Below, one piece after another: positions 1-64,000 of a stretch of DNA of 64,000 nt. Under the pieces are notes generated by a model. It saw only the letters and a program-made list of their open reading frames with translations. It had not been told where the DNA came from and searched no databases. Numbering within the stretch: the first letter of the stretch is position 1; each line of letters begins with the position of its first letter. The translations under genes were made by a program, and so were the position numbers. The stretch is from Podarcis muralis (lineage: Eukaryota), in the NCBI RefSeq assembly GCF_964188315.1, contig NC_135656.1:116622001-116686000 (forward strand), given 5' to 3'.

Positions 1-77
1 TGCTTCAGGTTAAGAACAGTTTCAGGTTAAGAACAGACCTCCAGAACAAATTAAGTTCTTAACCCGAGGTACCACTG
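1..77. mobile_element. Tc1/mariner-pogo-type MITE family A, partial (right end)
   Basis: Ends ...aacccgaggtaccactg followed by TA, the same as the full copies elsewhere in the window. Confidence 0.85.
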
Positions 78-355
78 TACTAGGAAGCAGGAGCAGTGAG
101 GGGGTGGCCTGGGGCAAGCAGAGGCTGTGTGTGGCCCCCAGGCCTGAGATTCCCAAACCCTGAGCTAAATGCAGCCCAGCTTGCATGTCTGAAGCACCAC
201 AACTTCAGGAGCAGAGCAGATGCAAAATGTTCAGCCTCACGCATCTCTGGTCATGGCTGGGAAAGCCGCTGGCCAACCAGTGCCAGCAATACTGGTCTGT
301 ACAGAGCAATAGCAGCTCTCAGGCTTTGCCCTCTCCCTCTCGGCAGCCTCACCTC

Positions 356-1000
356 ACTCGGCAGGTACGTAGGCTGAGACCCTACCTGCCCATGGACTGC
401 CTCGCCAGAGTGGTGCCTGCTCTGGTTATCTCCCACTTGGACTACTGCAATGTGCTCTACATGGGGCTACCTTTGAAGGTGACCCGGAAACTACAACTAA
501 TCCACAATGGGGCAGCTAGACTGGTGACTGGGGGCGGCCGCCGAGACCATATAACACCGGTCTTGAATGACCTACATTGGCTCCCAGTACGTTTCCGAGC
601 ACAATTCAAAGTGTTGGTGCTGACCTTTAAAGCCCTAAACGGCCTCGGTCCTGTATGCCTGAAGGAGTGTCTCCACCCCCATCGTTCTACCCGGACACTG
701 AGGTCCAGTGCCGAGGGCCTTCTGGCGGTTCCCTCACTGCGAGAAGCCAAGTTACAGGGAACCAGGCAGAGGGCCTTCTCGGTAGTGGCGCCCTCCCTGT
801 GGAATGCCCTCCCACCAGATGTCAAAGAGAACAACTACCAGACTTTTAGAAGACATCTGAAGGCAGCCCTCTTTAGGGAAGCTTTTAATGTCTGATGTAT
901 TACAGTCTTTTAATATATTTTTTGGAAGCCGCCCAGAGTGGCCGGGGAAGCCCAGCCAGATGGGCGGGGTATAAATAATAAATTATTATTATTATTATTA
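356..1000 (+). mobile_element. L2 LINE, 5'-truncated 3' end with (TTA)n tail and 7-bp TSD
   Basis: Translation RQVRRLRPYL...SHLDYCNVLYMGLP...LHWLPVRFRAQFKVLVLTFKAL is the L2-clade ORF2 C-terminus. TCACCTC at 349-355 and 1001-1007. Confidence 0.9.
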
Positions 1001-1004
1001 TCAC

Positions 1005-1748
1005 CTCCTCTTCCTGGTCCTCGCCCTCTCGCTGCCTCAGCAGGAACTCCTCCGCCAGGGCCACCGCCTGCCCGCAGGTCTCCGGGCCGCTTCCCTTCAC
1101 CCAGCCCTGCATCTCCATGGGCAGGACGGCCAGGAACTGCTCCAGGATCACCAGCTCCAGGATCTGCTCCTTGCTGCTCCTCTCCGGCTTCAGCCACTGG
1201 TGGCAGAAATCCCGCAGCTGCCCGCAAACCTCCCGGGGCCCCTCGGCCTCCTCGTAGCAGAAGAGACGGAAGCGCTGGCGCTGCCACTCCCTGCAGCTGG
1301 CCTCCCCGCGCAAGATGGCCGCCTTCATCTTCCCGTAACTCTCTCGGGCGTTGGGGCCGCCCAAGCCCTCCTCGGCTGCTTCTCCCAGCCGGGTGGCCCA
1401 CTGGTTGGCCTCACCGGCCCCCTCAAAGTGGGCCAGGAAGGCCTTGATGTCCCCCCAGGGCATGGCGGGCTCTGTTGGCTGCGAGCAAGGGGCCTGCTTC
1501 CCCCCGGGGGACTCCAGCCACTCGGACCCCTGGCTCTGGAGCAGGCCCTCCTCTGCCTCCTCTTTAACCCGGGGGATCGTTATCCTCTTCATAACTCTCC
1601 TGACGCTCCTGGGATGAAGGATGCCGTGAGGTGCTTTCCCGCGTCTTCCAGATCCCTCAACTTGTTCAGGGCCCATGAGGTCCTCCTCATCCATTTGGTC
1701 TTCATCCAGAGCAGCCTGGCCTCCCAGAATCCTTTGCTGGTCGGCCAT
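1005..1748 (-). CDS. ZF1: SCAN-domain coding exon of a ZSCAN/ZKSCAN-like zinc-finger gene (downstream exons lie beyond the left edge)
   Basis: ATG at 1748. SCAN motif [61 protein letters not shown]...ALAEEFL. Phase-0 donor GAG|GTGA at 1005/1004. Acceptor ttttctaaacAG at 1894-1893 opens the exon at 1892. Confidence 0.9.
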
Positions 1749-2741
1749 TTTCTTTCCCGAGCAACGGGACAGCCTTATCGCAAGTCAAGCCTCACACCAC
1801 TCTTCCTCGCCTTCTTACAACTTCAGACTTTCAGATAAACGGCTCTACCGTACTTCTGCCCTTCAAACAAGCTGAACTCACAGATGATGGGCCTGTTTAG
1901 AAAAAGAGATATGGATTTTTTGGTTTGTTTTAATTTTTATTCATATATTAATATAACATATGCATAACAAAATATATATATATATAACAATTGACCTGTT
2001 AGTGTGACACTTTGGAACTCCCTCCCATTGACATAATGCAGGTCCCTTTACTGTACTCTTTCTGGCGCTTGCTGAAAACATTTTTCTTTAGGCAAACCTA
2101 CCCAGATATGTAGACTATTTACATGTGTTTTAATCTGTTTTTAGCTGATTTTTATTATTATTTGAATGTTTTAAGCAGCTGCTTTTAACTGCTTTTAGCT
2201 GTTTTTACTGATCACTTTTAGTTTTATTCTTTTTGTACATCGCTTTGAGCAGTTTTTTCAGTCAAGCAGTATATAAGTTGTATGAGATAACTTGTATGAG
2301 ATAAATTGTATGAAATATAAAAATAATTTCACAGAAATAAAACAGTGTTTATTTTTTTTAAAATAAATAAAACAGAGTGTGTGTGTGCATGCGTGTATAC
2401 ATATATGTATACTGTAGTTACAATATTTCAATGAGTAAATACTCAAGTTAACAATTAAAAGTTGTCTTCCCTTTTAAGATGTATTTTCTATTGTTGCTTA
2501 TCAGAACAGAGACCTCAAAATGTAATTCGCCAAATTGTAAAACTGGAAGGGTGACATCTTTGCCAGTGTTAAGACGCGGATTAAAGTGTGTTAAGATGGG
2601 TCTCTACACACTTGTTGCAAGTCCCAGTATACTGCCTCCGACAGTGGAGGGAGGACACAGCCATGGATCTAGTCTAGTCCAGCATCCTGTTCTTACACGT
2701 AAGTAAGACCTGAACACAAGAGCACTGCTCTCCCCAGCTGC

Positions 2742-4241
2742 TACTCTATTTATTATCTTCATCACCATGATCCTACACATTGTTGAAGGGAAACTCCCCA
2801 CCGGGGTAGAAATCATATATTGAACAGATGGAAAGCTCTTTAATCTGAGTAGGCTGAAAGCAAAGAGGAAGATTACCGTAACTTTCATCATAGAGCTTCA
2901 GTATGCTGGTGACAACGTAGTGTGCGCACACTCAGAGGATGACCTCTAAACCAGTATCTTCGCAGAAGCTTACAGAAAGCCTGGCCTATCGCTCAAAATC
3001 CAAAAAAACCAAAGTGCTGCACCAACAAGCAGAAAACAACCCCTCTGCAATGCCACAAATCCAACTTAATGGTGTAACGTTGGAAAGTGTCAATCACTTT
3101 TCCTACCTGGGCAGTTATCTTTCCACTGGGGCTGACATCGATGCCAAAATCTGGCATTGCCTGAGCTCTGCGAGCGCAGCTTTCTCCCAATTGAAACATA
3201 GAGTGTTTAAAGACCAGGACATTCACAGGGAAACCGAAATGCTAAGCTATTGTACTACCAACCTTACTGTACGCTTGTGAAACATGGACCACTTATAAAC
3301 GCCATCTCCAACGCCTTGAAAGATTCTATCTCTGAAAAATTTTACACATCACTTGGAATGACAGGCGAACTAATGCCAGTGTACTGGAAGAAGCAAAGAT
3401 CACCAGTGTCAAAGCAACGATACTTCAACATCAGCTTCGTAGGACTATTCATGTTGTGCGGATGCCTGATTATTGTCTTCCAACTACTCTATTCCCAGCT
3501 TAAGAATGGAAAGCATAATGCTGGTGGCAAAAACGAAAGAGGTTTAAAGACACTCTCAGGGAGAATCTTTTAAAATGTAGTATAAAGGTAAAGGTAAAGG
3601 GACCCCTGACCATTAGGTCCAGTCGTGACCAACTCTGGGGTTGCGGCGCTCAACTCGCTTTACTGGCCGAGGGAGCCGGCGTACAGCTTCCGGGTCATGT
3701 GGCCAGCATGACTAAGCCGCTTCTGGCGAACCAGAGCAGTGCACGGAAACGCCGTTTACCTTCCCGCCAGAGTGGTACCTATTTATCTATTTGCACTTTG
3801 ATGTGCTTTCGAACTGCTAGGTTGGCAGGAGAAGGGACCGAGCAATGGGAGCTCACCCCATCATGGGGATTCGAACCACTCAGCAAGTCCTAGGCACTGT
3901 GGTTTAACCCACAGCACCACCCGCATCCTTAAAATGTAGTATAAACACCAACAACTGGGAAACACTGGCCTGCGAGCGCTCCAATTGGAGAACAGCTTTT
4001 ACCAAAGGTGTCATGGGCTTTGAAGATGCTCAAACTCAGGACGCAAGGGAGAAACGTGCTAAGAGGAAGGCACGCTTGGCAAACCCTCACCATGATCAAC
4101 TCCTGCCGAGAAACCAATGTCCCCACTGTGGAAGGACGTGTGGATCCAGAACTGGCCTCCACAGTCACTTACAGTCTCACTGTTAAGACTGTGTTCATGG
4201 AAGACAATCTTACTTAGCTACGAGTGATCGCCAAAGAAGAA
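2742..4241 (+). mobile_element. RTE-clade LINE (non-Bov-B), decayed 3' portion, interrupted by a Sauria SINE
   Basis: RT remnants TLFIIFITMILH...LFNLSRLKAK...ELQYAGD (YADD) and KTKVLHQ...LESVNHFSYLGS. Ends in a gaagaaga tail. Confidence 0.8.
3587..3928 (-). mobile_element. Sauria SINE with 17-bp TSD
   Basis: (ACCTTT)n tail and typical body. TTAAAATGTAGTATAAA at 3570-3586 and 3929-3945. Confidence 0.9.
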
Positions 4242-4467
4242 GACTCCCAAGCACGTAGTGGAAGCAGGAAGCAGATGAAATAACCAAGCAGAAGCTGATT
4301 GTGGCAGGTGAAATTTGCACAGTATAGGTGTTTGTTTGCTTTTTAAATGACTGGAGGGTGGGTGGGTGCGGGTGCCTGGTCCCTGCAGCCCATTACCTCC
4401 CTCTCCTGATGTCTCTCCCCCCCCCCCCCGTCCTTTCTGGTCTTGCACCCACCCCTTTAAAACTCAC

Positions 4468-4650
4468 CGCCCTTCCAGAGATGCAGCAGAAATATATCCA
4501 GAGCAAAACTGTTTTGCAGATCAGTCAAACAACGCAGTGCAAACCGAGGCTGGGGATTCAAAAAACAGGTTCCCTCCTGGAGAAGGTGGAGCAGGAAGGA
4601 GACTGGAGGGTTTCCCATTCTCCACCCCCCAGCCACACACACACACACAG
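4468..4650 (-). other. Putative non-coding first exon of ZF1
   Basis: Consensus donor GCG|GTGAGT on the minus strand at 4467-4462. The 5' boundary is a guess. Confidence 0.4.
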
Positions 4651-5166
4651 AGACACACTTTTAAGAAAGGAAAACCCACAGATTTCCGGCCCTTCTCTAG
4701 CAACTACAGCCTCTGTTGACTTAACTCTTTGCAGCATCCCAAGAGCTCAGTTTAAAAGGATCAAGGAGCTTGGCAGGGCCGGGAGAAGGAGGAGCTCTCT
4801 CTGCCAGCCAGAGTTTTATTTATTTGTTGCATTTATATCCCTGAATTTGTTGCATTTAGACTCTTTCCAGCCACACGCCCTGTCATAGACTGGCCTGCTG
4901 CTTTACAGTGCTGGGCTTTAATTGTTGCTGTCACGGGCATAGCCAGGGGGGGCAATAAAAATCAATAGCAAGCTCAGGTTCTGCCCCCCCCAACAAAAGG
5001 CAATGCAGGAATTAAATAAACACTAGTTCTTTTAAATCGCCAATGAACAAGCTTAGCAATGCAATTTTAGGACCACCCAGTACCATCCGGCCTGTTCTTA
5101 GTTCATCATGAACTTCCGAATAAGACCGAACCTTCTCGCAGAGGCAGTGTGGGGTAGTGGTTAGAG

Positions 5167-5374
5167 CAGGGTTCAGCAAACTTTTTAAGCAGGGGGCCGG
5201 TCCACTGTCCCTCAGACCTTGTGGGGGGCCGGACTATATTTTGAAGGGGGGGGGGGGAAATGAACAAATTTCTATGCCCCACAAAAACACGCTGATTCCT
5301 GGACCATCCGGGGGCCAAACTAAGAAGGCGATTGGGCCGCATCCGGCCCCCGGGCCTTAGTTTGCCTACCCATG
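5167..5374. mobile_element. hAT-type MITE, degraded
   Basis: Imperfect TIRs cagggttcagcaaact / agtttgcctacccatg. No TSD visible. Confidence 0.55.
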
Positions 5375-5797
5375 CTGTATGCCCCTTTGAGCTCCTTAGA
5401 GAAGAAGGTGGGGGGAATGCAATTTGTCATTGTTATGCTTTTACATGTGTTGGAAACCGCCCAGAGTTACTGGGCCAACCCAGCCAAATGGGTGGGGTAT
5501 AAGCAAAATTATAAATAAAATTATAATATAAAATTATAAATATCTAGCAGTGCGCATCAAACCCAGCCCTTCCTGAGTTATGGGGGTTTCCACCATCCTC
5601 TCCCCTAAGGGATCTTGCGTCTTTCAAGTGGCAGGCAGAAATTCAGAGGGCAAAGCTCTCCCCGGGCATGGAAATGCAATGCTGTGCCTGGCTGCACCTG
5701 TTAGATGTCTGCCTGCCACGCTGCTGCATAAAGGCCAGGGCTTTGTTTGTTGTTTAAGGAGTACCACCTGGCCTTGTGAGAGTGATGGTGGCTTGTC

Positions 5798-5800
<3 letters not shown>

Positions 5801-5831
<31 letters not shown>
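5801..5831. repeat. (GA)n microsatellite
   Basis: Direct reading. Confidence 0.9.
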
Positions 5832-5834
<3 letters not shown>

Positions 5835-5869
5835 TCTGCAATAAGGGTTAAAAAAATAAAGTGTCACCC

Positions 5870-6054
5870 AGGCAGTTCTCTGCTTCCTAGAGAGGCCAGG
5901 AAAGGCAGGAGGCTGCAAGGGAAGATCATCTTTCCTCTTCCCTTCAATGCCCTGGCGAGGAATCCTTTCCTGTGTTTTGCCACAGAGGAAAACCAGAGCC
6001 TTGGCAGGACATTGCCCAGAGGGTTTGCAGGGCAGCAGCTGCTGCAAGGAGCTG
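5870..6054 (+). other. Putative non-coding first exon of ZF2
   Basis: Donor CTG|GTGAGT at 6055-6060. Sequence resembles the putative first exons of ZF4 and ZF5. The start is approximate. Confidence 0.45.
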
Positions 6055-7319
6055 GTGAGTTGGAGGAAGGAGAATGGGGGGATCTTTGTGGGGAGGGGGG
6101 AGGAGGTTTCACTGGGGTTGGAGAGGAAAAGAAACAGCTGGAGGGAAAGGGATTACTTTTGCTCTGTGCAAGGAGAGAGGGGCATTCTCCCCAAATGTGC
6201 CCGGAAAGAGAAAATTGTATTTACTGGTGCATTGGTGCTGCGCTGTTCCGTTTGAGCTGCTTTCGTTGGCATAATAGGGTGTGTGCAGTTCTGTCATAAG
6301 GCAGAAAGGCAAATGGTCAAATATTTTGGCAGGCGGACAAAACCAATCTGATCAATAAAAAAAAAATGTTTCTATGCCACTAAAAAATATCAAAGTGGTT
6401 TACAACAAATGAGTACACACAAACACACACTAAAGAAACATGTAAAAATGAAAACCCAAGATCATCCGCTAACTATTTTTAGTAGCCTGCATAACTCTGG
6501 CAGCGTGGGAAAGTTCGCAGCAGACTTTTAAAGATTAAAGAGAAGGCATCCATTGGGTCTCTACTGAGCCTTCCATAAGATTGGGCCAATCACTAATTTT
6601 TATTATTAGCTACATTTGCATACCATAGATCTCAGGGAGGTTCACAGCATTGAAATACAAGATAAAAACACAAATGCATAATAAAAACAAGAACAAAGCA
6701 AACTAATAACCCCCTGCCCTCCTAATTTACACTTCCTGGAAATAATATGTGACCAAAAACACCGGGATCCTTCAAAATGTGCACTTATCCGAAATTTGCA
6801 GTGCCATTCCCCAGTCGAAAGGATGTGTATGAAACTGAATATATTTGTGAGACATAGAATATAGCAAAAATGTGTCCCTTTTGTGAAAGTCGCTTGCCAA
6901 AAATGTACATATTAGGCAAAAATACATAGAAAGAGGTTTATTTTAGGTAAAATGGGCACTAACAAAGTTTCATAAGGAACGTTTTTTTAAAAAAGGAAAT
7001 TGCCAAAGGAATCCCTTTCCGGCACGACAATGGACGCCAAAATATTGTCATGCTTTCTCATCAGGCAAAAAACAAAGAGGTGCGAACCTTGGAAATGTGA
7101 AGAGGGTGCAGCGCATGCTGCCTCGCATCTTGAAACATGAGTGGCAGTGGCCTGAACCCGTGAAAAAGGTGGCAAAATTGCAGTGAGAAACACCACCAGG
7201 TTGAGGGGGATGCAAACAGATTTCTTTGGGAATCAAACAACACGGAAACGAGTGCTAAACTTGTGCCATATGCCATTGCATTGCAGCTCAAATATTATGC
7301 ACAAAATAACAGGGAAATG

Positions 7320-7673
7320 TGGCATGCGGGTGGCGCTCTGTTAAACCACAGAGCCTAGGACTTGCCGATCAGAAGGTTGGCGGTTCGAATCCCCGTGACG
7401 GGGTGAGCTCCCGTTGCTCGATCCCTGCTCCTGTCAACCTAGCAGTTCGAAAGCACATCAGAGTGCAAGTAGATAAATAGGTAACGCTCTGGCGGGAAGG
7501 TAAACGGCATTTCCGTGTGCTGCTCTAGTTCGTTAGAAGCGGCTTAGTCATGCTGGCCACATGACCCGGAAGCTGTACGCCGGCTCCCTCGGCCAATAAA
7601 GCGAAATGAGTGCCGCAACCCCAGAGTCGGCCACGACTGGACCTAATGGTCAGGGGTCTCTTTACCTTTACCT
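7320..7673 (+). mobile_element. Sauria SINE with 13-bp TSD
   Basis: tRNA-like head and acctttacctt tail. TAACAGGGAAATG at 7307-7319 and 7674-7686. Confidence 0.9.
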
Positions 7674-7940
7674 TAACAGGGAAATGGAATAAACTGCAGC
7701 GTTCAGCCGAAAGCAGTCTGCTCCAAAAGTAACAGCAGTTTAACAGCTTTTTCTCCTTCTCTCGGTTATCTTCTTTCAGGGAGAAGGCCCAGTCGCCAGT
7801 CGAAAAGGCCCCCAACTTTTCTTTAGGTACCAGTTTGGCAAAAAGAGACTCCGATTCTCATGTTTGAGAACATGTTTCCCTCGGATGTGTGCTAAGCCCT
7901 GCGAGTTTGAGAGCCACGGCTGAGGGAAGGCCAAGACGAA

Positions 7941-8723
7941 ATGGCCGCTGAGGAAGGAAGCTCCTCACCATCCCTGAGCCTGCAGTTCCGGGTTGCGCTC
8001 GGACAGCACGGCGGGATAAAAACAGAGGCCCAGGACCCTGCTGACGCCGACGCTCACGATATCCAGATGGTGTGCGTTGGCGAGCCTCATGGGTGGACTG
8101 CCTCGACCCATGTCAAGCCGGAACTGGAGGAGGTGCATTGGGAAACTCGAGAAAACGAGGTGTTCTTGAAGGCGAGGCCATCCCCTCGCTCAGGGTGGGG
8201 AAGCCTGCCGCTGTGTCAGGAGGCCCTGCCTTGGGACGGGGTCAAAGTGTTCCCCGCCTCCTTCGAGGGAGCGCTCACGACGTGCAAATGGCTGGCCAGA
8301 GAGTGGGGGTCTCTACAGAGGACACCCGCCTCCGAAATGGAAGGGCAGCAAGCGACTAGCACGCCAAACGGTGCCAGAGCGAGGCGGGGCAGCAGGAAAG
8401 GGAAGGCCGCTGTTCTTCTGAGCGGTGCGGTCGGGGCAGAGGCCCAGCGCCAGCAGTTCAGGCGTTTCTGCTACCAAGAGGCCGAGGGTCTGCACAACGC
8501 CTACGGCCAACTCCGGAGCCTGTGCCATCGGTGGCTGAAGCCGGAGAAGCACTCGAAGGAGCAGATCCTGGAGCTGGTGATCTTGGAACAGTTCCTGGCT
8601 GTCCTGCCCCCGGAGATGCAGAGCTGGGTCAGGGAACGGGAGCCTGAGACCTGCGCCCACGTGATCGCCCTGGCTGAGGATTTCCTGCTAAGGCAACAAG
8701 AGGCAGAACAATTGGGGCAGGAG
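7941..8723 (+). CDS. ZF2 coding exon 1: N-terminal region plus SCAN domain
   Basis: Acceptor ttctttcAG at 7778-7779, ATG at 7941. [21 protein letters not shown]...[22 protein letters not shown]...ALAEDFL. Phase-0 donor GAG|GTGACT at 8724. Confidence 0.9.
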
Positions 8724-8937
8724 GTGACTGGGGCGGTGGCCGGCCTGAAGTTTGGGAGGTTCACATGGGAATTTGCTAGATTAGGTGGGGGGCGAGTGCC
8801 TGGATCTGTTGATAAACCAGAGTTTAACTTGAGTGGGTGGGGCAAAGGGGGGGGAGGGAGTGAACTGGAAGTGTGGTATAGTGTGTAGAGCAGTGTGGTG
8901 TAGTGGTTGGACTCTGGCCACATCCACAGTACACACT

Positions 8938-9067
8938 GTAGAATCCTAGAATGGTAGAGTTTGAAGGGACCACGTGGGTCATCTGTTTCCACCCCCTGCA
9001 ATGCAGGAATCTTTTGCCCAACCTGGGGCTCGAACCCATGACCCGGAGGTTAAAAGTCTCATGCTGT
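8938..9067 (-). mobile_element. tRNA-Lys-derived SINE with CR1-like 3' tail
   Basis: Reverse complement agcatgagacttttaacctccgggtcatgggttcgagcccc... (tRNA-Lys-like), then a CR1-type end ccttcaaactctaccattctaggattcta. Confidence 0.7.
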
Positions 9068-9310
9068 ACATTCAAAGCATATTCACCACACTTTTCACAG
9101 TCATGGCTTCCCCCCAAAGATTCCTGGGAGCTGTAGTTTTGCCCCTCACAGAGGTCTAATGCCATCCAAGCTCTGCTTAAAAACCTCCAATAATAAAGTC
9201 CTTCCTGATGTTTAGTCGGAATCTCCTTTCTTTTAACTTGAATTCATTGGTTCATTGTGGTGCCCAGAAACGGACATAGTGTTCCAGGTGTGCTCTGACA
9301 AAGGCAGAAT

Positions 9311-9697
9311 GTTGTTGTTGTTTAGTGGTTTAGTCGTGTCCGACTATTTGTGACCCCATGGACCAGAGCACGCCAGGCACTCCTGTCTTCCACTGCCTCC
9401 CGCAGAGGTGGCCAAAATATTGGAGCCTCGGCTTCAGGATCTGTCCTTCCAGTGAGCACTCAGGGCCGATTTCCTTCAGAATGGAGAGGTTTGATCTTCT
9501 TGCAGTCCATGGGACTCTCAAGAGTCTCCTCCAGCACCATAAGTCAAAAGCATCCATTCTTCGGCGCTCAGCCTTCTTTATGGTCCAGCTCTCACTTCCA
9601 TACATCACTACTGGGAAAACCATAGCTTTGACTATACGGGCCTTTGTCGGCAAGGTGATGTCTCTGCTTTTTAAGATGCTGTCTAGGTTTGTCACTG
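9311..9697 (-). mobile_element. Bov-B (RTE) LINE 3' fragment, 11-bp TSD, inserted in a CR1 remnant
   Basis: SRDITLPTKARIVKAMVFPVVMYGSESWTIKKAERRRMDAFDLWCWRRLLRVPW is the Bov-B ORF C-terminus. AAAGGCAGAAT at 9300-9310 and 9698-9708. Confidence 0.9.
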
Positions 9698-9946
9698 AAA
9701 GGCAGAATAGAGCCATCCTATTACTTCCCTTGATCTGGACACTAGACTTCTGTTGGTGCAGCCTAGAATAGCATGAGCTTTTTTTGCTGCTCCGTCACAA
9801 ACATTCCATTGCAATTTAACTTTATGAAATGACACATTTCTTAACAAAAATCAGGTGAAATTTCTCCCACACTGGTCTCCATGCCGCCTCTAGTGGATCC
9901 TTTCCCTGTCCCAGCTCTGACAGAAACCTTTCCGCTCTTCTTACAG

Positions 9947-10073
9947 GAGCTGGGACCCTTTGTGGAGGTGATGGTGAATTCTCCCGAGGGAGAGCAAGTT
10001 CCATCGGATGCTTGGCAGAGTCCACTCTTCAAGGAGATCAAGCAGAAGGGCGACAGAGATGCAGAAACAATCG
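9947..10073 (+). CDS. ZF2 coding exon 2: 127-bp degenerate KRAB-A-derived exon
   Basis: ttacAG|GAG...TCG|GTATGG, phase 0 to 1. ELGPFVEVMVNSPEGEQVPSDAWQSPLFKEIKQKGDRDAETIG aligns without gaps to KRAB-A. Confidence 0.8.
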
Positions 10074-10130
10074 GTATGGAGTCACTTAGCTAGCAGGAGT
10101 GGCAGGAGGGAGGGGGAGGAGCTAATAATA

Positions 10131-10439
10131 TACCTGAAGGAGCGTCTCCACCCCCATCGTTCAGCCCAGACACTGAGGTCCAGCACCGAGGGCCTTCTGG
10201 CGGTTCCCTCACTGTGAGAAGTGAGGTTACAGGGAACCAGGCAGAGGGCCTGCTTGATAGTGGCTCCTGCCCTGTGGAACACCCTCCCACCAGATGTCAA
10301 GGAAATAAACAACTATCTGATTTTAGAAGACATCTGAAGGCAGCCCTGTTTAGGGAAATTTTTAATATTTGATGTTTTATCGTCTTTTTTATATTCTGTT
10401 GGGAGCTGAGGGAAACCCAACCAGATGGGAAGGGTATAA

Positions 10440-10490
<51 letters not shown>
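10131..10490 (+). mobile_element. L2 LINE 3' end with (TTA)n tail
   Basis: Highly similar to 356-1000. Confidence 0.85.
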
Positions 10491-10492
<2 letters not shown>

Positions 10493-10519
10493 ACTTGTAA
10501 GCGAAAAGTAGGCCACACC

Positions 10520-11060
10520 ACTAATTCAAAGCACTTGTCATGGCTTCCCCCAAGGAATCCCGGGAACTGTAGTATGTTAAAGGTGCCAAAAGTTGTTAAG
10601 CGACACACACACACACACACACACACGGCTTTATTCCCCTCACAGAGCTACAGTTTAACAGTCAATCAATCCCTCTTCCACGGGAACTCTGGGAACTGTA
10701 GCTCTGAGAGGGGAATAGGATGCCTCCTAACAGCTCTCAGTGCCCTTAACCACCTACATTTCCCAGGATTCTTTGGGGGAGGCCATTCAGTTGTACCTTG
10801 GTTCTCGATCGGAATCCGTTCCAGAAGTCTGTTCAACTTCTGAAAACGTTCAAAAACCAAGGCACAACTTCCGATTGGCTGCAGGAGCTTCCTGCACTCA
10901 GTTGGAAGCCATGTTGGATGTTTGGCTTCCAAAAAACATTCGCAAACTAGAACACTCACTTCTGGGTTTGTGGTGTTCGGGAGCCAAAATGTTTGAGTCA
11001 CAAGGCGTTCCAGAACCAAGGTACAACTGTACTGTTTAATGTGGTATCATACTACTTTGA
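10520..11060. repeat. Old foldback (palindromic) interspersed element, split by a MITE at 10788-11029
   Basis: Inverted arms catggcttcccccaaggaatcccgggaactgtagt / ctacatttcccaggattctttgggggaggccat and an inner pair cccctcacagagctaca / tgtagctctgagagggg. Related copies near 14800, 23830, 27470, 38000, 39860, 42860 and 54000. Confidence 0.65.
10788..11029. mobile_element. Tc1/mariner-pogo MITE family B
   Basis: Perfect 14-bp TIRs cagttgtaccttgg / ccaaggtacaactg, 3' TA. Confidence 0.85.
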
Positions 11061-11065
11061 ATGTA

Positions 11066-11307
11066 CAGTGGTATGTCGGGTTACAGACGCTTCAGGTTAC
11101 AGATGCTTCAGGTTACAGATTCCGCTAACCCAGAAATAGTACCTCAGGTTAAGAACTTTGCTTCAGGAGGAGAACAGAAATCGTCCAGCGACAGCACAGT
11201 GGCAGCGGGAAGCCCCATTAGCTAAAGTGGTGCTTCAGGTTAAGAACAGTTTCAGGTTAAGAACGGACCTCCAGAATGAATTAAGTACTTAACCTGAGGT
11301 ACCACTG
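11066..11307. mobile_element. MITE family A
   Basis: TA|cagtggta...taccactg|TA with internal gcttcaggttaca repeats. Confidence 0.9.
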
Positions 11308-11456
11308 TATAAGGCGGGGGAAAGTGACATTAGATGGGAAACCGCTTCAGTTTTTAAATTATTCTTAAGTGGCATCTAAATCTTATTAAATAAAACTAAA
11401 AATGATTTGGCCGGGGTGGGTGGGTGTCGATGACTCAACTGTGTCTTTTCCTTCAG

Positions 11457-12301
11457 ACAGCCGTACGACGTCCCAGGAAGAGGAAGAGGTCGGGCAGCAA
11501 AGAGGTTCGGAGTTAGCGGAAGCACGCAGGATGTTCCTGGGCAAATCCGCCGGCCGCCTCACCCTGAGGTGCGAGAGCTTTGAGGAAGCTTGCGGATCGA
11601 AGCGGCAGCAGGAGTGGCTTCCCGCGGTGACATGGGAGGAGCCGTCGCACCGGTCGGAAGCCGACGGGCCTGTTCCCGAGGCGGCGCTCCACGACGTGGC
11701 GGTCAAGTACCTTTGCCCCGAGTGCGGCCGGAACTTCCAGCACAAATCGACCTTAATCCGCCACCAGAAGATGCACACGGGCGAGAAGCCCCACGTCTGC
11801 CTGGAGTGCGGGAAGAGCTTCCGCCGCAGGGACAAACTGATCCGCCACCAGAGGATCCACACGGGGCAGAAACCCCACGAGTGCACCGAGTGCGGGAAAA
11901 GCTTCCGCGAGAGGGGGAAGCTCACCAACCACCAGAGGATCCATACCGGCGAGAAGCCCTACGCCTGCCCGGCCTGCAAGAAGACCTACCGCTGGAAGGA
12001 GGAGTTTGTGAAGCACCTGAGGATCCACACGGGCGAGAGGCCCTACGGGTGCGTGCTCTGCGGCAAGGCCTTCATCAGCAAGGCCCACCTGGTCTCCCAC
12101 CACCGCAGCCACACCGGAGAGAAGCCGTACGAGTGCGCCGAGTGCCGCCGGCGGTTCTGCAGCAAGCAAAGCCTCGCCAAGCACCAACGGGTCCACGCGG
12201 AAGAGAACGCCTACGAGTGCCAGGACTGCGGGAAGGTCTTCCGCTATGTGTCGAACTTCGCCAAACACCAGAGACTCCACACGAGCGACAGGATCCTCTA
12301 G
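11457..12301 (+). CDS. ZF2 coding exon 3: 7 C2H2 zinc fingers
   Basis: Acceptor ttccttcAG at 11455-11456, phase 1. Seven CxxC...HxxxH repeats with TGEKP-type linkers. The three exons total 1755 nt, in frame. Confidence 0.92.
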
Positions 12302-12388
12302 GGAGGAATAATCATAATAATTTAATTTTTGTACCCTGCCCATCTGACCAGGTTGCTTCAGCCACTCTGGGCAGCTTCCCACAGAATA

Positions 12389-12619
12389 CAGTGGTACTTC
12401 AGGTTACAGACGCTTCAGGTTACATACGCTTCAGGTTACAGACTCCGCTAACCCAGAAATAGTACCTCGGGTTAAGAAGTTTGCTTCAGGATGAGAACAG
12501 AAATCGTGCAGTGGCAGCGGGAGGCACCATTAGCTAAAGTGGTACCTCAGGTTAAGAACAGTTTCAGGTTAACAACGGACCTCCAGAACGAATTAAGTAC
12601 TTAACCCGAGGTACCACTG
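12389..12619. mobile_element. MITE family A (in the ZF2 3' UTR)
   Basis: TA-flanked with the same TIRs. Confidence 0.9.
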
Positions 12620-13231
12620 TATGCTAAAACACCACAGGCCATCGTCGCACGTTAAAAGCTTTCCAATGCAGAGCTGGCTTCAGATCTCTATGGAAAGTCA
12701 TATAATTATCTCCTTGGCATCTGAGGGCAGGATGCATGAGTGTAGCCAGGATTTATGTTGGGGGGCAGACACGCGCCTGTCATCCTCCTCTGTCTGGCTC
12801 TGTCCAACAGATTCGGAATGAAACGTCTCAACAACCGTTCTTTTAAATTACTTTCTTTTGACCCTAAGTGCTCGGGGAAAATCTGTCAAAGCCTTCAGTC
12901 ATTTGTAAGCTAGGAAGTTAAATAAAAAATTAACATCATCGACTGAGGGCTTTCTGCTGTATAGAAACTTCCGGTTGTTTCTAGGCTGGCCCTGATGGTG
13001 CGCGCTCTCAGGAGAAGTGCTGGAAACGATGAGAAGCTTCCAGAACTGAGCTACCTGCAACGCGATTGGTCAGTTCACGGAAGCCATGCTGATCGCTCAG
13101 TTGGGTTGCCAGTTGGGTTGCTAGAATGCACCACATCATCCAAGTGACCTCAGCGAGCATTTCAATTTCAAATATTCTGATTCATTTAATTATTTTTATT
13201 TATTTACTTGATGGGGGGGGGGAGCTGCCCT

Positions 13232-13405
13232 GCCCCCTCAGCTACGCCCATAGGCGGGCATTCCACAAGGCAGCCGCCACTGTCGAGAAGGCCCTCTGCC
13301 TGCTTCCCTGTCGCTTCACTTCTCGCAGTGAGGGAACCGCCAGAAGACCTTCAGAGGAGGACCTTAGTGTCCGGGCTGAATGATGGAGTTGGAGATGCTC
13401 CTCTA
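13232..13405 (-). mobile_element. L2 LINE fragment
   Basis: Reverse match to the L2 3' coding region (gaaggccctctgcctg...cgcagtgagggaaccgccagaag). Confidence 0.7.
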
Positions 13406-14299
13406 GGAACAATTATCGTTCCCTGATAAAAATCCACTTCTCCTTTGGCACTGTCAGACACCACAGCTTCTCTCCTGAGGCCCCCAAAATCCCACCAGCC
13501 TGTAGACATGAGAGAATCCACTTGCTCGGTGGAAGGGCCTTATCTCATCCGCCTTTCATGCAGATGAAAGGTTCAATTGCCCAAAAGCATTTTCAGGTAC
13601 AGCAGGGAAGAGTCTCCCTGCCAGAAACCCTGGACAGCAGCTGCCCGTCAGTGTAGACACTACTGAAGTAGATGGAGCAACAGTCAGGTTCAGGAGAAGG
13701 CATCTTCCTATTATCCTGTTTATAACTGCTTATAAAACCTATTGCCTCGTTTTGCTTAGCCTTGTATGCTCAAAATCTTTGTAGCCACATAAGGCTACAT
13801 TTCTTTTTTGTCTGAATGTGAGGAATGATGGTCTATTTGTCGAACTAAGCTATGCTGGCTAATTTGAGCAGGGGGACCCTCTGCTCAGTGGACAAACATT
13901 TTGAGAAGCAATTTACACAGCTGACCACCAACAGATTTCAGTGACTTCAGTGACAGAAACCACTTAAACCATTCAAGGGCCAAATGTGGATTTGCCTCAG
14001 ACAAGAGTCATTTTTAAAAGTCTTGATAATGGAGAGGAAGGCTTCAGAACGTTTTGACCGCAGAATCACAGCTGAACGGTGGAAGCATGAACGGCCGCAG
14101 GGAATGTTTCTAGAGAAAAATTTGGATCTGAACTGGCAGGTCACTTCCCAAACCCGCTGGTCTCGATCCATAACATCGTGAGCTGGTGCTTCTATGTGCA
14201 GTTTAGGAAACGCTGGTAAAATTAGTAACGCACTTTCTCAAGTGTTTCTGTTGTGGTTCTTTCTCCTCCACTTTGGTGTTTCTTCGTGTGACATAGAAA

Positions 14300-14527
14300 A
14301 GGTAAAGGGACCCCTGACCATTAGGTCCAGTCGTGGCCTACTCTGGGGTTGCGGCACTCATCTCGCTTTACTGGCCGAGGGAGCCGGCGTACAGCTTCCG
14401 GGTCATGTGGCCAGCATGACTAAGCTGCTTCTGGTGAACCAGAGCAGCGCACAAAAACACCGTTTACCTTCCCGCTGGAGTGGTACCTATTTATCTACTT
14501 GCACTTGGATGTGCTTTCGAACTGCTA
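14300..14527 (-). mobile_element. Sauria SINE, 5'-truncated
   Basis: aaaggtaaagggacccctgaccattagg... body, ends at cgaactgcta. Confidence 0.85.
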
Positions 14528-15065
14528 CATGGGTATTATTAGTAGTAGTAGTAGTTGTAGTAGTAGTAGTACTGTTATTATTATAAATTATTACCTGCCC
14601 CTCACCCTAAGATCCCAGGGCAGGTTAGAGCAATTAAAAAACATAATTAATTTTAGAAAGAGTGTAAAACAACTTGAAATTACAAAAAGAAGTTGAGTCC
14701 TGAAAATATACACCTCAGGGTCGAAAGCATTGTTTGTTATAAAACCATGACTTGTGTGGTGAAGGCGAACAGGGTTGCACATACGCCGTACATTTAAAAC
14801 ACATTCTTTCCCTCAAAGAATTCTGGGCCTTGTAGTTTACCCCTCACAGTTACAATGCCCAGCAACCCTTAACAAACTACAGTGCCCAGAATTCTTTGAG
14901 GTGGGAAGAATGCGCTCTGAATGTGCTTTAAAGGTAGTGTCTTGTACGAAGCCTAGGAAAGCTGTCTCTCTCTCATAACATTAGAAACGGGGGTCATCCA
15001 GCGAATCTGACTGGCTGGACTTTCAGGCAATGAGGAAGGTGGTAGAGCATCTGTTCTGCAAACAG

Positions 15066-15190
15066 GCAGCATGGTGTAGCGGTTAGAGTGCTGACCTAGG
15101 ACTTGGGAGATCAGGGTTAAAATCCCCACTCGGCCATGACACTCGCTGGCCAGTCACTGTCTCTCAGCCTAAGCTACCACACAGCGTTGG
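15066..15190 (+). mobile_element. tRNA-derived SINE (MIR/Squam3-like)
   Basis: gcagcatggtgtagcggttagagtg...ggttaaaatccccactcggccatg head with A/B-box remnants. Related minus copies near 18580-18760, 20110-20420 and 34800-34970. Confidence 0.6.
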
Positions 15191-15654
15191 AACCGTAGAA
15201 TCATAGATTTGGGACCCCAAGGGAAACCTAGTTCAACCACCTTGAGCTCCTGGGATGCTGATGCTGCAGAAAGGTCCCGGGTTCAAACCCCAGCATCTCT
15301 AGGTAACATTGGGAGAGACCTTCCCTTCAGAAACCTTGGAGAGCCCCTGGCAGTCTGTGTAGAGAACACAGACTATCAAAATCAGCTTGATAGCTTCCTC
15401 AGTTTGTCACGGGTTCCCAAAGTGATGTGGCTTAAAAGGCGTTGCTTCTTTTCACTTGTGATGCAAAGAGGGCATCTATTGGGAAAGATCAACAACACAG
15501 CCCTCACAAATCTGCTCAGAAGGAAGCCTGATGGAATCCAGCGGGGCTTTCTCTCAGGTAAGTGGGGTTCGGATCACAGCCTAGGATGCCTGCCTTAACG
15601 CTGGCTCTGCTAAAACAGAAAATACGTTCACATATCATAGAATCATAGAATACC

Positions 15655-16500
15655 CCCTACAATTAATAATCTGCAATTATTAAGTTCGCAGATGACACCA
15701 CCATAATGGGTTTAATAACAGGTGGAGACAAATCGGCGTATAGAGGGGAGGTCGCAAAAATATCTACATGGTGCCTAGGGAACAACTTGCACCTTAATAT
15801 CAGCAAGACAAAGGAGATGGTGTTGGACTTTTGGAGGAAGACAGGAGAACTAGCCCCGCTGTACATCAGGGAGGGCTGTGTGGAGAGAGTCTCTGCCTTT
15901 AAATTCCTAGGAGTTTATCTCAGTGAAGACCTTACTTGGAAAATAAATACAACCCAGGTGGTTAAGAAAACCCAACAGAGACTCCGTCTCCTCAGAATAT
16001 TATGTAAGAACAATGTCAATCAACACTTGATGATCTCCTTCTACCGGTCAACAATAGAAAGTGTCCTTTCATACTGCATCACGGTGTGGTATGCTGGTTT
16101 GACATCATCTGACAGTAAGTGCCTACAGAGGGTGGTGAATACAGCACAAGATATTATGGGCTGTCCCTTGAATCCACTGGATGAAATAGCGGAAGAACGT
16201 TGCCTCAGGAGAGTGAGGAAAATTCTCAGGGATGATTCACACCCTGGCCGGCACTTTCTTGATCTCCTGCCCTCGGGCAGAAGATACAGAAGCATGATTA
16301 GTCGCACCAACAGGGTAAAGAACAGCTTCTATCCTGGGCTGTTAGGCTGCTGAATGAAAAGATAACAAGAGGGCAACTGACTTTCGGGTTTGGTGGGTGT
16401 GCGTCAGTAAAGGAGGGGAATTAAGACTAAGAGCTGCGTGGGGAGTGATCGTGTAATCTCACTGTATACAAGTTGTACAAGTGACAATAAAGTATTTCAA
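15655..16500 (+). mobile_element. Rex1/Babar-clade LINE 3' portion
   Basis: KFADDTTIMGLI...LNISKTKEMVLDF...FKFLGVYLSEDLTW...FYRSTIESVLSYCITVWY. 3' UTR with AATAAA. Confidence 0.85.
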
Positions 16501-17082
16501 TTTACAATGCAGGAATCTCAACTAAAGCATCCCTGACAGATAGGGTGATCAGTGACAGGGGGGGGGGGGTGGCGGCAAATGCAGCCTCTCCCCAGGCCAT
16601 GCCTCCAGCTGACTTTGCTTCAAATTCTCCCTTGGTTTTTGGGCCTGGCGGATGTGCCCTTGAGCTCCAGTGATTGCCTGGAAGGAGGGTGGAGAGGGCC
16701 ATGTGCGCATGTGTGGACACCAGCCCACTGTGCAAAGGCAATGTTCACGTTTGCTCCACCCACTTCTGCCCCGGCCCCTCCCACCACTTCCATGTGGCCC
16801 CCAGTAGGGAAAACCTGAAAATGGATCTCTGCCCTTGCTCTGTTGCAAATCGGGTTCTGTGCACCCCACTGGGTGAGTGGTGGCAGCAGAATGTTTGCAG
16901 GCAGAAATTCAACCAGTGCCACTTCCCCAAACATTTGCTGCCTACGCACCCCATGAATTTCTGCCCAGCCCCCCAGCCCCCAAAACACACTCGGCTGCTC
17001 TGCTGCAGATACAACTGACGGGGATGTGAGTTAATGCAGCAGGTACAAAGCTGTGCATAATCATTGTCCTGCCAGATGTTAG

Positions 17083-17428
17083 GTAAAGGTAAAGGGACCC
17101 CTGACCATTAGGTCCAGTTGTGGCCGACTCTGGGGTTGAAGAGCTCATCTCGCTTTACTGGCCAAGGGAGCTGGCGTACAGCTTCCGGGTCATGTGGCCA
17201 GCATGACTAAGCCACTTCTGGCGAACCAGAGCAGGGCACGAAAACACCGTTTACCTTCCCGCCAGAGTGGTACCTATTTATCTACTTGCACTTTGACGTG
17301 CTTTCAAACTGCTAGGTTGGCAGGAGCAGGGACCGAGCAACGGGAGCGTCACGGGGATTCAAACCACTGACCTTCTGATCGGCATGTCCTAGGCTCTGTG
17401 GTTTAACCCACAGCGCCACCCGCATCCC
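17083..17428 (-). mobile_element. Sauria SINE
   Basis: Full-length body similar to 3587-3928. Confidence 0.88.
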
Positions 17429-17796
17429 TGGCCATTGCCCGTGCTTGCTGGGGCTGATGGGAGTTGTAGTTTGACATCTGGAGGGACGAAGGCTGACTGA
17501 AGCAGACCCTCTGGCCCTTCACATTTCTGAATACAGCTCCAGAAACACTCCCTAGCCCCAGTTTTCCGCACTGGGGAGCTGTAAATCTTTGATACCCCAC
17601 CTGTCTGGCCTCCCCTATTCCCCAGCACTGGCATCAGACGTAAATCAAGCTGTCCCCAGAGGAACCTGTCTTTTTTTCTGCATGGGCAACTCTGCTTCTA
17701 GCCTACCTCACAGGGTCATTCTGAGGATGGTGTGAGACCCAACGGCAGTGCCCTGTGGCCAGGGGAGAATAAACAGTATAGTCCATAATAATAAAC

Positions 17797-18559
17797 GTTG
17801 TTTAGTCATTTAGTTGTTTCCGATTCTTCGTGACCCCAGGGACCAGAGCACACCAGGCACTACTGTCTTCCACTGCCTCCCGCAGTTTGGTCAAACTCAT
17901 GTTGGTAGTTTCGAGAACACTGTCCAACCATCTCTGTCGCCCCCTTCTCCTTGTGCCCTCCATCTTTCCCAACATCACGGTCTTTTCCAGGGAGTCTTCT
18001 CTTCTTCTGAGGTGGCCAAAGTATTGGAGCCTCAGCTTCAGGATCTGTCCTTCCAGTGAGCACTCAGGGCTGATCTCCTTAAGAATGGATACATTTGATC
18101 TTCTTGCAGTCCATGGGACTCTCAAGAGTCTCCTCCAGCACCATAATTCAAAAGCACCAATTCTTTGGCAATCAGTCTTCCTTATGGTCCAGCTCTCACT
18201 TCCATACATCACTACTGGGAAAACCATAGCTTTAACTATACGGACCTTTGTCAGCAAGGTGATGTCTCTGCTTTTTAAGATACAGTGGAACCTCTGGATG
18301 CGAACGGGATCTGTTCCAGAGCCCTGTTCGCATCCTGAAGCGAACGTAAGACACAAATGTGCATCTGCACGTACGTGGGTCGTGTTTCGCCTCTTCCGCG
18401 CATGCGCGTGATGTCCTTTTGAGCATCTGCGCATGCGCAAGCGACGAAACCCGGAAGTAACGCACTCCATTATGTCCGGGTTGCTGCGGAGCACAACCCA
18501 AAAATATTTAAGCTGAAGCGTATGCATCCCGAGGTATGACTGTACTGTCTAGGTTTGTC
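17797..18559 (-). mobile_element. Bov-B LINE 3' fragment interrupted by a MITE
   Basis: ILKSRDITLLTKVRIVKAMVFPVVMYGSESWTIRK...LEGQILKLRLQYFGHL. The sequence resumes ctgtctaggtttgtc after the MITE. Confidence 0.9.
18283..18542. mobile_element. Tc1/mariner-pogo MITE family E, inserted into Bov-B
   Basis: TA|cagtggaacctc...gaggtatgactg|TA, splitting the contiguous Bov-B sequence aagat(a/g)ctgtctagg. Confidence 0.85.
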
Positions 18560-19034
18560 CCCTTAAGGAGTCTCAAAGCGGCTAACAATCTCCTTTCCCT
18601 TACTCCCCCACAACAAACACTCTGTGAGTTGAGTGGGGCTGAGAGACTTCAGAGAAGTGTGGCTAGCCCAAGGTCACCCAGCAGCTGCAGGTGGAGGGGC
18701 AGGGAATCGAACCCGGTTCCCCAGATTACGAGTTCACCGCTCTTAACTACTACACCACACAGAGGCAATTATGCCTCTGAATACCATTTGCTGGAAACCA
18801 CAGTGCGGGGGAAGTGCTCTTTTGCGCTGGTCCTCCTTGAAGATTTCCCACAGGCCACTGTGACTTGAAACAGGACGCTGGGCTGTGATCCCAAGGGATG
18901 CTAAACAGAAATGGCCCTCCGCTTTCTGAGCAATTTGCTTTTATGGCCGTTCACCAAAGGGGTTAAGTTCATGGAGACTTGCATTTCCTAGAGATACTCA
19001 GAGGCTTTGGGAGCAGAGGGATGCGAAGAGAGCG

Positions 19035-19151
19035 CCACTCACTTCCTGCCCCGCCTACTGTGGGAAAGCAGGGGTTTAAATTTCCCAGGCGCTGCAGGAG
19101 GAGCAGCGGTGCTGATCTCCCACCTCCCTTGTTCTTTTTAGGAAAGGTCAG
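19035..19151 (+). promoter_or_regulatory. Putative promoter and non-coding first exon of ZF3
   Basis: ETS-like cacttcctg, GC box ccccgcc and ZNF143-like actgtgggaaa, followed by donor CAG|GTGAGT at 19152. Confidence 0.5.
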
Positions 19152-19407
19152 GTGAGTGGGGGAAAGTGGGTTTGCAGCAGGAAGAGATGGAGAATTTCAG
19201 TAGAGAGATTATCCGGTTTGGGCTTCTATGCCTTTCGAAACTGGGTGGCTGGCAGAAGTTGAACAGGTGAAGCCTTCCTCCATCATGGCATTTCTGGGTT
19301 TGGGAGCAGCTGCACCTGATGGATTTCTGCACTGGGGTTAACTTGTGATGGTGCCTTTTTGCATGCACACACGCCCTTCCTCTGTTGGATCGCTCTGAAT
19401 CAAGGAC

Positions 19408-19552
19408 CTCGGGAGATAGCTCAGTCGGTAGAGCATGAGATTCTTAATCTCAGGGTCAGAGCTACACTTTGGGCAAAAGATCCCTGCATTGCTGGGGGCA
19501 GGACTAGATGACTCTTGTGGTCCCTTCCAACTCTGCAATTCTGTGATTTTAG
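19408..19552 (+). mobile_element. tRNA-Lys-derived SINE with CR1-like tail
   Basis: gatagctcagtcggtagagcatgagattcttaatctcaggg head; ccttccaactctgcaattctgtgattt tail. Confidence 0.7.
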
Positions 19553-19725
19553 GCTTCTTGGCTTGATAAAGCATTCAGTGGCAAAACACGCCTCTGGTAT
19601 CAATTTTTGGGAATCACAAGTTGGAGGAGTCAGTGCTGTTACACTCATGTCCTGCTTGGTGTTTCCTATTGGGGTGTCTGGTTTGGCCACTGTGAGAAGA
19701 GAAAGCCAGACTAGATGGGCCACTT

Positions 19726-20091
19726 AGAATCATAGAATCATAGAGTTGGAATAGACCACAAGGGCCATCGAGTCCAACCCCCTGCCAAGCAGGAAACACC
19801 ATCAGAGCACTCCTGACATATGGTTGTCAAGCCTCTGCTTAAAGACCTCCAAAGAAGGAGGCTCCACCACACTCCTTGGCAGCAAATTCCACTGTTGAAC
19901 AGCTCTTACTGTCAGGAAGTTCTTCCTAATGTTTAGGTGGAATCTTCTTTCTTGTAGTTTGGATCCATTGCTCCGTGTCCGCTTCTCTGGAGCAGCAGAA
20001 AACAACCTTTCTCCCTCCTCTATGTGACATCCTTTTATATATTTGAGCATGGCTATCATATCACCCCTTAACCTCCTCTTCTCCAGGCTAA
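19726..20091 (-). mobile_element. CR1 LINE 3' end
   Basis: KYIKGCHIEEGERLFS...RTRSNG.KLQERRFHLNIRKNFLTVRAV..WN.LP..VV..PSLEVFKQRLD. (ATTCTATG)n tail. Confidence 0.9.
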
Positions 20092-21072
20092 ATATAATTA
20101 TTTACTAATTATATTTTATATCCCACCTTACCTACGAGGAACTCAAAGTGGAAGACATAGTCCTCTCCAATTTATCCTCAGAACAGCCCTTGGGGGTAGG
20201 CTAGGCTGAGAATTGCTGACTGGCCCAAGATTAAGTTTACCAGATTTTTTTCAATGAATCCAGGGACATTTTTCAACTTCAATTTTGTATGGGGACTGAT
20301 TTGTAAATCCAGGGACTGTCCCTAGGAAACGGGGACGTCTGGTAACCTTACCCAAGATCACCCTGTGAACTTCATGGCCGAGGGTGATTTGAACCCTGGT
20401 CCCCCAGGTCCTGGCCCAACATGCCTTAGTCTTATTCCCTAAAAGAGCTGTGGGTGTTGATTGTATTGAATATGTATGAACACAGGCGTGGAAGGAGAAA
20501 CATGGGCAGGAGCGTGAAATAAATCTCTGCTAAATGAAGAATATGTCATAGCTCAGGGGTAGATCCCCCGCTTTGCATGTGGAAAGTCCCAGGTTCATAG
20601 AGTTATACGGCTAGAAATGAGCAGGGATGTAATCTATTCAATGCTTTTGTTCAATGCGTCCCTGTGCGGCCTCTGCTTAAACATCTCCAGCGAAGAAGAG
20701 GCCATTGGTTTATTGTGATATTTATCCAAAATCTGCATCTTCCCTGCGGTTTCCTCCTACAGGTTCTAAGTCTAGGGTTGCCATATTTCAAAAAGTAAAA
20801 ACCAGGAAACCCCAAAAATTAATGATTTTTTTTTAGGAAGACCCCAAAGTTGTTGAGCTTTTTTCTTACCAAACCTCAAAAAAACCACGATTTTGCAATT
20901 GACTTGCCTAAGATCAAGGGCAATTTTTCAATTCTGCATTTGAAATCCTAGTACATGTGGCAGCCCTATATCTAGTCCGATCCCCTGTGGCGACAGAGAA
21001 TGACATTCACGCCTTTTGAAAACACTCTTGTTCCATTTTAAGAGACATGGACAGTTGTTAAAGGTAAAGGGA

Positions 21073-21702
21073 AATGTAAAGAGAAAGAGGGATCTTTCTT
21101 TCACATGTGGTGGGACTGTAGGAAAGTAAGGGGATTCTGGGATCTGATTTATGGCGAACTGAAAAAGATGCTCAAATATTCGTTTGTTAAGAAACCAGAA
21201 TCCTTCTTGCTGGGAATAACAGGAAGAGAGATAAAAAGACAAGACCACAAACTGTTTCAGTATGCTGTCACAGCGGCAAGAACACTAATGGCCCAAAGGT
21301 GGAAACAGGAGGAATTGCCAACCCTAAATGAATGGAGGATGAAACTTATAGATTATGCGGAATTGGACAAGTTGACCGGAAGAATAAGATACCAGAAAGA
21401 TCAAAAATTCATTGAGGACTGGGGAAAGTTTGCGGAATATCTGGGAACCATATGTGATCAACAAATAACACTAGTGGGGTTTAAAGAGGCTTTGTAATAT
21501 CTTAAGATATATTGTAAGACAGAACTAGAGAGGTGAAGGTTAAGAGTAAATCAGCAATAGTATATAGAAAATGCGGGAAAATATACTAAATGGATGAATG
21601 AGGGATGTGTTGGTGGAGGTCCAAAAACTGTAAATATGTAAATATGGTTGTAACAAATATATGCAAAAGGAAACTCAATAAAAATTTAATTTAAAAAAAA
21701 AA
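21073..21702 (+). mobile_element. L1 LINE, 5'-truncated, poly(A) tail, 55-bp TSD
   Basis: ORF2 C-terminus HMWWDC..V..FW..I...L......PESFLLG...AAR...A..WK. AATAAA plus A-tail. Direct repeat 21018-21072 = 21703-21757. Confidence 0.9.
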
Positions 21703-21744
21703 GAAAACACTCTTGTTCCATTTTAAGAGACATGGACAGTTGTT

Positions 21745-22097
21745 AAAGGTAAAGGGACCCCTGACCATTAGGTCCAGTCGGGACCGACTCTGGGGTTGCG
21801 GTGCTCATCTCGCTTTACTGGCCGAGGGACCCGGCGTACAGCTTCCGGGTCATGTGACCAGCATGACTAAGCTGCTTCTGGCGGAACCAGAGCAGCGCAC
21901 GGAAACGCTGTTTACTTTCCCGCTGGAGCGGTACCTATTTATCTACTTGCACTTTGACGTGTTTTCGAACTGCTAGGTTGGCAGGAGCAGGGACCGAGCA
22001 ACGGGAGCTCACCCCATCGCGGGGATTCGAACCGCCAACCTTCTGATTGGCAAGCCCTAGGCTCAGTGGTTTAGACCACAGCGTCACCCGTGCCCCT
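21745..22097 (-). mobile_element. Sauria SINE
   Basis: Full-length body. Its tail lies inside the L1 TSD. Confidence 0.88.
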
Positions 22098-22396
22098 AAG
22101 AAACTCTTAGCAAGCTACAGTTCCCAGGATTCTTTGCAGGAAGCCATGATTGTGGAATGGTATTAAGTGCATATGTTTAGCCTTGGTTTGACCTAACAGT
22201 GCTTGTCTTGTATTCTTATGAAATTAGTATATATCTCCTTTTTTTTCCCCCTCCTCAGGAAGCTTAAACTTCCCTTCCAAACCGCTTGCATGTCTGCACA
22301 CCCTGCAGCTTCGTGAGGTCAAAAGCTTCACAGTCTGGCCTTGCGGAAAGAACTGGTAACTTGGGCTCGGGCGGACATTTGCCGGGAAGAAATAAA

Positions 22397-23197
22397 ATGG
22401 CAGCCAAGCCGAGGGACGGATTGGTGCTGGGTCTCCAGCCCGAGGCTGGGCCTCAACAGGGAGTGAAAATGGAGCAACCGGACCTAGCAGCCCTTGACCC
22501 AGGAGTGGGGAACGGCCCGCACGTCATGCAGGCCAGGAATACCAGGGAATTCTGGGAGAGAAACATGTCGGGCCACGTCAAGCAGGAGCCACAGAAGGGG
22601 CTGCAGCAGCCATGGGAGGCCCAGCTGCAGGAGTTCCTCAGAGCGATGGAGTCTTCCCACTCCGAGGGGAGAAACCAGCACCAGCGGACATTGGCGTTGC
22701 GGGATGAGGCCCACCCCGTCCTGCCTCCTTCGGTGGGAATGGATGGCGCCAGGCCGCATCTGAGGAGAGAGATGGCAACCCCTCTCCTGCCAGGGTCTTG
22801 CAGAGAAGCCCAGCAGCCAGCTAACAGCCTCTTGGCCAAAGAGACAAGAGAGTCCGGGAAAGTCAAGGAAGAGGTCCTGAAGGAGGAGGAGAACGGCGTG
22901 GCCACTGGCATGGATGCTGAGCGCCAGCGCTTCCGGCAGTTCGGCTACCAGGAGGCCGAGGGGCCTCGAGAGACTTGCAGCCGCCTCTGGGATCTTTGCC
23001 ACTGGTGGCTGAAGCCAGAGAGGCACACCAAGGAGCAGATTTTGGAGCTGGTGATCCTGGAGCAGTTCCTGGCTGTCCTGCCCCCGGAGATGCAGAGCTG
23101 GGTCAGGAAAGGCGGGCCAGAGAGCTGCTCGCGGGCGGTGGCCTTGGCGGAAGACTTCCTGCTAAGGCAGCAGCCCGAGGAGCAGCGGCCCAAGCAG
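22397..23197 (+). CDS. ZF3 coding exon 1: N-terminal region plus SCAN domain
   Basis: Acceptor ctcctcAG at 22257-22258, aaaATGG at 22397. [56 protein letters not shown]. Donor CAG|GTGAGT at 23198. Confidence 0.9.
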
Positions 23198-23235
23198 GTG
23201 AGTGTCTGCTTCTCTGCTTCTCCCTGCTACCTTCC

Positions 23236-23740
23236 TCTTTTTTTTATTTTATTGGAAGTTTTATTTACAACATAACATAAACCCCCCATCCCCCCCAATA
23301 CAGAAATCCACCCTCATTAAACATGAACATAACAGACAATAAACATAACATACAACCATACAAACAACCAAATAAAAGACTTCCTCTATCCTGTATCTGG
23401 CCTCCTTATTTACTTCTTATAAGTTGTTTCCTTTATGAATAATTATTAAGATTTTTCTAATTATAACTTAAATATCCACAAAGTCTCCTGCAGACATTAA
23501 TCGAAACAAGTCCAGGTAGGTATTTTAGGCCACTGTTTTGTGAAGTATTCTCTGCGTTTTCCCCATGCTTTTTGAAACTGTCTAGTGTGATCTCCAATTG
23601 CCTCTGTTAATCTAGCCAGTTCAATATACTCTTAACAGTTTGTCTTGCCATTGCTTTTTCGTTGGCACAATTTCTTTTCCCCAGTTTTTAGCAGTTAGGA
23701 TCCTCGCCGCTCCTGTGGCATAGAGGAATATTTGGAGGAA
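23236..23740 (-). mobile_element. L1-like LINE 3' remnants
   Basis: T-rich reversed tail next to the donor, followed by decayed ORF2-C-terminus-like sequence. Confidence 0.45.
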
Positions 23741-24559
23741 TATTCTGCTTTCTCCCTGCTACCTGTGAGGCTTTCGGAGTTGCAGAGAGGGCAGAGACGG
23801 GACACATTCACAGCATACATTAAGGCACTATAACAGTCATGGCTTCTCCCAAAGGATTCTGGGAGCTGTGATTTAAGGATGCTGAGCGTCGTTCGGAAAC
23901 CCCGGTTTTCCTCAGAGCTGCGGTTCTCAGAGTGCTTTAACAGTCAATCCCTCTTCACTGGGAGCTCTGGGAATTGACAGCCTCGGGGGGGGGGGGGAGG
24001 GGACTTCCCAACAACTCTCAGTGCCCATAACAGACTCCCATAATGCTTTGGGGGAAGCCATGACTATTCAACATGGTCTCCTAGTGTTTTAAGTGGGGTG
24101 AATGTTGGCCTTAATGGACGGACAGTAGCTCAGTGGCAGAGCTCTTACTTCGGATACAGAAATATTCACAGGATCATTCCCTGGCATCTTCAGTTCGAAA
24201 AACGGCCTGACCACAAGGGGTGGGAATAATCCTCTGCATGTGACCTTGATAGCTGCTGCCAGTCAGACCAGACAACACTAAGCTAGATGGGGAAGAAACT
24301 TAATTCATTGTCCACATTTAGCAAGCAGAAGGTCCCAGGTATCTGAATCCCAGGGTGTGGGTGTGTGCTTCTAGCCTGTGAATGGTCTGAGTATGCCCTA
24401 CAGTAACCGAAATAATCACACATTTTCCCCTTCCTCTCCCACCCACCTATTTTATTTTATTTTTAAAAAATTAGTGTAAGCTCTTTGGGGCAGGGGCAAA
24501 GCGCCATGCCCACCGGGCTGGGGCTGGATAAGTAAGAACAATCTCTCCTTCTGTTTCAG

Positions 24560-24686
24560 GTGCCGGGGGTGTCCAAGGAGGGGTCTGCCAAGATCCCTGA
24601 AGTGGAGGCGTCTCCCTTGGGTGCCTGGCCAAGGCCTCTCTTCAGAGAGATCAAACAGGAAGGCGACAGAGAAGCAGCCTTGCTGG
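24560..24686 (+). CDS. ZF3 coding exon 2: 127-bp degenerate KRAB-A-derived exon
   Basis: ctgtttcAG|GTG...CTGG|GTAAGG, phase 0 to 1. VPGVSKEGSAKIPEVEASPLGAWPRPLFREIKQEGDREAALLG. Confidence 0.8.
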
Positions 24687-25091
24687 GTAAGGATTCCTGG
24701 TGGCAGAGTTTTAACCACACTGCTTCTCCCATGTTTTCCTTTGGTCCTGCCCAGCAGTGGCATATGGCCCTCAGAAGGTTCTGCAGAAGGGAATGTGGCC
24801 CTCACACTGAACAAAGTCTAAACAGAGAACATTGTCCTTCAGGTAACCTGGTGCCAAGCTCCTCAGGGCTCTGCACATTAATAGCAAGCCTTTGAACATG
24901 GCTTCGTAGCTAACAGGCAAACAGCAAATAACACTGAGATTCTCTCCTTATTCCTTTTAAAAAAAATAATAATAATTTTTATTGAGTTTTCCATATCTAG
25001 TTACATTTCATTACATGAATCTATAACATAAAGCATTGCTCAGACAGAGCACCGACTTCCTTCCCTCCCTCTTTCTGACTTCCAAACATCT

Positions 25092-26033
25092 TTTTTTAAA
25101 AAAATAATTTTTATTAACAGGCCAATCAAATCACATTATTTCCAAATCACATTAGTTCCAAATTATACAGCTAGATTTTTAAATTTTATTGGGGGTACAC
25201 TCTCCAAAAATCATATCACATAGGGACAGACGCCATTCCACACTTCCATAAAGAATTTATCCTCGGTCTGTCCTTTACTTTTCCCAGGCTTGCCAAGTAT
25301 ATCACAGAGGGCTCTGCCAGGGTTAGATCACATTCCAATCATCATTCACATTCCGGTGATCCTGGTCCTCCTCCCCCCGTCTTTCTTAGACAAGCCTGTC
25401 TTAGCGAGACGCCATTTAAAACTGTGTCAAAAAAATTTCCTCCGTACTCCGATGTTTACCAATCCTCTCTTTGATCAATGATTCACTCCACACAGTTCTT
25501 GAATTCCTGCTTGTGATTAATATAATGCAACGATCTTCTTTCTGGGGAGGGTTATTAATACTCACATAAGGCAAAGAAAATAAAAGTTTTTTCCTCCACC
25601 CCCCTTCCGTTTCGCTCCAAACATACCAGTCTCTTAATGGTGATTCATCACTTGATATATTTGTCCCGCCCGTCGCTCCGGTCACAGAGATCCATTAATC
25701 AGCATTCTTATCTCCCGAACTTCGCTTGATGTATGTGCTTTAGCTTCTTTCCAATTATATGTTTCCAATTATATTTTCGAGCTAAAGCGAACCCGGGCGC
25801 TGGTTGGAGACAGCGTCAGGAAGAGCCGACTTCACCGAGGGCTTGTGCCAAGTGACTGGCACCCCCTTCTTTCGAATCCGGGGGTGCGTTATGGACACCG
25901 CTGGCAAGGCAGTCCCCCCCATCTCCTTGGGGGGGCGGGAAGGCTGCATACTTCCCATAGCAGCCTCTTAATTACCTCGTGTGAGAGATGTTTTTGTCGG
26001 CCATCTTCCAATGTGCCACCTGGTGGCCCCCCC
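25092..26033 (-). mobile_element. 942-bp ORF-less retroposed element with L1-like 5' end, AATAAA/short A tail and 15-bp TSD
   Basis: GACTTCCAAACATCT at 25077-25091 and 26034-26048. The 5' end reads GGGGGGGCCACCAGGTGGCACATTGGAAGATGGCCGAC. Confidence 0.7.
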
Positions 26034-26092
26034 GACTTCCAAACATCTATTAATAAATTTTCGCATTTCTATAACCACTTTTTTTACTTTAA

Positions 26093-27115
<1,023 letters not shown>

Positions 27116-27213
27116 AAAAGGGCGGGGGAACAACACACAAACTGGAGTTTCACAGTTCCATACTGTCTAGGAAAATGACATTTTGATGCACACATGTACC
27201 CCACTCACACGTA

Positions 27214-27455
27214 CAGTGGTACCTCAGGTTAAGTACTTAATACATTCTGGAGGTCTGTTCTTAACCTGAAACTGTTCTTAACCTGAAGCACCACTTTAGC
27301 TAATGGGGCCTCCTGCTGCCGCCACACCACAGGAGCACAATTTCTGTTCTCATCCTGAAGCAAAGTTCTTAACCCGAGGTACTATTTCTGGGTTAGCAGA
27401 GTCTGTAACCTGAAGCGTCTGTAACCTGAAGCGTCTGTAACCCAAGGTACCACTG
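27214..27455. mobile_element. MITE family A (reverse orientation, ZF3 3' UTR)
   Basis: TA-flanked TIRs. Confidence 0.9.
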
Positions 27456-27607
27456 TACATTTAACGTGCTGTGGTACCGCTTTAAACAGTCATGGCTTCC
27501 CCCAAAGGATTCTGGGAGCTGTGTTCTGTTAAAGGTGCTCAGAGTTGTTAGGCGAGACCTCTATTCCTTTCACAGAGCCACAATTTCCAGAGCTCCCTCT
27601 GAAGAGA

Positions 27608-27608
<1 letters not shown>

Positions 27609-27648
<40 letters not shown>

Positions 27649-27865
27649 TTTATACCCCGCCCATCTGGCTGGGTTTCCCCAGCTACTCTGGGTGGCTCCC
27701 AACAGAACATTAAAAACATGGTAAAACATCTAACATAAAAAACTTCTCTAAACAGGGCTGCCTTCAGATGTCTTCTAAAAAGCCTGAGAGTTGTTTATTT
27801 CCTTGACATCTGATGGGTGGGCGTTTCACAGGGTGGGCGCCACTACCGAGAAGGCCCTCTGCTTA
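27609..27865 (-). mobile_element. L2 LINE 3' end with (TAA)n, inside a foldback element
   Basis: Reverse match to the L2 3' end. Confidence 0.8.
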
Positions 27866-27972
27866 ATATCAAACCACTCAGGGAGTCGTAACTCTGCGAT
27901 GGGAATAGAGACCTCTCAGCACCCTTAGCAAACCACAGTTCCCATGATTCTTTGGGGGAACCCATGACTGTT

Positions 27973-28203
27973 TATAGAACCATAGAGTTGGTCCTGTGGG
28001 TCGTCTAGTTCAACCCCCTGCAATGTAGGAATCTCAGCTAAAGCATCCATGATAGATGGCCATTCAAACTCTGCTCAAAAACCTCCAAGGAAGGAGAGGC
28101 CACAACCTCCCGAGGGAGACCGTTCCACTGTCAAGCAGATGTTACTGTCAACAAGTTCTTCCTGGTGTTTAGTCAGAATCTCTTTTTTTGTAACTTGAAT
28201 CCG
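27973..28203 (-). mobile_element. CR1 LINE 3' fragment
   Basis: Similar to 19726-20091. Confidence 0.7.
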
Positions 28204-28639
28204 GCAGAGGTGTGAATGTGGCTGTAGTTGCCTTACGACCCACCCTGATTACGCCCAGACTCTTTAAAAAAATGCATCTTTCTGCCTTTTAATATGAACC
28301 ACATGCCAAAATGGCTGAGTGGGAAGACCTAGAAAGCGTCTCATGTCCACAACCAGGCAATAAATAGCTTTATCAGGGCTGACCAAGACGCCAGGAAAGC
28401 GCAAGCCATTCTCAAGGTCCACAGAACTCTTCCATCAGGTTGGACGTTAAGCAAAGCAGGAGGGAGAGGGAGGGAGGGAGGGAATCGCCGGCTTGGTCAC
28501 TGTCTAGCCGCAAAGTCACATGCTTTGAAAATCCGAATAGGAGAGCCGCAGCAAACGTGCAGGGAATCTCTAGGGTTAGGGAAGAGAAATTGTGGGACAG
28601 CAGCCTTTGGAGGAGAACACCAGATGGACGAGGTGGGAT

Positions 28640-29385
28640 TAATAATAATAATAATAATAATAATACAATTTATTTATACCCTGCCCTCCCTGGCCAGAGC
28701 CGGCTCAGGGCAGCTAACACCAATAAAATCACAGTAAAAACATAATAGGGGAAAAAGAGAGGTTGGGGGAAAGGAAAGGGGGGGGACCAATTTAAAATAC
28801 AGGTTAAAATGCAATTTAAAATGCAGCCTCATTTTAAAGTAGCTGATAAATCAAGACCATAAGGGGAGGGAAACATAAGGGTCAGACCGAGTCCAAACCA
28901 AAGGCCAGGTGGAACAGCTCTGTCTTGCCGGCCCTGCAGAAAGATGTCAAGTCCCGTAGGGCCCTAGTCTCTTGTGACAGAGCGTTCCACCACGTCGGAG
29001 CCAGTGCTGAAAAGACCCTGGCCCTAGTTGAAACTAATCTAACCTCCTTGAGGCTCGGGACCTCCAGAATGTTGTCATTTGTGGACCTTAAGGTCCTCCG
29101 TGGGGCATACCAGGAGAGGTGGTCCCGTTGGTACGTGGGTCCTAGGCCACATAAGGCTTTAAAGGTCAAAACCAGCACCTTAAACCTGACCCTGTACTCC
29201 ACTGGGAGCCAGTGCAGTTGGTAAAGCACTGAATGAATGTGATCCCGCGGCAAGGACCCCGTAAGGAGCCTCGCCGCGGCATTCTGCACCCGCTGGAGTT
29301 TCTGGGTCAGCTTCAAGGGCAGCCCCGCGTAGAGTGAGTTACAATAATCAAGCCTGGAGGTGACCGTCGCGTGGATCATTAAAGG
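28640..29385 (-). mobile_element. L2 LINE 3' end (second subfamily)
   Basis: HATVTSRLDYCNSLYAGLPLKLTQKLQRVQNAAARLL...LHWLPVEYRVRFKVLVLTFKAL. (TTA)n tail. Confidence 0.88.
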
Positions 29386-30312
29386 ATGAGCAAGTGATTC
29401 ACAGTCCACATTAAGCCGAGGTGTGCCCAGGCCGTGTGACTTAATGCAGACCTCATGGCTACAGCATCTTAAGTGGTTCCTCACTGCCCTTTCCCTCCTG
29501 CCCTCTGCTCTGCTTAACTTCCAGCCTGATTTCTGGAGAAGTGGAAAGCTTTGCTGACCACTGAGCACCTGTGACTCTCCACTCAGGAAAGGCCCTCTTT
29601 TCTTGCGAGGTGGTGGAAAAGTACACAGAGCTGGAGGGGTGATGGGAGTCATATTCCAGCAAAAACCTGGAAGGTCCCATCTTCCGCAGCCCTGTCAAAG
29701 AGACTAGTCCTCAAGCAAACGGCAGAAGGGGTGGTGTGCTATTCACAATTCCACTGCCCCTTTGACACGTATTTTTTAGCAAGGGGAACGAAACCCTAGT
29801 AGTAGCTTAGTAGCGGTCAGGGGTACAGGCCGAAGTTTCTAGTAGGTTTTAAGTTTGTAGGGTATAACTCTGTAGCATGTACACGTTCCTTGCCACTTCT
29901 AGCGGGAGGGAGGTGGGTTTGAAGGGTGAAGAGTACGAAACGCGATGCTGACGAATGCTGATTTGTATATATGCAGAGTTTTAAATTTAAGATTTCTCTT
30001 CTCCCCCACTGCCCAGCCTCTGTCTCAGCAGTTCTTCCAGGAGTGGCTTCATGTTTTGGGATTAGCTTTGCCCTAGGATAGGGAAATTTGTCATTAGAAA
30101 GACGTATGACTCATATAGCTAATAGATTTTTTTTGTTCCTAGGTAGTTTAGGGGTTCTATGATGATCAGATTTGGTTTGTTTGGGTATTTTCCCCCAATC
30201 CAAGAATTTTAGAGAAAATGTTTTTATGGACATGTAAGAAACACTGATTATAACAAATAAAAAGGAGTTCTTAAAAAATGTGTATGGCTTGGACATGATA
30301 TACTTGGCCTTG

Positions 30313-30626
30313 GCCCAGTATACCTGAAGGAGCGTCTCCACCCCCATCGTTCTGCCTGGACACTGAGTTCCCTCACTGCGAGAAGCAAAGCTACAGGGAA
30401 CCAGGCAGAGGGCCTTCTCAGTAGTGGCGCCCGCCCTGTGGAACGCCCTCCCATCAGATGTCAAAGAGATAAACAACTACCTGACATTTAGAAGACATCT
30501 GAAGGCAGCCCTGTTTAGGGAAGTTTTTAATCTGTGATATTTTAATTTATTTTTAATCTTTGTTGGAAGCCGCCCAGAGTGGCTGGGGAAACACAGCCAG
30601 TTGGGTGGGGTACAAATAATACATTA

Positions 30627-30676
<50 letters not shown>
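30313..30676 (+). mobile_element. L2 LINE 3' end with (TTA)n tail
   Basis: Similar to 356-1000. Confidence 0.85.
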
Positions 30677-30677
<1 letters not shown>

Positions 30678-31496
30678 CTTTGAAAAGGGAAAGTGTATTT
30701 ATCATTGTAAACTCTTAATACTGTGGTGGTTTGTTTGCAGTGGTTAGAGTTGGGGTAATCATTGTGGAACCTTCCAGATCTAGTTGAGATCCACTTGGAA
30801 CCAAAAAGATCCTTTATGGAGGAGCAATCCATCACTGGGGGGGCCACCACAGAGAAGACTCAGTGCAACTTATAAAGAGTAGGCTTACTCAAGGTGTCTG
30901 GACTACATCCCTGGGGGCTGATGGGAGTTGAATCTGCAACACCTGGAGGGCACCAGGCCTGCTTGCCACCACTGCGTTAGACTATCATTACTATTATTAT
31001 GATGAGTCTCAATAGGGCTCCCTTATAGTGCACTGTCAAGGCTGTGTCATCTGCAAACAACGCCTCTCAGATAAGGACCGGGACGCTTTCCTTTTGGTGC
31101 AGAGATGTGCCAAATTGAACAAACCCCAGTGGCTTTCTTGAATGGATGTGACTGGAAACAAACAGTGAGGTTGTATCTCCATAACGGTGACTAGAGGAGG
31201 AATGGCTGATGGGAGGAGTGCAGAGAGAAGAAATGTTGCAGTGCTTCTGCAGCAGCACAACTGGACGCCTTCCTCTGCCCCAGCTGCAACACAACATGTC
31301 TATCCCCTATCAGTCTCTACAGCCACAGCTGGATGCCAAGAATATTATTATTATTATTATTCATTTATTTATACTGCACCTTCTTCCCTGGCAGCTTACA
31401 GACAATAAATAACAATTTTATTATTTGTACCCTACCCTTCTGACTGGGTTGCCCCAGCCAGTCTGGGCGGCTTCCAATGTATATAAAAACATAATA

Positions 31497-31710
31497 CACT
31501 GGTACCTTGGTTTACAACCATAATCTGTTCCGAAGGTCCGTTCGTAAACCAAAACAGGTTGTAACCCAAGGCGCGCTTTCGCCAATGGGGCCTCAAAAAA
31601 AATTTGTTCGTAATAATAATAAAAATGGGTTGTAATCCACTTCTGGGTTTGACGTGTTTGTAATCCAAAGCGTATGCAAACAAAGACGTATGCAAACCAA
31701 GGTACCACTG
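31497..31710. mobile_element. Tc1/mariner-pogo MITE family D
   Basis: TA|cactggtaccttggttt...aaaccaaggtaccactg|TA. Confidence 0.8.
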
Positions 31711-31767
31711 TAAAACATTGCACATTACGCATTTAAAAAATTCCCTTTACATATCATAGCTGCCTTC

Positions 31768-32287
31768 AGATCATAGCTGTCAAGTTCCAGGTTTGAAAAT
31801 AAGGGATCAGCAGCCTCACCAGTCCCGGGGACAGTATACGGGATATCTAACAATCCGGGATAGCAGCGGGAAATAAGGGCTATAAAAGGTAAAGGTACCC
31901 CTGCCCGTACGGGCCAGTCTTGCCAGACTCTAGGGTTGTGCACTCATCTCACTCTAGAGGCCGGGAGCCAGCGCTGTCCGCACACTTCCGGGTCACGTGG
32001 CCAGCGTGACAAGCTGCATCTGGCGAGCCAGCGCAGCACACGGAACGCCGTTTACCTTCCCGCTGGTAAGCGGTCCCTATTGGTCTACTTGCACCCGGGG
32101 GTGCTTTCGAACTGCTAGGTTGGCAGGCGCTGGGACAGAACGACGGGAACGCAGCCCGCCGCGGGGATTCGAACCGCCGACCTGACGATCAGCAAGTCCT
32201 AGGCGCTGAGGTTTTACCCACAGCGCCACCCGCGTCCCCATGAATAAGGGCTATACCCCGCAAAAAAAGGGAAGGTTGACAGCTATG
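31768..32287. mobile_element. Small TIR element (catagctgtcaa / ttgacagctatg) interrupted by a Sauria SINE
   Basis: Terminal inverted repeats. A shorter relative lies at 56107-56196. Confidence 0.55.
31885..32242 (-). mobile_element. Sauria SINE (second subfamily) with 13-bp TSD
   Basis: ggtacccctgcccgtacgggccagtc variant. AATAAGGGCTATA at 31872-31884 and 32243-32255. Confidence 0.9.
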
Positions 32288-32739
32288 CTTCAGATGTCCT
32301 CTAAAGGTGATATAGTTGTTCATCTCCTTATCTTCCTCCTCCTCCTCCTCCAACCCCCCCCCCGCCCTATTGCACATTCTTTGCACGAAAATCACTAAAA
32401 TGCCAATATTATAAAAACAAGAGCATAAAATGTACGCATCACGAACGTCTGAATTCGACCAGGAGCTGGCCGGAGATGTCGTTTGCCAGGATTTTACAAC
32501 AGCTAGCGACCCCCCCACCCTCAGGGCTAAATGGAGCCTCCAGTGCCAGTGGCAGTCTATCTCTAAATCCTTGCAACAGAAAAAGGAGGCGGCTCTTGCG
32601 CTTGCAGTCTTCTGGCTGGCCACTGTCAGAAGAGGAGGCTGGGCTTTTCAAGGAGAGGCGAGCCTTTGGGGTCCTATCCAGCAGGGTTGGGGTTTTTTTG
32701 GGGGGGTGGGAGGAGTTGGGGGTGGAAATGACTTTCTCA

Positions 32740-32965
32740 GGGTTAAGGCGACAGATTCCTGTTTCCCAGAACTGCCTGGGAGGAAGGGGAGGGAGAGGAA
32801 CCGAGGACATCACTTCCTATCCTGCCGGCCATAGGGGGCGTGGGGTTGGGGGGCACCGGCAGGGTCCTTTGCCCCCCAAGTAGCAGCCCAGCAAGAGGGT
32901 TGGGGGGCACGTTGCCCCCTTGATGCCTCCTGCGCACCCCTCCACCTTTTGCAAGAAGCTCCTTG
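32740..32965 (+). other. Putative non-coding first exon/promoter of ZF4
   Basis: agggttaagg...ttcccaga motif and tgcaagaagctccttg|GTGAGT donor at 32966, resembling the ZF2 first exon. Confidence 0.45.
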
Positions 32966-33348
32966 GTGAGTGCAAGGCGTGTTGCAATCGCAGAGGGAGG
33001 GATTTCAAACAAAGCTCCTGGGAAAAGTCCAGGGAGGCGAGAGAGCAAAAGATCTGGGGCTGGAGGGATTTTTGCATGCATATATTCTTATTATTTTCAT
33101 GTTTCCAGCTGCTTTCAATTATGTGCAGATCGTGGTTTTGGAAGGCGATGAACAAAGCAATGGTTCTAATGAAAGAGGAGCGGGAGGTGGTTGGAAGAAA
33201 AGGCGTTTGCAAAAATAAAAATAAGAAACCCGAGTTTTAGGGGAGGGATTCGCCAGCCCTGTTTTCATCCAGGCTCAGTATAGGGCTTTAATGTGCTGCG
33301 ACCCCAAAGCTGGGGGAGTGCAGGAGGGTAGCCAAGGATGTAACAGAA

Positions 33349-33349
<1 letters not shown>

Positions 33350-33386
<37 letters not shown>

Positions 33387-33407
33387 TGATGATGATGATG
33401 ATGATGA
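33350..33407. repeat. Compound (TAA)n(TGA)n microsatellite
   Basis: Direct reading. Confidence 0.9.
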
Positions 33408-33897
33408 CAAAGTAACACTTCATGCAGCAGAGGGAGTGGACTGCAATCCACAATTCCAGCCATTGCCAACCTGGTGCCCGGCAGACGCTTTGAACTACAA
33501 CTCCCAACAGCCCTGCTTCGTGGGGCTGGGGGGAGCTGTAGCTCCAATATGATGCCCTTCAGAAGCTTTGGGTGTACAACTCCAGCCAGCGCCAGTCCAA
33601 AACATCTGGAGGGCATCTGGAGCTTAGGGAAGGCTGTTCAGAAGAATAAGTGACCAGTTAATTTAATTTAAATTTCACAATGTTTATAGGCCGCTCTGTT
33701 GTCATCCAACTTCAGATAGGCTTACGGAAAAATGATGAAACCATAAAATTAGGATTTTTTTTTATAAAAACAAAAACAAAAAATGCTTAAAACATTAAAA
33801 AAAATTAAAATGAACTAAAATCAGATTTGAAAACCTGGCAGCCTCCCTGAAATGTATTCCAGGGGGCTGTTTGGAAACCAATTCTGTTTGCTTAATT

Positions 33898-34228
33898 CAG
33901 GGGTCTGCAACCTTTAAGACAAAAAGAGCCACTTGGACCCGTTTCCGAAGAAAAAAAACCTGGAAGCCGCAAAACCATTGCGACATTTAAAACAAATATA
34001 TCTCCGGAGCCGCGATCTGACAGCGGGCGGGAAGGTGACGTCGGGACAGTGCGTGACTAACGCCCGCCCCGCCCCCATGCGACGTCACAGCCAGTACAGC
34101 GCCCGCCACAGTGGGGAGTGTCGGGGCGCACAATGCGCCTCCTCCCCTCGCTAGTATCCACCCCGGAGCCGCGGCAAAGGTGTAAAAGAGCCACATGCGG
34201 CTCCGGAGCCGCGGGTTGCAGACCCCTG
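33898..34228. mobile_element. hAT (Charlie-type) MITE, 331 bp, 8-bp TSD
   Basis: TIRs caggggtctgcaacc / ggttgcagacccctg. GCTTAATT at 33890-33897 and 34229-34236. Confidence 0.9.
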
Positions 34229-34283
34229 GCTTAATTACTCTGAAGTAATTTCCTCAGTATTCAGTGGGGCTTACTCATTGGTA

Positions 34284-34589
34284 AAGGTAAAGGGACCCCT
34301 GACCATTAGGTCCAGTCATGGCCGACTCTGGGGTTGCGGCGCTCATCTTGCTTTATTGGCCGAGGGAGTCGGCGTACAACTTCCGGGTCATGTGGCCAGC
34401 ATGACTAAGCCGTTTCTGGCGAACCAGAGCAGCACACGGAAATGCTGTTTACCTTCCCGCTGGAGCGGTACCTATTTACTTGCACTTTGATGTGCTTTCA
34501 AACTGCTAGGTTGGCAGGAGCAGGGACCGAGCAACGGGAGCTCACCGCGTATCGGGGATTCGAACTGCCGACCTTCTGATCGGCAGGTC
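34284..34589 (-). mobile_element. Sauria SINE, 5'-truncated, 10-bp TSD
   Basis: CTCATTGGTA at 34274-34283 and 34590-34599. Confidence 0.9.
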
Positions 34590-35479
34590 CTCATTGGTAG
34601 GTGTATGTAAAATTGTAGCCTGACTTAAACCTTTGTTCTGCCTGCTTTTGCTTCCAGCCGCAATACTTTTCGTCAGGAAAATGGATTGTTAATAGTCCCC
34701 ACTGAAAGGTATCCCCCCTCCAATGGGGACAAAAGATTAGGAAATAACTGGTGAATTGTCTTGAATTTTTATTATTGCATTTGTATCCCACCATTTTCTC
34801 CAAGGAGCATACATGGTTCTCTCTCATTTAATCCCCAACAAAAGCCCTGGGAGTTAGGTTACTTTGAGGGGCAGAGACTGGCCCAAGGTCACCCACTGAG
34901 CTTCATGGACGAGTCAGGATTTGAACCCTGGACTCCCTGTTAGTCCAATACACTAACCACTGCACCACACTGACTCTTATTTTTCTTCTTTCTTTTTGGA
35001 ATGTGAGAGATTATCAGAATTTGGGAAGCCCTTCTTCTCCCCTCACCCCACTCTGAACTTTGAGGGAGATTTCTGATGTGAGCTGTGTGTCAGAACATGT
35101 GCTTTACAGGAGAAGGCTCCAGGTTCAATTCTCAGGGACTCCAGTTAATATTAATTATTGTTATTGTTATTATTTATTTCAGTTCTATGTCGCTTTACAG
35201 TTTTAAAGAAAAAAAATCTCAAAGCGATTTACGGCCCATTTAAACCATCAAATAGAACAATCCAGGATAAAACGTTGCTGAAGAAAGTAAAATACCTTAA
35301 GGATATCAAAATAAAACATCGGAAAGGAGGCCAGTTCCAGAATGCACATTTAATGCAGCAAAGATAACAACAGAAAATAAATTGGAAGCATTTCTAAAGA
35401 AAACATTACTAAAGGAAGTCAAATATAAAATACATGTTCAAAACAACAGTAGATGCAGATTTTAAAATAAAGTAATATG

Positions 35480-35937
35480 CCCAAGTGTCCCAAAAAAGTT
35501 ATTTATGTATGCTACTATTGCGGCCCGTGTTTTGCTAGCCCAAAAAAGGGAAAACGAGCAAGGTCCCAACTAAAGAAGAACGGCAACTCAAGTTGACAGA
35601 ATATACGCAACTTGCAGATTTAACATATAGGGGAGAAAAGCAAGAAGAACATACGATCAGAGAAGATTGAGAATCGTTTATTGAATATATGGGGAAAGAA
35701 TTGTGTATATCTGAAAACGGTGGCAGCATTAAGATAAATTCAACAGTGTAAATAGTTTAGATGGATGTAATAATGGAATACTGAATGGTTTAGTTTACAT
35801 AAAATATGCAGGGATTTATGATATGTAAAATGAACCATGGAAAGAGAAGAAGGGAAGTCGCCGATATTATAATGATGTTAAAATTAGTATTTTAAATTTC
35901 TAAACAGAAAATTTAATATATATTTTTTATAAAAAAT
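35480..35937 (+). mobile_element. L1 LINE 3' end with A-rich tail and 16-bp TSD
   Basis: AAAATAAAGTAATATG at 35464-35479 and 35938-35953. Decayed ORF2 C-terminus. Confidence 0.75.
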
Positions 35938-36377
35938 AAAATAAAGTAATATGTTAACACCATAAACTTTGGTGGTTTTGCAACTACTGGTCTTTTGCAC
36001 TGACATTTCTCTCTCTTCGCCTCATGTTAGTTGGTTGGCATCAGCACAGCTAACTCAGGTCAGTTCCAGGGTTTGTACTATGCTGTTAGGCTACCTGAGC
36101 CAACATAGTTTTCAGGAAAAAAATCATTGAGAGTATATATCATTGTAAAGTTAGCTGGGATGAGATTTCATTGCCATCTGATTTTGATCTCAAAGTCCCA
36201 TAGATTCCCATGGGAGACAGAAGTAAGTTTTATTCTGAAATCTTTAAGATAATATTTTAGTTTTCTGTTAATGTTGCTTTGACTGTATACTCTGTATTTG
36301 ACTTTCTTCAGATTGTTTTATTTATGTTTTATTGAATTAATATGCTGTAAACCGCTTTATAGTGGGTGAATTTATGT

Positions 36378-36726
36378 GGATGGCGCTGTGGGTTAAACCA
36401 CAGAGCCTAGGACTTGCCGATCAGAAGGTCAGCGGTTCGAATCCCCGCGACGGAGTGAGCTCCCGTTGCTCGGTCCCTGCTCCTGCCAACCTAGCAGTTT
36501 GAAAGCACGTCAAAGTGCAAGTAGATAAATAGGTACCACTCTGGCGGGAAGGTAAACGGTGTTTCCGTACACTGCTCTGGTTCGCCAGAAGCGGCTTAGT
36601 CATGCTGGCCACATGACCCGGAAGCTGTACGCTGGATCCCTTGGCCAGTAAAGCGAGATGAGTGCCGCAACCCCAGAGTCGGCCACGACTGGACCTAATG
36701 GTCAGGGGTCCCTTTACCCTTTACCT
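36378..36726 (+). mobile_element. Sauria SINE
   Basis: ggatggcgctgtgggttaaacc head and ccctttaccttt tail. Confidence 0.88.
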
Positions 36727-36982
36727 TTAAACTGCTTTGAGATTTTTCTTAAAAATATAAAGCGGTATAGAAATTAAAAATAAATAAAAATGTTTCTAGT
36801 CTCTCCTAACCTTTTTAATGGTGCTTACTCCTTCCCTTAGGGAGAAGCTAACTGGGAACAAATTTGAGCCTCTTTGGCCTGTGGTGTGTGTTGGTTTGAG
36901 GTGCCCAACCGCCCTTCCAAAAGTCAACATTGGACTTATGGTCACCCCGGTCGCAGATGCCCGGCTTGGCCTGAGACACAAA

Positions 36983-37465
36983 ATGGCCACTGAGCAAGGT
37001 AGCGCCAACACCCCAAGCTTCCAGTTGCCGGCGGATCCGAAGGTGGGGACGAAAATGGCGGAAGAGGAGCAGGCCAGCTACCTTGCCGGCAGGGCTGCGG
37101 GTCCTTGCATTCTTCAAGCCGGGAGCATGTGGGGCCTTGAGAGGAGAAGCGGGGAAGATACCCCAAATGGGACCAGCAGCGTCTCCAACACTTGGCATCA
37201 ATATATCCGGCCATTTAGCCACCACGAAGCCGAGTGGCCGCGGCAAGTTTGCCGGCAGCTCTGGGAGCTGTGCTGCCGGTGGCTGAAGCCGGAGAGACAC
37301 GGCAAGGAGCAGATTTTGGACCTGGTGGCCCTGGAGGAGTTCCTGAGGGCTTTGCCCCCAGAAATGCAGAGCTGGGTCAGGGCGATTGGGCCAGAGGGTG
37401 GCTCGCGAGCGGCGGCTGACAATTTCTTCCCCAGGGAAAGAAGCAGTGAGGAGCAAGAAGAAGAG
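36983..37465 (+). CDS. ZF4 coding exon 1: diverged SCAN domain
   Basis: Acceptor cttcccttAG at 36839-36840, aaaATGG at 36983. [42 protein letters not shown]. Donor GAG|GTAAGA at 37466. Confidence 0.85.
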
Positions 37466-37667
37466 GTAAGAACGGTTTGCTGCAAGCAATCTGAAGGGGT
37501 TGAGAAGGTAGGGGCTTGCTGACCACTGTTGCGCCGTTCCTTTTTTTCTCGATTTTTGGGCGGTGGGTGCCGTTCCTTAAGTAGCCAAAACAGCACCACC
37601 CACAAGGGGGAAGCAACAGCAGGCTTAGGGAACCCCAGTCTATCTGCAGAAGTACAAAAAGGCTTTA

Positions 37668-37907
37668 CAGTGGTACCTCGGGTTACAGACGCTTCAGGTT
37701 ACAGACTTCAGGTTACAGACTCCGTTAACCCAGAAATAGTACCTCGGGTTAAGAACTTTGCTTCAGGATGAGAACAGAAATCGTGCTCTGGTGGCACAGC
37801 AGCAGCGGGAGGCCCCATTAGCTAAAGTGGTGCTTCAGGTTAAGAACAGTTTCAGGTTAAGAACGGACCTCCGGAATGAATTAAGTTCTTAACTCCAGGT
37901 ACCACTG
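37668..37907. mobile_element. MITE family A
   Basis: TA-flanked TIRs. Confidence 0.9.
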
Positions 37908-38097
37908 TATAAGGGGGTCTGGAAAACTTTGAAGGGGGAAAATCTCAAAATATTCCCATAGAGGAATGAGCATTCTTAGATGACATTTGAGCCCTACCTC
38001 TGAAGCACTGTGACACCACTTTAGACGGTCATGAATTCACCCAAAGAATCATGGAAAGTGGGTTGTTGTTTTTTAGGATGCCCAGAATTGTTAGGGG

Positions 38098-38810
38098 GCG
38101 ATTCTGGGCATCCTCAAAAAACCACTTCCCAGGGATGGTAGGATGAAAGGAGTCTGTCAACTTGCCAAGGAACTGATAAGGTTCATTACTGAGTTATCTG
38201 CAGTTTGACAGACAGCTATTCTTCCCAGGGTGAGAGGAAAAATAGCGAAAACAGGTTATTTATTGGGACAGAGTGACTTTTGCAGCTGTTGTTAAAGTTG
38301 CAAAACAACGACGTATGGGACAGAGTGAGGGAGAAATTTCTGGAGCAACAATGGAATATCAGCTTCACCCAAGGCATGATAGAGAACAGCAACAACCGGG
38401 GGGGAAATAGACATAATATCTTACAAGGACAGGAAGAAATAACATGGACAGAATAATTTCCACACACAGGAAGAACAAGGTTATAGTTTGAGCGCCTCAC
38501 TTGTAGTTTTATAAATCATTTAATGTGTCAACACGAATAGAAGTTATTAATACTGCAGTTGTTGTATAATGGGATTATTATTATTATGACCGGAATGTAA
38601 TTGAAATTAATAAGATTTTGGAACGCAGAAATAAAGAAACTCATAAACCATCAATTCTAGCATGGGGGGGGCACTTTATCTAAATTATATAATTCAGTAT
38701 TTGAATGATTGGTATTGGTAATTGTTTTGTAAACGGGCATTATTATAACGAGGTTGTTATTGGATTGCAATTGAAAACTAATAAAAAGTATTATTTAAAA
38801 AATAAGAAAA
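38098..38810 (+). mobile_element. L1-like retro-insertion with A-rich tail and 14-bp TSD
   Basis: AGAATTGTTAGGGG at 38084-38097 and 38811-38824. AATAAA and A-rich 3' end. Confidence 0.65.
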
Positions 38811-38939
38811 AGAATTGTTAGGGGACCCCTATCTCCATCACAGAGCTACAATTCCCTGAGCGGTTTAACATGCAACCCCTCTTCACAGGGAACTCTGGGA
38901 ACTGTAGCTCTGCCTGCTTTCTAGCGGATCTTTGCACTA

Positions 38940-39408
38940 ATAATAATGATAATGATAATGATAATTTTATTTTATTTATACCCGCCCACTTGGCTGGGCT
39001 TCCCCAGCCACTCTGGGTGGCTTCCAACAAGATATTAAAATACAAGAATGCATCAAACATTAAAAGCTTCCCTAAACAGGGCTGCCTTCAGATGTCTTCT
39101 AAAAGTCTGGTAGTTGTTGTTCTCTTTGACATCTGGTGGGAGGGCGTTCCACAGGGAGGGCGCCACTACCGAGAAGGCCCTCTGTCTGGTTCCCTGTAAC
39201 TTCACTTCTGGCAGTGAGGGAACCACTAGAAAGTCCTCGGCGCTGGACCTCAGTGTCCAGGCTGAACGATGGGGGTTGGAGACGCTCCTTGAGGTATACT
39301 GGACTGAAGCCGTCTAGGCCTTTCAAGGTCAGCACCAACACTTTGAATTGTGCGCGGAAACATACTGGGAGCCAATGTAGGTCTTTCAAGACTGGTGTGC
39401 ATGAGGAC
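38940..39408 (-). mobile_element. L2 LINE 3' end
   Basis: KDLHWLPVCFRAQFKVLVLTLK. (TCA/TTA)n tail. Confidence 0.85.
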
Positions 39409-39544
39409 TAGAGCCTTAAACAAGCGCGGAAGCTGCATTCTTTGCTCAGCTCCACATCCCATGCTTTTTCCTACGCTCCCTGCAAACAGTGGCACAGCCC
39501 TCGCTGGGTAGGAACTGTGAGCAAATGAGAAATCACATTGCTGA

Positions 39545-39775
<231 letters not shown>

Positions 39776-40449
39776 TGAATTTCAACACCTTCCCTGCTGG
39801 GGGCAGGAGATTCATAATCCACCTGACCCCACAGATGACACTTTCATGTTTAAAGCTCTATGATAGCACTTTAAACAGTCATGGCTGCCCCCAAAGAATT
39901 CTGGGAGCTGTAGTTTATTAAGGGTGCCAAGAGTTATTAGGAGGCTCCTACTCCCTTCGCAGAGGTAAAAGTCCCATAATTCCCCAGGAAGAGGGCTCTG
40001 GGAATTGTTACTTTGTCTGCTGTCAGCTCTCAGCACCCTTAACCACAGTCCCCAGGATGTTTTGGGTGCAGAAGCTGTGGCTGCTGAAGGGGTATAAGAA
40101 TTCTTTCAATGTTTAGGGGAGAGCGGGCGGGGTCAGCTCCACGTTTGAGGGCGGACATGGCAAAGTGGGGAAGAGTCGCAGCTCTGTGGCTGAGCACAAA
40201 GTCTCAGTTTCAATCCCTGGCACCTCCAGGCAGGATTAGGAAAGGCTCCTTGCCTGATTCCCCAGATAGCTACTGCCAGTCAGTGAAGACAATACTGAGA
40301 TAGATGGACCCATGCATCAGGTAGCTTTCCTATGCCTAGCCACTTCTCTGGTGTCTGAAGAGGGCAGTAAGGTTGAGTGGAGCCCTTTTCGAGAAGTCGC
40401 AAAAGTAAAAAGGTTGTGCTGATGGTTTTTCATTTTGTTTCCTCTGAAG

Positions 40450-40569
40450 GACTTTGGCTTCTCAAACCCGAATTCGTCTCCTGGCTGGATGAAGAGGAAG
40501 AAGAAAGTGAGACATTTGTCCAGGGAGCTGCTGAAAGAGAGGAGAGATCAAGAGGAAGGAGTTCTTTGG
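40450..40569 (+). CDS. ZF4 coding exon 3: KRAB-B-like box
   Basis: ttttgtttcctctgaAG| then GLWLLKPEFVSWLDEEEE, phase 1 to 1. Donor either G|GTATTT (40570) or A|GTGAGA (40507); both keep the frame. Confidence 0.65.
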
Positions 40570-40660
40570 GTATTTATTTATATTCACTCTTATTTGATTT
40601 ACATGCTGCCCTTTAATAGGTTCCCAGAGTAGCTTACAGAAAGTCCAAACCACACGAAAA

Positions 40661-40695
<35 letters not shown>

Positions 40696-40813
40696 ATGCT
40701 AAGCTATCAGCAGAATTAAAACAAAACACCAGGCAGCATTTAAAAAAAACCAGACAGAAGATTTTAAAAACCAACAAAAATCTTATGTCACAATTCTCTG
40801 CTTCTTCTGGCAG

Positions 40814-42171
40814 GGGTTGAGAAGGGGTATGAGAAGCAGACGAATGGGCCGGAAAGTTCTAGAGACGTGGAACTGTGCGGTGAGGCTTTGTTGAGAAGAG
40901 CTGAGCCAGAAGATGCGCTCGGTAGCGCATGGGCAGGAGATGCCAAGGGGCAACTAGGGAGCCGCTCACATGAAAGCCAAGTCCAGTTCCTTAATTGCCT
41001 GGAAGATTATGGCAAGCCTGAGCATTATTTGGCCCAGCTGGGACTCTTCCAGAGCGAGGGAGCTTTCGACAGCATGAAGGCCTTCATGCAGAATCCTGAC
41101 CTCCTTGTCCCGAACCAAGCAAGTCTTCCGGGACGGAGGACGCACCAGTGCTTGGTGTGCGGCAAAAGGCTGGCCAGCCGAGGGAAACTCATCATCCACG
41201 AAAGGACGCACACGGGAGAGAAGCCGTTTGCCTGCTCCGACTGCGGGAAGTGCTTCAGCCAGCAGGCGCACCTCAGCGGCCACCGAAGGACCCACACGGG
41301 GGAGAGGCCCTTCCAGTGCGCCGAGTGCGGAAGGAGCTTCAGCGACAGGACCTCCTTCAAGAGGCATGAGAGGATCCACACGGGAGAGAAGCCCTACGAG
41401 TGCACCGAGTGCGGGCGCCGCTTCAGCGACTGGACGGCCGCCAGGAGGCACATCGCGGCCCAGATGCGCACCAAAGCCCACAAGTGCGCCGACTGCGGGA
41501 AGGGCTTCCAGAACCTGGAGGAGCTCCTGAAGCACGAAGAGGGCCACCCGAGCGACAAGCCGTACACGTGCTCGGTCTGCGCGCAAGGCTTCAGCAAGGC
41601 GCAGTACCTTTTCCGGCACGGCATAACACACGTGAGGGAACGGCGCGAGCAGCAGCAGCAGGACCAGAGAGGCTCCCCTGGCGAAGGGGAAGCGGGCGCG
41701 CAGGAATCGCCGGTGTGCGCGAGGGAGGGGCGCGAGGGCCGAGGGTGCAGCGAAGGCTCTCTCGCCAAGTGCGCCCTGAAACGCGCGGGAACCGGGAAGG
41801 CCTTTGGGTGCTCGGAGTGCGGGCGCAGCTTCAGCCAGAGGACCAACCTTGTGATCCACTGGCAGACCCACACGGGGGAGAAGCCCTACGAATGCGCCGA
41901 GTGCGCCAAATGCTTCGGCACCCGGACGTCCTTGCGGAGGCATCGGAGGATCCACACCGGGGAGAAGCCCTATCAGTGCTCGGACTGCGGGAGGTGCTAC
42001 AGAGACGGGACGTCCTTCCGGCGGCACAAATTGACCCACACAGGCGAGAAGCCGCTTCCAGAGAGTTTTCCAGCTCCAGCCCAGCTCATTAAACAGGAAG
42101 AAACCCACATGGGGGAGATTCTCTGGGGCAGCCCCAGTTGCAGGGAAACTCCAGCTCAACAGCCGTTCTAA
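40814..42171 (+). CDS. ZF4 coding exon 4: 9 C2H2 fingers (6+3, finger 4 lacks its second His)
   Basis: cttcttctggcAG acceptor, phase 1, in frame with the ORF ending at 42171. Confidence 0.9.
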
Positions 42172-42368
42172 AGGAGGAAGCTTCCGAGAAGGAAGTCACA
42201 TAGCAGCAGGGGAAGGGAACCTGTGGACCTCCAGATCCCCCCCCCCCCCAATTATTTTTGCTGGGCTACAGCTGCCTTCCTCCCTCACCAGTGACCATGC
42301 TGGCCAGGGAGTTGGAGTCCAACACAGACCCAGAGGGTCATTGTGTCAATGAAATACAAACTCTTGTA

Positions 42369-42602
42369 CAGTGGTACCTCGGGTTACAGACACTTCAGGT
42401 TACAGACGCTTCAGGTTACAGACTCCACTAACCCAGAAATAGTACCTTGGGTTAAGAACTTTGCTTCAGGATGAGAACAGAAATCTTGCAGCAGCAGCAG
42501 CTGGAGGCCCCATTAGCTAAAGTGGTGCTTCAGGTTAAAAACAGTTTCAGGTTAAGAACGGACCTCCAGAACGAATTAAGTTCTTAGCCTGAGGTACCAC
42601 TG
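42369..42602. mobile_element. MITE family A (ZF4 3' UTR)
   Basis: TIRs cagtggtacctc / gaggtaccactg. Confidence 0.9.
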
Positions 42603-42957
42603 CATTGGGGTAGAAGCTGTTTCTTCTAAACCTGCCACAGCCCCTCAGACCGCTTATCCATTTGAACTCCCCTTAGCCAAATTGTAGTTCAGCAACATTT
42701 AGAGTGCTCACAGCAGGCCACCACCCCCCAATCCCTGGTTTCGCCTTTCCTCGAACCCCCATGAAGTTCTAGCAGCCCATTTCCACCCCAAGTCATAATT
42801 GTTAAGTTTCAGAACTTTGGCCATGTTTACGCCACCCATTTTAAGATGCCATGATACCACTTTGAAGTGTCATGGCTTCCCAACAACAATTCGGGGAGCT
42901 GTAGTTTGTTGCTCCACCCCCAGATGTACAAATTTAATAAATAGTAATAATAACTAT

Positions 42958-43305
42958 AGCAGGGACGCGGATGGCGCTGTGGGTAAAAGCCTCAGCGCCT
43001 AGGGCTTGCCGATCGAAAGGTCGGCGGGGTGCGCTCCCGTTGTTCGGTCCCAGCGCCTGCCAACCTAGCAGTTCGAAAGCACTCCCTGGTGCAAGTAGAT
43101 AAATAGGGACCGCTTACTAGCGGGAAGGTAAACGGCGTTTCCGTGTGCGGCTCTGGCGAGCCAGAGCAGCGATGTCACGCTGGCCACGTGACCCGGAAGT
43201 GTCTCCGGACAGCGCTGGCCCCCGGCCTCTTGAGTGAGATGGGCGCACAACCCTAGAGTCTGTCAAGACTGGCCCATACGGGCAGGGGTACCTTTACCTT
43301 TACCT
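42958..43305 (+). mobile_element. Sauria SINE (second subfamily) with 13-bp TSD
   Basis: TAATAATAACTAT at 42945-42957 and 43306-43318. Confidence 0.9.
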
Positions 43306-43620
43306 TAATAATAACTATGGGAATAGTAACTCTGGAAGGGGAATAGTGGGGTCTCCTATCAACTCTCAGCACCCTTAGCAAACCGCAACTCCCAGAAGTC
43401 TTTGGAGGGAAGCCATGATTTTTGAAAGTGCATTATAAATGGATTGTGTGCAGGTGCCCTCGGTGCAAGTGCCTCAGTTTGAATGTGTGCTGGATCAGTT
43501 ACAAAGCAGCCTGGTATCTATAGGCAAAGACTGCAGCTTCTGAAACTAAGGAAATCTGGAAATTAAAAATAAAAAGATCTTGTTTTAAAAGGGATGCATA
43601 TTACATCTTGTTTTGCCTCT

Positions 43621-44288
43621 AATAATAATAATAAAAAATTTTATTTATATCCCGCCCTCCCCAGCTGAAGCCGGGCTCAGGGCGGCTAACAACAATCAAA
43701 TAATCAAATAATCCAAGATTCTAAAAACATTTCATTATAAAAATTAATTAAAATCAAATTAATGGCAACCGGTAAGCAAAATTCTGTGCAGGTTGCCAGA
43801 GGAGGGAGTCAGGCTGCGCCCTGACCAAAGGCCTGGTGGAACAACTCTTTGTCTTGCAGGCCCTGCGGAAAGATGTCAGGTCCCGCAGGGCCCTAGTCTT
43901 TGACAGAGCGTTCCACCAGATTGGAGCCGCAGCCGAGAAAGCCCTGGCTCTATTTGTGGCCAGCCTAACCTCTCTGTGGCCTGGGACCTTCAGGGTGTTT
44001 TTATTTGCAGACCGTAGGTTCCTCTGTGGGGCATACCAGGAGAGGCGGTCCCGTAGGTACATGGGTCCTAAGCCGTATAGGGCTTTAAAGGTTAAAACCA
44101 GCACCTTAAACCTGATCCTGTACTCCACCGGGAGCCAGTGCAGCTGGTATAGCACCGGGTGAATGTGTTCTCGCAGCGAAGACCCCATAAGGAGTCTCGC
44201 CGTGGCATTCTGCACCCGCTGGAGTTTCTGGGTCAGTCTCAAGGGCAGCCCCATGTAGAGCGAGTTACAATAATCCAGTCTGGAGGTT
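43621..44288 (-). mobile_element. L2 LINE 3' end (second subfamily)
   Basis: TSRLDYCNSLYMGLPLRLTQKLQRVQNATARLL...LHWLPVEYRIRFKVLVLTFKAL. Confidence 0.88.
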
Positions 44289-44469
44289 TGAGTATGCAGC
44301 AGAATGGGGGCTGGGGCAAAACACCTTAAAAGGACAGGACAAAAAAAGTGGGAAGGGGAGGCAAGCTCTGGTGTCCAGTGAAGCAAAATTCTTCATTGCA
44401 GCTTGCTCTGTGGGCTTTGGAGTTTAAAACTCCTTCAGGAGCTCTTAGTGGAAACAACAGGAAAACAAG

Positions 44470-44835
44470 CCTTGTGAAGAACAGTTGAGGAAGTTGGGTA
44501 TGTTTAGTTTGGTTAAGACAAGACTGAGAGGAAATATGATCACCATCTTCAAATATCTCAAGGGCTCTCACATGGAAGATGGAGCAATATTGTTTTCTCG
44601 TGCTCCAGAGAGTAAAATCTGAAGCAATGGCTTCAAGTTACAAGAAAGGAGATTCTGAATAACATCAGGAAGAACTCCCTGATGGTAAGAGTTGTTTGAC
44701 AGGGGAACAGTCTACCTTGGGAGGTGGTTTTTTTAAACAGAGGTTGGTTGGCCATCTGTCATGGATTTAATTCCTGCAATGCAGGGGGTTGACTTGATGA
44801 CCCCTGAGGTCCCTTCCAGCTCTACAATTTTATAC
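44470..44835 (+). mobile_element. CR1 LINE 3' end, decayed
   Basis: ...gagaggaaatatgatcaccatcttcaaatatctcaaggg...gaggtcccttccagctctacaattt. Confidence 0.8.
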
Positions 44836-45939
44836 GCTATTCTATGGATCTCAGAAGCACCTCCCTGGCTGTTAAAGATGGCAGCAGCTGTGTTTAACAC
44901 AGTGCGCCTCCCACTCTCCTTTAAACAGCTGCCTGGCATCTGCGCTGCTTGTTCCTTCAGCTGCCTGCCGTGCTGTTTTGTGTTGGAGATAGCTTGTCCC
45001 CCGAGAGGTAGTCATATAAACGGTAGTGTAACGACAGCCTTACGTTTTCATGTGTATAGGAAGACATTTCCAGCCCCGGGAAATCATTGAATATTATTTA
45101 CTACTGGTATCCAGCCTCACATTTCTGGAAACAAAGTTTTTGATTTCTGATATTCAGCCAATTAGGAATTTTATTTCACTGAGTCCCAGACCCATTTTTA
45201 AGCACATGCGTTGTAGGCAGTGTGTTTTGATGCACCCCAGTCACACATTTCCCTGTCTGCTACCATGAATACCGGATTAAAAGGAAGCAAATGCTCTCCA
45301 AATGCTCAGTTGGGGAGCATTACGGCGGTGGGTTGCGACTTTCATTTTCAGTCATGGGACTATTTAAAGAATATTAGGAACCAATTGTTTGTTAAAGGTG
45401 CGTGTTGGGTAATCTCTATCATTCTCACAGATCTATGGTTTTCAGAGGGGGTTAACTATCAGTCCCTCTTATTACTTATTAAAATTATTAGCCGTTTTTT
45501 GACACAGCAGTTCAAAGTGACTTAAAATATTTTAAGCAAAAAAATCCCACCCAGGCAAAAAGTTAAAACACAAAGGATTGAGGGGGTGCTTCCGCCACAA
45601 AATGGGGTTGGTGAGTTAATGGATTATTTTTGTTTTTGTTTTTATAATTTTTTGTTATTATATTGTGATTTTAGATTGTGAATTACCCTGAGACCTGCAG
45701 GTAAAGGGCAGTATACAAATTTAATCAATGACAATAAACAAAACACACAGGGAACCCCTTCGCCGCTTAGGTCTCTTTCTCCAAGATTCCTGTACGGAGT
45801 TGTCACCCAAACATCATTATCACCACCATTATTATTATTATTATTATTACTATTACTATTAGTACTATTAGTACTATTATTTCTATTACTATTATTGAGA
45901 AACCAGCTCCTCACGCACCCAGGAGGGAAGGACGCCTCG

Positions 45940-46845
<906 letters not shown>

Positions 46846-49116
46846 AATCGGAGTTTGGGAGAGACGTCAGTGGGAAGGAGACGTTTCTTGACACCACAAA
46901 ACACCGATTGTGTGCGGCCGGGGGCTGGGGAAAGAAGACTGGTTTCGTCTGGCCTAATTTTGTTAAAAAAAACCCAAAACCCCCAAAAATGTATATATGC
47001 ATGTCTAGTGTCTAGGGATGATGGGAACTGTAGTCCAGCCTTAGCTGGAGGCCCGAGGCTGTTGTAGATATTGTTCATACTTTAAGGGTTAAAAAATGAA
47101 CCCCAGCTGGAAAACCGGCATCTTCCCATGTGTCCTGGTTAAGTGCATTGGTTGAACAGTGTCCAGTGAATTAGTTCAAAAATCTTGGGTGATTTCTAGT
47201 TCATCGAACCATCTGTCAGGTCACAACCTGAGGCCCATGGCATTATTTCAGAAATCCAACCCTTTGGGCCTTTTAAGTTTACAGATTGCAATTGTTGGGG
47301 GGAAATAAACCATTCATATTCCACTCTGTGTGTGGCAATGTTTTATTAGTCTTAGTATATTTTATACTTCAGCACAGCAGCGTGTGAACTTCTGAATACT
47401 TTTGGGGGGAGATTGCCAAGGATCAGGGTTTCCAAACTTGGGTCTCCAGCTGTTTTTATGGACTACAATTTCCATCCTTGACTACTGGTTCTGCTAGCTA
47501 GAGATGATGGGAGTTATAGTCCAAAAACAGCTGCAGAGAGACCAAAGTTTGGGAAACCCTATTTTAGATGAACTGTGAACTTCGTTTTGTAAAGGGTCAA
47601 ACTTGAACTGGAATGAATTCCTTTTTAAAGCAAACTCCAATTGGTGCATTTGTAACTGTGATTCTATCTGGTTAAGGGGGAGGGGGGCAAATGGGCTCTG
47701 CAATAAAATGTTGCAGTGTGGAGAACTCCCAATTCAGGATTTTAAAATGTAATAAAATATTGGGGGAAATGGAGGCTGGAACCAGGTCTGGGTAGTTTGT
47801 CACTGCCTGCAGCTTCAGTGACAAGACAGAAAATGCAGGAAAACAAATCAAGAGCTATATAATTGGGTGGGAGCTGGAAGGCTGGAATAAAGCTTACGAA
47901 ACTGGCAGTAAGAAAACACACACACAAATCTGCTGCTCTTTCCAAAATATTTTTTTTAATTTGTGGATGGTGTGTTAAACCATAATTACAGTTCTACACA
48001 GGCTGTGAATACAAGGAAAGACACAACTCAAGTCTCCTAAGGAACTCTGTTTTTAAAAATGCAAATTTCTAGTCCTTGTGGATTCAGTGCTTGAAAGACA
48101 ATGTGGGTGATGCTTGCTGAAATCACAGAACCCAGCAAGGGTCCATCAGAGATCCTAGGGCTGGAAGCTAGCTGCAGGGTCCGGCATAACTCCTCCCTTC
48201 TCCCCATAATTTACCATATATTACTGGGATTTCACATTTCAAAGGTAGATTTGATGTCCGGGGTGAATTTCTGAAAGCTTGCGCTTTGTCCTGAATCTGA
48301 GGGTTTTCTAAAAAAAGCTCAACAACCCTAAGCAAAGGCTATCAGCCATGGCAGCCAAATGGAGACTCCATCTCTAGGGCCAGTCTACCTCTGGGTATCA
48401 GTTGCATAGGAGGGCTGTGTCCTTTATGCTCTGCTACGGCCCACCCAGAGGACTCTGGCTGGATGTTTGGAGGAATTAAGGAAGCTGGACCAGATTGGCT
48501 CCTTGGCTTGATCCAGCTATTCTTACATTCTCAGAACACATTTTAATAACTCGGGGACATCCAACAAAGCAGGAAGTTGGAAGATTCAGGGCAAGCAGAG
48601 TGTTTAACTCTGGAACTCGCTGCTGCAGGATGCAATGGCTTTAAATCAAATTCATGGGGCATAAAACTAGCTAAGTTCTACCTCCACTGTCAGAGGTAGT
48701 TTACTTCTGGATAACTGGTGCTGGGAATCGCAAGTGGGCAAAGTGCTACTGCACGCAGGTCCTGCTTTTGGAGTTCCATTGGGCATCTGTTTGGCCACTG
48801 GGAAAGCAGGATGCTGGCTGGGCCTCCTGTCCAATCCAGCCTGTCAGGATCATCCTTATTGGAGGAAGAGCTCTACAACCCAGCAGGGATTGTGTGGCTG
48901 CTGTATTCATACTGTGTGACCGCCCTTAACAAACGTATCAGCACCAGTAAGTCAATACTGAGACTGTTGTGGATCAAAAGTTTAATATATTTCCAACCCC
49001 AAGGTATGAAAATTTTGACCCACAACAGTCTCAGCATCTTACTTTCACACACCCTACCATTCTGCAATAGTCCAAAACCCACACCTTTATAGCTTATATA
49101 TTTATGGCCGATTTGG

Positions 49117-49478
49117 GGTAAAGGTAAGTCCAGTCTGGTTATGTCCAGTCGAATTCGACTTGGGGTTCAGCACTCATTTCTGATTTCAGGCCAAGAGAGC
49201 CGGCGCTTGTCCGCAGACTGCTTTCCGGGTCATATGGCCAGCATGACTAAACAGCTTCTGGCGCAACAGGACACTGTGACGAGTGCACGGAAACACCATT
49301 TACCTTCCCGCCATAGTGGTACCTATTTATCTACTCGCGCTGGTGTGCTTTCAAACTGCTAGGTTGGCAGGAGCTGGGGCAGAGTAGTGGGAGCTCACCC
49401 TGTCACGGGGATTCAAACTACCAACCTTAGGATTGGCAAGTTCAAGAGGCTCAGTGGTTTAGACCACAGTGCCACCGA
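49117..49478 (-). mobile_element. Sauria SINE, older divergent subfamily
   Basis: Core ttccgggtcat...ggtacctatttatctact...ctgctaggttggcagg is conserved; the 3' part differs from the other copies. Confidence 0.8.
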
Positions 49479-50489
49479 CTGATTTAGGGACAGTTTTATC
49501 AGTCCTGCTAGCCAGCTTCCCATTGAGGCATCTGGTTGGCCACTGTGAGAACAGAATGCTGGACTAGATGGGCCCCTGGCTTGATCCAGCAGGCTATTCC
49601 TATTTTCTGTGTGTAAACAGGTGTTCACTAAACTTGGAATAGTCCATCAGGCTTCTTTTGCCCATGGGCAAACCGTATTTCTTAAAGCAGCGGGTCAGGA
49701 ATCTCAATCCACTCTCAGGTGGAGTTCAGTGCCATCACCTGCCCAGTGCTTTCTCCTCACTCGCCTGCCTGGTTCCCAAACTGTTGGACCAATGTCAGCA
49801 CCATAATCAGCACCATAATTTTATTGCACACCGGGTCAAGTTTCCTGGGAGACAGAAATTTAGAGGAGCAGGAAGAAATGAAGATCTTCTTCCACTGGAG
49901 GGAAACAGCCAGAGGAAATATTGAGGGAAATCACATATTCAAAGGTTAATATTTCAAATAACAATAATAATATTTCGCCCTTCCCGTAAGAAATCCCCAC
50001 ACACCTGAGAATAGCAATGAAAGGGAAAAAGGAAGAAAGCTGTTACAGGAGGAATGAAAGAAATCGGCAGCTTGGGGTGGGCATAGAGAACGGTGAAGGG
50101 AGGAAAGGAGAAGAATTAGCAAGTACTTGTGAGAGGTGCATGGAGAGAAAGGAAACATAAAATAATTTGACTTCTCCACTTAGAGCAAAACTCTGCCTAA
50201 AACAAAGCTATCATGATACTTCCATGAGACTGCTCACAGCTTGAGGAAAGCCGAACTTTGGAACTCTGTGTTACGAGGAAATTGCTAAGGCAAAGAATTT
50301 AGAAACAGAGAGATCAGGGAGCAGTGATTTTCAGCTGTTTGTGCTGAACTTCATCTCAGATCTGCCACCATTTTGCGACTGGCTCTGCCCTCGCACCTTG
50401 TGACTGGTGGGCCTCACGTTTGTTGCTGGTGGGTCTAAGTACGTTTCAGCCCTTTTAAGAGTTTGCTGGAGGTGGACAGTTCCGAGACC

Positions 50490-50720
50490 AGCCCTGCTCT
50501 GGTGAGAAACTAGCTCAGCCTGGCTAAAAAAATCTGCCCCCACAATCTTGTTTCTGCACCGTTTTTGCTTTCCTGTGTGCAATGATCCGTCAGCCACCAT
50601 GGAAGCTTTTCCTGCAATCTGTGCCTTTGTACAGTTTCTCTCTGCTGCGGAGCCATAAGCGTGGTTGAAGCTTTCACCCTGCACTCTCAATTGCTGATAC
50701 GGTTTCTCTCCTAACTCAAT
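50490..50720 (-). pseudogene. Decayed zinc-finger repeats downstream of the ZF5 stop codon
   Basis: Frameshifted remnants GEKPYQ..EC..KSFNH, EKLYKGTDCRKSF, HTGK...DCG..F...LVSHQ. Confidence 0.55.
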
Positions 50721-50764
50721 GATTTGGATTCTCGGATGAGGAAGAAGGCAGACGATGCAAACCT

Positions 50765-52785
50765 TTACAAGGTTTCTCGTGCTAGGTGGATTTTCTTGTG
50801 CCTGAAGAGGTGCGAGGGGTCGCTGAAGTTCCGGCCACATTCGGGACACACGAACGGCCTCTCCCCCGTGTGGATTCTCCGGTGGTTCACAAGCTGCGAG
50901 AGCTGACGGAAGCACTTCCCACACTCCAAACACGTGTACGGTTTCTCCCCTGTGTGGATTCTCTGGTGTTTCACAAGCGGGGAGCGCTCTCGGAAGCACT
51001 TCCCGCACTCGGAGCATTTGTACGGCTTCTCTCCTGTGTGGATTCTCTGGTGACTGATAAGGGCTGACCTCCTTCGGAAGCACTTCCCGCATTCCGAGCA
51101 CCGACACGGCCTGTCGCTCGTGTGGGTCCTTTCGTGCACGAGTAGCTCATTCCCTGTGCAGAAGCTCTTCCCACAGGCCAGGCATTTGTACGGCCTGTCT
51201 CGTGTGTGGGTCCTCTTGTGCCTGATCAGGTGCGAGGGGTCTCCGAAGCTTTTCCCGCAGTCGGGGCAGCTAAAGGGTTTCTCCCCCGTGTGGGTTCTCT
51301 CATGGTTCATGAGCTGCGAGTGCTGGCGGAAGTCCTTCCCGCAAATGGAGCATTTGAAAGGTTTCTCTCCCGTGTGGATTCTCTGATGTTTAATGAGGAC
51401 TGATCTGCTGCTAAAGCTTTGGCCACATTCCGGGCACTTATATGGCTTCTCTCCCCTGTGGATTCTTTCATGGGCAAGGAGACCTGAATTGTGGTTGAAG
51501 CTTTTCCCACACTCTGAGCACTGATACGGTTTCTCTCCTGTGTGGATTCTCATGTGAGTCGTAAGATAGGCACTGGTGCTAAAGTTCTTCCCGCAAACAG
51601 AGCACTCACAAGGTTTCTCTCCAGTATGGGTTCTTTTGTGTCTGTTGAGGTGAGACGGGTCGCTGAAGGCCCTCCCACAATCCGAACACGCATATGGCCT
51701 CTCCCCTGTGTGGATTCTCTGGTGGCTCCCGAGCTGAGAGTGCTGCCGGAAGCATTTTCCGCACTCCGCGCACTTGTAGGGCTTCTCTCCCGTGTGGATT
51801 CTCTGGTGTTTCACAAGTTGCGACTGCTGCCGGAAGCACTTCCCGCACTCGGGGCATTTGTAAGGTTTCTCGCCCGTGTGGATGCCCTGGTGGTTCACGA
51901 GCTGGGAATGCTGCCGGAAGCACTTCCCGCACTCGGAGCATTCGTAGGGCTTCTCTCCTGTGTGGATTCTCTGATGTTTTGCGAGCTGCGAATTGTATTG
52001 GAAGCACTTCTCGCACTCAGAGCATTTGTGCGGCTTCTCCCCTGTATGCATCCTCTGGTGGCTAATGAGGACCGACATCCTGGCGAAGCTTTGCCCACAG
52101 GCGGCGCACTGGCACGGTTTCTCGCTCGTGTGGATTCTCTCATGCATGAGAAGCTCGTTGCCTGTGCAGAAACTCTTCCCACACACCAAGCACTTGTACG
52201 GCCTCTCTCTCATGTGGGTCCTCTTGTGCCTGATGAGGTGCGAGGGGTCACCAAAGCTTTTCCCGCAGCTGGGGCAGCCGTACGGTTTCTCTCCGGTGTG
52301 GATTCTCTCGTGGTTAACAAGGTGAGAGTGTTGGCGGAAGCCCTTCCCACAAACGGAGCATGTGAAAGGCTTCTCTCCCGTGTGGATCCTCTGATGTTTA
52401 ATGAGGACCGATTTATTGTTAAAGTTTTGGCCACAATCTGGGCATTTGAACAGAGCCCTGTTGGCTTGGATTATTCCATGTGCCAGAAGATCAGACGTCT
52501 CCCGCAAGACTTTTACACACCCAAGGGGTCCTTTTCCGTGCTGATCCTCGGGGAGACCCTGCTGGAATATTCTGTCCTCCAGTTCCTCGTACCTGCCCTG
52601 GTGATCAATCAAGTTGTCCTCCTCTTCTGCTAGGCAGTTTCCCTGCTGGCTCTCAGAGGCTTCATCTCCCAGATTGGGGCTCCAAGATAAATTCTGTTCC
52701 GCTCCTCTCAGTAGCATCGCATGTGGTTCCATTTCCGCAGGATTTCCAGCCTGATTTGGCTCATTCCCACACACCCACTCATCAC
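50765..52785 (-). CDS. ZF5 last coding exon: 20 C2H2 zinc fingers
   Basis: Acceptor tttttattccggcAG at 52787-52786, phase 1. Twenty fingers with TGEKP-type linkers. Confidence 0.93.
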
Positions 52786-53317
52786 CTGCCGGAATAAAAA
52801 CAGAATTGCAATGTGCGTCTTTTTTTTGGAGAGAGGTGGAGGGGCAGAGAAAGGAAGCAAGCAAGCTCTGGCTACACACTAGGAGCAGCTGCATGGAAAC
52901 AGCCACGGTGCCACATGCCTGAATTACATCCCAGTTAGACTACTGTAACCTGCTCTATGTGGGACTGCCTTTGAAATGTGGTTGGAAGCCCCACCTGAAA
53001 CATCATATCTCCCTATATGAACTTGCCTGGGTGCTGAGATCCTCAGGTGAGGCCATTCTCTCTGTCAGAAGCACAGAGCCTTTTATGTGGCAGCCTCCAT
53101 ATTGTGGAATCCCCTCTCAGGATGTTAAACTGCCTTCCTTTTTGTTACCCTAAGGCCTTCCTATTAATCCAGGCTTTTGAAAACTAAGGTGCAGTCGATG
53201 CAGATCACTAGGCCGCTGTCGGGGCAAACTGCATCTTAAAGCTGGTTTAAAATGTGTTTCAATGTACTTTTAACTATTGTTTCCTGTCAGGATAGTTTTA
53301 CTCCTTTGTATTTGATA

Positions 53318-53559
53318 CAGTCAAACCTCAGGTTGTTGAACATAATCCATTCTGGAAGCCCGTTTGGCTTCCGAAAAGTCCGACAATCGAGGCACGGCTT
53401 CCGATTGGTTGCAAGAGCTTCCTGCACTCAAGCGGAAGCCGCGTTGAATGATTGGCTTCTGAAAAACATTAGAAAACCGGAGTATTCACTCCCAGGTTTT
53501 CAGCATTCGGGAGCCAAAACGTTTGAAAACAGAGCTGTTCAGGAACCAAGGTTTGACTG
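53318..53559. mobile_element. MITE family B
   Basis: TA|cagtcaaacct...aggtttgactg|TA. Confidence 0.85.
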
Positions 53560-53843
53560 TACTGACCTGTAAGCTGCGGTGGTAGAAAGGTGGGATAATA
53601 AATACATCAAATAATTAAATAATCTCCGCCTTTAAAAACAAACAAACCAGGGTATGTGTTTCATGGCGATTAGATCTGTAAATGACCAGTAATTATGGTG
53701 ATTAACAGCAGAATGTCTATCGTTCCCCATCTCTAGAGCACAGTTTCCCAAAGTGGTCAATATGGATCCTTTGGGGTCAAATTGGAGGGGGCGGGAGTCC
53801 CAGGATAGGATGAGAGGGCAAATCAAGCAAAGAGGACCCTTGC

Positions 53844-53973
53844 CTGAGAAGGTGGCAACTCCATCATCAGCCTCTTGCTTGATATCCTGGAAGAGCAAGC
53901 CCTGCCAAGTGTCTTGAAGAGCGTCCTCTGTCTCGGGGAGATTCATTTTTTCTTGCTTCTGCGGACTCAGAAC
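53844..53973 (-). CDS. ZF5 degenerate KRAB-A-derived exon (130 bp; ATG at 53946) with GC donor
   Basis: ctctgttgctAG|GTT...TCAG|GCAAGG. VLSPQKQEKMNLPETEDALQDTWQGLLFQDIKQEADDGVATFSG aligns with the ZF2/ZF3 exon 2 peptides. Confidence 0.72.
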
Positions 53974-54352
53974 CTAGCAACAGAGCAGCAGAGATCTTGT
54001 TCAGTAAAGAGGTGCAGAAAAGGAAAGAGGACCGCTCTGAGAATTATAGCTCTGTGAGGAAAATATGGGGAGGGGACTCCTGCGAACTCTGAGGATGCTT
54101 AACAAACTACAGTTCCCAGGATCCTTTGGGGAAAGCTTTGACTGTTGAAAGATCCTATTGCCCTGATGGGAGGGGAAGTTGGACACCATATTTTTTAAAA
54201 AACAATAATTTCCCTTATTTTGAATCTGTTTCCCGTATAGTTCTGTCTACACACCTCTGTTTTTTGCCTTTATAAGTAAAGGAAATCCCTTCAGGGAATT
54301 CCCAGCTGAAGCAGATATTTTTCTTTTAAAGGGCCTCCGTCAAAAATTTATA

Positions 54353-54570
54353 CAGTGGTACCTCGGGTTAAGTACTTAATTTGTTCCAGAGGTCCGTTCT
54401 TAACCTGAAACTGTTCTTAACCTGAAGCACCACTTTAGCTAATGGGGCCTCCCGCTGCCGCCGCCACACGATTTCTGTTCTCATCCTGAAGCAAAGTTCT
54501 TAACCCGAGGTACTATTTCTGGGTTAGCGGAGTCTGTAACCTGAAGCGTATGTAACCCGAGGTACCACTG
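54353..54570. mobile_element. MITE family A (reverse orientation)
   Basis: TA-flanked TIRs. Confidence 0.9.
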
Positions 54571-55615
54571 TAATCCTCTCTCCTCTTCAAGACCTCTTTT
54601 AAAATTATAATCCTCTCATCATCTATTTTAAGATCTTTTTCATAATAGGCCTGGACCACTCCGTCTTTGATAGAATTTCCTAGTAATCTTGACCACGTCA
54701 ACAGAAAGGCCATTTTCTCTTCCTTTCTCTGATTCAAAGCGCACTGAATCCCCTTCTGCTTCAGTCCTGCTAATGCAGCTGGAGACCCAGGTGGACACAT
54801 TTCTCAGCTCAGCAGACACTGAAGTAAAAAACGGAGCTGAGCCAGAAGCACTCCAAGTACTCGTTCCCTCCAAAAATCAATGCATTGCCTGAAAATATTA
54901 CCCTCTCTCTGCAGGGTATAATCATAAATCAATATTCTTCATGGGGAATGCCTCTGCCAAATGGAAACAAAGAATATTGTCAATATTCAGAGACAATGCA
55001 TGTTTCCAAATCTTTTTTGGAAAGAAGAGATTGTTGTTGTTGTTGAATTATGAATATCTGTGTTTTCATCTGCATTCCTGCCCCGCCCCCACAAAAAAAC
55101 TAAAATTTCAGTTGAGAAAATTGATGACTTTGCTGCTTCCTCCCTGCACTGTAAAGATTTTGCTGTGATTTGAGCCAGTAACATCAGTTGGGAAACCTCT
55201 ATTGGCTGTATCAATGTGACTGAATCCCCCAAACACTCAAAAATAGCGACAGTCTGGAAGCGATCCCAAAACCTCTCAAACGATCCTCATAGCAAGGCAT
55301 CGATTTGGACACAACAACCAAAATATTGGAAAACGGAGGCCAACTTTTCCGCTTCCTGCTGTCAAGAGACTGGCTGCTAAGCAAACAAGAAGGTGTGCGT
55401 TATTAAATATAGTATATAGTAACAGCTTTAAGAGGGAGTGCTGGAGGAGATTGCAGATTCCCATCTGGGGCTGTGGAGACAAGTCAATTTTATTTATCTA
55501 TTATATATATATATATATTAAAACAAACGAGGGGTCAGCCATTGTGTGCTCTTTTCTCCCAGCAGCCCTCGGTGTAACCTGAAACTTGCAGAGCAAACTA
55601 GTACTACGCCCTTAC

Positions 55616-55960
55616 CCAACTGAGCTTGCAGTCTCCTCCCCATAGAAGACGGGGATTAAATGCATTAAATGCGGGCTTTGTGGCCGCAACGTCGCCAGGG
55701 CCTTTCCCCCACCCCTCTCTCCTCTGCCCCTTGCTCTGCTTAGCCTCCAGCCTGACGAAGGGCTCTGCTGAACCCGAAAGCGGGCGCTTTTCACACTCAC
55801 CGACATCACCGCCCACCAGCTGCCCTGCTCTCTCTCGGGTCCTCCAGCCAAGGTTGAGCGAAGCCGGAAGAGGCTCTCGCGGCCTCTCTAGGAACGAAGG
55901 CTCGCTCTCCTTAACCCTTTTAACGGGAGGCGGAGAAGGCGGTGGGGTGGGAGAAGCATT
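55616..55960 (-). promoter_or_regulatory. CpG-rich promoter/non-coding first exon(s) of ZF5
   Basis: Minus-strand donors TCG|GTGAGT (55800) and TGG|GTAAGG (55615). aagggttaa...ttcctagagaggcc motif shared with the ZF2 first exon. Confidence 0.5.
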
Positions 55961-56788
55961 TCAGAGTCTTGTGACAGCTGAAAGGCTGCCAACGTAAGAT
56001 GCCACGATGCAGCCTTCCCCAAGCTGGTGCCCTCCCACCAGCACCGTGGGGCTTTGCCTTGAGTGTTCGTTTAGTATGATGTTGCTGCTGATTTATTTAT
56101 TTTAATCATAGCTGGCAACGTTTCCCTTTTTTTAAGGGAAATTCCCTTATTCCGAATAGGATTCCTCGCAAGAAAAGGGAAAAGTTGACAGCTATGATTT
56201 CAATTCTATTTTATTGAAAATATTTCGACTGAACAAAATAACGCGAAAAAAGGAAAAAGGCGCATTAAAAAATATTTTAAAAACCCCACTATAATTCCAT
56301 AATACAAAGGTATATGAATGAAATTATTATTCTAATACATATACATTTATTTATAACGCACTGTATTTTTTTATAAATGTATTCCAAATGTCATTCTATT
56401 TGTCCAGGCACAATCTGTGTCTGTAAGCTATCTGTCTGTATGTTGCAAGAGTTGTCAGAATAAAGGGGGCTATAGATTTACCATTCCACTAACTCAGTCT
56501 TTTAGCCATAGCGAGGGCGCAGCAAAACCATTTACGTTGACAGGTTGTCAAATCCAACGTAATTTAAAATAATGTTATCCTCTGACAGTACTAGCTTTGC
56601 CCCGCCCCCGCCCAAAAATAATAATTATAATATTTATACAATCTGGTACTTTCTCCCAAAACTTCATAAGCATAGGATGTTACATAAACATATGTATCGA
56701 AGAAGCATTATCCTTATTACATCTCCAATATGCTGCCATAATTAGTTCCCTTCTATACAAATGGAAGAGTACAGCTGAGATGATTGTA

Positions 56789-56955
56789 TAGAATCATAGT
56801 AGTGTTTTGAATGGGACTCTCCGAAGGTCCTCTAGTCCAACCCCCTGTCACACAGGTATCTCAGCTGAGGAATCCCTGACAGATTGCCACCCAGCCTCTG
56901 TTTAAAAACCTCCAATGAAGGAGGTTCCAACACATTTCAAGGGAGTCTGCATGGA
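56789..56955 (-). mobile_element. CR1 LINE 3' fragment
   Basis: tagaatcatag tail and ctctagtccaaccccctg...aaaaacctccaatgaagga body. Confidence 0.65.
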
Positions 56956-57329
56956 AGGTGATGAATTAACGAATAATAGAAATGTAGAGTTGGACGGAAT
57001 CCTAAGGGGCATCTAGTCCAACCCCTGTGATGCAGGAATCAACAACAATAAGACTGCTTTTTGCCTGCCTTCAATAATATAAGGCCTTTTGCTGTCATGA
57101 GGACTTGCTGTTTTCTTGGTTCTGTGCTTCTGACAGGTGCGTGGCAGGCAGACAACCAAAAGGTGCAGCTCTGCCCACTTCCCATGCAATAAATTCCCCA
57201 ACTCAGCTCTGGATTCCCAGAGGCAAGACAGTCAAGGGACTGTACTGTGATGAGCAGCTGCAGGATCTGTTATCTTGGGTGCAGGTTTCCGGTTGGAGCC
57301 AGACTGAAGTCGAGAGAATAATAATAATA

Positions 57330-57684
57330 CAGTGGTACCTCGCAAGACAAATGCCTCGCAAGACAAAAAACTCACTAGACGAAAGGGTTTTTTGTTTTTT
57401 GAGCTGCTTCGCAAGACGGTTTTCCCTATGGGCTTGCTTCGCAAGACGGAAACGTCTTGCAAGTTTGTTTCCTTTTTCTTAACACCGTTAATACAGTTGC
57501 GACTTGACTTCGAGGAGCAACTCATAGAACGAGGTGTGGTAGCCTTTTTTGAGGTTTTTAAAGACTTTGGTGATTTTTGAAGCTTTTCCAAAACTTTCCC
57601 GACACCGTGCTTCGCAAGACGAAAAAAATCGCAAGACGACAAAACTCGCGGAACGAATTAATTTCGTCTTGCGAGGCACCACTG
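57330..57684. mobile_element. Tc1/mariner-pogo MITE family C, 355 bp
   Basis: TA|cagtggtacctcgcaagac...gtcttgcgaggcaccactg|TA with internal cgcaagac repeats. Confidence 0.88.
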
Positions 57685-57687
57685 TAA

Positions 57688-57870
57688 TTTATTATTTATA
57701 CCCTGCCCATCTGGCTGAGTTTCCCCAGCCACTCTGGGCGGCTCCCAATCAAATGTTAAAAACAGTACAGCACTAAATATTAAAAACTTCCCTAAACAGG
57801 GCTGCCTTCAGATGTCTTCAGAAGGCCCTCTGTCTGGTTCCCTGTAACCTCACTTCTTGCAATGAGGGAA
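57688..57870 (-). mobile_element. L2 LINE 3' end fragment
   Basis: Reverse match to the L2 tail and 3' ORF. Confidence 0.75.
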
Positions 57871-58229
57871 CCACCAGAAGGCCATCGGCTGGGCCTGGTG
57901 AAGGAGATCTTATATTTTTCACCAGCAACCAGTTTGCAGCTAGTGATGGAGAGTCCCTAATAAATGATCGGTGAACTGGATTAAGGAAATTGATCTTTTA
58001 GTGTGGCGGCACCCACACTTTGGGACTCCCTGCCTCTGGACTCACCAAATCCCCTCCCAGGAACCAGCCAGAAAACAGCCGGCGAGGTAGAGGATAGCTC
58101 AGCCGCTTAAAGCATGGTGCTGATCATGCCAAGGCTGCAAGAGGACAGCTGCATATTCCCGCATCGCAGGGGTTGGACTGGATGATGCCCAGGGGTCCCT
58201 TCCAGAGTTTCACGCTTATGCGCAGGAGA

Positions 58230-58900
58230 TAGGCGGCGCTGCTCTGAGCTGCGGCTCGGAAAGCGTTCAGAGGTCGGTGGCAAGGCAGCTCCTGCGCTCC
58301 TCCTCCTCCTCCAGCCAACTCCCCTCTCCGGAAGCAGGATGGTCAAAGATGAGGCGGAAGCTGGGAACCGGAAGCCTGAAGCAGCTGTTTTAAGCGAGGC
58401 ACAGAACTTGGGAGGGGGTCCCTGGTGGTCATCTAGCTCAACCCCTCGCAATGCAGGAATCTCATCCATAACAGAGCGGCTCGGGGCTTCGGTGGCTTCT
58501 TCTCCTCTTCCTCCTCCAGCTCCTTTGTGGTCTCGATTTCCCCGAGGGTAGCCGGGGGGCAGGCGGAGGCCAACCCCGGGGAGACACTGCGTGGAGCAAG
58601 ACGCCCGCTGCCCTGCGCCAGGAGGGGCGAGGAAGGAAGCGGAGGTAGATCCTGGGGAGAGAAAGGGATCGGGCACCGGGCAGGCGGGGTAGATCGCAGG
58701 GCGGAGGGTTGTTTTTAAGGAAGCGGGAGATCCCTTTTCTGTAACCCCGATCATCCCCGAAAGTGTCCGCCCCATGCAAGGCTCACTCACGAGCGAGACG
58801 TGGGTGGGAATCGAACAGCGCTCTGCACATGAGCCGGGAACAGCTCTCCTTTATCGCCTGGCAGTTTGCAGGGCTGGGCGATGCTGAAGCCCGCAGGTTC
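58230..58900. promoter_or_regulatory. CpG-rich region between divergent ZF5 and ZF6 (candidate promoter)
   Basis: Elevated GC and CpG, ETS-like ccggaagc motifs and GC boxes. Direction unresolved. Confidence 0.4.
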
Positions 58901-59242
58901 TAGCCTGGGACTAAACAATTGGCTGCTGGCACATTTGCAAAGCTAAGCAGGGTCTCTTGTATGGTTTCAAATTGGGAGGGAGGCGGCGTTCTGAGATTCC
59001 TGGACTGCAGGGCGTTGGTTTGGATAATCCCTGAGACCCCTTCTAACTCTATGATTCTGTCATTCTATGAAATAAGAGCGAGGCAAGCGAAAGTGGAGCA
59101 CACCTAGCTGGATTTATTTGATGTTTTGGTGAGCCCAGGTGGCAGGCGTTGTTCTACTCTCAGTTTTCTAATCCCGCATGCCTTTCAGGAAGCTGCAGTT
59201 GGTGCCGCAAACCTGGATCTAGGCAGGGGAGTTTTCCTTTTA

Positions 59243-59830
59243 CAGTGGTACATCGGGTTACATACGCTTCAGGTTACATACGCTTCAGGTTACAGACTCT
59301 GCTAACCCAGAAATAGTTGTTGTTTAGTCGTGTCCGACTCTTCGTGACCCCCTGGACCAGAGCACGCCAGGCCCTCCTGTCTTCCACTGCCTCCCGCAGT
59401 TTGGTCAAACTCATGCTGGTAGCTTCGAGAACACTGTCCAACCATCTCGTCCTCTGTCGTCCCCTTCTCCTTGTGCCCTCCATCTTTCCCAACATCAGGG
59501 TCTTTTCCAGGGAGTCTTCTCTTCTCATGAGGTGGCCAAAGTCTTGGAGCCTCAGCTTCAGGATCTGTCCTTCCAGTGAGCACTCAGGGCTGATTTCCTT
59601 CAGAATGGATAAGTTTGATCTTCTTGTAGTCCATGGGACTCTCAAGAGTCTCCTCCAGCACCAGAAATAGTACCTCGGGTTAAGAACTTTGCTTCAGGAT
59701 GAGAACAGAAATCGCAAGGCGGCAGCAGTGGGAGGCCCCATTAGCTAAAGTGGTGCTTCAGGTTAAGAACAGTTTCAGGTTAAGAACAGACCTTCGGAAT
59801 GAATTAAGTACTTAACCCGCGGTTCCACTG
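59243..59830. mobile_element. MITE family A interrupted by Bov-B
   Basis: TIRs at both ends. The internal sequence is split at ccagaaatag. Confidence 0.88.
59317..59660 (-). mobile_element. Bov-B LINE 3' end inserted in a MITE, 10-bp TSD
   Basis: RVPWTTRRSNLSILKEISPECSLEGQILKLRLQ. CCAGAAATAG at 59307-59316 and 59661-59670. Confidence 0.92.
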
Positions 59831-60636
59831 TAATCTTAAACTGAATTGCTAAACAAACCAACACAGAGTGACTTTGCCATGCCAGAACAAATGTGGCAAC
59901 CATGATTCACTTTGCAAAGAAATGGATTTAGAGAAGGCTCCCCCAACCTGATACACTCTAAATGTTTTGGACTACAACTCCCATCAGTCCCAGATGGCGC
60001 TACAACTCCCATCAACCTCCACGCCAACCAGGGCTGATGGGACCTCTACGGCAAAACTTCCAGAGGTTGGGGAAGGTAGAGTTTGCAGCTCTAAATTTTT
60101 TTAAAAACAGAAACTGCTCAGTGTTTCTATATGTTTGGGGAAAGCTTCACCTGAAGCATTTCTGCCTGTTATGAAGCTGTCAAAAGCACAGGAGCACTGC
60201 GAGGAGGCAGCCTCTGAGAGAATGGCAGGCTTATTGTAGGTTCACAGGATTGGGGAATGAGCAGACGGACATTCATGACATTTCAGGGGGTTGGGCTAAA
60301 TAACCCTTTGGATCCCTTGTAATGCTATATTTCTGAGTCTAAGGCATTTTGTTAAAACATGCTTAATAGCTCTGATGAAAAGAAATGGGGGGTTCTCGAG
60401 GGTTACTTAGAGGATTTGCAAATGCAAGAGGAGAGCCAAGAATCTGTAGGGGCATTTGAAATATTAAAATGACATGGCGCAAATACTGTAAATCGCCATT
60501 CTGGATGACACCTTACTGTTTGTGTCAAGAGTTGAATAAATTGTGGGCATGTGACCCAAGTGTGGCTCAGGGGATGTTTGGAGAAAGTAACAAGGTCATG
60601 GGTTCCTAAGATACCTGTGTGAGCCAGAAAAACAGA

Positions 60637-61160
60637 GGCTTGCCTCTTCCACCATCCTGGTTCACTTCTGCAGCTTGTCTCTTCTGTTGTCCCCATTCCT
60701 ATTTTATGGCAATATTTCAGGCTTCCCTCTTCCACCATCCTGGTTCACCTCTGCAACTTGCCTCTTCTGTTGTCCCCATTCTGTTTTATGTCAATATTTC
60801 AGGCTTGCCTCTTCCACCACCCTGGTTCACTCGCTTGCTTGCTCTTCTGTTGTTCCCATTCTCCTTTATGGCTTGCCTCTTCCACCTTCCTCGTTGCCTT
60901 TTGTAGCCATACTTGCAGCTTACGTTTTTTTCAGCAGGGCTCAACCACAGGGATGAGCCCATTTTCACTGCCGCATGTGACATGTCTTCAACCATCATGG
61001 TTCACCTCTGCAGCTTGCCTCTTCTGCTGTCCCCAATCCCTTTTATGACAATATTTTAGGCTTGCCTCTTCCACCTTCCTCATTCCCTTTTGTAGCAATG
61101 CTCGAGGCTTACTTCTCCCGCTGTCTCCCTTCTGTTTCTTTCAGCAGCGCTCAACCACTG
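60637..61160. repeat. Complex minisatellite, about 82-84-bp unit with a nested larger repeat
   Basis: ggcttgcctcttccacc recurs at about 60637, 60720, 60802, 60870 and 61058. Confidence 0.8.
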
Positions 61161-61694
61161 GAACGAACCCATTTTCACCACTGCATTCAGAAGGATGGCA
61201 TCCCTGACGCTTTCTGAGCCAGCCCCTCTTCCTGCTGGTGTGGCAACAGTTGCTCTGGTTCCAGCTCAGGTGGGCAAGGGGACAACTGGCTCTGGGGTGA
61301 CAACCTACCAATTTCCCTTCGCTTCAGTATGAAAGGTGGCCTTAGCCCCACCTGCTGCTCCTGAGAAGCTCTATGGAGAGACAGTGAGGTGCAACAGTTA
61401 GAGGAGCAGTGGGAATGTGTTGGATTTTATAATACAAGTACTTTGTTTGAGAGTCTCCCATAAACAATCACTGCTATCTTCAGATAGAGCTGGTAAGTAC
61501 CCTACCCAAAAACCTGGAGATTCTCTGCCAATCAGTGTAGAAAATACTTAATTAGACATCATATGCCCTTTGAAAATGTGGTTTTTTGGGGGGAGGGAGT
61601 TATTGGGCTGTTGTTGATTATATGTTTTGTGGTTTTAGATTTTGATTTTGTTCTGTGAACTGCACTGAGACCTCCGGGTATAGGGTGGTATTTA

Positions 61695-61946
61695 CAGTGG
61701 TACCTCGGAAGTCAAACGGAACCCGTTCCGGAAGTCTGTTTGACTTCCAAAACGTTCAGAAACCAAGGCGCGGCTTCCGATTGGCTGCAGGAAGCTCTCT
61801 TGCAGCCAATTGGAAGCCGCATAAGCTGCATTGGACATTCGGGTTCCAAAGAACGTTCGCAAACCGGAATGCTCACTTCCGGGTTTGCGGCGTTTGGGAG
61901 CCAAAACATTCAACTCGCAAGGCGTTCGACTTCCGAGATGCGACTG
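61695..61946. mobile_element. MITE family B
   Basis: TA|cagtggtacctcggaagtc...gacttccgagatgcgactg|TA. Confidence 0.85.
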
Positions 61947-62347
61947 TAAATTCAATAAATGAAATTAATTAGATGGATCGACTGTGTGGCTTGTGTGAAG
62001 GCGTCAAGTCCTTTGGGGAAGGGATATAGGTCAATTGTAGAGCACCTCTTATGCATGTAGAACGTCCCAGGAAAAGCCCTGTCTTGAAACCCAGTTAGCA
62101 TTGATCAAGGGTAGCTATTGTGGTGGCCTCTGGATTTGTTTTTGGACTCCAATTCCCATCAGCCCCAGCCAGCATTGCCAACGGACAGGGATGATGGGAT
62201 TTGTAGTGCAGCAAAATGTCAACTGGGCACCTTGTTGACTACCCCTGGCACAGATAATAGATGGTCCGATGGTCTGACTCTGTACTATTCAATTTCCTTG
62301 CCTGGGACCCTGGAGATCCTCTGGCTGGTCAGTTTATAAACTGCTGA

Positions 62348-62566
<219 letters not shown>

Positions 62567-62597
62567 TAAATGGTGTTGAGAGGGCTTGGGAAGGCTC

Positions 62598-62730
62598 TTG
62601 TTGTTGTTGTTTAGTCGTTTAGTCGTGTCCGACTCTTCGTGACCCCATGGACCAGAGCACGCCAGGCACCTCTGTCCTCCACTACCTCCCGCAGTTTGGT
62701 CAAACTTATGCTGGTAACCTCGAAAACACT
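62598..62730 (-). mobile_element. Bov-B LINE, short 3' end
   Basis: (TTG)n tail and ttagtcgtgtccgactcttcgtgacccc. Confidence 0.85.
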
Positions 62731-62780
62731 ATGTATTGCTTTGCATACATTGTCACTATTACAAGGTTATACGCTCTATA

Positions 62781-63023
62781 GAGTGGTACCTCGGGTTACA
62801 TACCCTTCAGGTTACAGACGCTTCAGGTTACAGACTCCGCTAACCCAGAAATAGTAACCTCAGGTTAAGAACTTTGCTTGAGGATAAGAACAGAAATCGT
62901 GCTCCGGCAGTGCGGCAGCAGCAGGAGGCCCCATTAGCTAAAGTGGTGCTTCAGGTTAAGAACAGTTTCAGGTTAAGAACAGACCTCCGGAATGAATTAA
63001 GTACTTAACCCGAGGTACCACTG
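62781..63023. mobile_element. MITE family A
   Basis: TA-flanked TIRs. Confidence 0.9.
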
Positions 63024-63314
63024 TATTTATTGCTCAAATCATGAAGCAAACCCCAAAGCAGAACTGATGATTATTACTTGAAATAATAGAGGACAGGGAA
63101 CTAGAGATTATCTTAAAAGTGGCTAAATTTTGTGCTGCTGCTATAAAATTAAAGAGGCAAGTGTTGAATGAATCTAACTGCCAATGTCTTCATATGTTTT
63201 AAATTAGCAATTAAGGCTTTAACTTATATATTTTAGCAGTTTGAATTATTTATCGTGTATTATATAGCTTAATTTTAATCTATGTTTGTATGTTCTCAGT
63301 TGTTTGTATGTTCT

Positions 63315-63564
63315 CAGTCAAACCTTGGAAGTCGAACAGAATCCATTCCGGAAGTCTGTTTGACTTCCAAAACGTTCGGAAACCAAAGCGCAGCTTCTGA
63401 TTGGCTGTAGGAAGCTCCTGCAGCCAATCGGAAGCCACGGAAGCCCCATCGGACGTACGGGTTCCAAAGAACATTCGCAAACCAGAACACTCACTTCTGG
63501 GTTTGCGGTGTTCGGGAGCCAAAACGTCCGAGTACCAAGGCGTTCAGGATCCAAGGTTTGACTG
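63315..63564. mobile_element. MITE family B
   Basis: TIRs cagtcaaaccttgga / tccaaggtttgactg. Confidence 0.85.
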
Positions 63565-64000
63565 TATATGTTGTACTCTGGTCAGTGACCAAAATAAATC
63601 GATTCATGCATGCATACTGAAGGTCCCAGGATCAATCCCCATTTAGGGTTTGGAAAGGCTCCCTGTGAAAAGTTCATATCCTCACCATACATTTAAAGCA
63701 TTTTTATGCCCCTTTAGCAGGCATGGCTTTCCCCAAAGAATTCTTCATTTTGTATACCACCTTTCATACGAAGGTCTTGTTAGTTTATGTTTGCCACTGA
63801 GCAGCTGCCTGGAGTCACAGGACTCTGTTTACATTCCAGAGACCTTCCAGGCTGTTGGAAGTCTCACGGGAAAGGAGACGGGATGTGACGTTAGTGGTTT
63901 CCTGTTCCTTTGCTCCTTTGTTTGGTTGCTCTCTGCTTTCATAGAGAGAGGATGTCTTTTCTGTCTGCGTAGCTTAGAAATAAAGCATAGCGATATAGCC

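What the first reader, a model, noticed from the sequence alone, without database searches (positions are those of the whole stretch)
9947..10073. A family of KRAB-A-derived exons that replaced the TRIM28-recruiting helix with an IKQE motif
Seen: ZF2 (9947-10073), ZF3 (24560-24686) and ZF5 (53973-53844) carry a phase 0-to-1 exon of 127, 127 and 130 bp in the KRAB-A position. The ZF2 peptide aligns without gaps to the canonical ZF4 KRAB-A (identical F5, E7, V8, V10, E16, D21, A22, Q24, L27, E30, G43). However, W17 is lost and [10 protein letters not shown] has become LFKEIKQKGD / LFREIKQEGD / LFQDIKQEAD, with a shared new W at position 23. Established: the conserved acidic and MLE residues of KRAB-A are needed for TRIM28/KAP1 binding, and psi-K-x-E is the SUMO acceptor consensus. 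Inference: this is a conserved neofunctionalised squamate post-KRAB module, possibly a SUMO-dependent or activating domain, rather than neutral decay. The three copies share derived residues and keep frame and splice sites.
Basis: partly seen in the sequence, partly recalled or inferred. Interest (0 to 1): 0.75.

Follow-up and report, generated by a model that had tools for sequence, protein, structure and literature searches.

The report
Lizard KRAB-like exon after SCAN domain
The three small exons are real, old, conserved copies of the KRAB-A repressor exon found in SCAN zinc-finger genes across lizards and snakes. They have lost most residues needed to recruit TRIM28, and in relatives they sit beside a normal KRAB-A exon rather than replacing it.

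Summary
The exons at 9947-10073, 24560-24686 (both 127 nt) and 53844-53973 (130 nt, minus strand) are phase 0-to-1. They lie between a SCAN exon and a zinc-finger exon and share P13, E14, E16, W23, L27, F28, I31, K32, Q33 and D36. RNA contigs and reads join 10073 to 11457.

KRAB-A ancestry is well supported:
- Exon size and phase match the window's two true KRAB-A exons.
- Offset 0 is the only positive register in all six comparisons.
- A 32-sequence profile aligns to KRAB-A end to end (hhalign 96.5%, E 9e-10).
- One relative passes Pfam's KRAB cut-off.

The family runs across Squamata, from geckos to lacertids and snakes, and evolves more slowly than its flanks.

Corrections:
- In Elgaria, Gekko and Varanus the module exon and a canonical KRAB-A exon coexist in one gene. 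It is therefore a second KRAB-A-like exon, not KRAB-A mutated in place.
- ZF2, the flagged copy, reads IKQK, which is not a SUMO consensus.
- ZF2 residue 43 is D, not G.
- Inclusion of the ZF3 and ZF5 exons is unverified.

Loss of TRIM28 binding and SUMO acceptor function are inferences only. I class it as a new variant of a known kind (variant KRAB), of moderate interest.

The parts
9947..10073 (+). ZF2 KRAB-A-like module exon (127 nt, phase 0-to-1). The motif is LFKEIKQKGD, which is not a psi-K-x-E site.
   Evidence: AG/GT, single open frame. (joint 10073|11457 in RNA contigs X3 and X4 and in 2 raw RNA reads). (76.5 bits to the family HMM).
7941..8723 (+). ZF2 first coding exon: ATG, N-terminal region with psi-K-x-E motifs, SCAN box. 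It ends in phase 0 at GAG|gtgact.
   Evidence: Transcript contigs cover 7900-8724.
11457..12301 (+). ZF2 last exon: linker plus 7 C2H2 fingers and the stop codon. It enters in phase 1, and the split codon is GAC = D.
24560..24686 (+). ZF3 KRAB-A-like module exon (127 nt). The motif is LFREIKQEGD, a psi-K-x-E site.
   Evidence: (71.7 bits). Splicing is inferred from the splice sites and the family only.
22397..23197 (+). ZF3 first coding exon with the SCAN box. It ends AAGCAG|gtgagt in phase 0.
26265..27115 (+). ZF3 last exon: linker plus 7 fingers. The acceptor is one of 26262, 26265 or 26268 (tandem AGs).
   Evidence: This is an inferred model.
53844..53973 (-). ZF5 KRAB-A-like module exon (130 nt, GC donor). 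The motif is LFQDIKQEAD, a psi-K-x-E site.
   Evidence: (60.0 bits). The only orthologous gene model found (P0001, Podarcis muralis) omits it, so inclusion is unverified.
50765..52785 (-). ZF5 last exon: linker homologous to that of ZF3, plus 20 fingers. No SCAN exon for this gene lies in the window.
   Evidence: P0001 is 97% identical over it.
39572..39698 (+). Comparator: the canonical KRAB-A exon of ZF4 (127 nt, phase 0-to-1). It is spliced directly to the ZF4 SCAN exon, with no module exon between them.
   Evidence: Pfam KRAB 80.4 bits.. (P. lilfordi orthologue model P0076). (the family HMM hits it in exact register, E 5e-6).
36983..37465 (+). Comparator: the ZF4 SCAN exon. The donor is GAG|gtaaga at 37465. 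The model's start is uncertain; the orthologue aligns from 36842.
62414..62540 (+). Comparator: a second canonical KRAB-A exon (127 nt) of a gene that runs off the window.
   Evidence: 72.6 bits.. (the family HMM hits it in exact register, E 6e-3).

Best explanation
The exon at 9947-10073 and its two siblings belong to a squamate-wide family of KRAB-A-like exons that lie directly after the SCAN exon of SCAN zinc-finger genes.

Origin. The family descends from a KRAB-A exon: same 127-nt length, same 0-to-1 phase, same residue register. It arose either by tandem exon duplication or by joining of two genes, before geckos split from other squamates. Many squamate SCAN-KRAB genes still have both exons, in the order SCAN, module, small exon, canonical KRAB-A, KRAB-B, fingers. 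In ZF2, ZF3 and ZF5 the small exon and the canonical KRAB-A/B exons are absent. The module is then the only KRAB-related sequence and splices straight to the finger exon.

Function (inferred). The module kept E16, E34 and the aromatic and aliphatic positions 28 and 31. It lost W17, L20, M32 and N35, and mostly V8. These are among the residues that the KRAB-KAP1 structure paper (PMC9753469) lists as required for silencing or KAP1 contact. It therefore probably does not recruit TRIM28. In the KRAB-less subfamily the ancestral V-M-L-E has become I-K-Q-E followed by x-D-x-D, a psi-K-x-E SUMO acceptor consensus with acidic residues after it, in a segment predicted to have no fixed fold. The most likely role is a short regulatory motif that makes the factor's repressor or activator output depend on SUMO rather than on TRIM28.

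ZF2 itself has IKQK, so it has probably lost that site while keeping the conserved N-terminal half.

Shown: existence, splicing of ZF2, KRAB-A homology, coexistence with KRAB-A in relatives, conservation.
Inferred: no TRIM28 binding, SUMO acceptor function.
For: Homology with KRAB-A:
- offset 0 is the only positive register in 6 of 6 pairs (p at most 0.00075).
- an HMM of 38 module sequences finds the window's two true KRAB-A exons as the next best hits, in exact register (E 5e-6 and 6e-3), and nothing else below E 0.8.
- hhalign of module against KRAB-A gives 96.5%, E 8.8e-10, columns 2-43 on 2-43 without gaps.
- P0017's module scores 21.8 bits on Pfam KRAB (cut-off 20.4). Three others score 12-15 bits in the same register.

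Separate exon coexisting with KRAB-A:
- Elgaria: module 4007-4133 and KRAB-A 12035-12161, both 127 nt.
- Gekko: 3695-3821 and 12215-12341, both 127 nt.
- Varanus: 3774-3894 (121 nt) and 4714-4840 (127 nt).
- In Elgaria and Gekko no finger-exon match lies between the two exons.
- 62 of the 66 SCAN-to-KRAB gaps measure 53-104 aa (59 of them 58-82), nearly all in squamates, with graded module-like sequence.

Spread. All 20 true profile hits are squamates of Gekkota, Scincoidea, Lacertoidea, Anguimorpha or Iguania. A snake copy was seen.

Expression: splice joint in RNA; a 586-aa transcript ORF reading SCAN-module-fingers.

Constraint:
- module dN 0.18 and omega 0.28, against SCAN 0.16, N-terminal region 0.42 and linker 0.49.
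- mean pairwise identity is 0.40 for the module, 0.245 for the next 43 aa and 0.48 for the SCAN end.
- E16 in 31 of 32, E34 in 30, K32 in 29, psi-K-x-E in 28.

TRIM28 residues: (PMC9753469) set.

Precedent for variant KRAB factors that do not associate with TRIM28 and depend on a SUMO acceptor lysine: (PMC6923878, ZNF746 K189R).

No fixed fold predicted.
Against: - The three window peptides give no Pfam KRAB hit even at E 10.
- The flagged copy, ZF2, lacks the SUMO consensus. Its nearest relative lacks both W23 and K32. The C-terminal half of that lineage therefore looks relaxed.
- ZF3 and ZF5 are no more alike in the module (39% over 31 aa) than in the following linker (37% over 81 aa).
- Inclusion of the ZF5 exon is unverified, and the only orthologue model skips it.
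- ZF4 in the same window joins SCAN directly to a canonical KRAB-A with no module. The order of events (duplication, fusion, loss) is therefore not settled.
- The near-exclusive pairing of psi-K-x-E with absence of KRAB-A rests on only 1-2 independent contrasts.
- No experiment bears on SUMO or TRIM28.
- psi-K-x-E is a short motif, and it also occurs several times in the N-terminal regions of these proteins.
Confidence: 0.6

Rival explanations
1. In-place divergence. The module is the original KRAB-A exon of SCAN-KRAB genes and drifted or neofunctionalised where it stood. The canonical KRAB-A seen downstream in Elgaria-, Gekko- and Varanus-type genes was acquired later, for example by read-through fusion with the 5' exon, KRAB-A and KRAB-B of a neighbouring KRAB zinc-finger gene.
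For: - In the window the module occupies exactly the slot that KRAB-A occupies in ZF4: SCAN exon, 127-nt phase 0-to-1 exon, then downstream exons.
- The small phase-restoring exon between module and KRAB-A could be a former first coding exon of a KRAB gene.
Against: - The order SCAN, module, small exon, KRAB-A is shared by geckos, snakes, anguimorphs, skink relatives, iguanians and lacertids, with a constant 58-82 aa gap. It is therefore at least as old as the KRAB-less form.
- No finger-exon match lies between the two exons in Elgaria or Gekko.
- Either way, the two exons coexist, so 'replaced' does not describe the family.
Confidence: 0.2
2. Relic without a function of its own. The exon is kept mainly because it preserves reading frame and spacing between SCAN and fingers. 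Its sequence is slowly decaying, at least in ZF2.
For: - ZF2 has IKQK. Its relative has LEQE and S23.
- AlphaFold sees no structure.
- The ZF3/ZF5 module is no better conserved than the linker.
- An Ensembl model omits the ZF5 exon.
Against: - 40% mean identity across roughly crown-squamate divergence, against 24.5% for the adjacent 43 aa.
- dN equal to that of SCAN and less than half that of the flanks.
- Near-invariant E14, E16, K32 and E34.
Confidence: 0.12
3. It is still a working, if weak, TRIM28-recruiting KRAB-A.
For: - E16 and E34, which correspond to ZNF93 E17 and E35, are kept, as are F/Y28 and I/V31.
- One member passes Pfam's KRAB cut-off.
Against: - W17, L20, M32 (now a charged K) and N35 are lost family-wide, and V8 mostly.
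- ZF2 also has K at column 34. The comparable E35R change cut KAP1 affinity 26-fold.
Confidence: 0.05
4. Chance resemblance: an unrelated linker exon that happens to look like KRAB-A.
For: No Pfam hit for the three window peptides.
Against: plus identical exon length and phase in six loci.
Confidence: 0.03

Closest known systems
KRAB-A box (Pfam PF01352) of KRAB zinc-finger proteins
   Same: 127-nt phase 0-to-1 exon ending ...L-G|gt. Residue-for-residue register. Shared F5, E7, F12, E16, D21, Q24, R25, L27, aromatic 28, R29, E30, aliphatic 31, E34 and S41-L42-G43. hhalign E 8.8e-10.
   Different: No Pfam hit for the window copies. W17, L20, M32, L33 and N35 are replaced. New conserved residues are K6, P13, P19-S20, W23, P26, K32-Q33, D36 and D38. 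In many squamate genes it lies upstream of a canonical KRAB-A.
Variant KRAB domains (vKRAB, Helleboid et al. 2019, as cited in PMC9753469), for example those of SCAN-KRAB and DUF3669-KRAB proteins
   Same: Diverged KRAB homologues that lack KAP1-contact residues, are found in old subfamilies with an extra N-terminal domain, and are thought to act without TRIM28.
   Different: vKRABs are the single KRAB of their protein and are still recognised by the KRAB profile. This module is a second KRAB-A-like exon, was found only in squamates here, and carries a psi-K-x-E site at the former MLE.
DUF3669-KRAB zinc-finger proteins (ZNF746, ZNF777; PMC6923878)
   Same: An extra conserved segment N-terminal to a KRAB. 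N-terminal segments do not stably associate with TRIM28. A SUMO acceptor lysine (ZNF746 K189) is needed for repression in reporter assays.
   Different: No sequence relation to DUF3669 (no Pfam hit). In ZNF746 the SUMO site lies C-terminal to the KRAB, not inside a KRAB-derived exon.
SCAN-only versus SCAN-KRAB zinc-finger genes (Emerson and Thomas 2011; PMC3971581; bioRxiv 10.1101/2025.03.03.638093)
   Same: Those papers report the large squamate expansion and the proposed path from SCAN-KRAB to SCAN-only genes.
   Different: The passages I read of those papers do not mention a KRAB-A-like exon between SCAN and KRAB or fingers. 'SCAN-only' lizard genes such as ZF2 and ZF3 in fact retain a KRAB-derived exon that standard KRAB profiles miss.

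Membership tests
KRAB-A box (PF01352) | Score above Pfam's gathering cut-off (20.4 bits) | tested here: not met
   ZF2, ZF3 and ZF5 peptides: no hit at E up to 10. Within the wider family, P0017's module scores 21.8 bits (passes) and three others score 12-15 bits. 3 of 32 members hit at E up to 10.
KRAB-A box (PF01352) | Encoded by its own 127-nt, phase 0-to-1 exon upstream of the finger exon | tested here: met
   127, 127 and 130 nt in the window. 127 nt in Elgaria and Gekko, 121 nt in Varanus. The true KRAB-A exons are 127 nt in all five cases checked.
KRAB-A box (PF01352) | Detectable homology by profile comparison | tested here: met
   hhalign 96.5%, E 8.8e-10, full length and ungapped. 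The family HMM finds both window KRAB-A exons in register.
KRAB-A box (PF01352) | Residues required for KAP1 binding and silencing (ZNF93 D8, V9, I11, F13, E17, W18, L21, Y29, V32, M33, E35, N36) | tested here: not met
   Kept or conservatively changed: D8 (as E), E17, Y29 (as F), V32 (as I), E35. Partly kept: I11, F13. Lost: W18, L21, M33 (now K), N36, and mostly V9.
KRAB-A box (PF01352) | Binds TRIM28/KAP1 and silences a tethered reporter | not testable with these tools
   Needs co-immunoprecipitation or surface plasmon resonance, plus a reporter assay.
Variant KRAB (vKRAB) | KRAB homologue with diverged KAP1-contact residues, in a protein with SCAN or DUF3669 | tested here: met
   A SCAN exon lies directly upstream in ZF2 and ZF3.
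Variant KRAB (vKRAB) | Is the protein's (only) KRAB domain | tested here: inconclusive
   True for ZF2, ZF3 and ZF5. False for Elgaria P0023, Gekko P0018, Varanus P0022 and many others, where a standard KRAB-A follows.
SUMO acceptor consensus (psi-K-x-E, with acidic residues downstream) | Large hydrophobic residue, K, any residue, E/D | tested here: inconclusive
   Met in ZF3 (IKQE), ZF5 (IKQE) and 28 of 32 family members. Not met in ZF2 (IKQK).
SUMO acceptor consensus (psi-K-x-E, with acidic residues downstream) | The lysine is actually SUMO-modified | not testable with these tools
   Needs SUMO proteomics or an in-vitro modification assay with a K-to-R control.
DUF3669 (PF12417) | Match to the Pfam profile | tested here: not met
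   No hit.

The most novel reading that the evidence does not exclude
Squamates evolved a second effector exon from KRAB-A in which two substitutions turned the TRIM28-contact motif V-M-L-E into the SUMO acceptor I-K-Q-E. In a large, ancient subfamily that then lost the canonical KRAB-A/B exons, this module took over as a TRIM28-independent, SUMO-switched repression (or activation) domain. Most lizard 'SCAN-only' zinc-finger genes would then be hidden KRAB-derived regulators.
Probability: 0.25. Interest if true: 0.6.

Novelty: new variant of a known kind. Interest (0 to 1): 0.42.

Why it matters
- Lizard and snake genomes hold hundreds of SCAN zinc-finger genes that are sorted into 'SCAN-KRAB' and 'SCAN-only' by standard KRAB profiles (PMC3971581). 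This result shows that at least one large 'SCAN-only' group still carries a KRAB-A-derived exon that those profiles miss. It also shows that many SCAN-KRAB genes carry two KRAB-A-type exons.
- That changes how the family's effector domains should be annotated.
- It gives a natural series for asking how a TRIM28-recruiting motif can be rewired: canonical KRAB-A, module without lysine, module with IKQE.
- It gives a small, testable candidate for TRIM28-independent control of transposon-binding zinc-finger proteins.
- It is an evolutionary refinement of the variant-KRAB idea, not a new kind of system.

Tried and rejected
- Pfam scan of the three peptides gave nothing. The homology claim had to be tested with exon-anchored scores and profiles instead.
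- Word-indexed protein searches gave one hit each: with the ZF5 linker and with a module region of P0036. The index is too sparse for these fast-evolving segments, so these blanks say nothing.
- Exact look-ups of P0013 and P0001 found no DNA. No Podarcis orthologue DNA was therefore available for ZF5, and no orthologue models of ZF2 or ZF3 were in the fetched set.
- I looked for a module relic in the ZF4 SCAN-to-KRAB-A intron, and for KRAB-A relics in the module-to-finger introns of ZF2, ZF3 and ZF5. None scored below E 0.8.
- AlphaFold on the 32-sequence alignment gave mean pLDDT 66, pTM 0.15 and no secondary structure. This fits a disordered motif but says nothing on fold, so no fold search was run.
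- The contingency table of psi-K-x-E against a downstream KRAB-A (1/40/15/13, Fisher 8e-7) is rejected as evidence of co-evolution. The two protein sets were gathered with biased queries. On the SCAN tree KRAB presence changes only 6 times, and only 1-2 independent pairs exist.
- The one mammalian SCAN-KRAB protein fetched (rhinoceros ZIM2, P0126) shows no module in its 58-aa gap. One protein cannot date the origin.
- The upstream ZF2 junction (8723 to 9947) was not among the listed joints. Some low-depth contigs read through both intron ends, so unspliced RNA or DNA is also present.

Full report
**What is in the window**

The window is a zinc-finger gene cluster of a lacertid lizard.
- Two encoded proteins are 96-97% identical to Podarcis proteins.
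- Pattern scans and tblastn show SCAN exons at about 1005-1700 (minus), 7941-8723, 22397-23197 and 36842-37465 (plus).
- Finger exons lie at 11457-12301, about 26265-27115 and about 40813-42171 (plus), and at 50765-52785 (minus).
- Two canonical KRAB-A exons lie at 39572-39698 and 62414-62540. They score 80 and 73 bits on Pfam KRAB, and each is 127 nt and phase 0-to-1.

**Check of the observation**

The three reported exons exist as described.
- They are 127, 127 and 130 nt, with one open frame each and polypyrimidine/AG acceptors.
- ZF2 and ZF3 have GT donors. ZF5 has a GC donor.
- With the ATG at 7941, the ZF2 model 7941-8723 / 9947-10073 / 11457-12301 is an uninterrupted 584-codon frame.
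- RNA evidence: the joint 10073|11457 (GT..AG) stands in transcript contigs from two studies and in two raw RNA-seq reads.
- The SCAN-to-module joint was not among the listed joints. One contig ends exactly at the predicted donor. A full-length transcript ORF of a ZF2-like relative (586 aa, Logan contig L004) has the junction at the same residue.
ZF2 residue 43 is D, not G. ZF2 reads IKQK, not a psi-K-x-E site. The ZF5 donor is GC, and the only orthologue model found (Podarcis muralis A0A670HQ28) skips that exon.

**Is it KRAB-A-derived? Yes.**

1. With exons anchored at their first codon and no gaps, each of the three peptides scores positively (BLOSUM62 10 to 30) against each of the two canonical KRAB-A exons. 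Every other offset from -12 to +12 is negative. Shuffles give p of at most 0.00075.
2. A profile of the three peptides, searched against 1.84 billion representative proteins, gave 21 hits at E up to 1e-3. Twenty are SCAN or zinc-finger proteins and one is an unrelated repeat protein.
3. An HMM of 38 distinct module sequences, run on all six-frame pieces of the window, finds the three modules. The next best hits are the two true KRAB-A exons in exact register (E 5e-6 and 6e-3), and nothing else scores below E 0.8.
4. hhalign of a 32-sequence module alignment against five squamate KRAB-A boxes gives 96.5% probability and E 8.8e-10, with columns 2-43 on 2-43.
5. One family member (Hemicordylus P0017) passes Pfam's own KRAB cut-off, at 21.8 against 20.4 bits. 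Three others score 12-15 bits in the same register.

Column by column, the module keeps F5, E7, F12, E16, D21, Q24, R25, L27, F/Y28, R29, E30, I/V31, E34 and S-L-G at the end. V-M-L-E at columns 31-34 has become I-K-Q-E.

**It is a separate exon, not KRAB-A changed in place**

Three hits of the profile search carry the module and also a canonical KRAB-A 20-40 residues further on. I fetched their loci and mapped the exons.
- Elgaria: SCAN exon, module 4007-4133 (127 nt), a small exon near 7629-7694, KRAB-A 12035-12161 (127 nt), KRAB-B, then the finger exon. The locus has no assembly gaps.
- Gekko japonicus: module 3695-3821 (127 nt), small exon 9300-9383, KRAB-A 12215-12341 (127 nt).
- Varanus: module 3774-3894 (121 nt), small exon 4417-4521, KRAB-A 4714-4840 (127 nt).
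- No finger-exon match lies between module and KRAB-A in Elgaria or Gekko, so these are single genes and not two fused complete genes.

A further search returned about 120 SCAN and SCAN-KRAB proteins. Nearly all are squamate, including snakes and an amphisbaenian. In 59 of the 66 SCAN-to-KRAB pairs the gap is 58-82 residues. It holds sequence of graded likeness to the module. One example is the gecko form FSEAEGAPSEEGQRAQAQE..., which lacks LFREIKQE.

Within the window, ZF4 joins SCAN directly to a canonical KRAB-A with no module, as in its P. lilfordi orthologue model. Three architectures therefore coexist in squamates. Whether the second copy arose by exon duplication or by gene joining, and which losses followed, is not settled.

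**Conservation**

- All 20 true hits of the first profile search are squamates of Gekkota, Scincoidea, Lacertoidea, Anguimorpha or Iguania. A snake copy appears. The module therefore predates the gecko split.
- No non-squamate protein reached E 1e-3. That profile was built from three lacertid sequences, so the blank is weak evidence.
- ZF2 against the L004 transcript: dN is 0.18 in the module and 0.16 in SCAN, against 0.42 and 0.49 in the flanking N-terminal and linker regions. Omega is about 0.28, and dS is near saturation.
- Across 22 KRAB-less members, mean pairwise identity is 0.40 for the module, 0.245 for the next 43 residues and 0.48 for the SCAN end. The pairs are not independent.
- Near-invariant columns are E14, E16, K32 and E34. 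W23 is present in 22 of 32 members and psi-K-x-E in 28 of 32.
- Against this, the ZF2 lineage has lost the lysine motif (IKQK; LEQE in its relative) and W23 in the relative. ZF3 and ZF5 are no more alike in the module than in the next linker.

**Likely mechanism (inference)**

The KRAB-KAP1 structure paper lists D8, V9, I11, F13, E17, W18, L21, Y29, V32, M33, E35 and N36 (ZNF93 numbering, one more than my columns) as required for silencing or contact.
- The module consensus keeps E17 and E35, and conservative versions of D8, Y29 and V32.
- It has lost W18, L21, M33 (now a charged K) and N36, and mostly V9.
- ZF2 also has K at the E35 position. E35R lowered KAP1 affinity 26-fold.
- TRIM28 recruitment is therefore unlikely.

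I-K-Q-E-x-D-x-D is a textbook SUMO acceptor consensus with acidic residues after it. The segment has no predicted fold. Human DUF3669-KRAB proteins give a precedent: their N-terminal segments with a variant KRAB did not stably associate with TRIM28, and repression by the ZNF746 segment was lost with a SUMO-site K189R mutant.

I therefore favour a SUMO-dependent regulatory motif for the IKQE-bearing copies (ZF3, ZF5). For ZF2 I favour a partly decayed version.

The near-exclusive pairing of IKQE with absence of a canonical KRAB-A is suggestive. It reduces to one or two ancient splits on the SCAN tree and cannot count as evidence of functional replacement.

**Comparison with what is known, and novelty**

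- Variant KRAB domains that no longer bind KAP1 are established (cited in PMC9753469).
- The squamate expansion of SCAN and SCAN-KRAB genes is known (PMC3971581; bioRxiv 10.1101/2025.03.03.638093).
- In the passages I read, neither paper mentions a KRAB-A-like exon between SCAN and KRAB or fingers. I found no paper that does, but the literature search was limited.
- I class this as a new variant of a known kind.

**Verdict**

- Interest is moderate.

Noticed in passing
window 36842-42171 (+): ZF4 is a complete SCAN, KRAB-A, KRAB-B, finger gene. Its KRAB-A exon follows the SCAN exon directly, with no module or small exon. It is 96-97% identical to P. lilfordi 'finger 420-like' (P0076). A KRAB-B-like stretch (LLKPEFVSWLDEEEEE) lies near 40398-40535.
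   Followed up: partly
window 9259-9711, 10129-10466 and 11071-11372: The introns of ZF2 hold highly repeated sequence. Summed contig depth reaches 10^4 to 10^5, and hundreds of raw RNA reads have loose ends at 9405, 10129 and 11309. These are probably interspersed repeats expressed elsewhere in the genome.
   Followed up: no
window 1005-1700 (-): Another SCAN exon lies on the minus strand. Its downstream exons, including any module, would lie before the start of the window.
   Followed up: no
window 50765-53973 (-); P0001: The Ensembl model of the P. muralis orthologue of ZF5 (A0A670HQ28) skips the module exon, extends the finger exon upstream into intron-like sequence, and takes a SCAN exon that is not in this window. 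It looks like a mis-model, or else the SCAN exon lies more than 10 kb upstream.
   Followed up: partly
window 4118-4180 (+): A lone C2H2-like motif (CPHCGRTCGSRTGLHSHLQSH) stands outside any finger array, near ORFs at 4328-4888 and 5580-6299. From memory it resembles the C-terminal motif of LINE ORF2 proteins. I did not test this.
   Followed up: no
P0003 (Pogona vitticeps), residues about 255-750: Five tandem module-like copies about 110-125 residues apart stand in one predicted protein, so the module can also be repeated within a gene or gene model. P0002, P0008 and P0014 carry two copies each.
   Followed up: no
L001-L003; proteins listed: The small exon between module and KRAB-A carries its own conserved motif (G-V/A-E-T-x-A-x-x-P-x-Q) in geckos, snakes and lizards. 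Its origin and role are unknown.
   Followed up: no
window 7941-8200 and 22397-22900 (+): The N-terminal regions of ZF2 and ZF3 contain further psi-K-x-E motifs (IKTE, VKME, VKQE, VKEE). The module's lysine would therefore be one of several candidate SUMO sites per protein.
   Followed up: no
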